This document shows positions 1-64,000 of a DNA stretch of 64,000 bases, in pieces. The stretch spans positions 372,001 to 436,000 of the forward strand of contig AP026145.1 of the NCBI GenBank assembly GCA_030295235.1, given 5' to 3'. The notes under the pieces are model-generated. The model searched no databases, was not told where the DNA came from, and worked only from the letters and a program-made list of their open reading frames with translations. Position 1 is the first letter of the stretch, and each line of letters begins with the position of its first letter. Source of the DNA: Fistulifera solaris. Taxonomy: Eukaryota. A program made the position numbers and the translations under genes.

Positions 1-380
1 CCCCTGAGAGTGGCAACGACTGAGACGAAAGAATGTTGATTTTTGCAAAGGAGAGCTGTTGTTGTGTTCGTACCTTTGTGCGAAAAAAGCGTGAAAAGTA
101 CCAGCCCAATCGTACGATACTTCTTGAAGACAGAAAACAGATCGTTTTTCTTCCTGGAGTTGACTTTCCAGTTTCTGGAGTACGACCGGTAAGCGCCTCA
201 ATGGATCTAAATGATCCGGATTCAACGTGGTGTAATGATTGGGCGACGACAAATGAGACGACAGAACATTGTAAGTGACGACGCGGAGTTTCATATTGTT
301 GATCTAACTTCTCTGAAATATCAATTAGCGCGAGCTTATTGATGAGAAGGCGGTAAATAATAGACTAATGGAACATCAAC

Positions 381-408
381 GAATGAATGAATGAATGAAT
401 GAATGAAT
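381..408. repeat. (GAAT)7 microsatellite
   Basis: gaatgaatgaatgaatgaatgaatgaat read directly. Confidence 0.9.
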
Positions 409-939
409 AACAACAATCACAAAAGCCAAAGCAAAAATGGCGCGCATACTTCGCATTGCCGGGAAATGACTTACCGGTAATACCTATCCCTAAAAGACCC
501 GATCCAGGAGATCATTGTTACAATATCACGAGTCACGACTACCCTTTACTCTTTGTCCCATACATAGTAAGCGTCCACGTCCAGGACACTTTCAATCAAA
601 GACTCAAGACATCATCGACACAAAAACCTACATGACAAAATTCTGGGTCGCAGACACTGGATTACGGAGTACACCATCCTACTGAACTGCTTGAAACGGT
701 ACTAACACTCTTTCGAAGGATTGTACTTTTCACTATCTTGAAGCGATTACGCCATAACCGACGACCGACGACTGACACTCTGAAAACAGTGCATCGTTGA
801 TCGTGCACTCTTGTCGTGCACCCCACGAACTTTTGCGAGCTCTCACCGAAATGGCACAGCGCGGGCAAGATTCGTGCGAAAGAAAGCTCCTCCTCCCATT
901 TGCCTATTCATTCCTTTCTTTCTTTTATGATCCTTCAAT

Positions 940-1762
940 ATGGTGATTATATCTTCCAATACTATAAATAATGCGAACGCCATGTGTAGTACGGAAAACA
1001 TCGATTTCGATTGCGAGAAACTAATTCATGTGTTTGCACCACTCAATCGAGGAGAAATCAGCCCACCCCATAAACGCGGCAAGGTGCGCTTTCGATCGAA
1101 TGAAGCGGACATTGTCGGAACTGTACCCTTACGCAAGGATATCACGGAAGACGAAAAACGACAAATTTGGTGGACGGCGGCCGAGTATCACGGAATACGA
1201 TTGGGAGCCAAGTTTATTACGAAAGACTTGCGCCAGCGAGAAAAGTCCCTCGTCCGGGGAATTGAAGAAGCGTACGCTCGAGCGTTGCATTTGGCGTGTA
1301 CTCTCTCCGATGGCGAGTACGAGGGACTCATGAGGAATTGTGCGTCGCAAGCGCTTTGTATGAAATCATGGTGTGCTCGAGAGTTGTCGGCGAGAGGCCT
1401 GGAATGTTATACGTCTCACAAACATCGATACGAACGAGCGGAATTCGCCGAGGAGACCCGAGTTGCTGTGCTGAAATTGGCAAGGACCAAAACAGCTACC
1501 GAAGATCAACTTTCTGTCTTTTTACAAAGAGTATGCCCGTTCGGCGGCTATTTTTGCTCGATTCTGTGGCGAAGTCGATTCGCAAGTCAGCTCGAATCAT
1601 CGTCACCCTGAGACGAGCAGGAAAGAGTCTCCTGCTGTGGGCAACAGTGAGACTATTCAGAAACCGCCAAGCCCTCCGAATAGTCAAGAATCACTGGAAC
1701 ATGTTCTCAAAACACCGTCGCAAGGAAGGTTGATGGTTCAGCAATTAACGCAACGAGATTAA
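940..1762 (+). CDS. Diatom-type hypothetical protein (VxF...IWW...RGLE...ARFxGEVD family), 1-nt frameshift near 1518
   Basis: ORF 940-1611 has KVRF, EKRQIWWT and RGLECY. A shifted frame after the T-run at ~1518 gives YKEYARSAAIFARFCGEVDSQV and ends at TAA 1760-1762. Paralogous to 7723-8469. Confidence 0.7.
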
Positions 1763-2240
1763 ACTACACCGACTTGCAGGGGAGCCCTTTCGTCAAACTT
1801 ATTGCAAGTTCGAATGCAAGTTCGAATGCAAGCTCTCTTACAACTCTCTTCGATCAGTTTTGTTCCCAACATTCTATTCAATCGGTAACAGTCGCAGCTA
1901 TCATCTTACAATCACATGGAAACACCGAAAAACATTCTAATCACCCTGAGTAGAATGATCGTTTCATTCAGCTATAAATTATATTTAAATTTTAAAACAG
2001 CTTTTAGTGCTTTGGTTCAGTGACTCCCTTTCGTTTCAGTTTGAAAGGTTCCTCGCTTAACAATTTGGTGCAGGCGATCAATCTCGCAAAGGTCTGAAGG
2101 ATTCAAAATACGGTCAAACGAATGTATGCGAAACGGATGTATGCGAAATAAAACAGACTCTTAGAATATTATTACTTTTCGTTTGCTATTAAGGAGTCCC
2201 TTGAACGATCATAATATATGGAAAGGATTGGCCCACTTGC

Positions 2241-3444
2241 CTACATGGCATCCGCATTTGCCGCAGCTTCCTCTTCTTCCTGCTGCTTCATGACCGACGC
2301 CGCATACTGATCGGAAACCTTGCACTGCACACCGACAAAGTTGGTGACATTGCCGGATCCATCGCGAAGAGCCGCGATAAAGAACTGATTCCAGAAGGTG
2401 GTTCCGTCGGCACGGTAGTTGAGCAAGCACACGGACATGTCGTTGCCCTGCTCGATTGCCTTGCGGATGCGCTCGACGTGCTTGGGATCGGTTTCCGGAC
2501 CTTGCAAGAAACGACAGTTTCGTCCCAAAATCTGGTCCAACGAGTAACCCGTCAAGTTCAAAAAACCTTGACTGGCGTACACAATGGGGTTGTCCGGGAG
2601 AGACGGGTCGGTGACCACAAAGTTCTGCTGGGCCGTTTGTAGAGCCTTGATGAAGGAAAAGTCCGGATCGTCCAAGACTTTGTTGGCGATACCTTGGGAA
2701 CTCGCCAAAAGACCGTCGATGCTCGGGCCGTTGTCTTTTTCGTTCAACAACTGTTGGGCCTTGTCGGGTCCCAAGTGAGAACGAATCGACTGGCGGAGTT
2801 TCTCATTCTCTTCCTTGAGAAGAGCCACCGACTGCTGAAGCGACTCGAGCAAGAACTTCTTGCGGATACGAGAGCGCTTGGCATGCTCACGATTGCGTTC
2901 ACTGAAGAAGAGAAAGAGAAATATGAGTCAATGGCTTTTCAAAAGTATACTAGTTCATGCAACACATATTTTTTTCGTACCGTCGCTCGGACTTTTGCTG
3001 CTCACTCATTTTGCGATCCGAAGACTTCTTTTTCTTCGGGACCGCGTATTGCAACTGGTGACTCGCTTGCGGGTTGTGATGGAACGGAATGGCCGCCGTG
3101 GTGCCTCCGCTACCACGTCCCATGGTCAGCGCCGGCTTGCCCTGTTCGATCAACTGCGTGGTAGCAATACCGCCCGCGTTTTGCACCGCTTCCGCCGTGC
3201 CATCATCACGAAGACGAGTGGCGTGAGTGGCGACGCGATCACCCTCACCCGAGTTCAAAATACCGCCGTCGACGGTCTCTTCCGAGGCGAAGACGGTATC
3301 ACCGTCGGGCGTAAACATGACGTCTCCGAAGATATCATCGAGGTTGAGAGCGACCGCGTTGGCGCGAGGTACCGAACGACTCGGTGCGCTATTTCCTCCT
3401 CCAACCGAGGTGAAGAGAGGTGGGGCAACATTAGCATCCGTCAT
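2241..3444 (-). CDS. AUREO1a: Aureochrome 1a (bZIP-LOV blue-light transcription factor); exons 3444-2981 and 2901-2241
   Basis: Removing a GT-AG intron at 2980-2902 restores the bZIP basic region SEQQKSERRERNREHAKRSRIRKKFLLESL. The LOV core is GRNCRFLQG, with flanks LLASSQGIANKVLDDPDFSFIKALQTAQQNF typical of diatom AUREO1a. Confidence 0.93.
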
Positions 3445-3849
3445 CTTGGTAATGTAAGAAAGAGGAATGTATTATTCTTTCAATGAGAAAGAAAGGATCC
3501 GCAGCTTTTGGAAAGGGTGTCAACAGCACGAGTACGTGAAAAATCACGGCAGTGACCCTATCGAGCGCGGAGAATGACTCGATAAAGGAGCCGGTCATAG
3601 TCATTCGAAGAGAGAACGCAGAAAGAAACCGAAAAGATCCGCTGGCTTCAAGGTGTGGTTGAGCGCGCAAACAAAGCGCGGTCTGTTCGACGTTCGACGA
3701 GCATCGTCAAAAACAATGTCCGCAGATGTTCTTTGCGATTTTTATAGAACTGATTTAAAACGCGATGTCCGCAGAGTATCGTAGTTAGTGTTGTCTCAGC
3801 ATATGATTTCCACAACACAAATGTATCAAACCAGTAATGCCTGACAGTA

Positions 3850-3857
3850 TGACGTCA
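3850..3857. promoter_or_regulatory. TGACGTCA palindrome (aureochrome-box/CRE-like) about 400 bp upstream of AUREO1a
   Basis: The sequence is present, and TGACGT is the known aureochrome bZIP binding core. Function here is inferred. Confidence 0.3.
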
Positions 3858-4537
3858 CGGTCATAGTAACAAATCTTGACCCGTGATTGCATTTTAGTCT
3901 TGAATTGTTAGATTTTTTCGTTGCTTTCATTCTTTGAAGCAGTAACTCACGAAACACAAAAGCACCTTGACAAGCACTTGTCTAAGCACATGGTTAGGGT
4001 GCTATGTCAACGAGCTGAAACAAATTTCTCTTGTGTATGAAATTAGCATCTTTGATTAAGGCGTCTTCAAAGGATTCATAGCACGACGACTTTGATTCGA
4101 GTAAAAAGTCAAAATTTTGATTTATTAAAGGTCAATTGTCTCGATTATCAAAAAATTTTCTCGGAAATAGATCTTACGGTAGCCAAACGATCGCGTTGCG
4201 CGGGTCCCGAATGAGTTTTTCCAGTCCCGAGATACATTTCCCTCACTTTTCACGACACTCTCGTCCACTGATTTCGTTCGAAGATTTCAATGCCAGTCCA
4301 TGACGAATGACCGCGCGAGACAAATCTGAGTATACATATTTATGTAGTCTGGGACTCTGAAGACGTTTCGTGCTTAAGCCCCCTCCATCGAACCGGGTTG
4401 AAACGTTTGAAAGCCGCGCACCGCGCTGGTCCGACGACGAGACAAGACAAACAACAAACGAACATAGCAAAGGATAATTATCATCATTTGTGGCCTTTTT
4501 TTTTTCTTAATACCCCAAAAACAACAAGTAAACAAGT

Positions 4538-5254
4538 ATGGTATGTATTTAAATGTTTGAGTCTTTTGAGCGGCCCAATAAGTCGAATGTAGGGACTACG
4601 TTGATTGACTTGGAAACTGGTGAAGCGCGGCCGTAGACGACGGGTCATTGCTGCAAAATTGTCATGCTGCTGGGTTCTCCTTTCGCCTGAGACATGCAGA
4701 CTAGCAATAAAAGCCTTTTTCTTTTTTCGGAAAACGATATTGTGTGACCTGTGCCTTGCCGTTCTCGTTCAGCGACGGTCTTTCGTTTCCATGCTTGACT
4801 TACACGCTGTCATTCATATTTGCCTTTACAGTCAACTGGAGTAGTAGTCGCCGACGAAGTCACTTCCACGTTCAATGCGTTCAAACTTGGACAAGGAGAG
4901 AAGCTGAAGTACATTATCTACAAGATCGAGGATAAGAAGACAATCGTGACCGAGAAGACGGGTGAGAAGGGAAAAACCTATGACGACTTTTGTGCGGATC
5001 TTCCGGATGATGACTGCCGTTACGGTTTGATCGATCTTGACTTCACTACCGATGATGGACGACCGACCAGCAAATTGGTGCTCATCACGTGGAACCCCGA
5101 CTCTGGCAGCATTCGCAACAAAATGCTTTACTCTGGCTCGAAAGAAGCCCTCAAGACGGCCTTGAACGGAGTCGGCATCCACATCAATGCCACGGATCAT
5201 TCCGAGTTAGATTTGGAGGCCTCTGTTCTGCCTATTTGTCGAAAATTCGCGTAA
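4538..5254 (+). CDS. Actin-depolymerizing factor / cofilin; exon 1 is only ATG (4538-4540), intron 4541-4831
   Basis: ATG|GTATGT...TTTACAG|TCAACTGGA gives MSTGVVVADE. ADF-H motifs include YIIYKI, CRYGLIDL, WNPD and KMLYSGSK. Confidence 0.92.
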
Positions 5255-5744
5255 ATGTGTCAGTTTCATTATCTGTTGTCATTAAAGGATTCTAGCAATG
5301 CATTGCGTTGCTGGCCATAAAGACTATTATAGGAGCAATGTTTACGAAGCGAAAGTAACTTGATCTAAATTGTGTCGTGTGTGTTTTGATACTCCGTAGT
5401 ACGATTCTTCGTGCTGCTTTGTCATCAATCGAAGAGTTTTCGTTGCTGGACTCATCGTGCGACTGTCTAGCCATAATGGTGTTCTTTGACGAAAACGACG
5501 AGCAGTATTTCCCTACTCACGATTTGCATCCTTTCTAAAGAGTTGGTAGTCAGCAAAGCGACTAATGGGGGCTTTTTAAAGTTGAAGATGGTGTCTGAAG
5601 TCGGTTCTCTAAGCCACACAAAGATGAGAATCTATCACTAGAAAAGCAGAACAGCAGTGCGCTTTGCATTAAAGATTCGTTGAAAACGTTTCGATTCCAC
5701 TAAGTATATATATAAATATGTATGCTTATCGCTAGTAATCATGA

Positions 5745-6590
5745 TCAGTTGTCTTTCTTATCCGTCTTGTTCGCCCCTTCCTCCGAGACGTCGTCGTCGA
5801 TTCCAACTGTGCGGTTGATTCCCAAGATACGCACGCCGTTCATGTACGGTGCCTTGGCTAGTAACGCAATGGCCAGCATGATAAAATTCGCCAAAACCGC
5901 CAGAGGCTCATAGTGCGAAAAATGGCATGCGGCGTAACACAAAACCGTCGGAACAATCAACAACACTTGACGAATGGCGTACGCATCCGATCCGCGCGCT
6001 TCCAGTTGCTCCCATATAGTAAGCGCGTTCATTTCTCCCTGTGGATCGAACACGCTGCCCTTCAACCAGTGTACATGTACCACTGTCACCGTCAAGTGAA
6101 TCGCATGTGTCAATGTCAAAGAGGCCCGGCCCAACTGCGACTCTTCCACCGCATCACCCACCGTTACATGGAGCAGCAGAATCACCACCAGTAGAACAAA
6201 AAGAATCAGCGTTATGTACATGAACAGGAACATCAAGACCGAAGGCGGTGAAGCGATGCGTTGCACTTCCAAAGGCAGTAAATCATCCCCTTGTCCGTAC
6301 AAACCGGAATATGTGCGCGAGATATCTCTCGAGTTGATTCGATTCCGGGGACTGCAAGCTTTCACTGAAGGTTCAAGGCTATCGTCAACGGATCCCAGTG
6401 TGGAGATGCCATCCATGGACGCGGCATCGCTGTGATTTGGCTGCATTTGTAGATTTCCTTTCGTCAGTAAGTCTCGAATTCGATTCGGTGAGGATGATCG
6501 TCTTCCGAAGCGCAAAAACCGTTTGCGGGTTTTCTGTCCACTATTGCTATCTGTATCTCTTGAAAAGATCTGGAATCCAGTTATTCCCAT
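5745..6590 (-). CDS. ORMDL/ORM1-family regulator of sphingolipid synthesis, with N-terminal extension
   Basis: HWLKGSVFD...LTIWEQLE and AKAPYMNGVRILGIN match ORMDL signatures; several TM segments. Confidence 0.8.
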   Translation of the reverse strand: MGITGFQIFSRDTDSNSGQKTRKRFLRFGRRSSSPNRIRDLLTKGNLQMQPNHSDAASMDGISTLGSVDDSLEPSVKACSPRNRINSRDISRTYSGLYGQGDDLLPLEVQRIASPPSVLMFLFMYITLILFVLLVVILLLHVTVGDAVEESQLGRASLTLTHAIHLTVTVVHVHWLKGSVFDPQGEMNALTIWEQLEARGSDAYAIRQVLLIVPTVLCYAACHFSHYEPLAVLANFIMLAIALLAKAPYMNGVRILGINRTVGIDDDVSEEGANKTDKKDN

Positions 6591-7722
6591 AATCTAGATG
6601 TAGTGATGTAGAGTAGCTGACACTCGAAATGCAAGTCAATCGAACGATAGAAGCAGCCAAAATTCAAGCACGGTAAGCCTTCTCTTTTGATACGCGATAA
6701 GCAACTAGTGATTGTCAATGCGATACAAGAGAAAGATGTCGACAATGCTTGTTTAACAAGTGGTATGCAATGTTTATCAGGTGTCAATCAAATATGATTT
6801 CTTGTTTTACTTTCGTGTCGTTGGTCGTTGCTTGTTGCCGTTGTCTTCTTTCATCACGAACGACTCCACGAAGAAGCACGAAGCAAAGCGCAAAGCGTCT
6901 TTATTTGAAGGTCGATCAATTACGAAATGAACGTCAACTTTAACGTCTTTTTACCGAGCAAACCGTATTATTAAGGAATGTCCATATGTATAAAACTTGA
7001 TGTAACGATCGATTACTACGTACAGTAGTTACACCAATGCTAGTTAAATTGCTCAACGGAAAAGCCTACCATAGTCTGTTTCACGGATCAAAGAGCAATA
7101 ATACCTGGTAGTGTCACGGGTCACTGATTGTCACGTGTCACACTGTTTGTGCTTTTGTACCTGGTAACACGTTTCACACGTCACTGGTCACGGGTCAATC
7201 GTCAATCTCGTTAAGTCCGCGTCATAAATAGTACTATCTACTATCGGCAGATTTTTTGTCCGTAGAAACAGAGACCCGGATGCGGGAAGATGTTCCTTAA
7301 GTATCCATTAGCCTTATTAGGAACACTCTATGACCACCAATACCGGTTCAAGCACATCACTTGGTTCGTTCAGCAAGTAATGTTCTCTACACAATATGCT
7401 ATACTTATTATTTTTTTCTTTTACGTTAATGTTTCGGGTTTGGCTTTTTCCGGAATTTGAAAACCAGTCAGGAAGTGATAAAGAAGGATTTGTCATCATA
7501 CAGCACTGTACTGGGCCCAAGAGACTATTATAACTGACTTATTCCACAGCCCACCGTTCACCGTTCACAGTTCACATCTCCGCCGCCAGCGAAAAACAAC
7601 CTTGCAACCAAAGCACATCTCAGGGAAGGAGGGAATACGCATCAATTCTGCAATCAACTATCTCATCGCACGTAAGAAGAAAATTGAATACAAACATTCA
7701 TTGACTATCAGCGCCCGCAACA

Positions 7723-8469
7723 ATGTTCGTAGACTGCAATTCATCGAAAGCAGAATCCACTCAATCGGCTGGTTACTCGAAGAAGAGTTTAACGACTCGA
7801 TCGGATGTACCTACCTTGTCATCGAATCGCAGAAAAGCGGTTTCGTTTGTCGATGGCTTCCACACAGTTGCCACCTTACTAGTTCCATTCTACGAATTGA
7901 CCAAAGAAGAGCGCCGCACAATATGGTGGACGAAGAAAGACTTCAAGATCTTCCGACAACACGCCCAATTGCTGGCTTCGCACGATCGACAACTGCGATG
8001 TCAATTCCAAGATCCTAGCACGCCACCTCCTTGCGAATATCAAAGAATGAAGCACTTTGTTGCAACGAATTGTGCAACAGAAGAGGCAACAGAACGCTTA
8101 TTATCCAATTTTCGAGTAGAATTGATAGCTCAAGAACTTAGGTGTTCGGCCGTCCCCGAGTTGAGAGGCTTAGAACAGTGGACGAGTCGTTCGTACTCGG
8201 ATACGAAGAAAGCTCTCACAGAAGAACATCGCAGGACTGTGCTAAGATCAAATCGTAACGCCGTGGCCGACAAGTCGATCGAGAAAAGTCGGGTGTGTCG
8301 GTTGCTGGCGAGATTCTGGGGCGAAGTCGATGCGCAAGTGATGCGAGAGGACACATCCGAAGGACACGAATCACCTTCGTTGAGACCCAAGAGCCCCACT
8401 TCCATTACGGCAAGTCCACCGAAAGCCCGGCCTATCAAGTTACCGCTACAACACCGTGGAATTGCCTAG
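7723..8469 (+). CDS. Diatom-type hypothetical protein, paralog of 940-1762
   Basis: AVSF...ERRTIWWT...LRGLEQW...LARFWGEVDAQV. Confidence 0.75.
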   Translation: MFVDCNSSKAESTQSAGYSKKSLTTRSDVPTLSSNRRKAVSFVDGFHTVATLLVPFYELTKEERRTIWWTKKDFKIFRQHAQLLASHDRQLRCQFQDPSTPPPCEYQRMKHFVATNCATEEATERLLSNFRVELIAQELRCSAVPELRGLEQWTSRSYSDTKKALTEEHRRTVLRSNRNAVADKSIEKSRVCRLLARFWGEVDAQVMREDTSEGHESPSLRPKSPTSITASPPKARPIKLPLQHRGIA

Positions 8470-8580
8470 ATGCGGAACGAGAGAGTGTCTTGCTCACAAC
8501 ATGTAAACTTAAATAGTTATATAAAGAGTTATAAAACACAGCTACTACTCCGTACTTAATAAAAAAGCAAAACATCATCT

Positions 8581-9753
8581 TCAGCGAGATCTTTGAGACG
8601 ATGATCCTTTGTACTTTTGATGAATTTGGTAAAACAAGACACCGAACACCACGGCGGCCCCGATTCCGGCCTTGAGGGCAATCACGTGCCCAAAGAGTAA
8701 GGCCGACAAGGAAATGGAAAACATTTGCCGCGTCGTCATAATCACGGTAAAGGCAATTGGCCCAAACTCTTTGATGGTGTAAAAGATGAACAACTGCCCC
8801 GTCGCCGAAGTAATGGCGGTAATAATGTTGTATCGCAAAGCCACGGGGTTGGCTTGCAAGAATTCAAAGACAATCGGTAAATCTCCCGACACGAGCAATC
8901 CGGCGGTGGTGATACAAATCGCCGACGTATTCACTCCCAACATCATTTGATACGGATCGACATTCGCTTTTCCGTAATCCTTGTAGATGCGAGATTGCCA
9001 TTGGGATGTAAACGAATCGAACGAAATGTAGCACAGTAGGAACAGCAATCCGAGAAACTCTGTGTTGGTGTCGGTCTTGGCGTCTTTGCTATAGAGAGAA
9101 AAGATGGCAACACCCGAGGTAATCAAAAGGCTTCCAAGTACTGCGACCAGGGATACAAAGATCCCTGCAACACTTTGCCCATGATCATGACGGGAATAAT
9201 CTTGGATGATTTGAAGACCGTTTGCACGGGAAATGAAACATACTTGAGTGACGCATACTGCGACCAGGAACTCAACGTATTCGAAAGCGCACACGGAGTG
9301 AACGCCAGTAACGGTGCTGCATTATTCGAAAAGAAGGCACCGTGTTTCACTTTGACCGCCACTAAAGCCACCAAGACGGCCAAAAATCGGTTCGAAAAAA
9401 ACACAAAAAGGCCGCCGAAGGGAATTTGCCCGAAGGCACTCGTGCGGTTGGTTGAAACTTGGTGGTCATAATCAGTTCCTGCATGTAACCCCAAATCAAA
9501 TAGGAAGCCTGTAATCCGCCGAAACAAAAGGCAAATTTGACCGCCGAAGCCCAAAAGGCCGCATGTGCTTCTTTGGTCGGACGGCGATCGGAATCTACCT
9601 CGACGGCGGCGGTTTTTCGAAGACTACAAACACGAATTGTACGATAAGAACAAATGCTTTGTCACGAAAGAGAGCATGTAAAGGAAATACGTACCTTTCC
9701 ATCTCTTCCGCTCGTACCGGTGATTTCGATTTACCGGGTCGTTTGATTGGCAT
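8581..9753 (-). CDS. UAA-family nucleotide-sugar/PAPS transporter (SLC35B2/PAPST1-like); probable 5' intron and frameshifts
   Basis: SSWSQYASLKYVSFPVQTVFKSSKIIPVMIMG; FDSFTSQWQ; GQLFIFYTIKEFGP..FTVIMTTRQ. Confidence 0.85.
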
Positions 9754-10624
9754 TGTTTTCTAAATAAATCGACGCGTAAAAATTTCGTTGGTTGTTGTAT
9801 GAATATTTTTACCGGCGATGATCCTTCCGTCCTTCACACAGTTAACACAAATGTCTGAGCTGTTTGCTTTTGGCTAAGAACCTGAAATTGCTGCAATAAA
9901 TTGGTTGCAATAGAAATGAACAGGCTCTGTTTCCTTTGAAATAAAACAGTGAAAATGACCAAAGATGCGTGTGCGCTTTATTGCCCAGTTGCACGTTGCA
10001 CCTTTGTAGGTGATTATGTATCTTACCGGTAGTCTTTTTTGATAAATAGGTTCGGTCTCAAAAAAGTAATCTACAGTATCGTTGATATGACAAGGTACTA
10101 TAGGTCAAAGTGTTGGTTTAGGCGCTTCATGACTGAATGTGGTCATCAGTCGTGTGCATTTGCTACGTCCTCCGTCAAATTCTAAGGAGAGCGTATTCTC
10201 TTTCTTGCACCACCAAAATCACATCCTTATTTCGGTACACGTGTCATTGCTTCGGAAAGCCATTCTACCTTACATAAACTATCGAGACAAGCCAGAAAAT
10301 CGAGAGTGAATATGATCTAAATCAATAGAGGTCGAATAGACAACAAACGATCCGGTTTTATTCGTTCTTTTGCCAGTATAACGTAGTCTCTGTAACAATG
10401 AGAAGATATGCCTTGGGCTGCTTTTACATATACAACAATTCTGAACTCTTCACGGTGGCGGAAGTTTGCTCTAGGAAATCAATCATGATCCAATTTCAAA
10501 TGGCACCTTGAGAGATGACTCGTCTACAACACAAGACCGGGCTAGGTAAAGAGTAAAGAGTCATTCGGCACTACTTAACATGTTAATTTTTCTTAACTCT
10601 ATAGCATTTGTAACTCCCGGTGTG

Positions 10625-11215
10625 TTACATTAACTCCATCTCTGGCACCGGGCGATACAGTGAAGCACTTGGTCCGTCAACACTCTCGTAACCTCTAGTT
10701 CGTGATAGCTGCCTGGACTCTGGAAACTTCCACACCATGACGGCAGTCGAGAACCACAAGATAGTGGCAACACCGTTGGACTCTACTAAAAATCCCCGCA
10801 TATGACAAAATTTATCCACTTCGTCGTCTATTTCCTTGCTATGATCGGTTTCGCTGTGAAATTCATCCAAGTGGCGACAAATCCTAGCCGTGTATACAAA
10901 GTATGCCTCTCGTGCACAGAAATAGGCCAAAACAAAGCAGAGGGTCGCCGAAACGGTCAATATGCGCTCGGGGACGGGTCGAAAGGTTGTCGTCATCAGA
11001 ATTCCCCACGCCGTTAACGCAAACGGACCACTGCCAAAGTCAAAAGCAACAATGTTGGCAATTACTGCTAGCTTCATCAATATTATGGTCCAAATGACCG
11101 GTGGATCTCGTCCATGAGGAAAGGAGCTGAAAAATATAGCAACGGCAAGTGATCGGAATGGTTGAGTGACGGATGGCTCAAAAGTAAATGGATAAAGAGG
11201 AGCAGCAACAAACAT
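10625..11215 (-). CDS. Hypothetical multi-pass membrane protein (5' end uncertain)
   Basis: 196-aa ORF with about 4 hydrophobic segments; no family recognised. Confidence 0.5.
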   Translation of the reverse strand: MFVAAPLYPFTFEPSVTQPFRSLAVAIFFSSFPHGRDPPVIWTIILMKLAVIANIVAFDFGSGPFALTAWGILMTTTFRPVPERILTVSATLCFVLAYFCAREAYFVYTARICRHLDEFHSETDHSKEIDDEVDKFCHMRGFLVESNGVATILWFSTAVMVWKFPESRQLSRTRGYESVDGPSASLYRPVPEMELM

Positions 11216-11885
11216 CCACTACATACAAGAATTCAACTATCGTGTCCATGTGCTGTTATATTATACCGAAAAGGTCAGGAAGATAAAGAACAATGAGCTT
11301 TTCCGAGAAATGTTTGACCGGTCATTCGCTTTCAATGTTCTTTTTGCCTTTTTGTTGTTGTGGACGAGAAAATTTTGCGGCGCGGTATGACCGCGAGCGC
11401 TTTTAATCCAGTCACGAGTCAGTCTGCTAACTTTTGAAATTACTTACTGGCCTCTAATAATTAGTCGGAAAGATCGATCACCCACAAATGTGTTCTTTGG
11501 AGCAACTTGCTTTATCGTCAAATGCTTAAAGCATGCACGCCTCAGTTCTTGATGTCAATAAATCTGCAATTGAAATAGATGTCCTTTCTACTATCACCCA
11601 AAGTGTATATTACTTTTTCTGTGACTACATTTCAGTCACGAGTTAGTACGTTTGCGAGCGAGAAATTACATCAACAGATTGCCGTGCTCCGAGCTAGACA
11701 AGTAAAAGCAAATAGTTTACATGACGAAGGATACTGCTGAAAAAAGAGCGAAATTGCGTCGTGTCTTCCTACTACCGTTGATGATTTGTCTTGGTAGGTT
11801 AACCGCATTACTCCCGCTGCAATTAAATCATAGATCATTCTCAATTTGCGACGACACAGTTGACAGTCAATACTTGAATATCGGT

Positions 11886-12937
11886 TTATACCTCTTGCAT
11901 TCTGTGTGGATACTCATCTACTTCTTCTCCGTCATCGTCGTCGTCGCCGCCGTCGTCATCGGCGTCATCATCGTCGTCATTTTCAACTGAGTCTACTTCA
12001 TCGGCTGCAGCGTCAACGTAATCCTCATCGCCGTCATCGTCATTGTCGACACTATGGTGTTGCTCTTCTGCAGATGTATCTATACAAGCTGGTGAAGGCT
12101 GCTCCATCCTGTTCGAATCCGTATGAGAAAGCTCCTCCTCCTCGGCGGCAAATTCAATCTCGTGTTCCGCTTCTCGATTGGGATCGTTCGAATCTGTGAC
12201 TCTCTTCTTCTCGCCACTTGGGTAACAAAAGGACGCCAACAACAAAATCACCAAGCCCACTAACACCAACCCACAGGCCGCAAAGGCGATCCACGCAAAA
12301 TGGTCCATACGGTCGACAGTCCCAACAGGGACTCCTCGTCCTCCTTTTCGTTGGTGGACACTACCGGACTACGGGACGGTCGTTCGGAAGTCGGTGGTTG
12401 TGTCGGAAAGAGTTCCGACAATGGAATGTTCGTGGGCGCCGGTGTCGGTGGTATCGTCATGGCGGGTTCGGTCGATGAGCAATCGGCCGCCATGGCCAAT
12501 TCCATGCCACGACACAGGCGCTCCGTATACGCTTCCGGATACACTTGCAGGGGCAAGCGTATCGAAGCCGACCCAGTTCGGTCACAACACAAGGGATCAA
12601 ACGAGCCGGTGGGAGGGTCCAAGGATGGATAATCCAAACAGGCGCATTGCAATTCTTCAAAAACGATTCGGTATGACGAGTCGGTGTTCGACGCACTTTC
12701 AATGTCGGGACAAGTCGGGAAAGGAGACAAGCGGATAGTTGCGTCAAGAAATTCTCCAAAAAATAGCATTTGATCGGTGTTGGCGTCGCTGCTGGTCATG
12801 GCCAGTGCACAGTCTTCGAAGGTAAAGAACAGATAATCGCTGGCATCCTCTGCTGTTGTCATTGTAGGAGAAAAAACGAGTGTGACGACCAGAAACAGCC
12901 GTGAACTACACGCAGGCGAGAAATGTTGTTGCCTCAT
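11886..12937 (-). CDS. Type I membrane protein: signal peptide, EF-hand-like loop plus Cys-rich ectodomain, PT linker, TM, acidic tail (frameshift ~12300)
   Basis: ORF 12260-12937 has the signal peptide and DANTDQMLFFGEF, CAC and CC motifs. It continues into ORF 11886-12308, which has the TM and a poly-Asp tail. Confidence 0.7.
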
Positions 12938-13388
12938 TATAGAATCGTTACAAGGAAGTGAAATCCTGGCACTATAAAATTCTGTTGTTGTCCTGGAAAA
13001 GTACTACTAACAAAGACATCATGCGGCAAAAGACCGCTTATAGTGGTTGTGCCTCTATAAACCTCGGACCTCGGACGCCTTTTTCAAAACGAGAAACCGC
13101 AAGCATTTCATTTTCTTACCTATCTAAACAACGTGAACTGATAATCGCGGTACTCCTTACTTAGTGCTAACCGACGCTTACAATAAGTACTGCAGGCCTC
13201 ACTTTTTTCGACAAAAATTGCTCACAAAAAACTGGCCGAGGACTTCGGAACCCATGAATGCGTACAAGATACCCACATTGTTTTTTAATCACTCCTTAGA
13301 TGTTTCATTTGTATAGACGAGCTCTTTCCCGCCATTTAAGGCAAGTCGGAACCCAAGATTGAGACCGAACGTTTCACGCCGATTAATG

Positions 13389-14334
13389 ATGACAATACGT
13401 AACGTGACATACGAGTCGTCACTTCGTGCCCGTCGATTCTATGTCCTTCGCAGCCTCTATTTTGGTATAATGGCGTTTTTACCCTATGTAAAGGGGGAGT
13501 ATTCTTGGTGCATCATCCCATTGTTTCAAAGCACTGCAAAATGCCAACACCAATCAGGACAAAATTCTCACCCGAGACGAATTCAGCACCGTATGGAGTT
13601 CTCTCACCAAACGCTGGTGTTCCGAGGTATCCAGTGAGGTGGATGATGCTTTATTCGAACAATTGTCTTGCTGGTGCATGACATTTGATGTCGGAAAGTT
13701 TGATGCGTGGTGTTGTACAAAGGTGACGTTTGCGGACTCGTGGGCCGGGGTCCGTATGCCCGATGACATGTATCCTAGAGAATATGTGGAATCGTTGTGT
13801 GATCAGATTGAACAACGGATCAAAGAATTGAATTGCACTGACAGCGCCCTATTCAATACACCTCCTCCCAGCCCTTCGACGGGTCCTACTGTTTCGCCTG
13901 TGCTTGTATCGAATAAAGAGAACCCAATGAGAGCCTCCCATGAGGATGGTTTCCTGAGCAAATTAGGAGAGAGTTTGCTTTTAGCTCTGTGTGCTTTCTT
14001 GTTCGTTGCACTGGTGGGAGGAATTTACATGTGGAGGAGTAAACGATATTGGAACTTGAATGACGAAAATGAGTCAATGGCGACGAAACCAGTGCAGTCT
14101 GGCAATTCTAAACATTCTGTCGAATCGGAGCTATCGGAACAACGTGTTCTTGATGACGCTGGACATAATGACCTAATGAAGACAAAACATCATCTCTTAG
14201 AACAAGTCAGCCCGAAAAGATCGCGAGCGGAGTGCTCGGATGAAATGTGTTGCAATAAGGAACAGTTTGTTGAAGAGAGAAAACGGACAGATCAATCAGC
14301 AACCTCGGATGTGGACCCACCATTTTTCATCTGA
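13389..14334 (+). CDS. Type I membrane protein, head-to-head paralog of 11886-12937 (frameshift ~13540)
   Basis: Hydrophobic leader, then ANTNQDKILTRDEF, FEQLSCWC, FDAWCC, YPREYVESLC, a Pro-rich linker and TM LLLALCAFLFVALVGGIYMW. Confidence 0.7.
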
Positions 14335-14957
14335 ACAACATTGAGTTTCGGTGACCAGGATCTTCGGTATCTTACCTGGTAGAGCGTGATTGGGTTTTCA
14401 TAATTGGACTGCTTTCATCGCCTCATTGTTGCTCTGGTTCTACCAGATCCATTGCAATGCCCACACAAGACTAAAATCAATAGAGAATATTCTATTTGAT
14501 GATGATGATATCGGTGTTCCTGGTAATGAAGTTTGAGTTATATAGAATGCTTAGTCTAGAAAAGGCAATGTAGGTAACAAGTGCCGGGACTGTGTCTAAG
14601 TTGAGTCACCAGTCACAATTTGTGGACAAAACACTTTAGTATATAGTACTTAGTGAACGGACTTCAAACAACATAGAGACTGTACTAAATTTCTAAATCC
14701 AACGGCTAGAATCGAATTTTCTAAACCATCTTTAGGACCGGTACGACTTATTCCGGAGGGAGACGTTGAGACGATGCGATCATGCCGGCGATATGACATC
14801 CTTCCTGCGTTCAACCGTTCCTCGTCCCCTTCACCAAAACCAACGATAGCCACTCTAGAATGTTTATCGTCTCAACATAGGCATTGGAGGACAAATACAA
14901 TCAATCTACTTGCTTTACTAAGAAGCTTGCTCATTGCGGGTTGCGTTTTTGTTACAG

Positions 14958-17900
14958 ATGGATCCGGCGTTTAACCGTCCTTGGCGGGATGACAACGATA
15001 AACTACCTTCTCGTTATGGTCGATCGCGCTCGAAAGAGGATGTAGAGCAAAGCTATAGTGACTCGAAAAGCAATCGAAGAGCAGGAATAATTAACGAAGC
15101 CGTGGTGGATGGTGTACAATCTTCTTTTTCTGGATCGTTTTCCGGCGACAGTTCTCGGGAGAAAAAATCTTCTTCATCATCATCACGAAGAAAAGAAAAA
15201 GAGTTGCCAGAAGACAGAAAAATGAGAGTGTCATCCCGGAAAGATCGCGGTGATGATTTCGAAAGAAGGCACTCTTTGAAGCGACGAAATTCAGACAAGA
15301 AATCACAATCGTCGACAGAGGCAAAGATGTATACCGAAAAGACGTCTCTTCCGGGCCTCGGTCGGTCACACAAAAACTACGATGGTTCCGCCAATCTTTC
15401 CGATCGTGAAGAGCGTAGACGGCATCGTGGAAGTCGCCAAGATTTGTGGTCCGATCCGCCTCCGAAGTCACGCAGCGAAGCCATATCACATCGAGTTTCG
15501 TCGGAAGGTCGAAGCAGTCGCAACCCTATTCAAACAGAGGTAGATTTAGAACCCTATCGCCAACAATCTCAGCTTCATGTACGGGATCGGACTTCATTAA
15601 AGGTATCGGAGACAGCCGATTCACTTCGAACCATGAATTTAGATATTTACTCCGAAGTGAATCGACCCAAAGCCATGGAAGTGGGATCCGATCGCACAAC
15701 AGCGGAATCATCTCGTGAACTTCGGACTCGCCGTCTATTGGAGCAGCAACGAGAACGTCGTAATTCAAAGCAGGCACAGGTGGATACTTCGATACTCAAC
15801 CCAAGCCCCACGCATTTCCCGGCAAGCTCGCCCGCGGTGGAGAAATACTTGTCACGAAAGAATATGATGGATGGTATACAGTCCCGCGCTGAGACAGGAC
15901 GTTCCGGCAGCGGCTCCGATGATGATGAGAGGCTTCAATCTTTGCGGAGATCATCTTCTTTAACGAAAGCTTCACCGCGAGATTTTCTGATGGCGGCTCG
16001 TTCTTCGCAAAAGGCTACGACTACTACAGAATCAACCATGCAAAACACACAAAAAGCACCATCTTCAGGCAATGGATCTCCCGCGAATATTGTAAGAAGT
16101 TCTCAAGAGGCCAACGACGAAATCAATAAAACACTAAGTTCAGCGGTGAAAGGCTGGTCGACGTTTAACAGCCGACTTCGGCGTGCGGTCTCCCTAACGC
16201 GGGGCATTGTGACGCCGCTCTCCAAAGTGGATCAGTATTTAGCAAATCGGCACCAACAGAAACAGCAAACAGCGGACGAAAGTAAAGCCAGTCAATTCAT
16301 TCGCGTTCCTAGCTTTGATACAGATGCGTATTTAGATGGGTTGCAGCCGTCTTCGGAGAGTGGCGAAGATGAGGAAGAAGATGAAAAGGCTTTTATTGAA
16401 AGTTCAGATGATGAAGTGAAGGACGCTGCTACCTGGAGTGTCCGTGTCTGCGTTATTTCTGCTGTGGATTTGCCCGCAAGTGTCATCCCTTCGCTGCCTC
16501 TTAGCCCTGTATTAAAACTCGGGTTGGTGTCTATCCCTGGAACTCAAGATAAGAAAGCTGGTCATCTTGAATTATCGAAGAAAGTGGATAGTGACGGACT
16601 GGCTTCGTTTCCGAGGACCAAAATACGGTGCACCAGTTCCAGAGCCTTGTCACAGCGAGACAATGGCTCCGCTGAATTTCACGAGGAGATGCGATGGGAC
16701 AACGTTCGACGACCTCATCAAATGGCGCTGGCTGTCGAACTTGCATCTCGAGCTGTTTTGACGCCCGCAAATGCTCGTGAAAGTCCCGCGCACGTTGATA
16801 CTTCGTCATCAGGTCGTCCTGCGGGTCCTAGTACTGCTCTTCGCTTCGGTGCTATGTTCCGCAAGCAACAGAAGAAAGGTTCTAACAGTGAGATGGAGCA
16901 AGCTAACGCAGCAGCGGCTCTCGCCAAACTTCTTGTCGAGGATAATGCTCCGGCAGTCACATCATCAGCAGGCGAGCAATCTTCTGAATCACATGAACGT
17001 GGGCCATTGTTCGACTCGCACCCAGCGGTTATGAGGAGTTTAGCAGCAAGTCAGAATGAGGTCGATGTTCAACTTAATCCTCGTAATCGCCAGCGAAGGC
17101 GCACGCGGGTTACAGAGGATTTAAGACTGGGGTCTAGAATAATACCACTGGAAAGCCTAGACTTACGACAGGCTATCAAATCCGGCTTCGTGCGTGTAGA
17201 GCAGTGGATAGAGCTAGACGCGAGCCTGGACACAAATGCGCCGGACTTCGGTAGCCCGCGGCAAAGTTCGTCGAGTAAGCGAAGTCCAAGTGTACTATTG
17301 GAAGTAACTGTTGCGAGACGAGAGGTCCTCGATGATAGTGAGGATGAAATGGAACAGGAAGAGACAGAAGCAGCTTCAATACGCCGCTCATACTCCAAGC
17401 GCGCATCCCTTATCGTAAAAAATCAGCTAAAACGTGAAGCTCCTGTAGCTGAGGTGAAATCTTCGGACGACCCTATACTGGAGCCAGGCATTATTGATTT
17501 TGCCTGTGTTATGGGCGCACGCGACATCGGTGACCAAAAATTAGATGATGGTGGTAGAGGATGGGTGAATTCGAATCCTGAATGCGTTATCTTGGATCGA
17601 TTCCCTGCTACGGACGCTTTTCATCAAGATAGGGGACGCAAAGCTACCTTAGCGGAAAAAATAGAATGGTTTTGTTTTCCCGAGGGAATTAGATTGTGGC
17701 GAGGTACAACTCCTCCAAATGCGGAAGAAATGAATTTGAAGCGTTTCTCTTCTTTGTCTCCTGGATCTACGTCGTCCTCCACAGCCCTTTTCGACGCCTA
17801 TCTTGGATGCACTACATCGTTCTCGTGGTTTGTCATTGCTTCAAACTCAGATGAATATGGTTCAGAACTTGTAAAAACATACGGTGCTGTCATTCGCTTT

Positions 17901-20900
17901 TATGTGCCCGCCCCGATCGGCATAGATCCAAAGCAAGATGATTTTGCTCAATTTATTACAGACGATAAAAGTCAGCGATCAGATCTTGTTGAGCGAAAGC
18001 GTCTTTGGGTTCCCCCTGGCAATTTGCTTGACATCGAGTCTGCCCATCGTCGGAATAATGGAAGCGATGCTGTTGCGGCTCTGTGATGCTTTGTCTATCA
18101 GTGGCATTCCCGAGGATCTTTCATCGTCTGGTATAATGAAAGAGGTTGCGCAGGTTGTTGTGAACTTTCACAGGCCAATTCAAGGTGTGGTGAACTGCTC
18201 TATACCTTTTCTGTCCGGAGACCCATTTCACGTGGCGCTTCCACCAAGCCAAGGTTTGCCTTCGTTGCCACATGGGAATGCAATATCGACGGTTTGCCGC
18301 CTGCTTGGAGCAGATGGTCTCAACACTTTATTAGCTGCTTTGCTGACTGAAAGCAAAATTCTGTTGCACTCAGATGATGTTGCTAATCTTTGCTTGGTCG
18401 CTGAGGTAGTCACTGCGCTAATTTACCCCTTCCAGTGGTCTCTACCTTACGTGCCTGTTCTGCCAGCTGCGATGATGGAGTTTATCGAAGCCCCAATGCC
18501 CTATTTGCTGGGAATTCCGTCATGCAACATGAAGCACATTGATCCTAGTGTTCTGGAGGACGTTGTCGTTGTAAATATAGACCAAGGCTTAGGTGACTTT
18601 TCGGAAAGCGAGCAGGGCAGAAAACAGATGTCTAAAACACCAACACCACTTCCACTCCCTGTCGCCGTCAGCATTGAGAGAGCAGTAAGCAAAGTGTTTC
18701 GCGCAGGCGAGGATGCAGAAGCATTGAATGACGATAGCCGAGTGACTGGGGTCCAAACTTTTCCGCGGATGGAACCCGAAAGTGTCATAGAAAGAGAGTT
18801 TCGACTTTCTGTTGCCATTGATATTTGCGGTCTTACACGGGGCTTGGAAGAATGTTTAGTCTATGCCTCGTCTTCCCAGCCGGTCTTTAATGTCGACAAG
18901 TTCTTGCAAACCGCACCTGCAATGTACGAGGAGCAGCGTGGCTATAGCTCTAAGCTTCACTTTAGAGGAGAGCCTTCTACTCAAAAAGTTGTTTCGCCCA
19001 TGTCAAGGAAATTCTTGTCCACTTTTGTCAACTGCCAACATTTTCATCAATTTCTTGAATTAGTCAACGACGACCGCCTTGCTTTATTCCACGATATCAT
19101 GGAAGTTTGGAAAACAGGAAGGTCACAAAAGACACTATCTTCCAGCCACTTGAATACGATGCTGTTATTTCCCGTTTATCGAAAACCTTGAAGAAACGGG
19201 AGGAAAAAATACCAACTTTTCGTATTCTGAAAAATGTAGATGATAAGAATGAACCAGAACCGAAGTCGGGAACCAAACGTTTTCCATTTGATTTGCTACA
19301 TCACCTTGTTGCTGACGATGCGTCTGCGAATGACGATAACCTTCCTCTGTCGGTCGGCGTCAAACAGGTATCCGTTGCTTACCTTGTCGAACTGGAAAAG
19401 AATCCCTGGCGCTACCGTTCGCTTTTCAGCATAGACACTGAAGATCCAGCGGTGGCCAGGACACTTGTGATTTCGGAGAAAATTAAGCTGCGAGACGCAA
19501 TTGGTGAGCGCCGTTTCCAGGCATGGCAGATGTCGAAAGAAGACGATAGCTTTAGCATGCTTTCAGAAGAGCCGGGAAATGCTTTTTCGTCTGAACCACT
19601 CGATCTGAAAAGTCTTCTACAATACGCCGACTCATCGATTGAGAAAGTTATTGGCACATCTGAAGACAGTCAGAAGAGAAACGTCGTTGAAGATGCCAGA
19701 AGCAGAGACGCCATTCGGAGATGTCTTCAAGATCTCGCTCTTTCCACTGGATCCACCGCGGAGCATAAGATATTCAATGAGAGTCTGGTCAAGCAGGCAG
19801 AAGATGCTATGCGTAACCCTTCTGCTAAAAACTTCTTTCTTAACGTCTTGAGCCAGCGAAAGGGCTCGGATAGCCAGCGAGCGGACTTCAACACAAGACG
19901 CCGCACGACAGTGTTCAACACTGTGTCATTGTCGTCAAAAGTAGAAAATGAAGCATTTGATATTCTGGTGAGGTTGGGGTGCGCTTTGCTTGACGACTGT
20001 GCACAGAGCCGGGACTTTGAAACTGCTGCAGTCCTTTTGAAGCTCACTGCTGGCTTATACACATCAGTCGCGTCCAAAGAAGGTGAAAACGCGGTTGTTT
20101 ATATGACATCTCGTATTGGAGGCCACCATGTGTATGCAGAACTTGGCGTTTGGGAGTCGGTCATGAGATCTCATCTGACTGCTCGTCACGAAACGTTAAA
20201 AGAAGACAAAGCTTCGTCGGGAGAAAGTACTGATGTTGAGGTGGATGAGTATGAGGCAACAATTTCAACGCTATACGAAATGGTTGCGTATGGTATACCG
20301 GCAGAAGAACTAGCAAGGTTTTCTTCTTGGAAAAGCAAGAAAAATGGGTGGTTCAAAAGCGAGAAAGGAATGTCGCTCCTCCTACTCTCAAAGAGACTGA
20401 GTGGCCGCCGGGAGCAGGGCGTGACGACCTCAAGTGGTGCTACCATCAGCGATATCGATTCTTTGGGATTATCAAAACCATATGTGGACAAACGTGTTGG
20501 GAGTCACGACTTCGAGAATATTTCGCTCCACTGGATTGAAACAGGATGGTGCCACCCTGCCGCAAAATCTGCTCGACGACTGGGTGCTTCGGACACACAC
20601 GTGAATGCCAAACGACAAGGGACACAAAATATTCTTAACCTGCTCGACGAGCAGCAAAGTTCACAGCGGCATGAAAAGCGCATGAAACGATCAGCTGTCA
20701 CTGCTATGTCGTATGTTGGTTCTTCCGTGGTTGCAACGGGTGGGCTCGATGGTGGTGTTTTTCTTGCTCGCAGAGTTCGTCTAGACCGTAAAAGCCGTAC
20801 CGTTGACAAGGGTCAGCATGACGAGAAGTGGGATACTTGCCTTGTGAGAGGGATGCATCTTGACTGGGGAAGTTCAGGTAGTCGCTTCGCCTCTGTTGGT

Positions 20901-22253
20901 TCTACAACGGGGGCTGACGGTGAATTTGGCGTTGGGGCTGTTTCCTGCCTTGCCACCACACGCGCTATTTCTCATACCGTTGACTCTCCCACCTCAAAAG
21001 ACACGGCAGAGCCTCCAGACGAGCATGACCTTTTGAGGGAAATGGAAGGATGCCGAGTTATTGCTGGTACAACATGTGGTGATTTGCGTGTCTGGTCGAT
21101 AAAAGATGTATTTTCGGCTGTGTTCTTTGCAAAAGGAAACGAATCAACGAAGTTCGGTGCTAGCGGCAACCAAGGAACTGATTTCGCTGCCGGTAGCTCC
21201 CTTACCCGATTAAAGTTCTCGTTACGAGGAAGGGCTCTTTCTGGGCATCGAGGTGGTGTCTCGTGCGTTGATGTCCCTTCTCCAATATTCAGACCAGATT
21301 CGATAATTACTGGTGGCGCAGATGGGCTCATCAAACTATGGAGCTTAAGGTCGCCCAGTATATCCGGAATTGGGCAGCGCGGAGGAGAAGTGGATCCGAG
21401 TCGCATCGTCCAATCTGCCCTGCCGTCCAGTCCCCGAACAACTGCTGCTCGAAGTGGAGATGCTTTGAGTATACTATCAGGACACGGTGGTCGTATCCTT
21501 TGTGTGAAAACCGCTTGGCATGGCGACCGACTTTTGTCCTGCGGAGCTGATCGCACAGTCAGAGTTTGGGATATATCTGGAAGTGGCGGGCGCTGCATAA
21601 ATACGTTGTCGGGACACTTTGGATGGGTGACCAAAGTCAATCACTGGGGCCCGAATACCATTATATCTGCTTCAACAGATCGCTCTATCGCACTTTGGGA
21701 CACCCGTATTCGAAGCACACCGCTCTTTGCGTTACGACATCATCTGGCGCCAGTGTCCGACATTCTGGTTGGAGCTCGAACAGATCCGATTATTGTGAGT
21801 GCTGGACTGGACGGTCAAGTGGCGGCATGGGATTTTCGAAAGCTCACCGGTAGAACGAACAGCTCTCCTCTTGCGAGTTTGCCTGATAATAAGAAGTCAC
21901 ATCGTTGTCAGGTAATCCGGGATCCCGTCGGGAATTTGAATTTGAGAGATCATGAAAGGCATCGACACGTTGCTGGTACTTTGCTATTAAGCAGAGCATC
22001 GGTTCGAGAAAATATCAATAGTGTTTATTGTCTTGGATCGGAAGGAACCATACGAGAATGGGATACTATGAGCGGAAGAATCCTCTCGGAGCATGTCACT
22101 GGTCATAGTGACGCCATCAGTGGTTTTTGTTCGGTTGGACAAGACGATGCGATGATGGAATCGTCCATCGAAGGTACAAGAAGAGGCTTGGCGACCACCA
22201 CGATCAGCGCATCATGGGATGGAACTGTTCGGTTACGTCGTCTCATTGGATAG
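14958..22253 (+). CDS. Very large C2-like + DENN (uDENN/cDENN/dDENN) + WD40 protein, putative Rab GEF; frameshifts near 18012 and 19150
   Basis: VRVCVISAVDLP (C2-like); FCFPEG; LLTESKILLHS..LIYPFQWSLPYVPVLP..EAPMPYLLG (cDENN); repeated GH...WD motifs at the C-terminus. The three ORFs overlap end to end. Confidence 0.85.
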
Positions 22254-22436
22254 TCAAAGAGTTAGTGCAAATGCGCTCGAACGCATGTAGACTTAGAATG
22301 ATGTAATTTACATGGCAATAAACAGTCAAATTATCTTGAACAGCCAAAAGCTTCTGTTCAGGAGACCAAAAGGAAGTCACTTACCACGTTTGGTCGAGCA
22401 AAAATAATAATGGAGTGAGTAATAATGGCAATTTAT

Positions 22437-23520
22437 CCAATATCCGGGTGCCCCCTTTGTCGATAAATTTCCCTACGAGAGCTACTTGAAGTCGACGTAG
22501 ACATTCGAAGCGTTACATCTTTCGTCTTTTGCGTATTGATGTCATTTGGATGTCAATTATCATTCCATGGCACTGAAATTGTATGCCGGAGAAAGCGATA
22601 ATGGCATTGGTCCACCAATGACCTGAAACCTGTTGTGATCGAAATTGTCGCCTTTCAGTCGCGGTCTCCGTAAACCAACACTTAAGTCCTATAGTGATCC
22701 AAGCAGTCAACGATCCGCAAGCATTTCGAAGGCGTATATCAAGATGATGCGTTTCAAATGAAAATCTTGATCTACATTGACACCCATTAAAGACTGAAAA
22801 ATTAATTTTGCATTTAGATACTAGCATCTGTGGCCAACCTTGTCGCCTTTAAAGAGTTTTTTAAAATCAGCCGTGGTCCCTTAGAATGAACACATTGATC
22901 CTATAATGACCCCTGATGTCAACGATCCGCAAGCATTTTGAAGGCGTAAATCAAGATGCTGCGCTTCAAACGAAAACCTTGATCTACCTTGACACCCATT
23001 ACAGTCTGAAGATTGATTTTACATCATTTGCGGCCCAGCTTGGCGTCGTTTCATTCGTATTCCGAAATTAAAACGTGACTGAAAATCAGTCGTGGTCTCC
23101 TTGAACCAACACATTGATCCTATAGTGACCCCAGCTGCCAACGATCGGCAAGCCGGCAAGCAATTCGGGCGTGAAATCAAGATGCGGCGTTTCAAATAAA
23201 CCGTAATCTACATTGACACCAATAAATGCTTGTATTGTCACGGCGTATCCATATCGGAGAAAGCGATGACGGTAGACTGTGAATAAAATCCGTACCCCCC
23301 CTCGGTCGATAAAATTTCCCTACTAGCTGGAGCAACGTGAAATCTACGTAGACGTTCGAAGTGCTGCATCTTTCATGCTTTTCACCTATTGAAGTCAATA
23401 TTTGATGCCAACTATCGTTTACTGGCACGGATTACTCTTGTCGAAGAGAGCGATGATGGTATTGGTGCTCCATAGACCTGAAAAATGGTGTGGTCGAAGT
23501 ATCACAATATCCGGGTACCC
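22437..23520 (-). repeat. Degenerate composite repeat cluster: family A unit, about three family B units, then another A unit; inverted relative to the 60.3-63.1 kb arrays
   Basis: 22440 atatccgggtgccccctttgtcgataaatttccctacgagagc... is the reverse complement of the 219-bp unit. The three ~210-bp units at ~22650, ~22865 and ~23075 align with the reverse complement of the 226-bp unit. Confidence 0.8.
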
Positions 23521-23639
23521 CATCGATGCGGAGTAAACTCGTAACACTACTGTACTTTTTGATTGGCTGTTTTTGCGTTGCGTACCTTGTTCCTCATTAT
23601 TTGAAAGTTTTTGGTTCGTTCGTCTCAATGCCGCAATAA

Positions 23640-24263
23640 TGGGAAAGAGATCAAATGGATTGTATTTAGCATTACGACACATTTACGAGGGTAAATGGAG
23701 AAGGCCGGCGTTCGAATTGGGTCACCAGCTCTTTTGGAGTGCTCTATTACCCGTCCTGCTCGTGACAACGACTCTTTTCTTCGTATTACGCTTTTATTTA
23801 TGGATTCGTTTACGATGGTTCGCATCGGCACGTGAATTGCATCATGAAGCGCTCTGTGCGTATCAGCAACAGTCGACCAAGAAATCGACACGCAAAGTGC
23901 ACAATCTACTGCATCGGGCCATTCAACGAGACCCCACCTACCAGCCGGCCTATTTGTCGCTCGCGGCGAGCTTTTTGTACCCAGTTAACTATCCTTCGAC
24001 ACGACGAGATCCCGATCAAGCACTGCGAGTACTCGAGCAGTGTCGTAGGAATACTAAAGGAGGAGACGATATCATCCGGGCTCGAATTGGATTGTCAGGT
24101 TGTACAATCCGGTCAGGATCACATGATACTGGATGCTTTGCGACAGAGTGCCTGCCTGAATAGGGCTTTTGCGAAGAAACAAGATGAAAAAGTAGCGTCA
24201 CACGGGGACGGCCCCACTATTGATACAAACGAATCATCACAAGAAAGCAAAAAGGACAGGTAG
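23640..24263 (+). CDS. Hypothetical membrane-anchored TPR-like protein (frameshift ~24060)
   Basis: N-terminal TM, then LLHRAIQRDPTYQPAYLSLAA (TPR-like). Confidence 0.5.
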
Positions 24264-24444
24264 TCATTGAGCTTATCATCGCTTATCGCTTGTTATTCGT
24301 ACATTTTAGAATTACTTTACTATTCCGTAGACTATTTATCATTCATAGTAATCAGGATCATGGTAACGACGATACCAGGACGAGTACGAGCTCATATCGC
24401 GTTGCGGCGACTGACCCTGCAGGCGACCCAGATTCTGGAATCCA

Positions 24445-25296
24445 TCATTCAATTTCGTCGTTTTCGTCGTACCTTCCCACGGGTTGACGGCAATTGGGAC
24501 ACGTGGGATGACTGCGCTGCTGTTGCAACCAGTGGCGGATGCACTTGGCATGAAAATTGGCCCCACATTGGGTGCGACAGTGCAGGTTATCGGCCGCCGC
24601 CTCCAAGACATCAAAGCAAATCGGACAGTCTTCTTGATCCTGTCGACAGGCGACTTGGGGAGCAGGACCCCGCTGTAGCTTGGCTGTATTCGTTTCGTAC
24701 GACCGACTTGGCCAGGACCGCTCCGCTGACTTGCTGGAATCGTTAAGCCATACAGGCATACATCTCTTCCAATTCTGTCTTGATCCAAGCTTGTTGATAC
24801 ACCAGCGGTGACGACGACGGAATCGCCATGACTTTGAGTAACACAAAAGAATGTGTTTGCATAGATTGCCTTTGGCATGATCCGGGCAACTGCAATGCGG
24901 AGTGCGTTGAATCGTGACGTCGTAGACATTACCCGTCGATCCCAAGACGACAAACGCATTACGACAAGTCATCTTGAACGTCCGATTTCGTCACCAAGTA
25001 CATGGACTGTGAAAGGGCGATCAATGCGCTGTTGAACGTTTTTGGGAGGATTGCTTCGATAGCGCTTGCTGCGCTTCTCCGGTTTTCCGGTGTCCTTGAA
25101 TGCGGCGGCCGAGGGTGTAGCCCCGTTCGACTGTTGCATGCTCACGTATCGCTCTCGGAGCGTGTCCGTAGAACCCGTCGCGGGTAACTTGAACGCTTTC
25201 AAAGCCGCTTGGAGTTCGGCACGAGACAACGTGAAAGGATCTGCTGTCATTGTAATTGACGCTGACGGCTTTGACTTGCTTGACTTGCGCCGACAT
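24445..25296 (-). CDS. SAP-like + SWIM zinc finger + RING-H2 protein (multiple frameshifts)
   Basis: LSRAELQAALKAFKLPATGSTDTLRERY (SAP-like); FVVLGSTGNVYDV..CSCPD..CKHI (SWIM); CPICF..C..CG.NFH.KCI..W..CPNCR (RING). Confidence 0.8.
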
Positions 25297-25471
25297 TTCG
25301 CGAAATGATTTGTGAGTGTATCTACAAGTCAGTCGAAAACAAGGAACCCAGCCAAGCAGCGCCTTTCAAATGCTTATGTTCAGCCGAATGATACAGGGTA
25401 ATGAATGAAAGAGACAAAGATGTTTGTGTGTTATTCCCTCAAAAGGTGAAACGAAAACAGCTTCAGCGTAA

Positions 25472-26116
<645 letters not shown>

Positions 26117-26330
26117 TAAAAATAACGCCGGCGACCGGCGACGAAAGCCACGACGAGAGACGCGGCGCGGCGAAGTCGATTGACCAAGACCACTGCGACA
26201 GAGAACTATTTCCTGCGTGATGTGGCGCTATAAAAACAATAACTTCGGCTATTGCTGCGAAAAGCGCAAGCTACAACTCCACAATAACTCTTCTTTCTCT
26301 TGATACACTCTCTTTATTATTATATCACTA

Positions 26331-27518
26331 TTACAATTCACAAAATGGCGGGAGAATGCTCGCATCAACCTTTCGGAAGGCTCTTTTCGAAAAGAGTCGC
26401 GCATCCACTTCACAAATCCCCAAATTCTCCGCGGACTTTTTCCAATACTCTTTACCTGTACCTACATTGACGGATTTCGTTCGTTTCAAATGAATGAGTC
26501 GCTCACGTACCTCATCGGGGATGGACTGGCAACGACCCCCGTCAAAATGATTCTTCGACATGTTCTGGGCGGCTTGGTAAATCCCTTCCAAGGTCGCTGG
26601 ATAATACACCGAACCCCGGGGACGAGCGTCGTACGGGACTTTGGCGCAATGCACGCACATCACTCCCACCTGACGGGCCGTAATTGGTTTGTTGCGTCCT
26701 TGCACTTTGCCTCCTTTGCGGGCGCGTTCCGTTTCGACGTACACAATTTGTTGTCGTAGATAGGATTGGTACTCCGACAAGACGTACTTTTCGTCTTCGG
26801 AAAAGACGGGTACAATGGAATCGCCTTCACGGCAGGTTTTGGGTAGATTGCGATCGGATTGTTTGGGTGACGGCTTTTTGTCGGGAAGAGAAGCAGGCGG
26901 GATGGCGGGCGACGTGACGGTCTTGGAAAACGGCGGCGGCGACCGAAGGCCATCTCCAGTATCTCCTGTCAGGACTTGAGAAGCAGTGGCAAGTGATAGA
27001 AAGGAAGTAGGAGCACTTGGTGCTTCTGGGATACCATTGAACCGTAACGATAACTCGCGCAGGGAGTTGTTTTGACCCGCCAGGATGTATCGAAGCAACT
27101 CGTTGGGGAGTGCAGTCGACGACAGCGGATTCTCTAATGGCAAAGTCTGACGAGTGTTCAACAAATGTTGCGCAGCAATATTCGCTTGTGAGTTGGAGTT
27201 CAACAGATTCGGCAAGGTGAGATCCGAGGGTGCCAAAAGATTCGAGGTGGGGGCCGTGTTTAAGAGCGTATTTTGCCACGGCACATGCAATTGATCTACG
27301 GCGGTGTTATTTGCTAAGAGATGCCGCAGCAATAAAGTTTGAACCAAATCGCGTTCGTTGCTAGCATGGATTTGATTTTGATTTATCGAATGATGTAAAG
27401 CATGCAAAGTAGCATCGTCCATGAGATCCAGTAATCCCAATACATTCATTGAAGGTAAAGAAGACGACTGTTGACTTCCCGTCCTATTGTGATAGTAAGG
27501 ATTATTCGAATCCGTCAT
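26331..27518 (-). CDS. Diatom-expanded family protein with low-complexity N-terminus and C-terminal CxxC/H/C putative zinc-binding domain (possible transcription regulator)
   Basis: LSEYQSYLRQQI..GRNKPI..QVGVMCVHC..RGSVYYP..IYQAAQNM..HF..C.SIP..GKEYW..SA..LG; intact, intronless 395-aa ORF. Confidence 0.8.
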   Translation of the reverse strand: MTDSNNPYYHNRTGSQQSSSLPSMNVLGLLDLMDDATLHALHHSINQNQIHASNERDLVQTLLLRHLLANNTAVDQLHVPWQNTLLNTAPTSNLLAPSDLTLPNLLNSNSQANIAAQHLLNTRQTLPLENPLSSTALPNELLRYILAGQNNSLRELSLRFNGIPEAPSAPTSFLSLATASQVLTGDTGDGLRSPPPFSKTVTSPAIPPASLPDKKPSPKQSDRNLPKTCREGDSIVPVFSEDEKYVLSEYQSYLRQQIVYVETERARKGGKVQGRNKPITARQVGVMCVHCAKVPYDARPRGSVYYPATLEGIYQAAQNMSKNHFDGGRCQSIPDEVRERLIHLKRTKSVNVGTGKEYWKKSAENLGICEVDARLFSKRAFRKVDASILPPFCEL

Positions 27519-29154
27519 GGCGCGATTGTAACGAATGGTTATTGTTTTGAAATCAGGCGTATCTTGTTGTAAAAAACCGAAGGTTTTTCACAATACGCAG
27601 ATACGGAATGCCGAAGGCGAAACCTTGCCAGCGACCGGAACGAAGGCTCTTTCGTTGGTTGCAGTTTTTCGTTTTTGCAGATAAGGGCTGGTTACTTTTT
27701 CGAAGGTCCCCTCGTTCAAACAGTACATATTTCTACGTTACTACATTATGCCGTTATAGTCGAAACTTGTTTTGGTCAATCGACCTCCGCCGCGATAAAA
27801 GCACGACGACCATGGCGAAACGCCGTTCATGTTGCTATAACTTGTGCTAAAGGCTGCGCATTTCTCTCAAACCTGAGATATATAATTCTCTCACGGTAGG
27901 AACGCATCTCGCCGAAAATGAGAGAAAATGGCGCCACTGGGATGAAGTTTTCGGCTTTCACGTCGATTTTCTACGGTGAAAAGAACGGGTAGAATCGAAT
28001 CATGACCGTCACAACCCAATCGACTCTGACAAAAGTAAAACAGCCATTATAACCGCTTAATTCTAATTATATAATAACAATAAAAACAATGTCAAGAAAT
28101 CATTGTTTAATCGATCGGCGCCCCATCATGTTTAGGCTTGACTTGTGCGTTGTTTTACCATGGTGAGTTTTTTGTTCTATGGATTACTGTAACTCAGAGT
28201 GTACTGATACGGAGCTATCGCGACAGGACCTCTCTGCGTGTAACCAGCCCTTAAAGGAAATGACACTGGAACCTGGTGCTCTGTCTGGAAGAGTATGAAT
28301 TAATCCGCGCTCCAACAGGCCCTATTCCCGGTGCGGCCGCGGAAGACATTTTAGATATATGCGTTGGATTGCGTTACGACGAGAGAAGACATGATTGCCG
28401 TAGGAAAAGAAACTCTTCTCAGACTATAACATTTTAGGTACAGACGTTCAAGATAATCGTGAAGCAAGTATCTAAATCCGAAAGAGCGAAGACAGAAGAC
28501 GGATTTAATTACCACACCGTTTCTATCATCAAGAAGTAGATAGGGAACTTTAGACAGGCTTCTTGCTTCTTGATTTACAGAGCAGTTAGCAGTTAAGTAC
28601 AATGTACAAGTACAACCGCCACTCCCTCCTTCAACGGACTGCCGTGGGCAAATCAAATGCTCTAACCCTCTCCCTTTGGTTTCAACTATGCCCTCGGCCC
28701 AACGCCAAACGCACGCAGAAACGGGACCGCTTACTATACTCGTAGACTGTATAGCTAATTTTTTCTACTATAGCTATGGATAGTACTTTGGACCTTTCTT
28801 CCAAACAATTCTGGCCATCTGTGTCTTGTACTTCTACCGTACAGTGACGAATGTCTGGTTCTGGAGGTCACCGGGTTCTTTTTTGGCACTCGATTCTTGC
28901 TTTGTGCGAGCGCGCCGCGAAATTGATAGGGGCCTTTTTTGGCTAAATTTGTTTTCGTAGAGGGCATTGAGTACATTATGAGCAACAGCTATTTTTCTTG
29001 TATTTAATAAAAAGTAGTTTTGGAGATGGGTTTGCGGGCTGGCGTAGGTTGCAGTGCAGGTGCAGCGCATTGGCTTTGGCTCACCAATAAAAACCCCACA
29101 AAATTTTTCGGTCGTCGCTCAACAACAATAGAAATAACAACAGGTTTTGTCGAG

Positions 29155-31629
29155 ATGACGGACGCCAACCGAAGCACCATGTCTCCTCCAATGCTCAGCA
29201 TCCTCTTGGTCGGCATTATCGCGCTGAAATCGAGCCCTTATCTATCGGTATTTGTGGTTCCGTTTGGTGTTACGGCGCTCTGTGTCTTCGCCTTTTAGCG
29301 GGCGTCGTACTCTTTGTGGACCGTTACACACGTAAAGAACTGCGTCAGAGTTGTGAGGCTACGGAGCATTTGTGTGAATTGTCCAAAGGCATCCCTCCGT
29401 CGGCGCAAAGCCTCGAAGACTTTGACAGAATTTCCAACGAGATGGGACTTTCGGCGCTCTGGAAAAAAGAAATTCAAGGAAACGAAAAAGTCTTCAAGAT
29501 TCTTCTCACCGGAGTCACTGGATACGTCGGGAAAGCCTTTCTTTTCAACTCTTGCGAGAAATCGCTAACGCTGAGAAGAATGCAAAGAAAAAGCTTCCTC
29601 ACAAGGTCTACGTCATGGCGCGCGGCAACGCTCGCAAAAACCTTTCCGCGGCGACACGACTTTCGATGATTCGCGACGAACCCATGTTTGCTCCTTACAA
29701 GGAACAGTGGGATGCGGTTGTCATGGCGGCCGAGTCGGGGGATTTACAAGATGAAAACTGCGGCATGTCCCGTGAGACGCTCGACATGCTTAGAGCCGCC
29801 GAATTGACGCACATTGTTCACTGCGCGGCGGACGTGAACTTCAACCGCCCCATCCCCGAGGCCGCTGGAATGAATATTTCTCCGGCGCTCAAGCTGCAAA
29901 AAATGTCCAAGGAATGGCCAACCTGCACTCGATTCGTTCATTGCTCGACTTGTTTCATCAACCCCGAGTGTGGCACGGAAGACAATCCTCTTCCCGAAAA
30001 GTTGTATTCGTTGGGAAAATACGATCCTCAAGACATTTATGACTCGATGCGCGGTGACCAAGAACTTGCTTTGAAAGTGAAGAAAGAATTCGACTTTCCC
30101 AACAACTACTGTTTCACGAAATGCGTCGCCGAGCATTTGGTGGCCCGCAACAACGACGACGAAAAAGTAGAGCTTCGTATCGTGCGTCCTGCCATTGTGG
30201 GACCGGCTTGGTTACTTCCCAAGCGAGGCTGGAACGGCGATAAACCCTCGACAATTTCGGGTGTATTTTTGCTGTGGGGAACGCGGGTCATTCGTTTTGC
30301 ACCGGTCGTGACCTCGCCCATGCCGGTCATTCCGGTGGACGTGGTGGCCGCTTGCATCGTCAATGCCATGGTCGCGCCTCCGGCCAAAAAGGTCGCGGAC
30401 AAGTACCCGCTCAGTGTACGTAACATCATCTGGTCACACAAGTCTCCGAAACAGTTCATGTCGGGCTTGCGCATGGCCAAGTCGGCGATTCATGCGGCCA
30501 TGTCAATTGGTCATTTTACTACCACGGAAGCGTCAGTCTCCTACATGCTCTTGGACTTGGTTGTCAAAATTCCGTTCTTGTTTAGCTTCCTTCATGCTGT
30601 ATTCAACTTGGGACCCCTTTACCTGCTCAAGTTTGTGTGTTGGGTCGTCAAAACGGCAGGAATCAAGTCGGTTCTTGAAAAGGTCCCCGTCGTGCAACTC
30701 TTCAAATTCTCGGATATGCTGAACTTGTACAAACCTTTCATGGGCCGCGTCTACAAATTTGCGAGCACCATCGATGTGCCGGAAACGTTCGACAATGATT
30801 GCTACGTTGCTGGTCTAATCACGGCCACCCACTCCTTCTGGGTGAAAATGTTCCCCGGAACTGTGCAAGATCTCCGATTCCTGGAGTTGCTTCCCAAGGG
30901 CCGATTGGATTTCTGGTGGGCCATGACGCAGCCGTCGCAAACCTTCCAAAACAAGATGGTTGGTTTCTTGGCTTGCAAAATTCTACGAGCGACCTGCTCC
31001 AGTGCCGAATTTGACTTTCACTCGGCGGACGAGGTGCTGCGCTTGATGGTACAGTTGGAAAAGTCCATGGCAAGCCAAAAGCACTCACTGTGCTTCGCTT
31101 CTACCCGCAAATCGGTTCTCGACTTTATTCTTGTCAAGTTTCTTGCCTTCAACTTGTCCGCCATGGGATTTGACATCCCAACAGTTTTGTCCAAGACCGA
31201 GTTCGAGGATGCTGGCCTTTCGAAGAAGCTCGATGCCGTATCACGGAACTACGACAGACATGCATCGATCGCGGCCTTTATGGAACGAACAGGACCCAGC
31301 AAAAGCTAAATGCTACTGCTGTACAAAAAATTGCCCAGATGGCAAACGTCGATGACGTTATCATGATACCGACTTGTATGGAGCACCAAGGACTGAATGA
31401 CAGTGAAGTTCTACTGCAAGCTGTTCGAACGAACAGCGATGTTAGCCTCAATGACATGGTTTCTCTTTATTGGAAGATCTGTGTTCTCAAGCAGGCTAAG
31501 CCTGTGTCACTTGGTGATGTCCGAATTTCTTTCGGATCTCCATTTGAGCTGCAGGCTAATTCCGACACCGAAAAAGTTGTTCAAAGAGTGTACTCCGAAT
31601 TGGATCGCGTATCAAGCGCTTCTAGCTAA
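29155..31629 (+). CDS. Fatty acyl-CoA reductase fused to a C-terminal GPAT/DHAPAT-like acyltransferase domain (FARAT-like); frameshifts ~29295, ~29545, ~31300
   Basis: LLTGVTGYVGK (Rossmann), HCAADVNF, NNYCFTKCVAE (YxxxK), IVRPAIV and IPVDVVA. C-terminal STRKSVLDFILV, VIMIPTCME and LGDVRISFGSPFEL resemble GPAT blocks. Confidence 0.8.
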
Positions 31630-31794
31630 AAGCTCGCATTAAATGAGCTTGGTAAAATCTTAATCTATATGTTTTCATCCCTATTCAATCTACTATTTTA
31701 CTACAAAAATTTCTACGTTGGTAATTGAATACTCAATTTAGAATGTGTCGTGCGTTGATCCCACATTTCCCACCAATGACAAGATAGTTAGTGA

Positions 31795-33496
31795 CTACTT
31801 GTTTTTTGACCTCGATGAAGTCCGTTTGTTCGTTGCAACCGTTCTCGGTCGCGAGCTTCCCCTTGCACCGCCCCGAGAAGATGGCCCGAGTCTACTGGGA
31901 CCGCGGCCAGCTTTGGTGCTTGGACTGGTTTGCTGTTGGGCATAATCTGATTTTCGCGACGACAATCCATCAATTGGCTGACCGGACGTGACAGCGCGCT
32001 CGATGGCATTCGCGAGCACTTTATCACGCTTTGCTACTAACGCAGTGACTTTTCCTTTCTGTCCTTGTCGCGCGGTTCTTCCGGTTCTGTGTAAGTAATC
32101 CAGTGCATTCAGGGGAAAGTCAAACAAGACCACATGGTCTACCGTCGGAATATCGAGTCCTCGCGCTGCCAAATCCGTGCACACCAGTACTTGGTTTTGA
32201 TCACTGCTGCGAAACAATTTCAGATTCTCCAAACGAGCAGCCGAGTTGAGTTCTCCATGGTAAGCCAACGATGGAACAGATACTTCTGAAAGTGCAAATT
32301 GCACGGCTCGGCAAGAAGCGGCAGTGTTGCAAAACACCATTGTACGTGCGGACCTTTGTGACGCCAGCAAATCCAGCAATAGATTAATTTTGTCCGAGCC
32401 ACCCACATCGACGAATACTTGCTGCAAATGTGGAACTGTTTGATGTAGTCCTTTCGCTTTTAACACTTTCATTTTGGGAAGAAGCAAGAGTGGTTGATTC
32501 GGGGCCGATGGCTTGGCTGCCGTATTCGTTTGATGGTGCTTCTTCGCGCCCACCAGTTCATCGTCGCCCAAAATTTTTTGGATGGCCTGTGTCATGGTGG
32601 CGGACGTGAAGACCAACCGCGGAGCATCCACCTGCAAGTCCGTAGCGGGGTCGATCCCTTTTGGCCAGCTTGCTTGTGATACATAATCGGATACAGCAAT
32701 TCACGCAAGTCACCCACGAATCCCTGTTCGACAATGGTATCCATCTCATCCAGTACAATGTGTTGCACTCGGCTGAGATATATGTTACCGTCTTTCCAGT
32801 GTTTCAAAAGTCGTCCCGGGGTAGCAACTACAATATCAATGGGACGGTCGAGATCCTGTCGTTGTCGACCATACGACTTGCTACTCCCGTACAGTCCACC
32901 CGCACAAGAAAGCTTCAAACCATGACATATCTGCTTGACAATTCCAGTAATTTGCACAACAAGTTCTCGCGTTGGCGCTAAAATAATGAGTCTCGGTCGC
33001 TTGCTGGGACGTTCGCCATCTGTCGATACGTCATGTAGTTTACACAGTTGCAAGAGAGGCAAGGCGTAGGCGAGCGTTTTTCCCGACCCCGTCGCGGCTA
33101 GAAATGAAACATGATCTTTTGTTTTAATACAGCAGGAATAGCGAGTTTCTGGACCGGCGTTGGAGAAGTGAATCCGAGTTCGTCGCGCACAAAGTCGGAC
33201 AGAAGAGGCCACAAACCCAGACTATTCCATGTGACGGATTTTCCGCCGTCTGTCTCTTCCTGAGATTGCTCTGGATTCGTAAAAGGAGCTCTGCTTTTCG
33301 AGAATGCGGAAGCGTCGTTCGTAGCGAAACATCGAACGCGCGGAGCAGATTGTAACAAGAACGTGTTGTCCGACGGAACGACAATGTTCGCAGCGAGCTT
33401 CCTTCGATCAAAACGTCGTAATGCGGTGAAGCATCGCGCCCTTCCTGCAATCATGACAAATATTATTATCCAAAAGAGGTCATGATCACCAATCAA
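31795..33496 (-). CDS. DEAD-box RNA helicase, probably organelle-targeted (frameshifts ~33105, ~32640)
   Basis: Q motif FTSPTPVQ, ATGSGKT, PTREL, TPGR, DEMD, SAT, ARGLD and HRTGRTAR; signal-like leader ending ARC-F. Confidence 0.9.
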
Positions 33497-34314
33497 AGGA
33501 GGAAGATTGGGAAAAATCTTGCAGAATGCAATTTTGAGAGGCTTGCGATGGCGGGTGAGCGATGGCCATCAAGCATTTCTGCATGGACGTCAAGCATTTT
33601 ATTGGCGGCAATTATTTTACGTGAGGCGGTGGTCGAAGGACAGACATCCTTGCACCCGACTAACTAATATTTCAATCACGTACGTTTCTCAACTTCGTTT
33701 CCCATTCACTAGTGATAACGAAGTATTTTTGTTCCTGTCAACCGCTTATTCTTTCGCTGCCTAGTACATCCTTGCTCATCAAGTTTATCACATGCAGGGG
33801 TGAGCAAATATATACGATAAAGCAACGAACTAAAAAAACGTCGAACGCAAATGGAAGGCCGAATATGATTCCATTCTAACTTGCTTTCCGCAAAACTCAT
33901 ATCTTTCTGACTGGCATTTGGCATTCGAGTTTGCTACTTTGGACGTGAGATTCATCAACGAACTGCCACTTTGAATGGGAAATTTCCCCAGATCTCAAAA
34001 ATTACTATAGGCCAAAGTGTTGTCCGTTTTCTCCAAGACTAGTTTCTCAGTCACGAGGTGCATACTGTTTCGATACGTAGAAATGTGTTTTTTCGGATAA
34101 ACGACAATATAATCCATCACAAAGCTATAATAACGATTTTGCTGACCCATGATTGTCGATTGCTGAATACGTTCCATAATGATCACGTAGAGTTGTTGGT
34201 CGTAGCAATTATGGACATTGGACTAATTACCATCATGTAAACAGTAGATTACTTTTTTTGTGACTGAACTGAATGTAATCACGCATATTCACATCCCCAG
34301 ATTTTCTGAACGCT

Positions 34315-34520
34315 CATATTTTCTGGGAACGTGAAAATACCTACGGAGTATTTTCTGGAAACGTGAAAATCAAGGAAATAACACGGTGGGAATACCACTC
34401 GCCCACATTTTCTGGACACGTAAAAACGACTCCTCGCCCATATTTTCTGGACACGTAAAAACGACTCCTCGCCCATATTTTCTGGACACGTAAAAACGAC
34501 ACACCCACATTTTCTGGACA
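34315..34520. repeat. Minisatellite: 35-bp unit (tctggacacgtaaaaacgactcctcgcccatattt), about 3.5 copies plus two degenerate upstream units
   Basis: tctggaca at 34411, 34446, 34481 and 34513; related ttttctggRaacgtgaaaat at ~34319 and ~34351. Confidence 0.85.
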
Positions 34521-34663
34521 AGTGTCAAACTGTAACAATTGTTTGGAGTTTATGGACTTGGGATAACCTTATCACAAACGAATAGATCATTATTCGTTAC
34601 TCATCCGACTGAAACTGTCATCTTTCTTTGTTGCTTGATTGACTGAATCGCCCTTTGCACACA

Positions 34664-35209
34664 AAGATGACGGGGAAAACGAGCCGATACATTTGGATCG
34701 TTTGCTTGATCAGTGGTGTCATGCTGACATCTTCCTTCACCGCGCCGTCCCGGCGGCCGCACACTTCTTTGATCCGACCGCCCTTTTGTAAAGAAACAAA
34801 CTTGCATCTTGCACTCACGGAGTTTTCTTCTTCCATTATCATGGCGGAAACTGAATCGTGGCGTCAGTATGTTCCATTGGCCGTCAGCGCCTTGGTGATT
34901 TTGGACATTCTACTGGGGTCACCGGCAGCGAATTCTGTCATGGATCTCATGCGGGCCCAAGAGAACGATGATGATGCAGAAGCGCCGCGATCGGAAAAAC
35001 GACAAACTGTCGTCAATACGGCGGAACGGGTCGACTCCATGGCGGTAGCCCAGGCAGCCATTGACAAAGCCAATGCTACTCTGGAGTTGAAACGATTTCT
35101 GGAAGAACAGAAAACGGATTGGGATAAAATGGAAGATATACGAAAGAAGATGGATCGACAAATGCAAGAACTGGATGAGAAAATAAAGGAACAGAGGGAA
35201 CAATCGTAA
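34664..35209 (+). CDS. Hypothetical plastid-targeted protein with one TM and a C-terminal coiled coil
   Basis: Signal peptide ending TSS-F, a transit-like segment, TM (VPLAVSALVILDILLG) and a coiled-coil tail. Confidence 0.65.
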   Translation, partial: KMTGKTSRYIWIVCLISGVMLTSSFTAPSRRPHTSLIRPPFCKETNLHLALTEFSSSIIMAETESWRQYVPLAVSALVILDILLGSPAANSVMDLMRAQENDDDAEAPRSEKRQTVVNTAERVDSMAVAQAAIDKANATLELKRFLEEQKTDWDKMEDIRKKMDRQMQELDEKIKEQREQS

Positions 35210-35943
35210 TCGAGTCAACTTGTCGATGATTCTAGTGGCGACGTTATATGGGCATGCAACAAAATTCAGCCCGCTATTGCAATTTATTATTTTCAGGAAC
35301 ACACAATACACAAGGGGAACGCTTGTCAAGGACGACAGTATCTACAAGAAATCGTGTTGAAAGGATGAGATCGTACATTATACAGTAGCAAACCAGTTGT
35401 CGAATTGAGCTTTAACAATCATTCTATTCCTTTTAGTATGACTTTCATGCGTATTTTAGTAGCCATCATCGTAGCGTTTATAGTATACTTCACAGGAATG
35501 GTCCCCTTTTCCAATCAAGCCCGTGTTGTAACGTCGCAGAAACAACACAATATAAACGAACTTGGTCCAGGTATATGGCCAAAGACACCGTTAACGACGA
35601 ATTGATCATTTGAAAGCAACACAGTGAACAGGACAGAGTATCTCACTCACATTGTGGGCCCTGGGTCACAGAGATAATATTATAAAACTCCGAAAAAAGC
35701 TACGTAGCAAATGCCGGGACTGAAATTGAGTCAAATGTAGGGACAGTATTATACTCTAAATCGGATAGTAGAAGGGTCACAAAAGACTTCACCCAGGAAA
35801 ATTATGACCTTTGCACTGACGACAACTATTTTTATTCCCCTTCCAAGACAAAAACAAGAAACAAGGATCGGGAACCTTTTTATTAAAAACAAAGTATTTC
35901 ATTTGTTTGAGCCGACCGAAACATTGAAGCAGTAAAAGTCAGC

Positions 35944-37135
35944 ATGAAACCGCAAGCGCTGCAGGATGCGATCAAAGGACTGGCTCTGAAAAAAGCAAGA
36001 AAAGGGCGAATGGAAGGATCCTTACGTGAAAAAGTACACCATCACGAAAGAAGACTATTTGCGAGAAAAGCAACGCAGCAATCCAATGGCGGCTCGGTCG
36101 TTGGAAGAACCAGCTAGTACTCTTCCCGCGGATCCAATCTTGTTGACCCAGATGCGAGCCTTGTTGGAGCAAATGCAAGCCGAAAAGTACGACTGGAAGA
36201 AGGAACGCGACAGTTTGATGAATGAAATGGATCAAGTCCGAACACAAATGAAGACGAGGATTGCTACCACCAGTTCGAATGCCGATAGTAACAATACTTC
36301 CGCGGCAGAAGTGAGTTCTTTACGAGCCGAAGTCAATGGCTTGAAGCAAGAATTGGAACGATTGCAGATATCGCATGCCAAGGAGACGGAAGCTTTACGA
36401 AAAGAAGTGGCATCAGCTAAATACACTACCCCTAGCACCCCGTCGAGTTCTTATTCTGACACCTCGAAAAGTGAAATAGAAGCTCTTCGACGAGAACTGC
36501 AATCACTGCGATCTGTTGCGAAAGAAGTGGACGAACTCAAAGACGAAATTGCCAAACTCCAAGCGAAAGCATCGACAGCACAAAATGGGTCCACTGGAAG
36601 GGATATCGATGATCTGAAGGGAGAATTGTCTCAGCTAAAGACGAAAGTGGTCAGTTCAAACGATATTATTGACGACCTGCGCAAGGAAATTGCCGAACTG
36701 AAAGGGGCCGATGGCGCGCGACCCAGTACGCCCTCGAGAACCAAGGCCACAGTAGACCTTCAAAACTCACTCAATTCACCCTTGAAGAGAGGGAAAGAAA
36801 AGAGCACGCTTCCATCCTGCAAGCCACATTCGGTGCAAGAACTCTCCGACCGCCAGCGCAAAGATAAGATCTTGAAAGAGTACTTGCTTTCCAAAACCGG
36901 TTTGCCGTTTTCGTACAAGAGCATGTCGATTCCGGATTACAAAAACGAAGAAGGCGAAATTAAACACTTGGTCTGTTTTGACAATCGACTCTACATTCCC
37001 AAAAAGTTACGAGACGTCACCATGGAGTATTACGTGCAGCATCATCCTTATGATTCGTACACCGCCATGGAACGACACTGCATCTGGCCGGATTGCGAGG
37101 AAGAAATGAAGGAATACAAGAAGAATAGATCATAA
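35944..37135 (+). CDS. Coiled-coil protein with a C-terminal retroelement integrase zinc-binding (H2C2)-like module
   Basis: Long heptad region, then HLVCFDNRLYIPKKLRDVTMEYYVQHHPYDSYTAMERHCIWPDC; 5' end probably frameshifted. Confidence 0.65.
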
Positions 37136-37180
37136 AATTTAATAGGAATGAGAATTGATTTTCTCTTTCTTTGAGATGGT

Positions 37181-38049
37181 TTACTTCCCCGGCCGTTTTA
37201 AAATGAAAACGGAACCTTTATGACCCCTTGTTATCCGCATCGTATCATCAATGTAGACTGTTTTCAACCAACCTGTGGGACCCAGAATGCCCAATGGAAT
37301 GTTCCAATCGAGCAACGACGACTTGATCGTGAAACGACACGCCCGAAATTTGACATCAATTTGTCGTGCATGGATTCGATTCGGTACAAAATCGACCAAC
37401 ACCGTGACCGTGGCTCGTTGTCGTTTCCCAAACAGATTGATGTCGACTGTGACAACATTGATCACCTGCTTCGATTTCATGTCGATTGTTTGTGTGCTTC
37501 GAAAGTCACCGACTGAGGTTGTCAAACCGACTTCTTCTAACTTATCTTCTAAAGCGCGAGGAAGAATAGGGTTGGATCGACCTTCTCGAAAGGGGTTGTT
37601 ACTATACGATTGATTCTCCAAGGGATTGATCCAAGATAAGAACAATCGGTTCGACTCGGGTGTATTGGGGTCTTGCGCCGTCCAGATAAGTTCCCACGGA
37701 CCTAGAACACAAATTGAATCAATCACGTTGAATCAGAAGAAGAAGAAGTCGGCGAACGGCAGTATCAACTTACCGGCCAAGGCTTGCAGAACTTCTGCAT
37801 CAGGCGTGGGACATTCCTTCTCTAACAATCGGACCGTCGTCAAGATATCGGTAGTGAGCTTCTGACTGGTAGGTGTATTCTTCGGAGCCTGTTGAAGGAG
37901 CTCAAAAGACCGTCCTTGGTACTTGTCGTAACTTGAAGACCCTGCTTTGAAACACGCGATGAAGAGCGATGGCGGACGACAAAAGCAGATGCCAATGAGA
38001 GGGCGTGAAAGAAGTATGCCGCCACCAAATACACAACACTTCGAGGCAT
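37181..38049 (-). CDS. Plastid PAP/fibrillin-family protein (intron ~37771-37703, frameshift ~37880)
   Basis: Bipartite presequence ..LASA-FVV; LGPWELIWT; GWLKTVYIDDTMRITRGHKGSVFILKR. Confidence 0.85.
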
Positions 38050-38353
38050 ATAATTAGTTTGTTTTCCTATCAGGAGATTGAAGTAATGTAATGTTTATTA
38101 CTCCGTAGATACGACAACCTCTTTCTAATAATTTTTTCTTTTTGTGAGAAAGATCGCAATGCGACCGAGCGCAAAACAAACGTAAGTCACGAGTAAAAAC
38201 TGGGGCGCGCGCAAGCGCGCTTACAAGAACCGCCCGTCGTCCGGCACTTGTTTCATCCTCACCAAAATGGACCGCATCTTCTTTGCACACAACATTTTTG
38301 TGAGTTTGCAGAAGACGACGAACTAACATCTTCAAATTATTACATATTGAACG

Positions 38354-40297
38354 ATGGAACAAGCATACATAACCGAAGGAACCTCTATCGACAAGGTGAG
38401 CCTCTGTGGATTACAGGAAATTAGTCGTTCTGTCGTGTGTCATTTCTTGATTATCCGTTGTTGTTGATGTCGTGGGTGAACTTTTGGTGTACATGAATTC
38501 TACATTCCTTTCTGCTTGTTACCCTGTTTTTGTTTTCGAAGCTATCCGATGGAATCTCTCTCTTTCATTTCTTTCACATTTTTCAAATGCATTGTCTGTT
38601 GAAATTTATTTGACTAATAACAAAACCTTTTGTCTGATGTTTCATCTCAACACGCCTTTCTATTATAATAGGGCGAAAATGCACGCTTGAGTTCCTTTGT
38701 AGGAGCCATTGCGATTGCCGACTTGATCAAAACGACACTGGGACCACGAGGACTCGACAAGATCTTGCAAAAGTCGATCCGAGTGATCAAAGTATCACAA
38801 TCACCAACGATGGAGCCACTATTTTGAAGTCCGTTCATGTCGATAACGCGGCAGCAAAAGTTCTTGTGGATATTGCGAAAGTGCAAGACGAACAAGTGGG
38901 TGATGGGACCACGTCCGTGGCAGTATTTGCCGGAGAATTACTCCGTCAGGCGGAAAATCTGGTCAACAATCGCATTCATCCACAAACCATATGTGATGGA
39001 TGGCGATTGGCGAGAGAAACAGCGCGTAAAACACTCGAAGAAGCTGCGACAAACTCGTCCGAAGATACCGAGGCATTTCGCAAGGAATTGATGGAAATCG
39101 CGCAGACCACGCTTTCGAGCAAAATGCTAACGTTTGAGAAAGCGCATTATGCTAAGCTAGCAGTAGATGCGGTGCTGCGTTTGAAAGGTAGTAATAACTT
39201 GGATCACATTCAAGTACTGAAGAAACCCGGCGGTTCGCTTCGAGATTCGTACTTGGAGGAAGGATTTTTGCTCGACGGAAAATCGCCAGGTGTGGGTCAA
39301 CCGCGCCGTATCGAGAAAGCTAAGATTCTTCTCGCGAATACAAGTATGGACACAGACAAAATCAAAATTTACGGAAGCCGTGTTAAGGTCGACAGTATGG
39401 ACAAAGTAGCTGCGATCGAAAAAGCTGAAAAAGATAAGATGCGAAGAAAGGTGGAGAAAATTCTGGGACATGGGATTTCGTGCTTCATCAACCGTCAGCT
39501 TATCTACAATTATCCGGAGTCATTGTTTGCTGGTGCCGGTGTTATGGCGATCGAACATGCTGATTTCGATGGAATTGAACGATTGGCCGCAGTATTGGGT
39601 GGTGAAGTAGTCAGCACATTCGATCGACCCGATCTTGTGACCCTTGGGGAGTGCGACATTATTGAAGAGGTAAGTCAAGTTTGGACCCTGTATCTGTTCT
39701 CTCTCAAAGTTGTACGTCTCACTTTTTCGTCTTCTTTCGCTTACATAGGTAATGATTGGTGACGACAAAGTCCTTCGTTTCGGTGGCTGCAAGTCCGGTG
39801 AAGCGTGCTCCATAGTCCTTCGCGGTGCTTCTTCACACTTGTTAGACGAGGCGGAACGATCGCTGCATGACGCACTAGCCATTCTGATCGCTACAGTGAA
39901 AGAACCGCGAACTGTTTATGGCGGTGGCTGCACAGAGGTCATGATGGCTGCGGCAGTTGATCGTGCTGCTCAGGAAACACCGGGAAAGAGAGCTTTGGCC
40001 ATGGCTGCGTTCGCCACAGCCTTGCGACAGTTGCCGACTATTGTCGCTGACAATGGAGGCTATGACGCGGCAGAACTCGTTACGGAGCTACAAGCGGCCC
40101 ATGCGGCAGGAAAATCCTCGTTTGGTCTTGACATGGAAAAAGGATGCATAGGTGACATGAAAGAACTGGGAATTCGTGAATCGTTTGCGAGTAAATTGAA
40201 TGTTGTTATGAGTGCATCCGAAGCCGCGGAGATGATTTTGCGAGTAGATGACATTATCAAGGCTGCACCACGTCAAAGGTCTGAAATGGGATATTAG
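38354..40297 (+). CDS. CCT2: T-complex protein 1 subunit beta; introns 38396-38671 and 39670-39748
   Basis: [79 protein letters not shown]. Confidence 0.95.
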
Positions 40298-40396
40298 ATG
40301 AATCATCTACTTTATTTCTTTCTGCGTAAACGCGTCTTCGCCATGCTGCTGCCATCTGACATTAAAGTCCTAAAATGCTTTATAAAGAGCATCTTA

Positions 40397-41476
40397 TTAT
40401 ATACCTAGTTGCAGCTGCATCCCTGGTCGACGGTGCACTTGAGCATCTCTTTGCTGTTCGAGTTCTTGAGCGGCGATCGCTTCTTGTCTCGAGTTCCAGG
40501 TACTTTTGTGATCCATATAATCTGTATATACTTTGGTCTGAGAGGTACGTTCCCTATCTCGTGACAGTAACTTGTTCTTCAATTCCAAGGCTTCGGGAGG
40601 AACACTTTGAGAAGGAGAAAAAAGTAGACGGCAAGTTGTCAGCCGAATGGTGGCAAAAATGGGATGCTTTTTGTGTGAAACAACGTACCATTCGATTCGT
40701 ACCGGATCATCTTTTTCGTGCAGCTGATATCGACAACACGGGCAAAACACAATGCCGATTTCGGCGGAACAGCTGATTCTACCGCAGTAAAGGCAGTTGA
40801 CGGTGACATCGTGTCGTGTGCCAAAACAGTCACAAGGTTTAACTTTCGCATCGCCTTGCGGTGGCTTGGGCAGCGACGATAATTTCCGAAAAACAGGTTT
40901 ATGAACTGGTTTTGAAGTTTCATCCGGTATTTGGGAAGATGAAGGCGTTGATGGAGGAATTTCATTGTGAACAGCGGGGGCTTTTGACAATGCTGGTTTT
41001 TCTTTCACCGATAATTTCTGCAATCTATTTTCAACCGCTCTTACGTTAGGAGCAGATTTCGCGTATGTTTTCGGATTTGATGGTTTTGATTGTTGTTTCT
41101 TTTTGTCTGTTGACTTTGTTTGGGTGATTTGTGAAAGAGCTGGTTCAGGATTAGCCTTTGGCTCTTCCACAATCAATGGCTGACCTTGCTGGTATCGAAT
41201 CACATTGTTAACAAAAATGTCGAAAGTCGATTGTTTGCGCGCTGAAGATCCCAACAGTTGTTCCAGATAATCCGATAAATCCTAAATTCGACGGTGAGAT
41301 GTGCTAGAGGATTCATCAGCGCGTTTCGCTACTGCAGCAGCCCAACTTACATCCTTCGAGTCGATCGTAAACAAATGCTCCACAATGTCACTCACGCCAT
41401 CCGCAAAGCCGAACAGTTTCGCCAGCTGGTCACTAAGGAGTGAAAGATCGATAGCCTTCTGTGTATCGGTCGTCAT
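40397..41476 (-). CDS. ASC-1/TRIP4 (Rqt4)-like C2HC5 zinc-finger protein; intron ~41350-41283
   Basis: CDCFGTRH..VNCLYCGRISC...FCPCC; N-terminal PWI-like DIVEHLFTIDSK..YLEQLLG; frameshifts near the 3' end. Confidence 0.75.
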
Positions 41477-41700
41477 TTTATAAATTTAGAAGTAATTCTC
41501 GATTCAAAAACACTTTGATGTTTGCAACAACGACAATAAAAATCGCCGTCCGCGAGTTCGTGAATCATCATCTCGGTCACGATTTCTGACCTAAATTATT
41601 ACTCCGTACTCCGTATTTCATTATATTTGAAGCATGCTCTGAAAGAATCTACCTAGCCAGAAAATTGTATTATTCTAGACGTCATTACATTCAAAAGCAG

Positions 41701-44103
41701 TTACAGAAAGTAATCATTTGACGCTTTTGCCCCAGGTGGGGTCGTTGTTGTGTTGGGCCCTCGAGTGCTGGACGCACTTTGCAAGGAGTTTGCGGTGGCA
41801 TTGTCGGGCGTAATGTCGTATTCTCGGGGCGGCTCGGGCACAGAGAGATGCGGAGTCGGTGCCTTTTCAGGTTCTTCAGAAGCATAGGCGTTCGACAGCT
41901 GCATGTCGCTGTTCTCACTTGTATAAGCGTCGCTACTAGGCCTCTTGCTCGCTGTGGAAAACGGGGTTAACTCCTTGGGATTTGTTTGGTAGCATGAAAC
42001 TAATGCTACCAAATGAGCTCGGATCTTCTTCTTCAATCATAACATCTTCCTTCAGACTTTCCAAGTAGTGGCTGCTTTTTCGACTTTTGAATTCAATGCT
42101 CGATTGTGACGAATTCATACTTTCTCTGCTATCTAATTTTGCCCGACTTTGCATCCGTTCGCTTTTCTCTTGGAACTGGAAGTCACTGGAGAAACCAGAT
42201 GCGTTCGAGGAACCCGTACCTCTTGTGGATCGACGCTGACGTGAATCTTTTGCCTGGGCTCGGATCGATTCCTGGAGAAGTCGCCGCTGAGATCCCTCAC
42301 TGCGCCCGATAAATCGTTGCGCAAGAATAATTTTAGGCACGAAAATCAGCAGAAGGACAGCGCAAGCAATCGTAAAAATCATAAACACAATGACCAAATA
42401 GAATGCTTGCGGTGACTCTTTAACAACAAAGAGTATCGGAATACCGGAAAGCATGGCCTGGAGAAGCGAAGCCATGGACGTTGCAATATATTTCGATTCT
42501 GAAAATTCAGACTCAATGTAACGCGCTTCGTATGCTTGCCAGTTGGCCGCAGCTAAAAGACTAAGATTCACTCCAGCCAGTGGGAGAAGGAAACGGAGAA
42601 CGTTCTCCGACTGGCACGCGCCATAGGTAGCAATCACACGATCCCAACCATCCAGACCCGGCAAATCTTGTCGGGTATAAGTCAATGGATCAAGAATACT
42701 CCAAAGTGTCAGAATCAATGTATTTGCCATAAGCAAACCAAAGAAAGGCAAAGCGACATCCTTGGGTTTGATCTCAACACGGGCAAATCGAGATTTGCTG
42801 TGAAAGATCTTGTTCACGCGCATCGTCTTAGCAAAGAGCGCAGAGAAGCTGATGGTGAAACCGGTGGAAGCCAACCAAGGAACAGACATGCAGATGAGTT
42901 TGGCTTCTGGGTCCGAGGATTCAAATGGAGTACCATTGTCGTCGAACGAAAGCGGAATGAGAGCAGATGCGAGAACCAACACACCCGCCGCGACCATTAT
43001 CAAGAAGAAAGGTTGCGCAGCTTTAACGATAATCAAGTTTCGGTAAACAAGAACCCAGCATGAGAAGCCAATCGCAGCAGCGGCGATGAGGGCAAAAGAC
43101 AGAACCCAACAATGTTGAGTGAGCCAATAAGGTTGTTATCAACCTCCAGGGGCGGCAGCTCTAGCGGAATCAGTAGATGCGACAGCACGTTCGTCCCAAT
43201 AACATCTCCTTTAATGGGTTTGTCTTGGATCAGCTTCAGCAGCGTATCCACCGACAACAGTCCCATTTCATATGGCAACTGCCCTACGAGACCCTGGACG
43301 TACCCTCTATCGAGAAATTCGAGCTGATTCGGCATTGCATCTCCTGAGACCAGCGTAATGTTTTTATCTCGGTGTTCGTTGACGAAATCCTTCCAGCAAC
43401 AACTTCTCATCGGCGCGCCCATGACCGGAACAATTGCTGTCGGTGGGGGATCATAGCTGGCAAACTCCTGCATTTTCTCAATCGCTATTGACACATTAGC
43501 AGCAATATCAGCAGGAGAGTCTATCACTTCTCTCCACAAAACTCCTTTTTCACGTTTCATTTCCTCCTGGAAGCCGCGAACGCGTTCCTGAAGATTCGGA
43601 CTATCAAACGTCGTCAGTAACGCATAAGTTCCTCCGTTTGGTTGCAATTGTTTGAGAACCTTGGCAATCTGGGCTCCGAAGAAAGTATTGTCTGTGCCGA
43701 TGTATGCCTGTCGATTAGAAAGTCGTGCGTCACTGTCGAAGGTAACGACGGGGATTCCTTTCTCGACCGCACGATTGATGACATCGACAATAACTTCAGC
43801 GTTGCGGACGCTGATCGTTATACCGTCCACGAGGTCATTGTCGATGAGATCTGCGATGATTTCGGACTGCAAAATTCCCAGTTCATCTTCTTCTTCTGTT
43901 TCCGGTCCTACATAACTACAGTTGACCTCCAAGTTCATACGACCCCCGAGAATGAGGGCGCCATCGATACAACCTTCTCGGGCACCGTCGAAGTAAGGGT
44001 TTGTAAGCGCTTTAGTCACCATCGCAATTCTAATCAACCCATTTGCGTCCTGCGCTCGAGCCAGCAGGAATGGAAGGACAGTTATCAATGTCTTAAAGTA
44101 CAT
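41701..44103 (-). CDS. Class C-like GPCR (7tm_3, GABA-B-like) with an N-terminal periplasmic sugar-binding (Peripla_BP_4-like) domain, copy 1 (frameshifts ~43095, ~41960)
   Basis: Signal peptide, NPYF, GIPVVTFDSD, YIGTDN, ERVRGF and LVGQLPYEMG (RbsB-like), then IVKAAQPFFL, CMSVPWL..GFTISFSALFAKTMRVNKIF, EFSESKYI and LLIFVPKI. Confidence 0.88.
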
Positions 44104-45116
44104 GGCAGACTTCTCTATTTCTAAATTTGTATTGTTCCTCCTGGACAGCCCTTGACACAGATAAAAACCTCCTTGAAGTCTTCTCTTTTCTCCCTCACGT
44201 TTCCCTTTTTTTGCTTGATTTAGTCAGTGTTTCGTATGAAAGAGAAGTAAGAAGAATGGCACAAGGTTTATCTAAGCGGAACGTGCGTTATACCAGGTAA
44301 ATCTTCTTTTCGTCGTCGCCGTTGTTGCGCTTGTTGCATGTGGCTCTGCTTCATCATTCATCATTCTCCGCCACAGTCAGCATGCGGAATGACCTTCTAC
44401 TCTTTCAATGATAGAACTCAAGCGAATAAGAAAATCTTTATCCTTGATCTCTATGTCCAGCTATTTCGTCATCAACTGTCAAATGCCAGACTCGAAGGAC
44501 CTTTTTCTGTCTCCAAAAACAGTAACGTCAATTCTATTAGGGCGTTCGTATAATTGATAGTATCTTATATCTTATTACATTACAATCTACAATCTCATAC
44601 AGGCCATATGTCCTACAATAGTGATTTCGACAAGCGGCTTCCCCTTCACGTTTCAAGAAAGCATCATCGATCATTGCGAAAAATATTATTACCGGTACGT
44701 CGTCGCTTTACCGATGGCGAGGATGAAGTCAAAATCCAATATTTTGTCAAGTTTTTCGTAAATCATGACTTTTGAAACGCATTTCAGTAGAGGTAGACAC
44801 AATTTCAGATTTTTGTATTAATGTTAACGAAATAATGTAATTTTATTCTATTTCTAACGATGAAAACAGTAACATACGATCCTCAGAATGGCTAAGGTTG
44901 TGAGAATGACATAGGACCGCGAAAAAATGAAACGATGCAAAATTATTGAGCCAAAATTCTTGCCATCAACCTTGAGCAATGAGCAGCACGTGATGATCTC
45001 TCTTTATAAATCTCTTAACGACTAATGATCTCGACTAGCTACGACAGTAACTATGTTATAAAATAGTCAAAGATTAACATGACTCGTCTACGAGGTTGCG
45101 ACAATGGGGTGCCCGT

Positions 45117-47468
45117 CTACAAGAAGTATTCGCTCGGCTTTTTCTTCTTCGGCGCTGTCGTACGAGCCGATTCCGGTGAAGCCAGCTTTTGCCCGTGATC
45201 CGCCTTGAGATGAACGTTGCTGATTTGGTGTTCTTTCGGTGGCTCTGGCACCACAAGCTTCGACGCTTTTCCAGGTTGTTCGGTATGTGCGAGCTCCACG
45301 TCGCTGCATTCACTCGGCCACGCCTCGCTGTCGGATGTCTTGTTGCCAATGAACTGGGGCATATCTCGCGGCGCCTCCGGTGACGAGCTATCTTCCTCGA
45401 TCATTACGTCTTCCTTCAAGCTTTCCAAGAAATGGCTATTTCGTTTGTTCTTGCTACCACGAGTGGGGTGCGAAGACTTTAGGTTTTTCTCGGCCGTTCG
45501 CCTTTGCACCGTTGTCATCCTGTCCCTGAGACTCACAGGACGACGCCGCGGAAAAGCCGCCCGATGGATTCGAAAGACCTGAGATGTTGGAGGATCGTTG
45601 GGGCCGCGCGTCTTTGGCACGAGCTCGGATGGACTCTTGGATGAGACGACGTTGCGAACCATCGCTGCGCCCAATAAATGGTTGCGCGAGAACGACCTTG
45701 GGGACAAAGATCAGCAAGAGGACAGCTGATGAAATGATGAAGATCATAAAGACAATGACCAAGTAGAATGCTTGAGGCGACTCGCGAACAACAAACAGTA
45801 TCGGAATACCGGACAGCATGGCTTGGAGAAGCGAAGCCATTGACATGGCGATGTACTTGGACTCCGAGAACTCCGACTCAATGTAACGCGCTTCGTACGC
45901 TTGCCAGTTCGCGGCGGCGAGAAGACTGAGATTTACAGCCGCCAACGGAAGAAGGTAATGAAGAACGTTGTCTGATTGACATGTGCCGTACGTGGCAATT
46001 ACTCGATCCCAACCATCTAGGCCAGGCAAGTCCTGTCGCGTATACGTCAATGGATCGAGTACACTCCAGAGAGTCAAAATCAAAGTGTTTGCCGTGAAGA
46101 GGCCAAAGAAAGGCAAAGCAATATCTTTTGGTTGAATTTCAACTCGGGCAAAGCGAGACTTGCTATGAAAGATCTTGTTCACGCGCATCGTCTTGGCAAA
46201 GAGCGCAGAGAAGCTGATGGTGAAACCGGTGGAAGCCAGCCACGGAACTGACATACACATAAGCTTGGCTTCTGGATCCGAAGGATCAAAGGGAATGCCG
46301 TTATCGTCAAAGGAGAGCGGAATGAGAGAAGACGCGAGAACAAGCACACCTGCGGCGACCATTATCAAGAAGGACGGCTGTGCGGCCTTCACAATTATCA
46401 AATTTCGATAAACAAGGACCCAACATGAAAAGCCGATGGCGGCAGCGGCGATAAGGGCAAATAGGCAGAGGCCGACAATACTGAGTGAACCGATAAGGTT
46501 GTTATCGACTTCCAAGGGCGGTAGTTCGAGAGGAATCAGTAAATGTGACAACACGTTTGTGCCGATAACATCTCCTTCAATATCCTCTTTTGGATCAGCT
46601 TCAAAAGTGTTTCCACAGACAGCATACCCATTTCATAGGGCAATTGTCCTACGAGACCCTGGACGTATCCTCTATCGAGGAACTCCAGCTGATTCGCCAT
46701 TGCATCTCCCGATACCAGCGTAATGTTCTTGTCTCGATGTTCATTAACAAAATCCTTCCAGCAGCAACTTCTCATCGGTGCGCCCATAACCGGAACAATC
46801 GCCGTCGGAGGCGGGTCATAGTTGGCAAACTCTTGCATCTTTTCAATAGCAATATCTATATTGCTTTCGATATCGGCAGGAGAGCCCGGTACTTCTCTCC
46901 ACAACTCTCCTTTCTCCCGTTTCATTTCCTCTTGGAAACCGCGAACGCGCTCTTGAAGATTCGGACTTTCTAGCGACGTAATCAATGCGTATGTGCCGCC
47001 GTTTGGCTGCAATTGCTTGACGACTTTAGCAAGCTGCGCCCCAAAGAAGGTATTATCTGTGCCGATGTAAGCACTTCGCACAGAGTCCGGTGAGTCACTG
47101 TCAAACGTAACGACAGGAATGCCTTTTGCCACAGCACGGTTTATAACCTCAATCAAGGTTTCCGCGTTACGGGCACTCACAGAGATACCATCAACGAGAT
47201 CGTTATCGATAAGGTCGGCGATGATTTCAGCTTGCTGGATACCAAGAATGTCTTCATCATCCTGTAGCGGGCCCACGTAGCTACAATTTACCTGCATGTT
47301 CATGCTATCGCCGAAGATGAGGGCGCCATCAATGCAGCCGTCTCCGGCCACATCAAAGTAAGGGTTGGCAATGGACTTCGGCACCAGCGCGATTCTAATC
47401 AAACCGTTCGCGTCCTGCGCTCGGGCTAGCAGGAAAGGAAAGAATGTTACCAATGTTAGAAAGTTCAT
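45117..47468 (-). CDS. Class C-like GPCR with an N-terminal periplasmic sugar-binding domain, copy 2 (frameshifts ~46590, ~45500)
   Basis: Same domain order and motifs as copy 1; highly similar sequence; C-terminus ...SEYFL. Confidence 0.88.
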
Positions 47469-48679
47469 GTTACTTTTCTTTAGGATCAACTACTTCGTTT
47501 TCTTTTGACAGCTCGGATTGATAATGTCAAAAGTTAAATCAGAAAGGTGATGCACACCTCGGACGAGAAATGAGAAAACAAAAGACATTCATTTCGTGAT
47601 TTTGGCATCAGACATCAAAGGGTTTGCGCTTCGGGTTTTTGACTTCAGAAATAGTAAGGACAATACGAGAATCTGTATCATGTCGCATGCCACAAGAACC
47701 GAAGATGACTCTGTGAAACACACTTCGTACTTCGTGCTCCTAATGGCTTCCTGCGTCAGGTTCAGAGATTTTGTTTTTCTTGCAATTTACTCATGATTGC
47801 TATTGATGTTAGTTTTTCACCGTGTTACAAGTATTAAGAGTTTGAATAAAATTCGTCGAAGGTCTTGGTCAATGGTTGTCAGTGGTTAACCTAGAGCCTA
47901 GTGCCTTGAGCTTTGAGTCTTTAGTTTGCTACCAAAGGTTTTAAATGCCAATTGCCAAAGAAGGAAGAGCATAGATCTTGTCGTGCTGCATGCTGTCGTG
48001 CTGTCGCCCTGCTTCCTAAGATCTTAGATCTTGAAAGGAGGGTATAAAGGGTAAACGAGGACTCTCTCTTAGGAACTGCTATCTGGCATATGACTCCCAG
48101 GGTACGAATGGCACGAGGCACGAGGCAACAGGCTACCGAAGATGGGCGCCCTAGGCCCTAGCTAGAGTCAAAGGCTAGAGTCTCTTGAGTCGAAAATCTA
48201 GAGAGAGAGTGACAGTTGATAAGAAAATGTGATGACAGGTGCAAGAGACAACCTGAGCATTGAAGCAGGCTCTTTGTATCAATTTGCACTATTGCCTTCT
48301 AAATCCTTCCGCCTCTTTCTCCATGACCTTCAAGTTCCAGCTTACCCAAGACTGGAATTTAGTCGCATTATACGCAGTTTCACTATCGTTGCGCGATCCT
48401 CAACAATCGAAGCGGACGACAGGGGGAACTAAAAACAGATTTAATTTGCCGATGACTACATGGCTGTATTCGTTCTAATACACAGCCCATACAGATTCTA
48501 GATACTTTAAATTTTGTGTGATACGAATGCTCTTATTTTGATGCTTCAAGAATGAGAAAACAAGAAGATGCGGGAACCTTGAGAATCTTAGTACGAGCTG
48601 GCTTCAAGCTTAAAGCACATCATTTTTGTGCAATTTGTTCAAGATGATATGTGCAAAGCAAAAGAGAATCAATTCGATT

Positions 48680-49831
48680 TCAGCCTATCACAGCATACGG
48701 GCCATTGGAGTTTTCGCGTGGGCAGGCCGTAGGCACATCCCACTGATATATCCAGTCACTCATCGTTTGGGGTGCATCCGACTTGACGTTCACCGCTTGT
48801 GTGGCTCGTTGCTGGCTGGCGGCCTGCAAGTCGAGGCAACGTTGACGACGTTGCGGCGTATAGTGAAGCAGCGGCCCAGTGGCCAACGTGACGGCATCTT
48901 CCAGTGCCAAGCACGCCGATTGTCCGTACGATCCACTCATGCAGTGGGCGGCATCTCCGACCAAAACCACGTTCCCGTGCACCATTTCTTCGGGAATATC
49001 GGCTTGCCCCGAGGGTTGAAAGAATACCTTGTGCGGAGGAGTGGCTTGTAGTAATTCCCGCCAGATTTTTGTCTCGGGACTCGTCAAACGCGCAATGAGT
49101 TGATCGATTGACAGATTCACGGCTTCGGGGTTTTCGGTGGCTAAAGAAATCGCCCAATAGTAATGATGGGGTCCGGCGGGTCCGAGGAAACATGCAACTT
49201 CCGGATTTCCCAAATAGCTGTACGTCGCATGACTTTCGAAATGGGAAGGGAAATTCGAAAAGGAGATAGCGGCTTTTACGTTCAGTCGAGGACTATACTG
49301 GAGAGGAGTCGGTCGAAAGGCAGATTTGCTTCCATCCGCCGCTACTAGCAGGGTGCGGTCCGAAATCGGGTAGCGTTCTTCACCATCCTGCCGAACTGCG
49401 GTTAAAATTCCCGCCGTAAAATCTTTCACAAGAGTATTGAACTCGATACGAAAGCTATCTTTAGGAATGGCTTCGAACAAAAGCTTTCGGAGCATTCCCC
49501 AACGCATCATCAAGGTCCTCGTCCCTTGAGGAGGCAAAGGTGTGATGGTGTCGTACAACTCGTTGCCGCTGGGCAAGACCATGTAATTCTTCTGCACATC
49601 AACCGCATGATGGAAAACTTTTTGTAAGAGGTCCGCAGAAAGAAACTGAAGAGCCTTCAAGCCGTTGTCAGAAAGCTGCACCGCCGCACCGGCTTCCGCA
49701 TCATGAAAGGACTCGTAGGAGGACGCCTCCAAGATAGTAACTCTGGATGCAAACGGCGAAAGGGCGATTGCTGATGCTAGTCCTGCAATGCTTCCGCCGA
49801 TGATAATCACTTCATCGTAATGTTTCGACAT
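48680..49831 (-). CDS. FAD-dependent monooxygenase (UbiH/salicylate hydroxylase/zeaxanthin epoxidase-like superfamily)
   Basis: IIGGSIAGL (GxGxxG), VAADGSKS (DG motif), LVGDAAHCM...GQSACLALEDA (GD motif). Confidence 0.88.
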   Translation of the reverse strand: MSKHYDEVIIIGGSIAGLASAIALSPFASRVTILEASSYESFHDAEAGAAVQLSDNGLKALQFLSADLLQKVFHHAVDVQKNYMVLPSGNELYDTITPLPPQGTRTLMMRWGMLRKLLFEAIPKDSFRIEFNTLVKDFTAGILTAVRQDGEERYPISDRTLLVAADGSKSAFRPTPLQYSPRLNVKAAISFSNFPSHFESHATYSYLGNPEVACFLGPAGPHHYYWAISLATENPEAVNLSIDQLIARLTSPETKIWRELLQATPPHKVFFQPSGQADIPEEMVHGNVVLVGDAAHCMSGSYGQSACLALEDAVTLATGPLLHYTPQRRQRCLDLQAASQQRATQAVNVKSDAPQTMSDWIYQWDVPTACPRENSNGPYAVIG

Positions 49832-50781
49832 GACTGATTAGTAATGAGAATGTTGCTGGTGATTGTATTGAACGTCAATAATTCAACGTCAGGCAACGCA
49901 ACGTTTTTGACCGTTTTCGGCTCCCCGTTTGTCACTCTACGCAGGACCAGTACACAAGGCAAGCCAATTTTTTCTCACCGGTTCTTTGTATAGCATATTT
50001 GTGTAGCCTCGTGTCTGCCCCTTCTGCCATTTTCTATGATAGACGCAATTTGTATGATGTAGGTAGTAGGTGGAATTCTGCGCAAACCACGTCGTTAGAA
50101 ATAATTTGAAAAAATGACGTCTTTCTCACGAACAGACAGCGATGCCCACGTTCATTGTCTTGTCGATAAAAAATTGGCGTCACATTTTTTACAATCGGTC
50201 AATTCCGAAACGAAAGATACGCTTTATTTCTTCGTTAGAGATCCTGTTACAGATCTTGTCAGCCTATCTTGTGCGTCCTCTTCTGGAAAGCGGACGATTT
50301 TTGTAGTAAACGACAACGAACACCTTCCTTATCCCTTCGACACGTTGAGTAGAGATTATTACACACAAAGCATCTTTAAATTGATAAAGAAATCCTCCAA
50401 GGAACCTTAAAATACAAGAAATATTTCCTAGCCTTCAAATCATTGCTCAAAGCGACAATGAGGCAGCTCGGATGGACAAGCGGATCATCTAAACCCACGC
50501 AAGCAACCAAATGCTTGTCTTTTCTCGTTCCGGTGATACTGTCATCAAAACTCTTTACAGATGACCTTGTGGTAAACAAAACCAGTCAGTCACCTTTCCC
50601 TTTTAAAAAGCGATAGTCAATCTAGTTGTCGATTCTCGGGCTGATTCTACAGCGGGCTCAATCCATGGAGGGCAAATTCTTATAGCAAGCAGTCGCCAGA
50701 ATTCAATCTACACACTTGCTAGTCAATAACGTTTTAGCTTCATAATTATGAATTGCCTTTAATAATACTCAATAAACATCA

Positions 50782-52475
50782 TTAGACAAGTCCTATCATG
50801 ACGAGGGCGAGACCGAACGAAATCACGGCGCATCGATAAGCCCCTGCAGATGATACAGGCGGTGTTTCCGTGCCACCAGTCACCGGAGTGGATGATGGTG
50901 GGATTGTAGTGCCTCCTTGTGGTGGGGTCGTCAGCGTGCCCGTGGGCGTGCTCACCGGCACACTAGTCGGTGGATCTGATACATCAACGGTGCCCTCGCT
51001 AGGCGACTCAGTGCCATCCGGAATAGAGCTTGGTATGTCAGACAAATCCGATGCGGATGGACTAGGTGCGGGAGTATCGTTCTCAGTGACTCCTTCTCCC
51101 TCGGTGGGCTCTTCAGGTCCAGTAGGCTCTCCTTCGCCATCGCCAGGGCCATCACCATCGGTTCCATCGCCAGGGCCATCACCATCGGTGCCATCGCCAG
51201 GGCCATCTCCATCAGTACCATCCCCAGGCCCATCAGCATCGGTGCCATCGCCAGGGCCGTCTCCATCAGTGTCGCCGCCAGGACCATCACCATCGGTGCC
51301 ATCGCCAGGGCCGTCTCCATCAGTGTCGCCGCCAGGACCATCACCGTCTGTGCCATCGCCAGGACCGTCTCCATCAGTGCCATCACCAGGGCCGTCTCCA
51401 TCAGTGTCGCCGCCAGGACCTTCACCGTCTGTGCCATCGCCAGGACCGTCGCCATCAGTGCCATCACCAGGGCCGTCTCCATCAGTGCCATCGCCAGGAG
51501 CTTCACCGTCTGTGCCATCGCCAGGGCCGTCTCCATCAGTGTCGCCGCCAGGACCTTCACCGTCTGTGCCATCGCCAGGACCGTCTCCATCAGTGCCATC
51601 GCCGGGACCCTCCCCGTCGGTCTCGCCACCAGGCCCCCGCCTTCGTCGGGCTGATTATCCGGTTCCGGTTCTTCGGGTGTTCCAACAGGAGCTTGCACGG
51701 GTTGCTCATTGCCGGGCTCTTTCACTGGAGCGGCTGCCGGGGCTTTTACTGGAGCGGCTGCCGGGGCTTTCACAGGGGCTGCTACGGGTGCTTTTACTGG
51801 AGCAGCAACAGGAGCAGCAACTGGTGCTTTCACTGGAGCAGCTACGGGTGCTTTCACTGGAGCAGCTACGGGTGCTTTCACTGGAGCAGCTACGGGTGCT
51901 TTCACTGGAGCAGCTACGGGTGCTTTCACTGGAGCAGCTACGGGTGCTTTTACAGGAGCAGCAACCGGTTTTGCTACAGGGGTAGCAACAGGAGCAGCAA
52001 CTGGTGCACCATCTGCTGGACAAAGTTCCACGCATACTTGCGAGATATCGAAAATATTCACTCTCGGACAAGGGCATCCGTTTGGCTGATTAGAGCAGCT
52101 GTCGGTACATCCACCGACATAACAGTCAGCAACGGAGCTACATGTTGAACTATCCGCTGAGTAGGGTCCGTCGCACTGTGTAGTCACTCGGAATGTGAAA
52201 TGCTGGCCACTGCCGCACAAATCCGGGCAATAAATTTGATCGATAGGGTTGGTAGTCGATGCATCATGATCTCCCTCGTATTCACATCCCTGAGGCGTAA
52301 ACAACTGAGGGACAGTGTGACGAAGCTGACGGGCGCTTCGTTTGAAAGCAATACTTGCTTCCCACTGGTCGAAAAGCGTCTCGTCGACACCCTTGTAACC
52401 CAAAAACGAAGAGGAGAATTGGGACGCTTCGACAGCGATAAGCCAGGTGGGAAAGATGGTTGCAAACGTTTTCAT
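50782..52475 (-). CDS. Secreted, probably GPI-anchored repeat protein: Cys-rich N-domain, (APVKAPVA)n, (GPGDGTDGD)n, S/T/P linker, hydrophobic C-terminus (frameshift ~51635)
   Basis: Signal-like MKTFATIFPTWLIAVEA. The frame of the 27-bp repeat encoding TDGDGPGDG is continuous with ORF 50782-51045, which ends SSAGAYRCAVISFGLALVMIGLV. Confidence 0.8.
51135..51630. repeat. Coding minisatellite, 27-bp unit, about 18 copies
   Basis: ccatcgccagggccRtcWccatcRgtg repeated. Confidence 0.9.
51720..52010. repeat. Coding minisatellite, 24-bp unit, about 11-12 copies
   Basis: ctggagcagctacgggtgctttca repeated. Confidence 0.9.
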
Positions 52476-53264
52476 TGCTTCGGTTTTCGTCCTTGTTGAG
52501 GAAAAATATGAGAGCCACAACTGCCGTGTCCGATGAACGTTTTAAGGTGCGAATAAATAAACGAATGAATACGCTCTCATCTATTTCAAACGATACTCCG
52601 TTCCGTCAACGGTATCAAGCAAAAAATTTAGATAAATAACACGGTCTGTATTATTGTGCAACGGTCCTCGCAAATGGCTACTTGTCGTACTTTTTCAGAG
52701 AGACAGAAAGATCCAGTTTCTGTTTCAACTCCGACCTGAAACTCCAACGCACGCGAGCTCGTGAACGAGCTACTATCACGCAACGTGTGGGGGGACTTCT
52801 CATCGACCCCGACTGAAATCCAGTCACGAGACATTAGCGCATCTCCTGACTCCATTATTTGTACTAATGTCTCCTGACTGCGACTACCTGGTACCCTTGA
52901 CGAACTGCTATAAGGGCATATTGCTATAGTAATGCACACCTGGATGGGTTGAGAATTGACCTGGAGGGTTCTGCTGAGTTACTAAAGCAAACAGCAAAGG
53001 TTTCACACGACTATAAGTCTCAAAACTAAGTTCCCTTCTACTGTATGAGATATCTATTGAGGCTTGCCTCAAATTAAAACTATCGCCAAAATGTATTCTC
53101 CTGTGTTTCTAAACGCTTCAAAATGGAACCATTTCGATGCTTGTTTGGGCGTAATCAGTCGTTTTCGTTTTTTTCCTGAAGCGATAGCAGCCAATCGAAT
53201 ATCCGCAATCCCACGAAGTTTATGTACAGTGCGATTGATATGAGGTCGCTGTCAGTATCTAGTG

Positions 53265-54613
53265 TTAACCGAAGAAGATGAAGAGCAGGATCGTCTTAAA
53301 ACCAAATCGTGCGTAACGTCGAACCGAGGATGATGCCGGAAATTCATTCAATAGATCCGAAACAACTGAGGGAGATGCTGGCTTTGTTTCATTTTTCGTT
53401 TTGGGTGATCCAGTGGGGACGAGAGACGGTGCTAATGAAGCCAAGGCGGATGGTACCAGGGACGGAAACTCCGAAGGCACGGCGGAAGGTGCCAAAGAGG
53501 GGGCCTGCGAAGGCACGACAGAGGGCTGGTCCGAAGGCGTTGAACTAGGAGCTTGGGATGGAAAACGTGAAGGTACAATGGATGGTGAAGATGTTGGAGA
53601 AGTGGTTACTGGGGTTGATGATGGCGATGAAGTTGCTTGCCACAAAGCCGTACTTTCCGAAGGCATATCTGTGTGGTCACAACGGTACGCATTAGTGCTG
53701 AAACCGGAAGCCTGTTTGGTATTCTGATCAATTCGAACGTACCTATTGGTATTTGCGAGCTCTCAGAAATGTTTTGTGAGCAATTGGCAGGCGGGTTGTC
53801 GGTTCGTGTGCACAAAAATTCATCAATCCAGTCAATGTAGCTGCTGATGCGTGTGTAAACACCTGGCAAGTTCGGCCTAGCACACCCTATTCCAAAAGAC
53901 ACAATCCCATATTGAAGATTCGTATCCTGTGCGTCCACCAGGGGACCTCCCGAGTCACCGCCACAAGAATCTTGGCCACCTTCGGGGTAGCCCGCACAGA
54001 GATGAATATCAGAGACAAACAAGCCCGGCAGCAACATCTCACAAGTGCTTTGCTCAACAATTTCCAAAGTCGCCTGTTTGAGCTCTGTCGAAATATTTCC
54101 TCCTTCAGATGTCAAACCGAACCCCATGATCGTAGCTGGCGTTCCGGCTGGTGGAATGGTGCCGTTCCGATGGAGTTGCACGACTTGAGCATTCACAACG
54201 GGGGTGGCTAACTTTATTAACATGATATCATTCAGTTCCGGACCTGGCGTGTATTCAGGATGCGGGAAATTGTATTCGATGGGATAAAATTCGGATGTGC
54301 TATCGTAACCCATCCAATCCAGCGTACGGAGAATGACTCCAGTGCTATAAGCTTTCACACAATGTGCTGCACTGAGGACAACTTCGGGATGTATCAAAGA
54401 ACCACCACATAAATCACCATCGACGCCGTGCACATAGTATGGGAACACATCCGCACTCGAAACAAAGTCACCTCCGACGATACGCGGCGTGATGGCGAAT
54501 GTATCGTTCCCAATTTTCAACGTCGAAGACAGACCTCGCGGTTCACCTATGGCGCCCAGCGAAGCTATCACCCAGGGACAATACGACAGCCAGATCAGAC
54601 GCCTCATCGTCAC
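53265..54613 (-). CDS. Trypsin-like S1 serine protease with a PS-rich stalk and hydrophobic (GPI-like) C-terminus (frameshift ~53715)
   Basis: PR|IVGG, CGGSLI, SAAHC, NDIMLIKL, DSCGGDSGGP and PGVYTR; tail of PSxxPS repeats ending FKTILLFIFFG. Confidence 0.9.
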
Positions 54614-55786
54614 AGCCTGGACGGAAGAAAAATATAAATGGTCCGGTATTTCGCACGATAAAAGGATGTGTCTTTTCTCCTACCGACTTCCGAGTGAAAA
54701 GGGAACGCAACGCGCAGCTCGTGCAAGGAGCAAGCAATAATTTCGCCTCAACTCCAACAGAAAAAAACAGTAATTTAGATTATAGTGTAAAACAACAAGA
54801 CTACTTTACAACCATATATATATTATTTGGTCTAGATATGAGAGTGTGTTGTCCTGCTATGTTCTTAAGAACTTATTGCGCGTGTCGGTGTCGGGTCTTC
54901 TCTTTTGTTGGTTTTTACTTGTAGTAGAAGTTATGGAGGGAGTTTTTCCGCCTTCCGCTTTTAGCTCTCTTTCGTCATCACATCTAAGTCAGTCACGTCT
55001 TTCCTAGTCTACTACTTTGAACAAGCGTATGATGCGAAATGTTGAGAGCGACTTGCCGTTTACGAAGCACTCATTATGGTCTCTTTGTGACTTCTTTCAA
55101 GCAAGCGAATTATCGGCATAAGGTTCAATGGAAACCCTCTCTGGAATCATATCACTAACTTATTATGCAGCATAAGCTCCTAATGATGGTTCTTGAACAA
55201 AATCATTTGTTAACAGATGCGGGAAAGAATACGTTCATTGCTAGACTACCAGTATAGTGTCGTTGTTTTCGAATTTTTAATCTAAGGTTTTCAGCTGGAT
55301 TGAAATGGGAGACATACGGTTTCACACATATCAGGAAACGATACGCTTAGGATCAACACTGTCACTTTGATTGTGTTATCATTGGCAGCTTAACTTTATG
55401 AGAGACTTAGTCGAATGACATCGAAAATTGCTCAGCCGCCGACGCAGAAACAAAACTGACGTGTAAGTCAAATCATCGCCTCGGTACTCAAACTTACACT
55501 TTATTCTACAGTCAATCCTGTCAGACAATCGTGGAGACGGTCCAAGACAGACGGTTCATTCACGGGCAGCCATCAAGCGTCGAGATGAGCGAGACGAAGG
55601 AAAAGATGGAAGAAAAAGGTTGATGACGGTGGATGAAGTGAAACATTCGAATGATGCATTCACTCCATAGTTAACCCCGAGACAATTGAGTGAAACAAGT
55701 GCCAGGCGAGAAACAAGCCCGCAATCATCAAAGAGGAATTGCTTTTGTACACCAGATATTGTTTCACAGTTGCTACATTGAAGAAA

Positions 55787-58700
55787 ATGGAATTCATAAT
55801 ACGACAACCACTCTCGCTTCTATTACTCTTGCTTGTATCTTACGCTGTCATTATTGTTACGCCGTGCTGTCTAGCCTTCACCTCGCCGATCGGTCCGAGA
55901 CAAAGCGCATTCTCAAGGCACACGCACCCGAAAATTGCATCGTTCAGAGTTGATATTGATGTTGACGCTGTATTTGGAAGTGCCAATCAATCTACAGGAG
56001 GCGTAAGCTGGGGCGCCGACGATGATGACGGAGATTTTATTGATCCACAGAAAATCCATCAAGATCGGGTTGCAGAGCTTTTACAAGAGGATAACAAAGA
56101 CTTTAAAGAAATCAGGAGACAAAAGAAGTGGGGGAAGTTCGCCAACATTACGAATACAGATGAGCTACGTAGTGCACTACAGAAAGAAATGGAGCGAGTA
56201 GATGCCGAGCACGAACTAAAAGCCAGTATGGCGGCACTTTCTGGAGTAGAATATTCAGTGTTGGAGGCGAGGGAAACTGGATCTAGGGTATTCGACGAGG
56301 GTGGCAATGTTCACATAACTGCTGGATCAAAGTCATGGTTCGCTGAAGTTGATGATGAGCTAGAAAACGAATGGCAGACTTTAACAGGCGATCAGGGGCT
56401 AGATGTCCAGGTAGACGATACTTCCGGAAAAATTGTAACCAGAGACGCGCTTGCTGGAGTTCGAGTGGGAAGTGCTGGAGGTTGGACGTTGGAGGTATTT
56501 CCAGGGGATTTTGTCGTGCATCGAAAGTACGGAATCGGTCGCTTTGAGAGAACATGTCTTCGGCCAAAGACGAAACTAACACCCGAAGAAAAGAAGGCGC
56601 AAGAAGCCCGTCGAGGAGAGATTTTGACGGCTGAATTGAAAAAGATATCAGGTGGCGTTACTCCAAAAGATATCCAGGACATTAGGTCGAAGTTCGGTAC
56701 GGACGAAGACACTGATCCCATTTCAAATCCCCAATCCACCGTCTTAGAAATATCGTACGCCGACTCAATAGTCCATGTACCTGTGGAACGAGCATACCGT
56801 ATTAGTCGTTATCGAGCTGGAGATGCAGTTGTAAAACCCAAACTGTCCAGGGTTCGCGGAGAAGCTTGGGCCAAGGCAAAACGAAGAGTTGAAGACAACA
56901 CGCTAGAGATTGCTCAAGATGTACTAGCTTTGTATGCTACTAGAGAAATGCTTCAAAGACCCCCTTTCGATCCCTTGCTAGAGGACACAGTAAAACAATT
57001 TGAAAAAACATTCCCGTTTGAACCTACAACGGACCAGAAGAAATGCTTTGAGGATATTGAGAATGATATGGTTTGGAAAAGCCGCCCAATGGATCGGTTA
57101 GTGTGTGGTGATGTAGGTTTCGGAAAGACGGAAGTTGCATTTAGGGCCCTGTTTCGTACTGTGGTAAATGGAAAGCAGGCGGCTTTTCTCGCCCCGACAG
57201 GTGTTCTTGCTGCTCAACACTACAAGAATATCGTGCAACGTATGGCTGGTTTTGACGTCAACATATCTCTTCTTCGCGGAGGCATGACCCGAACCACCAG
57301 AGTCGGTCGAGAAATACGAGAAGAGATTGAATCGGGAAAAATACAATTGATTGTCGGCACACACGCTTTGCTTTCGAATGATCTAAAATTCAAAAATTTG
57401 GGGCTCTTAGTTGTTGATGAGGAGCAGCGCTTCGGCGTGAAACAAAAGAGCGCCTCAAACTAATATCTAGTGGTATTGACGTTTTGACGCTTACCGCTAC
57501 TCCAATCCCAAGAACTTTGCAGATGAGTCTTAGCGGAATCCGTGACACATCAACAATTCGATCGCCTCCTCCGATGCGAAAGTCTACAATCACTTATGTT
57601 CAAGATTTTTCGGAGGAGATGGTAGCAAATGCAATTCAAACGGAACTTGACAGGGGCGGTCAATGTTACTATGTTGTCCCCAGAATTTCTATGTTAGCGG
57701 ATGCTGAGGCACTGATGGTCAAGCTTTTCCCTGATATTCGCATCATTCAGGCTCACGGTCGCATGCAGAGAGGTGGTGCTGAGGAAAATGTAGCAAAATT
57801 CGCTGAAGGCAATTATGATGTTCTGCTCGCAACGACTGTCATTGAAAACGGAGTAGACATTCCGTCGGTCAACACGATCATTGTACAAAACTCGCAAGCC
57901 TTTGGTATGAGTACTCTTTACCAATTAAGAGGTCGCGTTGGGCGATCTAATCAGCAAGGCTATGCTTATTTCTTGCATCGCGAAGACTCGGTGACCGAGC
58001 AAGCTGCAATGCGACTGCAAGCGATTGGCGAGCTTTCGGAACTCGGAGCTGGTTTCGATGTTGCTAACAGAGATCTCGAAATTCGTGGAGCTGGTAGTCT
58101 CTTAGGCACAGAACAAAGTGGAATGGCTGCAAAAGTGGGTTTCGATCTGTATATGCGTATGCTCAAGAAAAGTATCCGTAAGTTGAGAGGTCTCGATTTA
58201 CCTGTTGTTCCCCGGACGAATATTCTGTTGGATACCGGCTGCACCCCCAGCACCTTCAAGCTACCACCAGATTTCATCCCCGACGAAAGTAAACGACGTA
58301 TCGAAGAAAGTAAAGCCCGATTGGCGGAAAGCACTGCAGCTCTCGTGAATATTACCAGTTTTTGGAAAAGTGAATATGGCCAGCTGCCAGCGAGCCTGCA
58401 GTCGCAATTGAAAACCATGCATCTCCATGCATGCACTCGTCGCTTGGGCATCGATCTGGTCGGATTTGTAAAATCAGACGAAGAGGGTATGTTCGATTGT
58501 GTTCTCAGATCACCTGGTCTCAGGCCACGACATTGGGGCATTATCCTATCGGAATTTCCTCGACCAGCTGCCCCGAAGGGTTTGGACGTAGTCTTCCCCT
58601 CTCGTTTTACGCTTTCGGGTGAAGATGAGATGTTCCTAGGAGGGAAAAAGATTGATCTGAAGCTGCTAACGGCCGAAGAAAGCGTGAACGAAGAAGAGGA

Positions 58701-59025
58701 AGAGGAGGTATGGGACGCCATGGATCAAGAAGAGCAAGAAGCATTGAGAGATATTGCTTCTGCAGTGAACGTGGAGAGCATGGATGAGATCGACATAGAT
58801 CAGTATCCGCGGTTTGTGATACGGAATTTTGAATCCGAAAGCAAAGCCGTCGACGCGCTACTCAAGTTGCTCCTTCCTATCTCTAAGGTAGTGCACGAGA
58901 AGCAAGAATCGCAGGCAGAGCAAGCAAAGGCAGCTGTAGAGCTGCGCAAGAAGCAAGATCTGTTGCGAAATCGGAAGGCTACGATGGAAAAATATGACAT
59001 GCAAAGAATGAACTTTGAATATTAA
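55787..59025 (+). CDS. mfd: Transcription-repair coupling factor (Mfd/TRCF), plastid-targeted (frameshift ~57445)
   Basis: Signal + CLA-F; GDFVVHRKYGIGRF (CarD/RID); MDRLVCGDVGFGKTEVA; VDEEQRFGV; LTATPIPRTL; QLRGRVGR; DLEIRGAGSLLGTEQSG. Confidence 0.92.
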
Positions 59026-59105
59026 AATAAAAAAGATAACTATGGTGTGAATCTTTTGAATAAAGCAGCTAGTTGTACCAATATGAAAGTGATGAATCCA
59101 TTCCC

Positions 59106-60235
59106 TTAGTTGCGTTTGCAAAGTCTAATGAAGATACCGGATGGCCGGTTGACTGAATGGACAACACCCACCTCTTTCAACCATTCAATCATCAGCTCAA
59201 CAGGTATTGGTCCCGTTGATCGCTTCAATGATTGTAATGATTTCTCCCCATAGTAGCTTCGTTTGATATTTGCTACAAGCTTGCCGCGCGTTTCTTGCCA
59301 CGCTTTCAAGACAGTTCCCCATTCGGGAAGCCACAGCTGATAGGCGTGAAGCTCGTGGCTGGGCAAAACGACCTGGATCGTTTGCAACAGCTCCATGACG
59401 CGTTTCGGTCCTCGAACACCCACCAGTGGATCGCGACGGAATGATTCTTCGACATCGGCTTCCCGTATATACCTCCCGGTCCAATCACGTACGTGCTGAA
59501 CAAACCAGTCTACGACTTTTGTGATCTCATTAGAGGAATCTGTCGTTTCCTTGATTCGGTACCTTTCATGAGCATCGCGAACTCCCCGTATGTAGTCATG
59601 GGTGGCCAATAATACGGACAGCACCTCTTCCACACCATCCTGAGAAGGAGCTCGTAGTTGGGTCAAGGAACCGTTCATGTTTTTCGAATCCAAAAGGTCT
59701 TGCAATTCGCTACATGTTGAAAAATCTCGCAATCGATTGTGTACTTGACACTCCAACACAGCTTTCAGATAAGGACTAGTCTGTTCCTGGTGCGGAGAAT
59801 GCAAAGGGGTATTAAAATGCACGTTTCCGGATTGTTTTGTAGTGCCTGTATTACCATCCAAGCATCCGATGGAAGATCCATTAGGGCATTATCAACCAAG
59901 TTCGGTTCAAACCCGTTGTCATCAATTTGATTAAATTGAGCGACAGGAGTGCTTTCTGCAAAGAAAGTCCTTGCAGGGATCCCTCTCGAAACAGTCGTGC
60001 ACGTTGGAAAGCGTTGTTTCAACTGCGGGCGTCGTCGTTTGATGACCACAACAGTTTTCTCCCGGGAACATTCTACTGTTCGGCCATTTTGAATTTGAAA
60101 ATCTCCTTCTATTTCAGTGTTTCGTTTGTCCATGATGGTTTCTATTGTGTCGTCCTTCGTTTGGTTTTTGTTGGTTGTTGAGGAATGAGGAGATGAGGAG
60201 TGAGGAGGAGTCGCATTTCCTTCATTGCGCGCCAT
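59106..60235 (-). CDS. STK19-like winged-helix protein (frameshift ~59805)
   Basis: N-terminal LPSDAWMVIQAL; C-terminal YQLWLPEWGTVLKAWQETRGKLVANIKRSYYGE...GVVHSVNRPSGIFIRL resembles the STK19 C-terminal domain. Confidence 0.6.
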
Positions 60236-60282
60236 CGTACCGGTACACAGTACCAGTACTTTTGTCGAGGAAGTCGGAATAA

Positions 60283-61140
60283 AGCATCCGTATCGTCGAC
60301 TGCCGTTTTCACTATAATGGTAAAGTGTAAGTTGTACGAGATCGCGACTAAATTTCAGTCACTTGAAACGCCACCGAAGCAGAGAGCACCAAAGACCAAA
60401 ATGGTCCTCAAACAAAAGCTCAAAGTGTATAATCAAATCCCATGGAAAATACAAATTTATGAACTTACTATCATCTTCATTCGAAACGCAATTATTTGCG
60501 TCGGATAGCATCCGTATCGTCGACTGCCATTTGCACTATAATGGTAAAGTGTAAGTTGTACGCGATCGCGACTAAATTTCAGTCACTTGAATCGCCACCG
60601 AAGCAATGAGAGCACCAAAGACCAAAAATGGTCCTCAAACAAAAGCTCAAAGTGTATAATCAAATCCCATGGAAAATACAAATTTATGAACTTACTATCA
60701 TCTTCATTCGAAACGCAATTATTTGCGTCGGATAGCATCCGTATCGTCGACTGCCATTTGCACTATAATGGTAAAGTGTAAGTTGTACGCGATCGCGACT
60801 AAATTTCAGTCACTTGAATCGCCACCGAAGCAATGAGAGCACCAAAGACCAAAATGGTCCTCAAACAAAAGCTCAAAGTGTATAATCAAATCCCATGGAA
60901 AATACAAATTTATGAACTTACTATCATCTTCATTCGAAACGCAATTATTTGCGTCGGATAGCATCCGTATCGTCGACTGCCATTTGCACTATAATGGTAA
61001 AGTGTAGGTTGTACGCGATCGCGACTAAATTTCAGTCACTTGAATCCACCGAAGCAATGAGAGCACCAAAGTGGTCTTCTCAAACAAAAGCGCGAAGTGT
61101 ATACGTAGTAATCAAATGCCATGGAAATTACCAAAATAGA
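60283..61140. repeat. Tandem repeat family B, ~226-bp unit, about 3.8 copies
   Basis: agcatccgtatcgtcgactgcc at 60283, 60507, 60734 and 60960. Confidence 0.95.
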
Positions 61141-61142
61141 AT

Positions 61143-61568
61143 TTGAGAATGCAAAAGGGGTATTAATATGCACGTTTCCGGATTGTTCTGCAGTGCCTGT
61201 ATTACCATCCAAGCATCCGATGGAAGATCTACAAGTGGACAATCATCCAAGTTAGGTTCGAACCCATTGTCATTGTTTTGGTCATCTTGAGCGACAGGTG
61301 CGATTTCAGCGAAGATAGTCCTTGTAGGGATTGAAACAGTCGTGCACGTTTGAAAGCGTTGTTTCAACTTCGGCCGTCGTCGTTTGATGACTACCGCAGT
61401 TTTCTCCCGCGTGCACTCTCCTGTTCTGCCATTAGGTTTTTGTAAGTCTTCTTCTATTTCTGTCTTTCTTTTGTCCATGATGCTTTTTATCGTGTCGTTT
61501 GATTGTGTTGTTATTTTGTGTTGCGTCTTGCGTGTTGTGTTGCATTTTTCTTGGCATTTTTCCGTCAA
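61143..61568 (-). pseudogene. Duplicated 5' fragment of the STK19-like gene
   Basis: MDKRKTEIEED...VVIKRRRPKLKQRFQTCTTVS...LPSDAWMVIQALQNNPETCILIPL matches 59795-60160, then is truncated by repeat B. Confidence 0.85.
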
Positions 61569-61761
61569 AGTGTGAGCTCAACTTATCCAAAACTGATTTC
61601 AGTCATGACCAAAAGTAACGATTGTCGCTGGTCGCTGACGCCTGTATGGCGGAAAGCTTTACCGGCGTGATAAAATGATCCAATGCGAAAGACAGTCTCT
61701 TTTTGGGCAATCAACGCTTTCACTTTGGAAATCGACTGCACTGCGTCAAACGCATAAAACA

Positions 61762-63111
61762 ATGCAACGCTTCGAATGTCTACGTGATTTCACGTGGCTC
61801 TCGTAGGAAATTTATCGACAGAGGGGGAACCCGGAGATCGTGCAATTTCGATCACACCATTATTCGCTTCGTTTGGACACCAACACCAATGGCACCAGTA
61901 CTTTGTGCACCGTATTTGCTTCGTATCAGGAAGCAATAACATCATCCGACTTGAAAACAAAACGTCGGTGGAACGAATGATGCGACGCTTCGAATGTCTA
62001 CGTGATTTCACGTGGCTCTCGTAGGAAATTTATCGACAGAGGGGGAATCCGGAGATCGTGCAATTTCGATCACACCATTATTCGCTTCGTTTGGACACCA
62101 ACACCAATGGCACCAGTACTTTGTGCACCGTATTTGCTTCGTGTCAGGAAGCAATAACATCATCCGACTTGAAAAGAAAACGTCGGTGGAACGAATGATG
62201 CGACGTTCGAATGTCTACGTGATTTCACGTGGCTCTCGTAGGGAAATTTATCGACAGAGGGGGAACCCGGAGATCGTGCAATTTCGATCACACCATTATT
62301 CGCTTCGTTTGGACACCAACACCAATGGCACCAGTACTTTGTGCACCGTATTTGCTTCGTGTCAGGAAGCAATAACATCATCCGACTTGAAAACAAAACG
62401 TCGGTGGAACGAATGATGCGACGCTTCGAATGTCTACGTGGTTTCACGTGGCTCTCGTAGGGAAATTTATCGACAGAGGGGGAACCCGGAGATCGTGCAA
62501 CTTCGATCACACCATTATTCGCTTCGTTTGGACACCAATGGCACCAGTACTTTGTGCACCGTATTTGCTTCGTATCAGGAAGCAATCAAATCATCCGACT
62601 TGAAAACAAAACGTCGGTGGAACGAATGATGCGACGCTTCGAATGTCTACGTGATTTCACGTGGCTCTCGTAGGGAAATTTATCGACAGAGGGGGAACCC
62701 GGAGATCGTGCAATTTCGATCACACCATTATTCGCTTCGTTTGGACACCAACACCAATGGCACCAGTACTTTGTGCACCGTATTTGCTTCGTATCAGGAA
62801 GCAATCAAATCATCCGACTTGAAAACAAAACGTCGGTGGAACGAATGATGCGACGCTTCGAATGTCTACGTGATTTCACGTGGCTCTCGTAGGGAAATTT
62901 ATCGACAGAGGGGGAACCCGGAGATCGTGCAATTTCGATCACACCATTATTCGCTTCGTTTGGACACCAACACCAATGGCACCAGTACTTTGTGCACCGT
63001 ATTTTCTTCGTATCAGGAAGCAATCAAATCATCCGACTTGAAAACAAAACGTCGGTGGAACGAATGATGCGACGCTTCGAATGTCTACGTGATTTCACGT
63101 GGCTCTCGTAG
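61762..63111. repeat. Tandem repeat family A, ~219-bp unit, about 6.2 near-identical copies
   Basis: ttcgaatgtctacgtg recurs about every 219 bp from 61771 to ~63077. Confidence 0.97.
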
Positions 63112-63312
63112 GACAACAGTTTTTTCCCGCGTGCACTCTCCTGCCTGTCATTGTGTGGATCTCCTTCTATTTCAGTCTTCCTTTTGTTATAGATTTTATT
63201 GTATCCTTCTTCTGGTTTTGTTTTTGTTATTGCTTTTGTTGTGTCAATTGGCCATTCAAAGCGCAGGCTCAACATTTCCAAGACCGATTTCAGTCATGAC
63301 CAAAAATGGTAA
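63112..63312 (-). pseudogene. Second, shorter and more diverged 5' fragment of the STK19-like gene plus its upstream motif
   Basis: acagttttttcccgcgtgcactctcctg and ctccttctatttcagt match 61396-61465 and 60050-60120; gatttcagtcatgaccaaaa is shared with ~61595. Confidence 0.75.
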
Positions 63313-63576
63313 TTAGTGCTCTCGTCTTTCTCACTTCCCCGCGATCATCAACTTTCCCATGCAAACAGATGTTTCATACTAGCTGCTTTTAATATGTCGA
63401 TGTACATAGCAATCGTTATACGCCTCTTGCTTATCAAATGCTCATCTGCCATTTAAGTTTAAGCTCGTCAAACTAGTTTAGATCATTCAGTTTTAGTTAT
63501 CTACCTTGTACTCCTGATATTTGATCTTTCCCATCTTCCATTCCACCAACTTGTACTCATCATGGCGAAATCCTTC

Positions 63577-64000
63577 TTACCACCAACCCAGCATACCAGC
63601 CGCAACGGAAATAGTGGCAAAAATAGATCCAAAATAACCAATAAACTTGATAGCCCCACCTTTCGCGTAACGTGCCATCTTGACATCCTTACCCATGTCT
63701 TTGTATCCCAACAAGTAAAGATAACAACCCGCACTATATAGGACGGAACACGCGGTGCAAGTAATCGGGTGACGCAGACCACCAATCAAATTTGCAATCG
63801 CAAACGTTCCGAGAGATTCAAACATGTTCTGATGACCGCGCTGGACGCGATTGAATTCGTCCGCACGCTTGTGAAAACCCGGTGTCGCGTACAGATTCGG
63901 GTACGGAACATCGCATTCCTTGCGGGCCGTCATGACGGAACCGCCCATGATGGTAGGAACAAGAAACATACTTCCCACAACGGTAGAAAGAATCACGTAG
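63577..64000 (-). CDS. MAPEG-family protein (microsomal glutathione S-transferase 3-like), 5' end beyond the window
   Basis: ARKECDVPYPNLYA...FNRVQRGHQNMFE...GLRHP...GY. Confidence 0.9.
   Translation of the reverse strand, partial: YVILSTVVGSMFLVPTIMGGSVMTARKECDVPYPNLYATPGFHKRADEFNRVQRGHQNMFESLGTFAIANLIGGLRHPITCTACSVLYSAGCYLYLLGYKDMGKDVKMARYAKGGAIKFIGYFGSIFATISVAAGMLGWW

Follow-up and report, generated by a model that had tools for sequence, protein, structure and literature searches.

A tandem pair of class C receptor genes with sugar-binding-protein-type flytraps in the diatom Fistulifera solaris

Two neighbouring genes of Fistulifera solaris raise the question of whether a sugar-binding protein of bacterial type has been joined to a G-protein-coupled receptor (GPCR) of class C and, if so, what such a receptor would sense. 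Both lie on the minus strand of the window (the whole 64,000-nt stretch of DNA that was analysed), gene A reading from 44103 to 41701 (coding region 41701..44103, delimited from open reading frames and by tblastn with P0206) and gene B from 47468 to 45117 (45117..47468), and each is intron-free with two 1-nt assembly breaks. Gene A is FisN_7Hh167 (GAX20851.1) and gene B is FisN_7Hh168 (GAX20852.1), each deposited as an intact protein; intact proteins are on deposit for both homeologues, and the gene order 167/168 is kept on both homeologous chromosomes, 7H and 7L. The tblastn query matched gene A at 98.9–99.7% identity and, over 268 columns of the binding domain, gene A is 100% identical to P0206 and gene B to P0204. 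The fusion of flytrap and seven-transmembrane (7TM) domain is real and belongs to a known, ligand-orphan diatom family. The full reading, to which a probability of about 0.72 is given, is that A and B are intact, tandemly duplicated class C (GABA-B-like) GPCR genes on the chromosome 7 ‘H’ homeologue, with a CUT2/Peripla_BP_4 flytrap of bacterial ancestry and the mode of working proposed below.

The genes share a layout of signal peptide, Peripla_BP_4 domain, 18-residue stalk, 7tm_3 domain and disordered tail, and the motifs listed in the earlier note (ARA|QD, NPYF, IPVVTFDSD, YIGTDN, ERVRGF and GQLPYEMG) were all located in both genes, with position and strand in agreement. The putative signal peptides span ~18 aa (44050..44103 in A; 47415..47468 in B), with ARA|QD after a hydrophobic N-terminus in both genes and predicted cleavage in A, read off the sequence, at ...LLARA|QD. 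The flytrap occupies aa 26-295 in A (43219..44028) and aa 26-294 in B (46587..47393), with Peripla_BP_4 (PF13407) scores of 127.8 bits (E 7.1e-37) and 135.9 bits (E 2.3e-39), respectively, against a cut-off of 35.1. The stalk of A (~18 aa, 43120..43173, PLELPPLEVDNNLIGSLN, delimited on a model of the paralogue P0002) has no cysteine-rich domain; that of B (18 aa) lies at 46486..46539. The 7tm_3 (PF00003) domain follows, with seven helices at 42332..43119 in A (128 bits, E 6.6e-37 on the frame 41936-43135) and at 45697..46485 in B (132.6 bits, E 2.6e-38; cut-off 33.5). Both cytoplasmic tails (41701..42331 in A; 45117..45696 in B) are predicted to be disordered; that of A is Pfam-free, and in P0002 the corresponding tail (residues 631-783) falls below a pLDDT of 50. 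At E<=0.01, a Pfam search of the two genes returned no other family, ANF_receptor and NCD3G included.

In the window sequence A and B each fall into three frames in the open reading frame listing, a point on which the earlier note was silent. The break sites differ between the copies (near 43093 and 41975 in A, near 46587 and 45484 in B); a single frame covers the binding domain, stalk and start of TM1 in gene A and another covers the stalk and all seven helices in gene B, and through these complementary unbroken frames the fusion is readable, intron-free, in the raw DNA. All four breaks are 1-nt indels, three of them in homopolymers of 4–5 bases and the fourth in a run of two, and each is put right in contigs from three public runs that stem from two studies (X1, X2 and X3, with X2 from a different study). 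In TM1 of gene A, a T-run (43093..43097) lacks one base, which X1, X2 and X3 each insert behind 43093, and in the C-tail the window has one extra base (41975..41976), 41975 being omitted by X1 and X2 and 41976 by X3. At the end of the gene B binding domain, an A-run (46588..46591) lacks one base, which all three insert behind 46587, the intact reading LIQKEDIEGDV being present in P0002 and P0204, and in the tail an A-run (45484..45488) has one extra base, which all three omit at 45484. Since the contigs of three runs correct the indels, the broken frames of A and B are assembly errors, with the independence of the contigs from the window sequence incomplete in that X1 or X3 may share a sample with the assembly.

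Two breaks per gene are what decaying pseudogenes with genuine frameshifts would display, yet such decay is extremely improbable in the face of corrections from two studies and of intact deposited proteins for both homeologues. Further, comparison of A with B gives a dN/dS of 0.073 in the flytrap and 0.077 in the stalk plus 7TM, and other genes of the window are likewise split (e.g., a Cpn60_TCP1 profile at 317|318), which points to assembly quality. The dS of ~1.5 indicates an old duplication. Transcript-like coverage also argues against decay: X3, an RNA run according to a tool's guess that is backed by its coverage pattern and poly-T end, covers genes A and B and leaves the spacers uncovered, and a 21-T loose end, placed before 45067 on the plus strand, suggests a poly(A) site of gene B at 45060..45067 (minus strand), ~50 nt past the stop. 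A single X3 contig (46209-46851) bridges the gene B flytrap, stalk and TM1-2, so that the fusion, for which the earlier note had looked to cDNA as proof, is found within one likely RNA-derived contig. No spliced joints were found, and both genes are probably expressed.

The ectodomain is a flytrap of the RbsB/CUT2 (Peripla_BP_4) sugar-binding-protein type, unlike the ANF/LIV type found in class C receptors of animals. All 35 matches of a PDB sequence search with the ectodomain were sugar, periplasmic-binding or LacI-type chains (E-values down to 2e-24), with class C receptors absent. The AlphaFold2 model of the gene A flytrap has a pLDDT of 95, and the Foldseek matches listed among its top 50 were bacterial substrate-binding proteins (SBPs), de novo designed allose binders and LacI-type proteins, including 5hqj, GanP, tmGBP, AraP, XylFII and RBP, with class C flytraps absent from those listed. 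The nearest solved folds are GanP and the glucose-, arabinose- and ribose-binding proteins. Pfam, PDB and Foldseek searches thus concur with the earlier assignment to a ribose/xylose-type rather than an ANF/LIV domain.

The pocket was mapped on ten E. coli RbsB positions taken to be its ligand contacts, with counts over 177 fused domains. Seven of the ten are conserved in the diatom proteins: N13 (N in 101/177), F15 (F/Y in 164/177), F16 (F in 149/177), D89 (D in 171/177), R141 (R in 175/177), D215 (D in 172/177) and Q235 (Q in 176/177). Three are not conserved, with S at the R90 position in 154/177 and variable residues at F164 and N190, which makes ribose itself an unlikely ligand of the A and B flytraps. 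Of the two proteins named earlier for a pocket comparison, RbsB is largely matched and LsrB is not, as the diatom proteins keep R, D and Q at R141, D215 and Q235, for which E. coli LsrB has W, S and W. None of the NCBIfam sugar-SBP equivalogs reached its cut-off against A and B (best RhaS, 56 bits against 342); a sugar ligand for the two receptors is plausible.

The 7TM half matched exclusively GABA-B or mGlu chains in a PDB sequence search (54/54), the best solved relative being GABA-B2 (7ca3_B, E 1.1e-20), with which the motifs ..C.., FAKTxRV, ..C.. and FVPK align; the earlier description of a binding domain joined by a short linker to a GABA-B-like 7TM is therefore borne out. In the full-length model of P0002, residues 21-630 are confident and comprise seven helices, an ECL2 hairpin and the 18-aa stalk, which lies between the last flytrap strand (306-310) and TM1 (from 329), and its best whole-chain fold matches were full-length GABA-B receptors (E 2.5e-18). 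Across 72 full-length members R174, Q275, C405, C497, K426, P590 and K591 are invariant, as is P313 of the stalk, with L316 and P317 almost so. In the mechanism proposed, the signal peptide would export the flytrap to the cell exterior, where a small, carbohydrate-like ligand may be held in the cleft between the lobes by the conserved D123, R174, D255, Q275, N35 and aromatic pair Y37/F38. By analogy with GABA-B, lobe closure would be relayed to the 7TM bundle through the conserved, proline-rich 18-residue stalk without a cysteine-rich domain. The bundle, in which the cysteine pair of TM3 and ECL2, the lysine of TM3 and the PK motif of TM7 are all retained, would pass the signal to a heterotrimeric G protein, and the long disordered tail may be regulatory.

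This architecture is common to >170 protein clusters, all but one of the taxon labels seen being diatoms, and both domains occurred together in 108 of the 111 matches of one search and in all 120 among those listed in another; at E<=1e-30 the family comprises 128 representative clusters. The design, which characterises a large family in diatoms, has been on record since 2013, when class C GPCRs of P. tricornutum were first described as having N-termini that resemble ABC sugar transporters (Port et al. 2013; PMC3727952), a sugar-type domain being ascribed there to three of five genes. With both genes also deposited, the earlier ranking of the pair as the best candidate for a novel system is unsupported. 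In a FastTree phylogeny the 177 fused domains all share the same side of a branch with 100% support, and in a more careful tree the eukaryote domains form a single clade (support 100/99) nested among bacterial SBPs, sister to 11 alphaproteobacterial SBPs (96/97; joining node 98/96) at 40–44% identity to the diatom domain. This topology fits the capture of a bacterial domain, as had been suggested. In the bacterial sister group a CUT2 permease adjoins 78 of 80 loci and an ATPase 77. As a point against the full reading, operon surroundings in this group vary: xylA is within 5 kb in 50/80 and xylB in 47/80. The loci bearing xylA/xylB are all Bradyrhizobium or Bradyrhizobium-like (including alphaproteobacterial MAG contigs highly identical to L020), and both genes are absent near those of the closest relatives, Devosia, Kaistia, Bosea and Rubellimicrobium.

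The conserved cleft leaves several ligands to be weighed against a sugar. The quorum-signal (AI-2) sensing raised earlier, in an LsrB- or LuxP-like working, would suit organisms that coexist with bacteria and draws on weak N-lobe matches to the NCBIfam LsrB model (E 1.7e-7 in A, 9.3e-12 in B) and on LsrB 3t95 in the PDB list (E 5.8e-4). In a comparison that covered LsrB, these matches span ~130 residues at 30 and 44 bits against a cut-off of 384, LsrB ranks last among the 35 PDB matches and its contact residues differ, so that the LsrB pattern was rejected and AI-2 reception as a whole is very unlikely. Less remote, though still unlikely, is a sugar-SBP fold retuned to an amino-acid derivative, diketopiperazine pheromone, organic acid or ion, making A and B chemosensors unrelated to sugars. 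The changed or highly variable R90, F164 and N190 equivalents, the unmet sugar-SBP cut-offs and the size of the family, which suggests many specificities, all point that way, as may 15 Seminavis GPCR genes that respond to acyl-homoserine-lactone, identified by a GABA-B InterPro domain with the ectodomain type not stated in that account (PMC7296067). A polar clamp (D, R, D, Q, N and two aromatics), by which RbsB-type proteins hold the hydroxyls of a sugar, kept in 57–99% of members, nearest solved folds that bind glucose, galactose, arabinose, xylose or ribose, and a bacterial sister clade of CUT2 ABC-transporter SBPs argue instead for a carbohydrate-like ligand. Class C receptors act as dimers, and A and B might form an obligate heterodimer like GABA-B1/B2, in which one copy would bind the ligand and its partner would couple to G protein; the tandem pair kept on 7H and 7L, the old duplication and the GABA-B2-like 7TM would suit such a division. 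It is nonetheless rather doubtful, and somewhat more so than a non-sugar ligand, as A and B do not differ at any of the ten mapped pocket positions, suggesting that neither copy is ligand-blind, both 7TMs are equally constrained and a Pfam search of the tails returned no coiled-coil or other family.

Several known systems share features with A and B. Metazoan GABA-B (GB1/GB2) has in common with them a flytrap whose short stalk lacks a cysteine-rich domain, the TM3-ECL2 cysteines, FAKTxRV and FVPK, with GB2 the best 7TM sequence match, but its own flytrap is of ANF/LIV type and binds GABA, and it is a GB1/GB2 heterodimer, whereas the diatom tails have no coiled-coil detected by Pfam. The sweet taste receptor TAS1R2/TAS1R3, a sugar-sensing class C GPCR, is a functional analogy with an ANF-type flytrap, a cysteine-rich domain and an ectodomain subfamily unrelated to the diatom one. 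Bacterial CUT2 monosaccharide-binding proteins have the same fold (Foldseek TM 0.78–0.86 normalised to target), the closest solved being 5hqj (Burkholderia graminis), GanP (6gq0/6gt9/6guq), T. maritima glucose-binding protein (2h3h), AraP (6sw4) and E. coli RbsB; these are soluble periplasmic proteins with ABC-importer partners, whereas the diatom domain is covalently fused to a 7TM. XylFII-LytS and LuxP-LuxQ employ a CUT2-type SBP in sensing rather than uptake, and XylFII (5xsd, 5xsj, 5xss) turned up in both the fold and the sequence searches with the diatom ectodomain, but in those systems a histidine kinase is the docking partner of the SBP, which binds it non-covalently rather than being fused to a GPCR. 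The P. tricornutum receptors described by Port et al. (2013) are of the same kind, with sugar-type N-termini on a class C 7TM, though other genes in another species, whose orthology to A and B is suggested by their description and lengths (626–799 aa). For GPCR1A of P. tricornutum, EST coverage is given as 100% over residues 1-688 (PMC3727952), and its overexpression is reported to yield oval, surface-colonising cells (Fu et al. 2020; PMC7452957). Finally, class C GPCRs of anaerobic gut fungi, described as having, in place of the ANF flytrap, an SBP domain like those of prokaryotic sugar uptake (Seppala et al. 2016; PMC5168858), represent an independent case of flytrap swapping, their SBP domains being Type II, another fold class from the Type I Peripla_BP_4 domain of the diatoms.

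The two genes are arranged head to tail on the minus strand, with whole coding regions, read from the ORFs, at 44103 to 41701 (gene A, FisN_7Hh167) and 47468 to 45117 (gene B, FisN_7Hh168). Both begin with a hydrophobic N-terminus ending in ...LLARA-QD, and the sugar-binding motifs that the earlier note had read from the sequence (NPYF, IPVVTFDSD, YIGTDN, ERVRGF, and GQLPYEMG) were all found in the two genes. Two Pfam domains lie well above their gathering scores: Peripla_BP_4, the flytrap of the CUT2 sugar substrate-binding protein (SBP) type, with 127.8 bits in gene A and 135.9 bits in gene B (cut-off, 35.1), and 7tm_3 (PF00003) with 128 and 132.6 bits (cut-off, 33.5). No third Pfam family was matched in either gene at E ≤ 0.01 and the C-terminal tails are without a family match. 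As Pfam returns just these two families at this threshold, the genes lack a match both to ANF_receptor (PF01094), the LIV-type flytrap of canonical animal class C receptors, and, between flytrap and 7TM, to the NCD3G cysteine-rich domain of the mGlu/CaSR/TAS1R type.

Each gene is split across three overlapping frames in the window. Public contigs aligned on 41600-47600 attribute all four breaks to single-base indels on the minus strand, with one base added behind 43093 and one removed at 41975/41976 in gene A, and one base added behind 46587 and one removed at 45484 in gene B; every correction is supported by three sequencing runs (X1, X2, and X3), of which X1 and X3 may stem from the organism's own sequencing project and X2 is a wetland metagenome from a separate study. 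Read from the sequence, three of the four breaks sit in homopolymer runs of 4-5 bases. The breaks are assembly errors, and the deposited proteins are intact: the flytraps of genes A and B are each 100% identical over 268 columns to FisN_7Hh167 (GAX20851.1) and FisN_7Hh168 (GAX20852.1), respectively. The second homeologue carries the same gene pair (7Lh167 and 7Lh168). Between genes A and B, dN/dS is 0.073 in the flytrap (292 codons) and 0.077 in the stalk and 7TM (323 codons), with a dS of ~1.5, indicating that purifying selection has acted on both since they duplicated long ago. Several other genes are likewise split into overlapping frames, including a Cpn60_TCP1 gene (38638-40297, plus strand; profile positions 21-317 and 318-489 in consecutive frames) and, with contiguous profile coverage, a uDENN/DENN/WD40 protein cut into three frames (14922-22253, plus strand) and two DEAD/Helicase_C genes (31795-33221, minus strand, and 55694-59025, plus strand), which points to indel errors across the whole assembly of the window. 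Elsewhere in the window, an ORF at 2241-2927 (minus strand) encodes bZIP_1 and then PAS_9, the domain arrangement known from aureochrome-type light-sensing transcription factors in stramenopiles.

The possibility that flytrap and 7TM are separate products, or are parted by an intron, bears directly on the fusion. In gene A a single frame runs from the flytrap through the stalk to the start of TM1, while in gene B a single frame runs from the stalk through TM1-7; as the breaks are differently placed in the two genes, the fusion can be read without correction and leaves no space for an intron. An intron separating the two domains can be ruled out: the frames overlap, single bases distinguish the paralogues at the breaks, and none of the runs shows spliced joints over 41600-47600. 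The claim that the fusion lies on one transcript was borne out for gene B by a 644-nt contig from X3 (46209-46851), which begins in the C-lobe of the flytrap, crosses the stalk, reaches into TM2, and is free of joints; the RNA label of X3 is an automatic guess, with which its coverage pattern fits. X3 covers genes A and B and not the spacers at 44414-45016 and 47429-47600, while X1 covers the spacers as well and behaves like DNA. A loose end of 21 T before 45067 in X3 would be a putative poly(A) tail ~50 nt past the stop of gene B. An insertion of 27 nt at 45271, in the tail of gene B, occurs in X3 only and matches the nine extra residues of FisN_7Lh168 (792 versus 783 aa), such that transcripts seem to derive from both homeologues. 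The metatranscriptome X6 (0.07 of words) contributed just four contigs to gene A, of which two show 90-95% likeness.

The 7TM is of the class C type. All 54 sequence matches of the gene B 7TM among PDB chains are GABA-B or mGlu receptors, with GABA-B2 the best (E = 1.1e-20), and, when aligned to GABA-B2, this 7TM lines up with it at the cysteine that precedes TM3, at FAKTxRV, at the cysteine in ECL2, and, within TM7, at FVPK. What we take to be the class C hallmarks are a TM3-ECL2 cysteine pair, the TM3 lysine of FAKT, and the PK of TM7; the corresponding residues (C405, C497, K426, P590, and K591) are invariant across 72 full-length members and, with helix positions taken from the model, have identical counterparts in the GABA-B2 alignment. 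The full-length model of P0002 (the intact gene B protein), which is confident over residues 21 to ~630, has seven helices, an ECL2 hairpin, and helix 8, and by fold its whole chain is matched best by full-length GABA-B receptors (E = 2.5e-18, ~720 columns). Whereas receptors of the mGlu/CaSR/TAS1R type possess a cysteine-rich domain, genes A and B instead have a stalk of 18 residues (311-328 in the P0002 model) from the last flytrap strand to TM1, with the consensus PLxLPxLxVDxN, in which P313 never varies, and L316 and P317 hardly do, among the 72 full-length members. The Pfam and PDB matches and this short stalk uphold the earlier reading of a sugar-type flytrap joined directly to a GABA-B-like 7TM. 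The GABA-B receptor proper has a C-terminal coiled-coil and is an obligate GB1/GB2 heterodimer; the tails of genes A and B match no Pfam family and are predicted to be disordered (631-783 in the P0002 model). These tails are ~34% identical, yet share two islands, one at 42030-42075 in gene A and 45385-45430 in gene B (...(Y/F)LESLKEDVMIEE...) and one at the extreme C-terminus, 41701-41720 and 45117-45135 (...(D/E)YFL), that may be sorting or docking motifs.

The flytrap resembles transport-type sugar-binding proteins by both sequence and fold. The 35 PDB matches of the ectodomain at E ≤ 0.001 consist entirely of sugar, periplasmic-binding, or LacI-type proteins, led by 5hqj (2e-24) and GanP (6gq0; 3e-24), with E. 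coli RbsB at ~1e-5 and LsrB ranked last (5.8e-4); neither a class C flytrap nor LuxP occurs among the 35. An AlphaFold2 model of gene A residues 19-336, built from 77 aligned sequences, has a mean pLDDT of 95 and the two-lobe fold of a type I SBP (TMt of 0.78-0.86 to 5hqj, GanP, and AraP). Its Foldseek neighbors in the PDB include 5hqj, GanP (glucose/galactose), the T. maritima glucose-binding protein, AraP (arabinose), XylFII, CbpA, and RbsB, and no class C flytrap appears within the ranks shown of the top 50 fold matches. Matches to the NCBIfam sugar-SBP equivalogs are weak and none reaches its cut-off in the flytraps of genes A and B, with RhaS at 56 bits (cut-off, 342), the ribose SBP equivalog RbsB (NF007936) at 27.1 bits in gene A only (cut-off, 337), and the AI-2 SBP equivalog LsrB (NF011937) at 30.4 and 44.5 bits in genes A and B, respectively (cut-off, 384; N-lobe only).

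The pocket was compared with those of RbsB and LsrB by aligning the two E. coli proteins with 273 family domains, using as reference ten residues of RbsB that, with their numbering, we presume to contact ribose; residue counts are over the 177 domains fused to a 7TM. Seven of these ten presumed contact positions are retained and the pattern of LsrB is absent. RbsB N13 corresponds to N35 in genes A and B (N in 101/177), F15 to Y37 (F or Y in 164/177), F16 to F38 (F in 149/177), D89 to D123 (D in 171/177), R141 to R174 (R in 175/177), D215 to D255 (D in 172/177), and Q235 to Q275 (Q in 176/177), while R90 is replaced by S124 (S in 154/177) and F164 and N190 by I200 and M228, both positions variable across the 177. 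None of the ten mapped positions differs between genes A and B. By these retained positions, the cleft keeps the hydroxyl-gripping clamp of monosaccharide binders, and those positions that tune specificity have changed. Where LsrB has W, S, and W (at RbsB R141, D215, and Q235) the diatom flytraps have R, D, and Q, and, judged by alignment, the pocket is not LsrB-like. With this pattern and the low LsrB scores, the suggestion of quorum-signal (AI-2) sensing was not sustained.

Phylogenetically, the fused flytraps form a coherent group. In a FastTree phylogeny of the 273 flytrap domains, a branch with 100% local support separates all 177 fused domains from 63 domains without a 7TM. An IQ-TREE phylogeny with 62 rows and E. 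coli RbsB as root recovers a eukaryote clade of 35 rows (support, 100/99), sister to a clade of 11 alphaproteobacterial SBPs (96/97) from Devosia, Kaistia, Bosea, Rubellimicrobium, Microvirga, Chelatococcus, Bradyrhizobium, Prosthecomicrobium, and Acetobacteraceae. The two clades join at 98/96 and are nested among further bacterial branches, and this nesting supports the capture of a bacterial SBP domain, as had been proposed; an alphaproteobacterial donor lineage is suggested by the topology. The alphaproteobacterial proteins are 38-44% identical to the flytrap from the window and are true transporter components, with genes adjoining an ATPase in 77 of 80 loci and a CUT2 permease in 78 of 80; the bacterial SBPs thus partner an ABC importer, while the flytrap of genes A and B is instead fused to a eukaryotic 7TM. 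The bacterial relatives are also flanked by xylA (50/80 loci) and xylB (47/80), all of the Bradyrhizobium type, and, as the context of one lineage, this gives a weak hint at a pentose ligand.

The pairing of flytrap and 7tm_3 is the rule among close relatives, occurring in 108 of 111 longer matches and, in a profile search, in all 120 of the listed matches (of 173 at E ≤ 1e-30). With just the flytrap as query, an exhaustive search matched 2911 representative clusters at E ≤ 1e-3, of which 128 reach E ≤ 1e-30. Most matches with the fusion are without a taxon name, so that it may also occur outside diatoms, and the range of taxa is that of the named matches, which span pennate as well as centric diatoms (Fistulifera, Amphora, Cylindrotheca, Seminavis, Nitzschia, Entomoneis, Odontella, and Cyclotella). 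The sole non-diatom label among them is a transcriptome assigned to the ciliate Tiarina, a member that might reflect prey. One apparent bacterial case of the fusion, a 674-kb contig labelled 'MAG: Pirellulaceae bacterium' with a Peripla_BP_4 and 7tm_3 receptor over two ORFs (2733-7033), was rejected. Beside the receptor, which is split in a eukaryote-like manner, the contig has genes for a Cys-loop channel and a RING finger; the flytrap falls inside the diatom clade, grouping with the database protein P0217 (98/88). Most likely this is a diatom or other eukaryotic contig that was binned in error with a planctomycete MAG.

The eukaryote flytrap clade also contains proteins without a 7TM, encoded outside the window, that form two groups each with 100% support (P0250, P0272, and P0269; P0253, P0264, P0275, and P0295). 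These possess a signal peptide, Peripla_BP_4, a Ser/Thr-rich spacer, and a short hydrophobic C-terminus that looks like a GPI-anchor signal, and, as relatives of the receptor flytraps, may be binding proteins that are either free or tethered.

With a Peripla_BP_4-like N-terminus and 7tm_3 on one polypeptide, genes A and B belong to the diatom family of sugar-SBP-type class C GPCRs (Port et al. 2013). Passages of Port et al. (2013; PMC3727952) describe candidate class C GPCRs of diatoms that are without a cysteine-rich domain and have C-termini resembling nothing known, and report EST cover at full length for GPCR1A of P. tricornutum. No P. tricornutum member occurs by name among the matches listed in the two family searches, and the family link to GPCR1A, GPCR1B, and GPCR2 therefore rests on that description. 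Expression of GPCR1A or GPCR4 shifts P. tricornutum to an oval, surface-colonizing form (Fu et al. 2020; PMC7452957); the matched passages of that study do not discuss a ligand for either receptor, and 'periplasmic' and 'sugar' are absent from its main text as matched. A parallel flytrap swap has been described for gut fungi in passages of PMC5168858, there to Type II sugar SBPs, whereas in diatoms a bacterial transport-type Peripla_BP_4 replaces the canonical flytrap. The matched passages of a choanoflagellate GPCR survey (PMC12716839) do not mention the architecture. A literature search by the names Peripla_BP_4 and 7tm_3 found no paper on the pairing, and none was found on the ligand of the diatom family in a literature with most subscription journals outside its scope. 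The genes had been put forward as a novel system; this claim fails because the architecture is in print and genes A and B are deposited, and the value as a discovery is modest.

The most far-reaching reading, with a probability of roughly 40%, is that a CUT2 sugar-binding protein from an alphaproteobacterium-like donor replaced the flytrap of a GABA-B-like receptor in diatoms, giving rise to hundreds of receptors that would directly sense free monosaccharides or related carbohydrates (own or bacterial exopolymers, dissolved organic carbon) and steer surface colonization, mixotrophy, or diatom-bacteria interactions, with the GPI-anchor-like relatives lacking a 7TM as possible free co-receptors for 'headless' diatom class C GPCRs. 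Bacterial SBPs act as free co-receptors for chemoreceptors. If correct, sugar sensing through an RbsB-type cleft would be shown for the first time in a GPCR family. Diatoms account for a large share of ocean photosynthesis and, to our knowledge, almost nothing is known of what their surface receptors detect. The family is large, conserved, and strongly constrained, with a sugar-type pocket that can be read from sequence, which makes GPCR sensing in diatoms directly testable with a soluble domain of ~300 residues. The family offers a clean natural example of modular receptor evolution; in practical terms, it would be a new sensor scaffold and, because of the GPCR1A phenotype in Phaeodactylum, a handle on biofouling.

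Further domain combinations occur amongst the database proteins. Two family members of ~1000 aa (P0098 and P0104, the latter from Nitzschia sp.) possess a third domain, PF02423 (ornithine cyclodeaminase/mu-crystallin), beside the flytrap and 7TM, and another protein encoded outside the window (P0105; 661 aa) has a C-terminal Peripla_BP_4 fused to an ABC permease (PF02653), a bacterial-style SBP-permease fusion.
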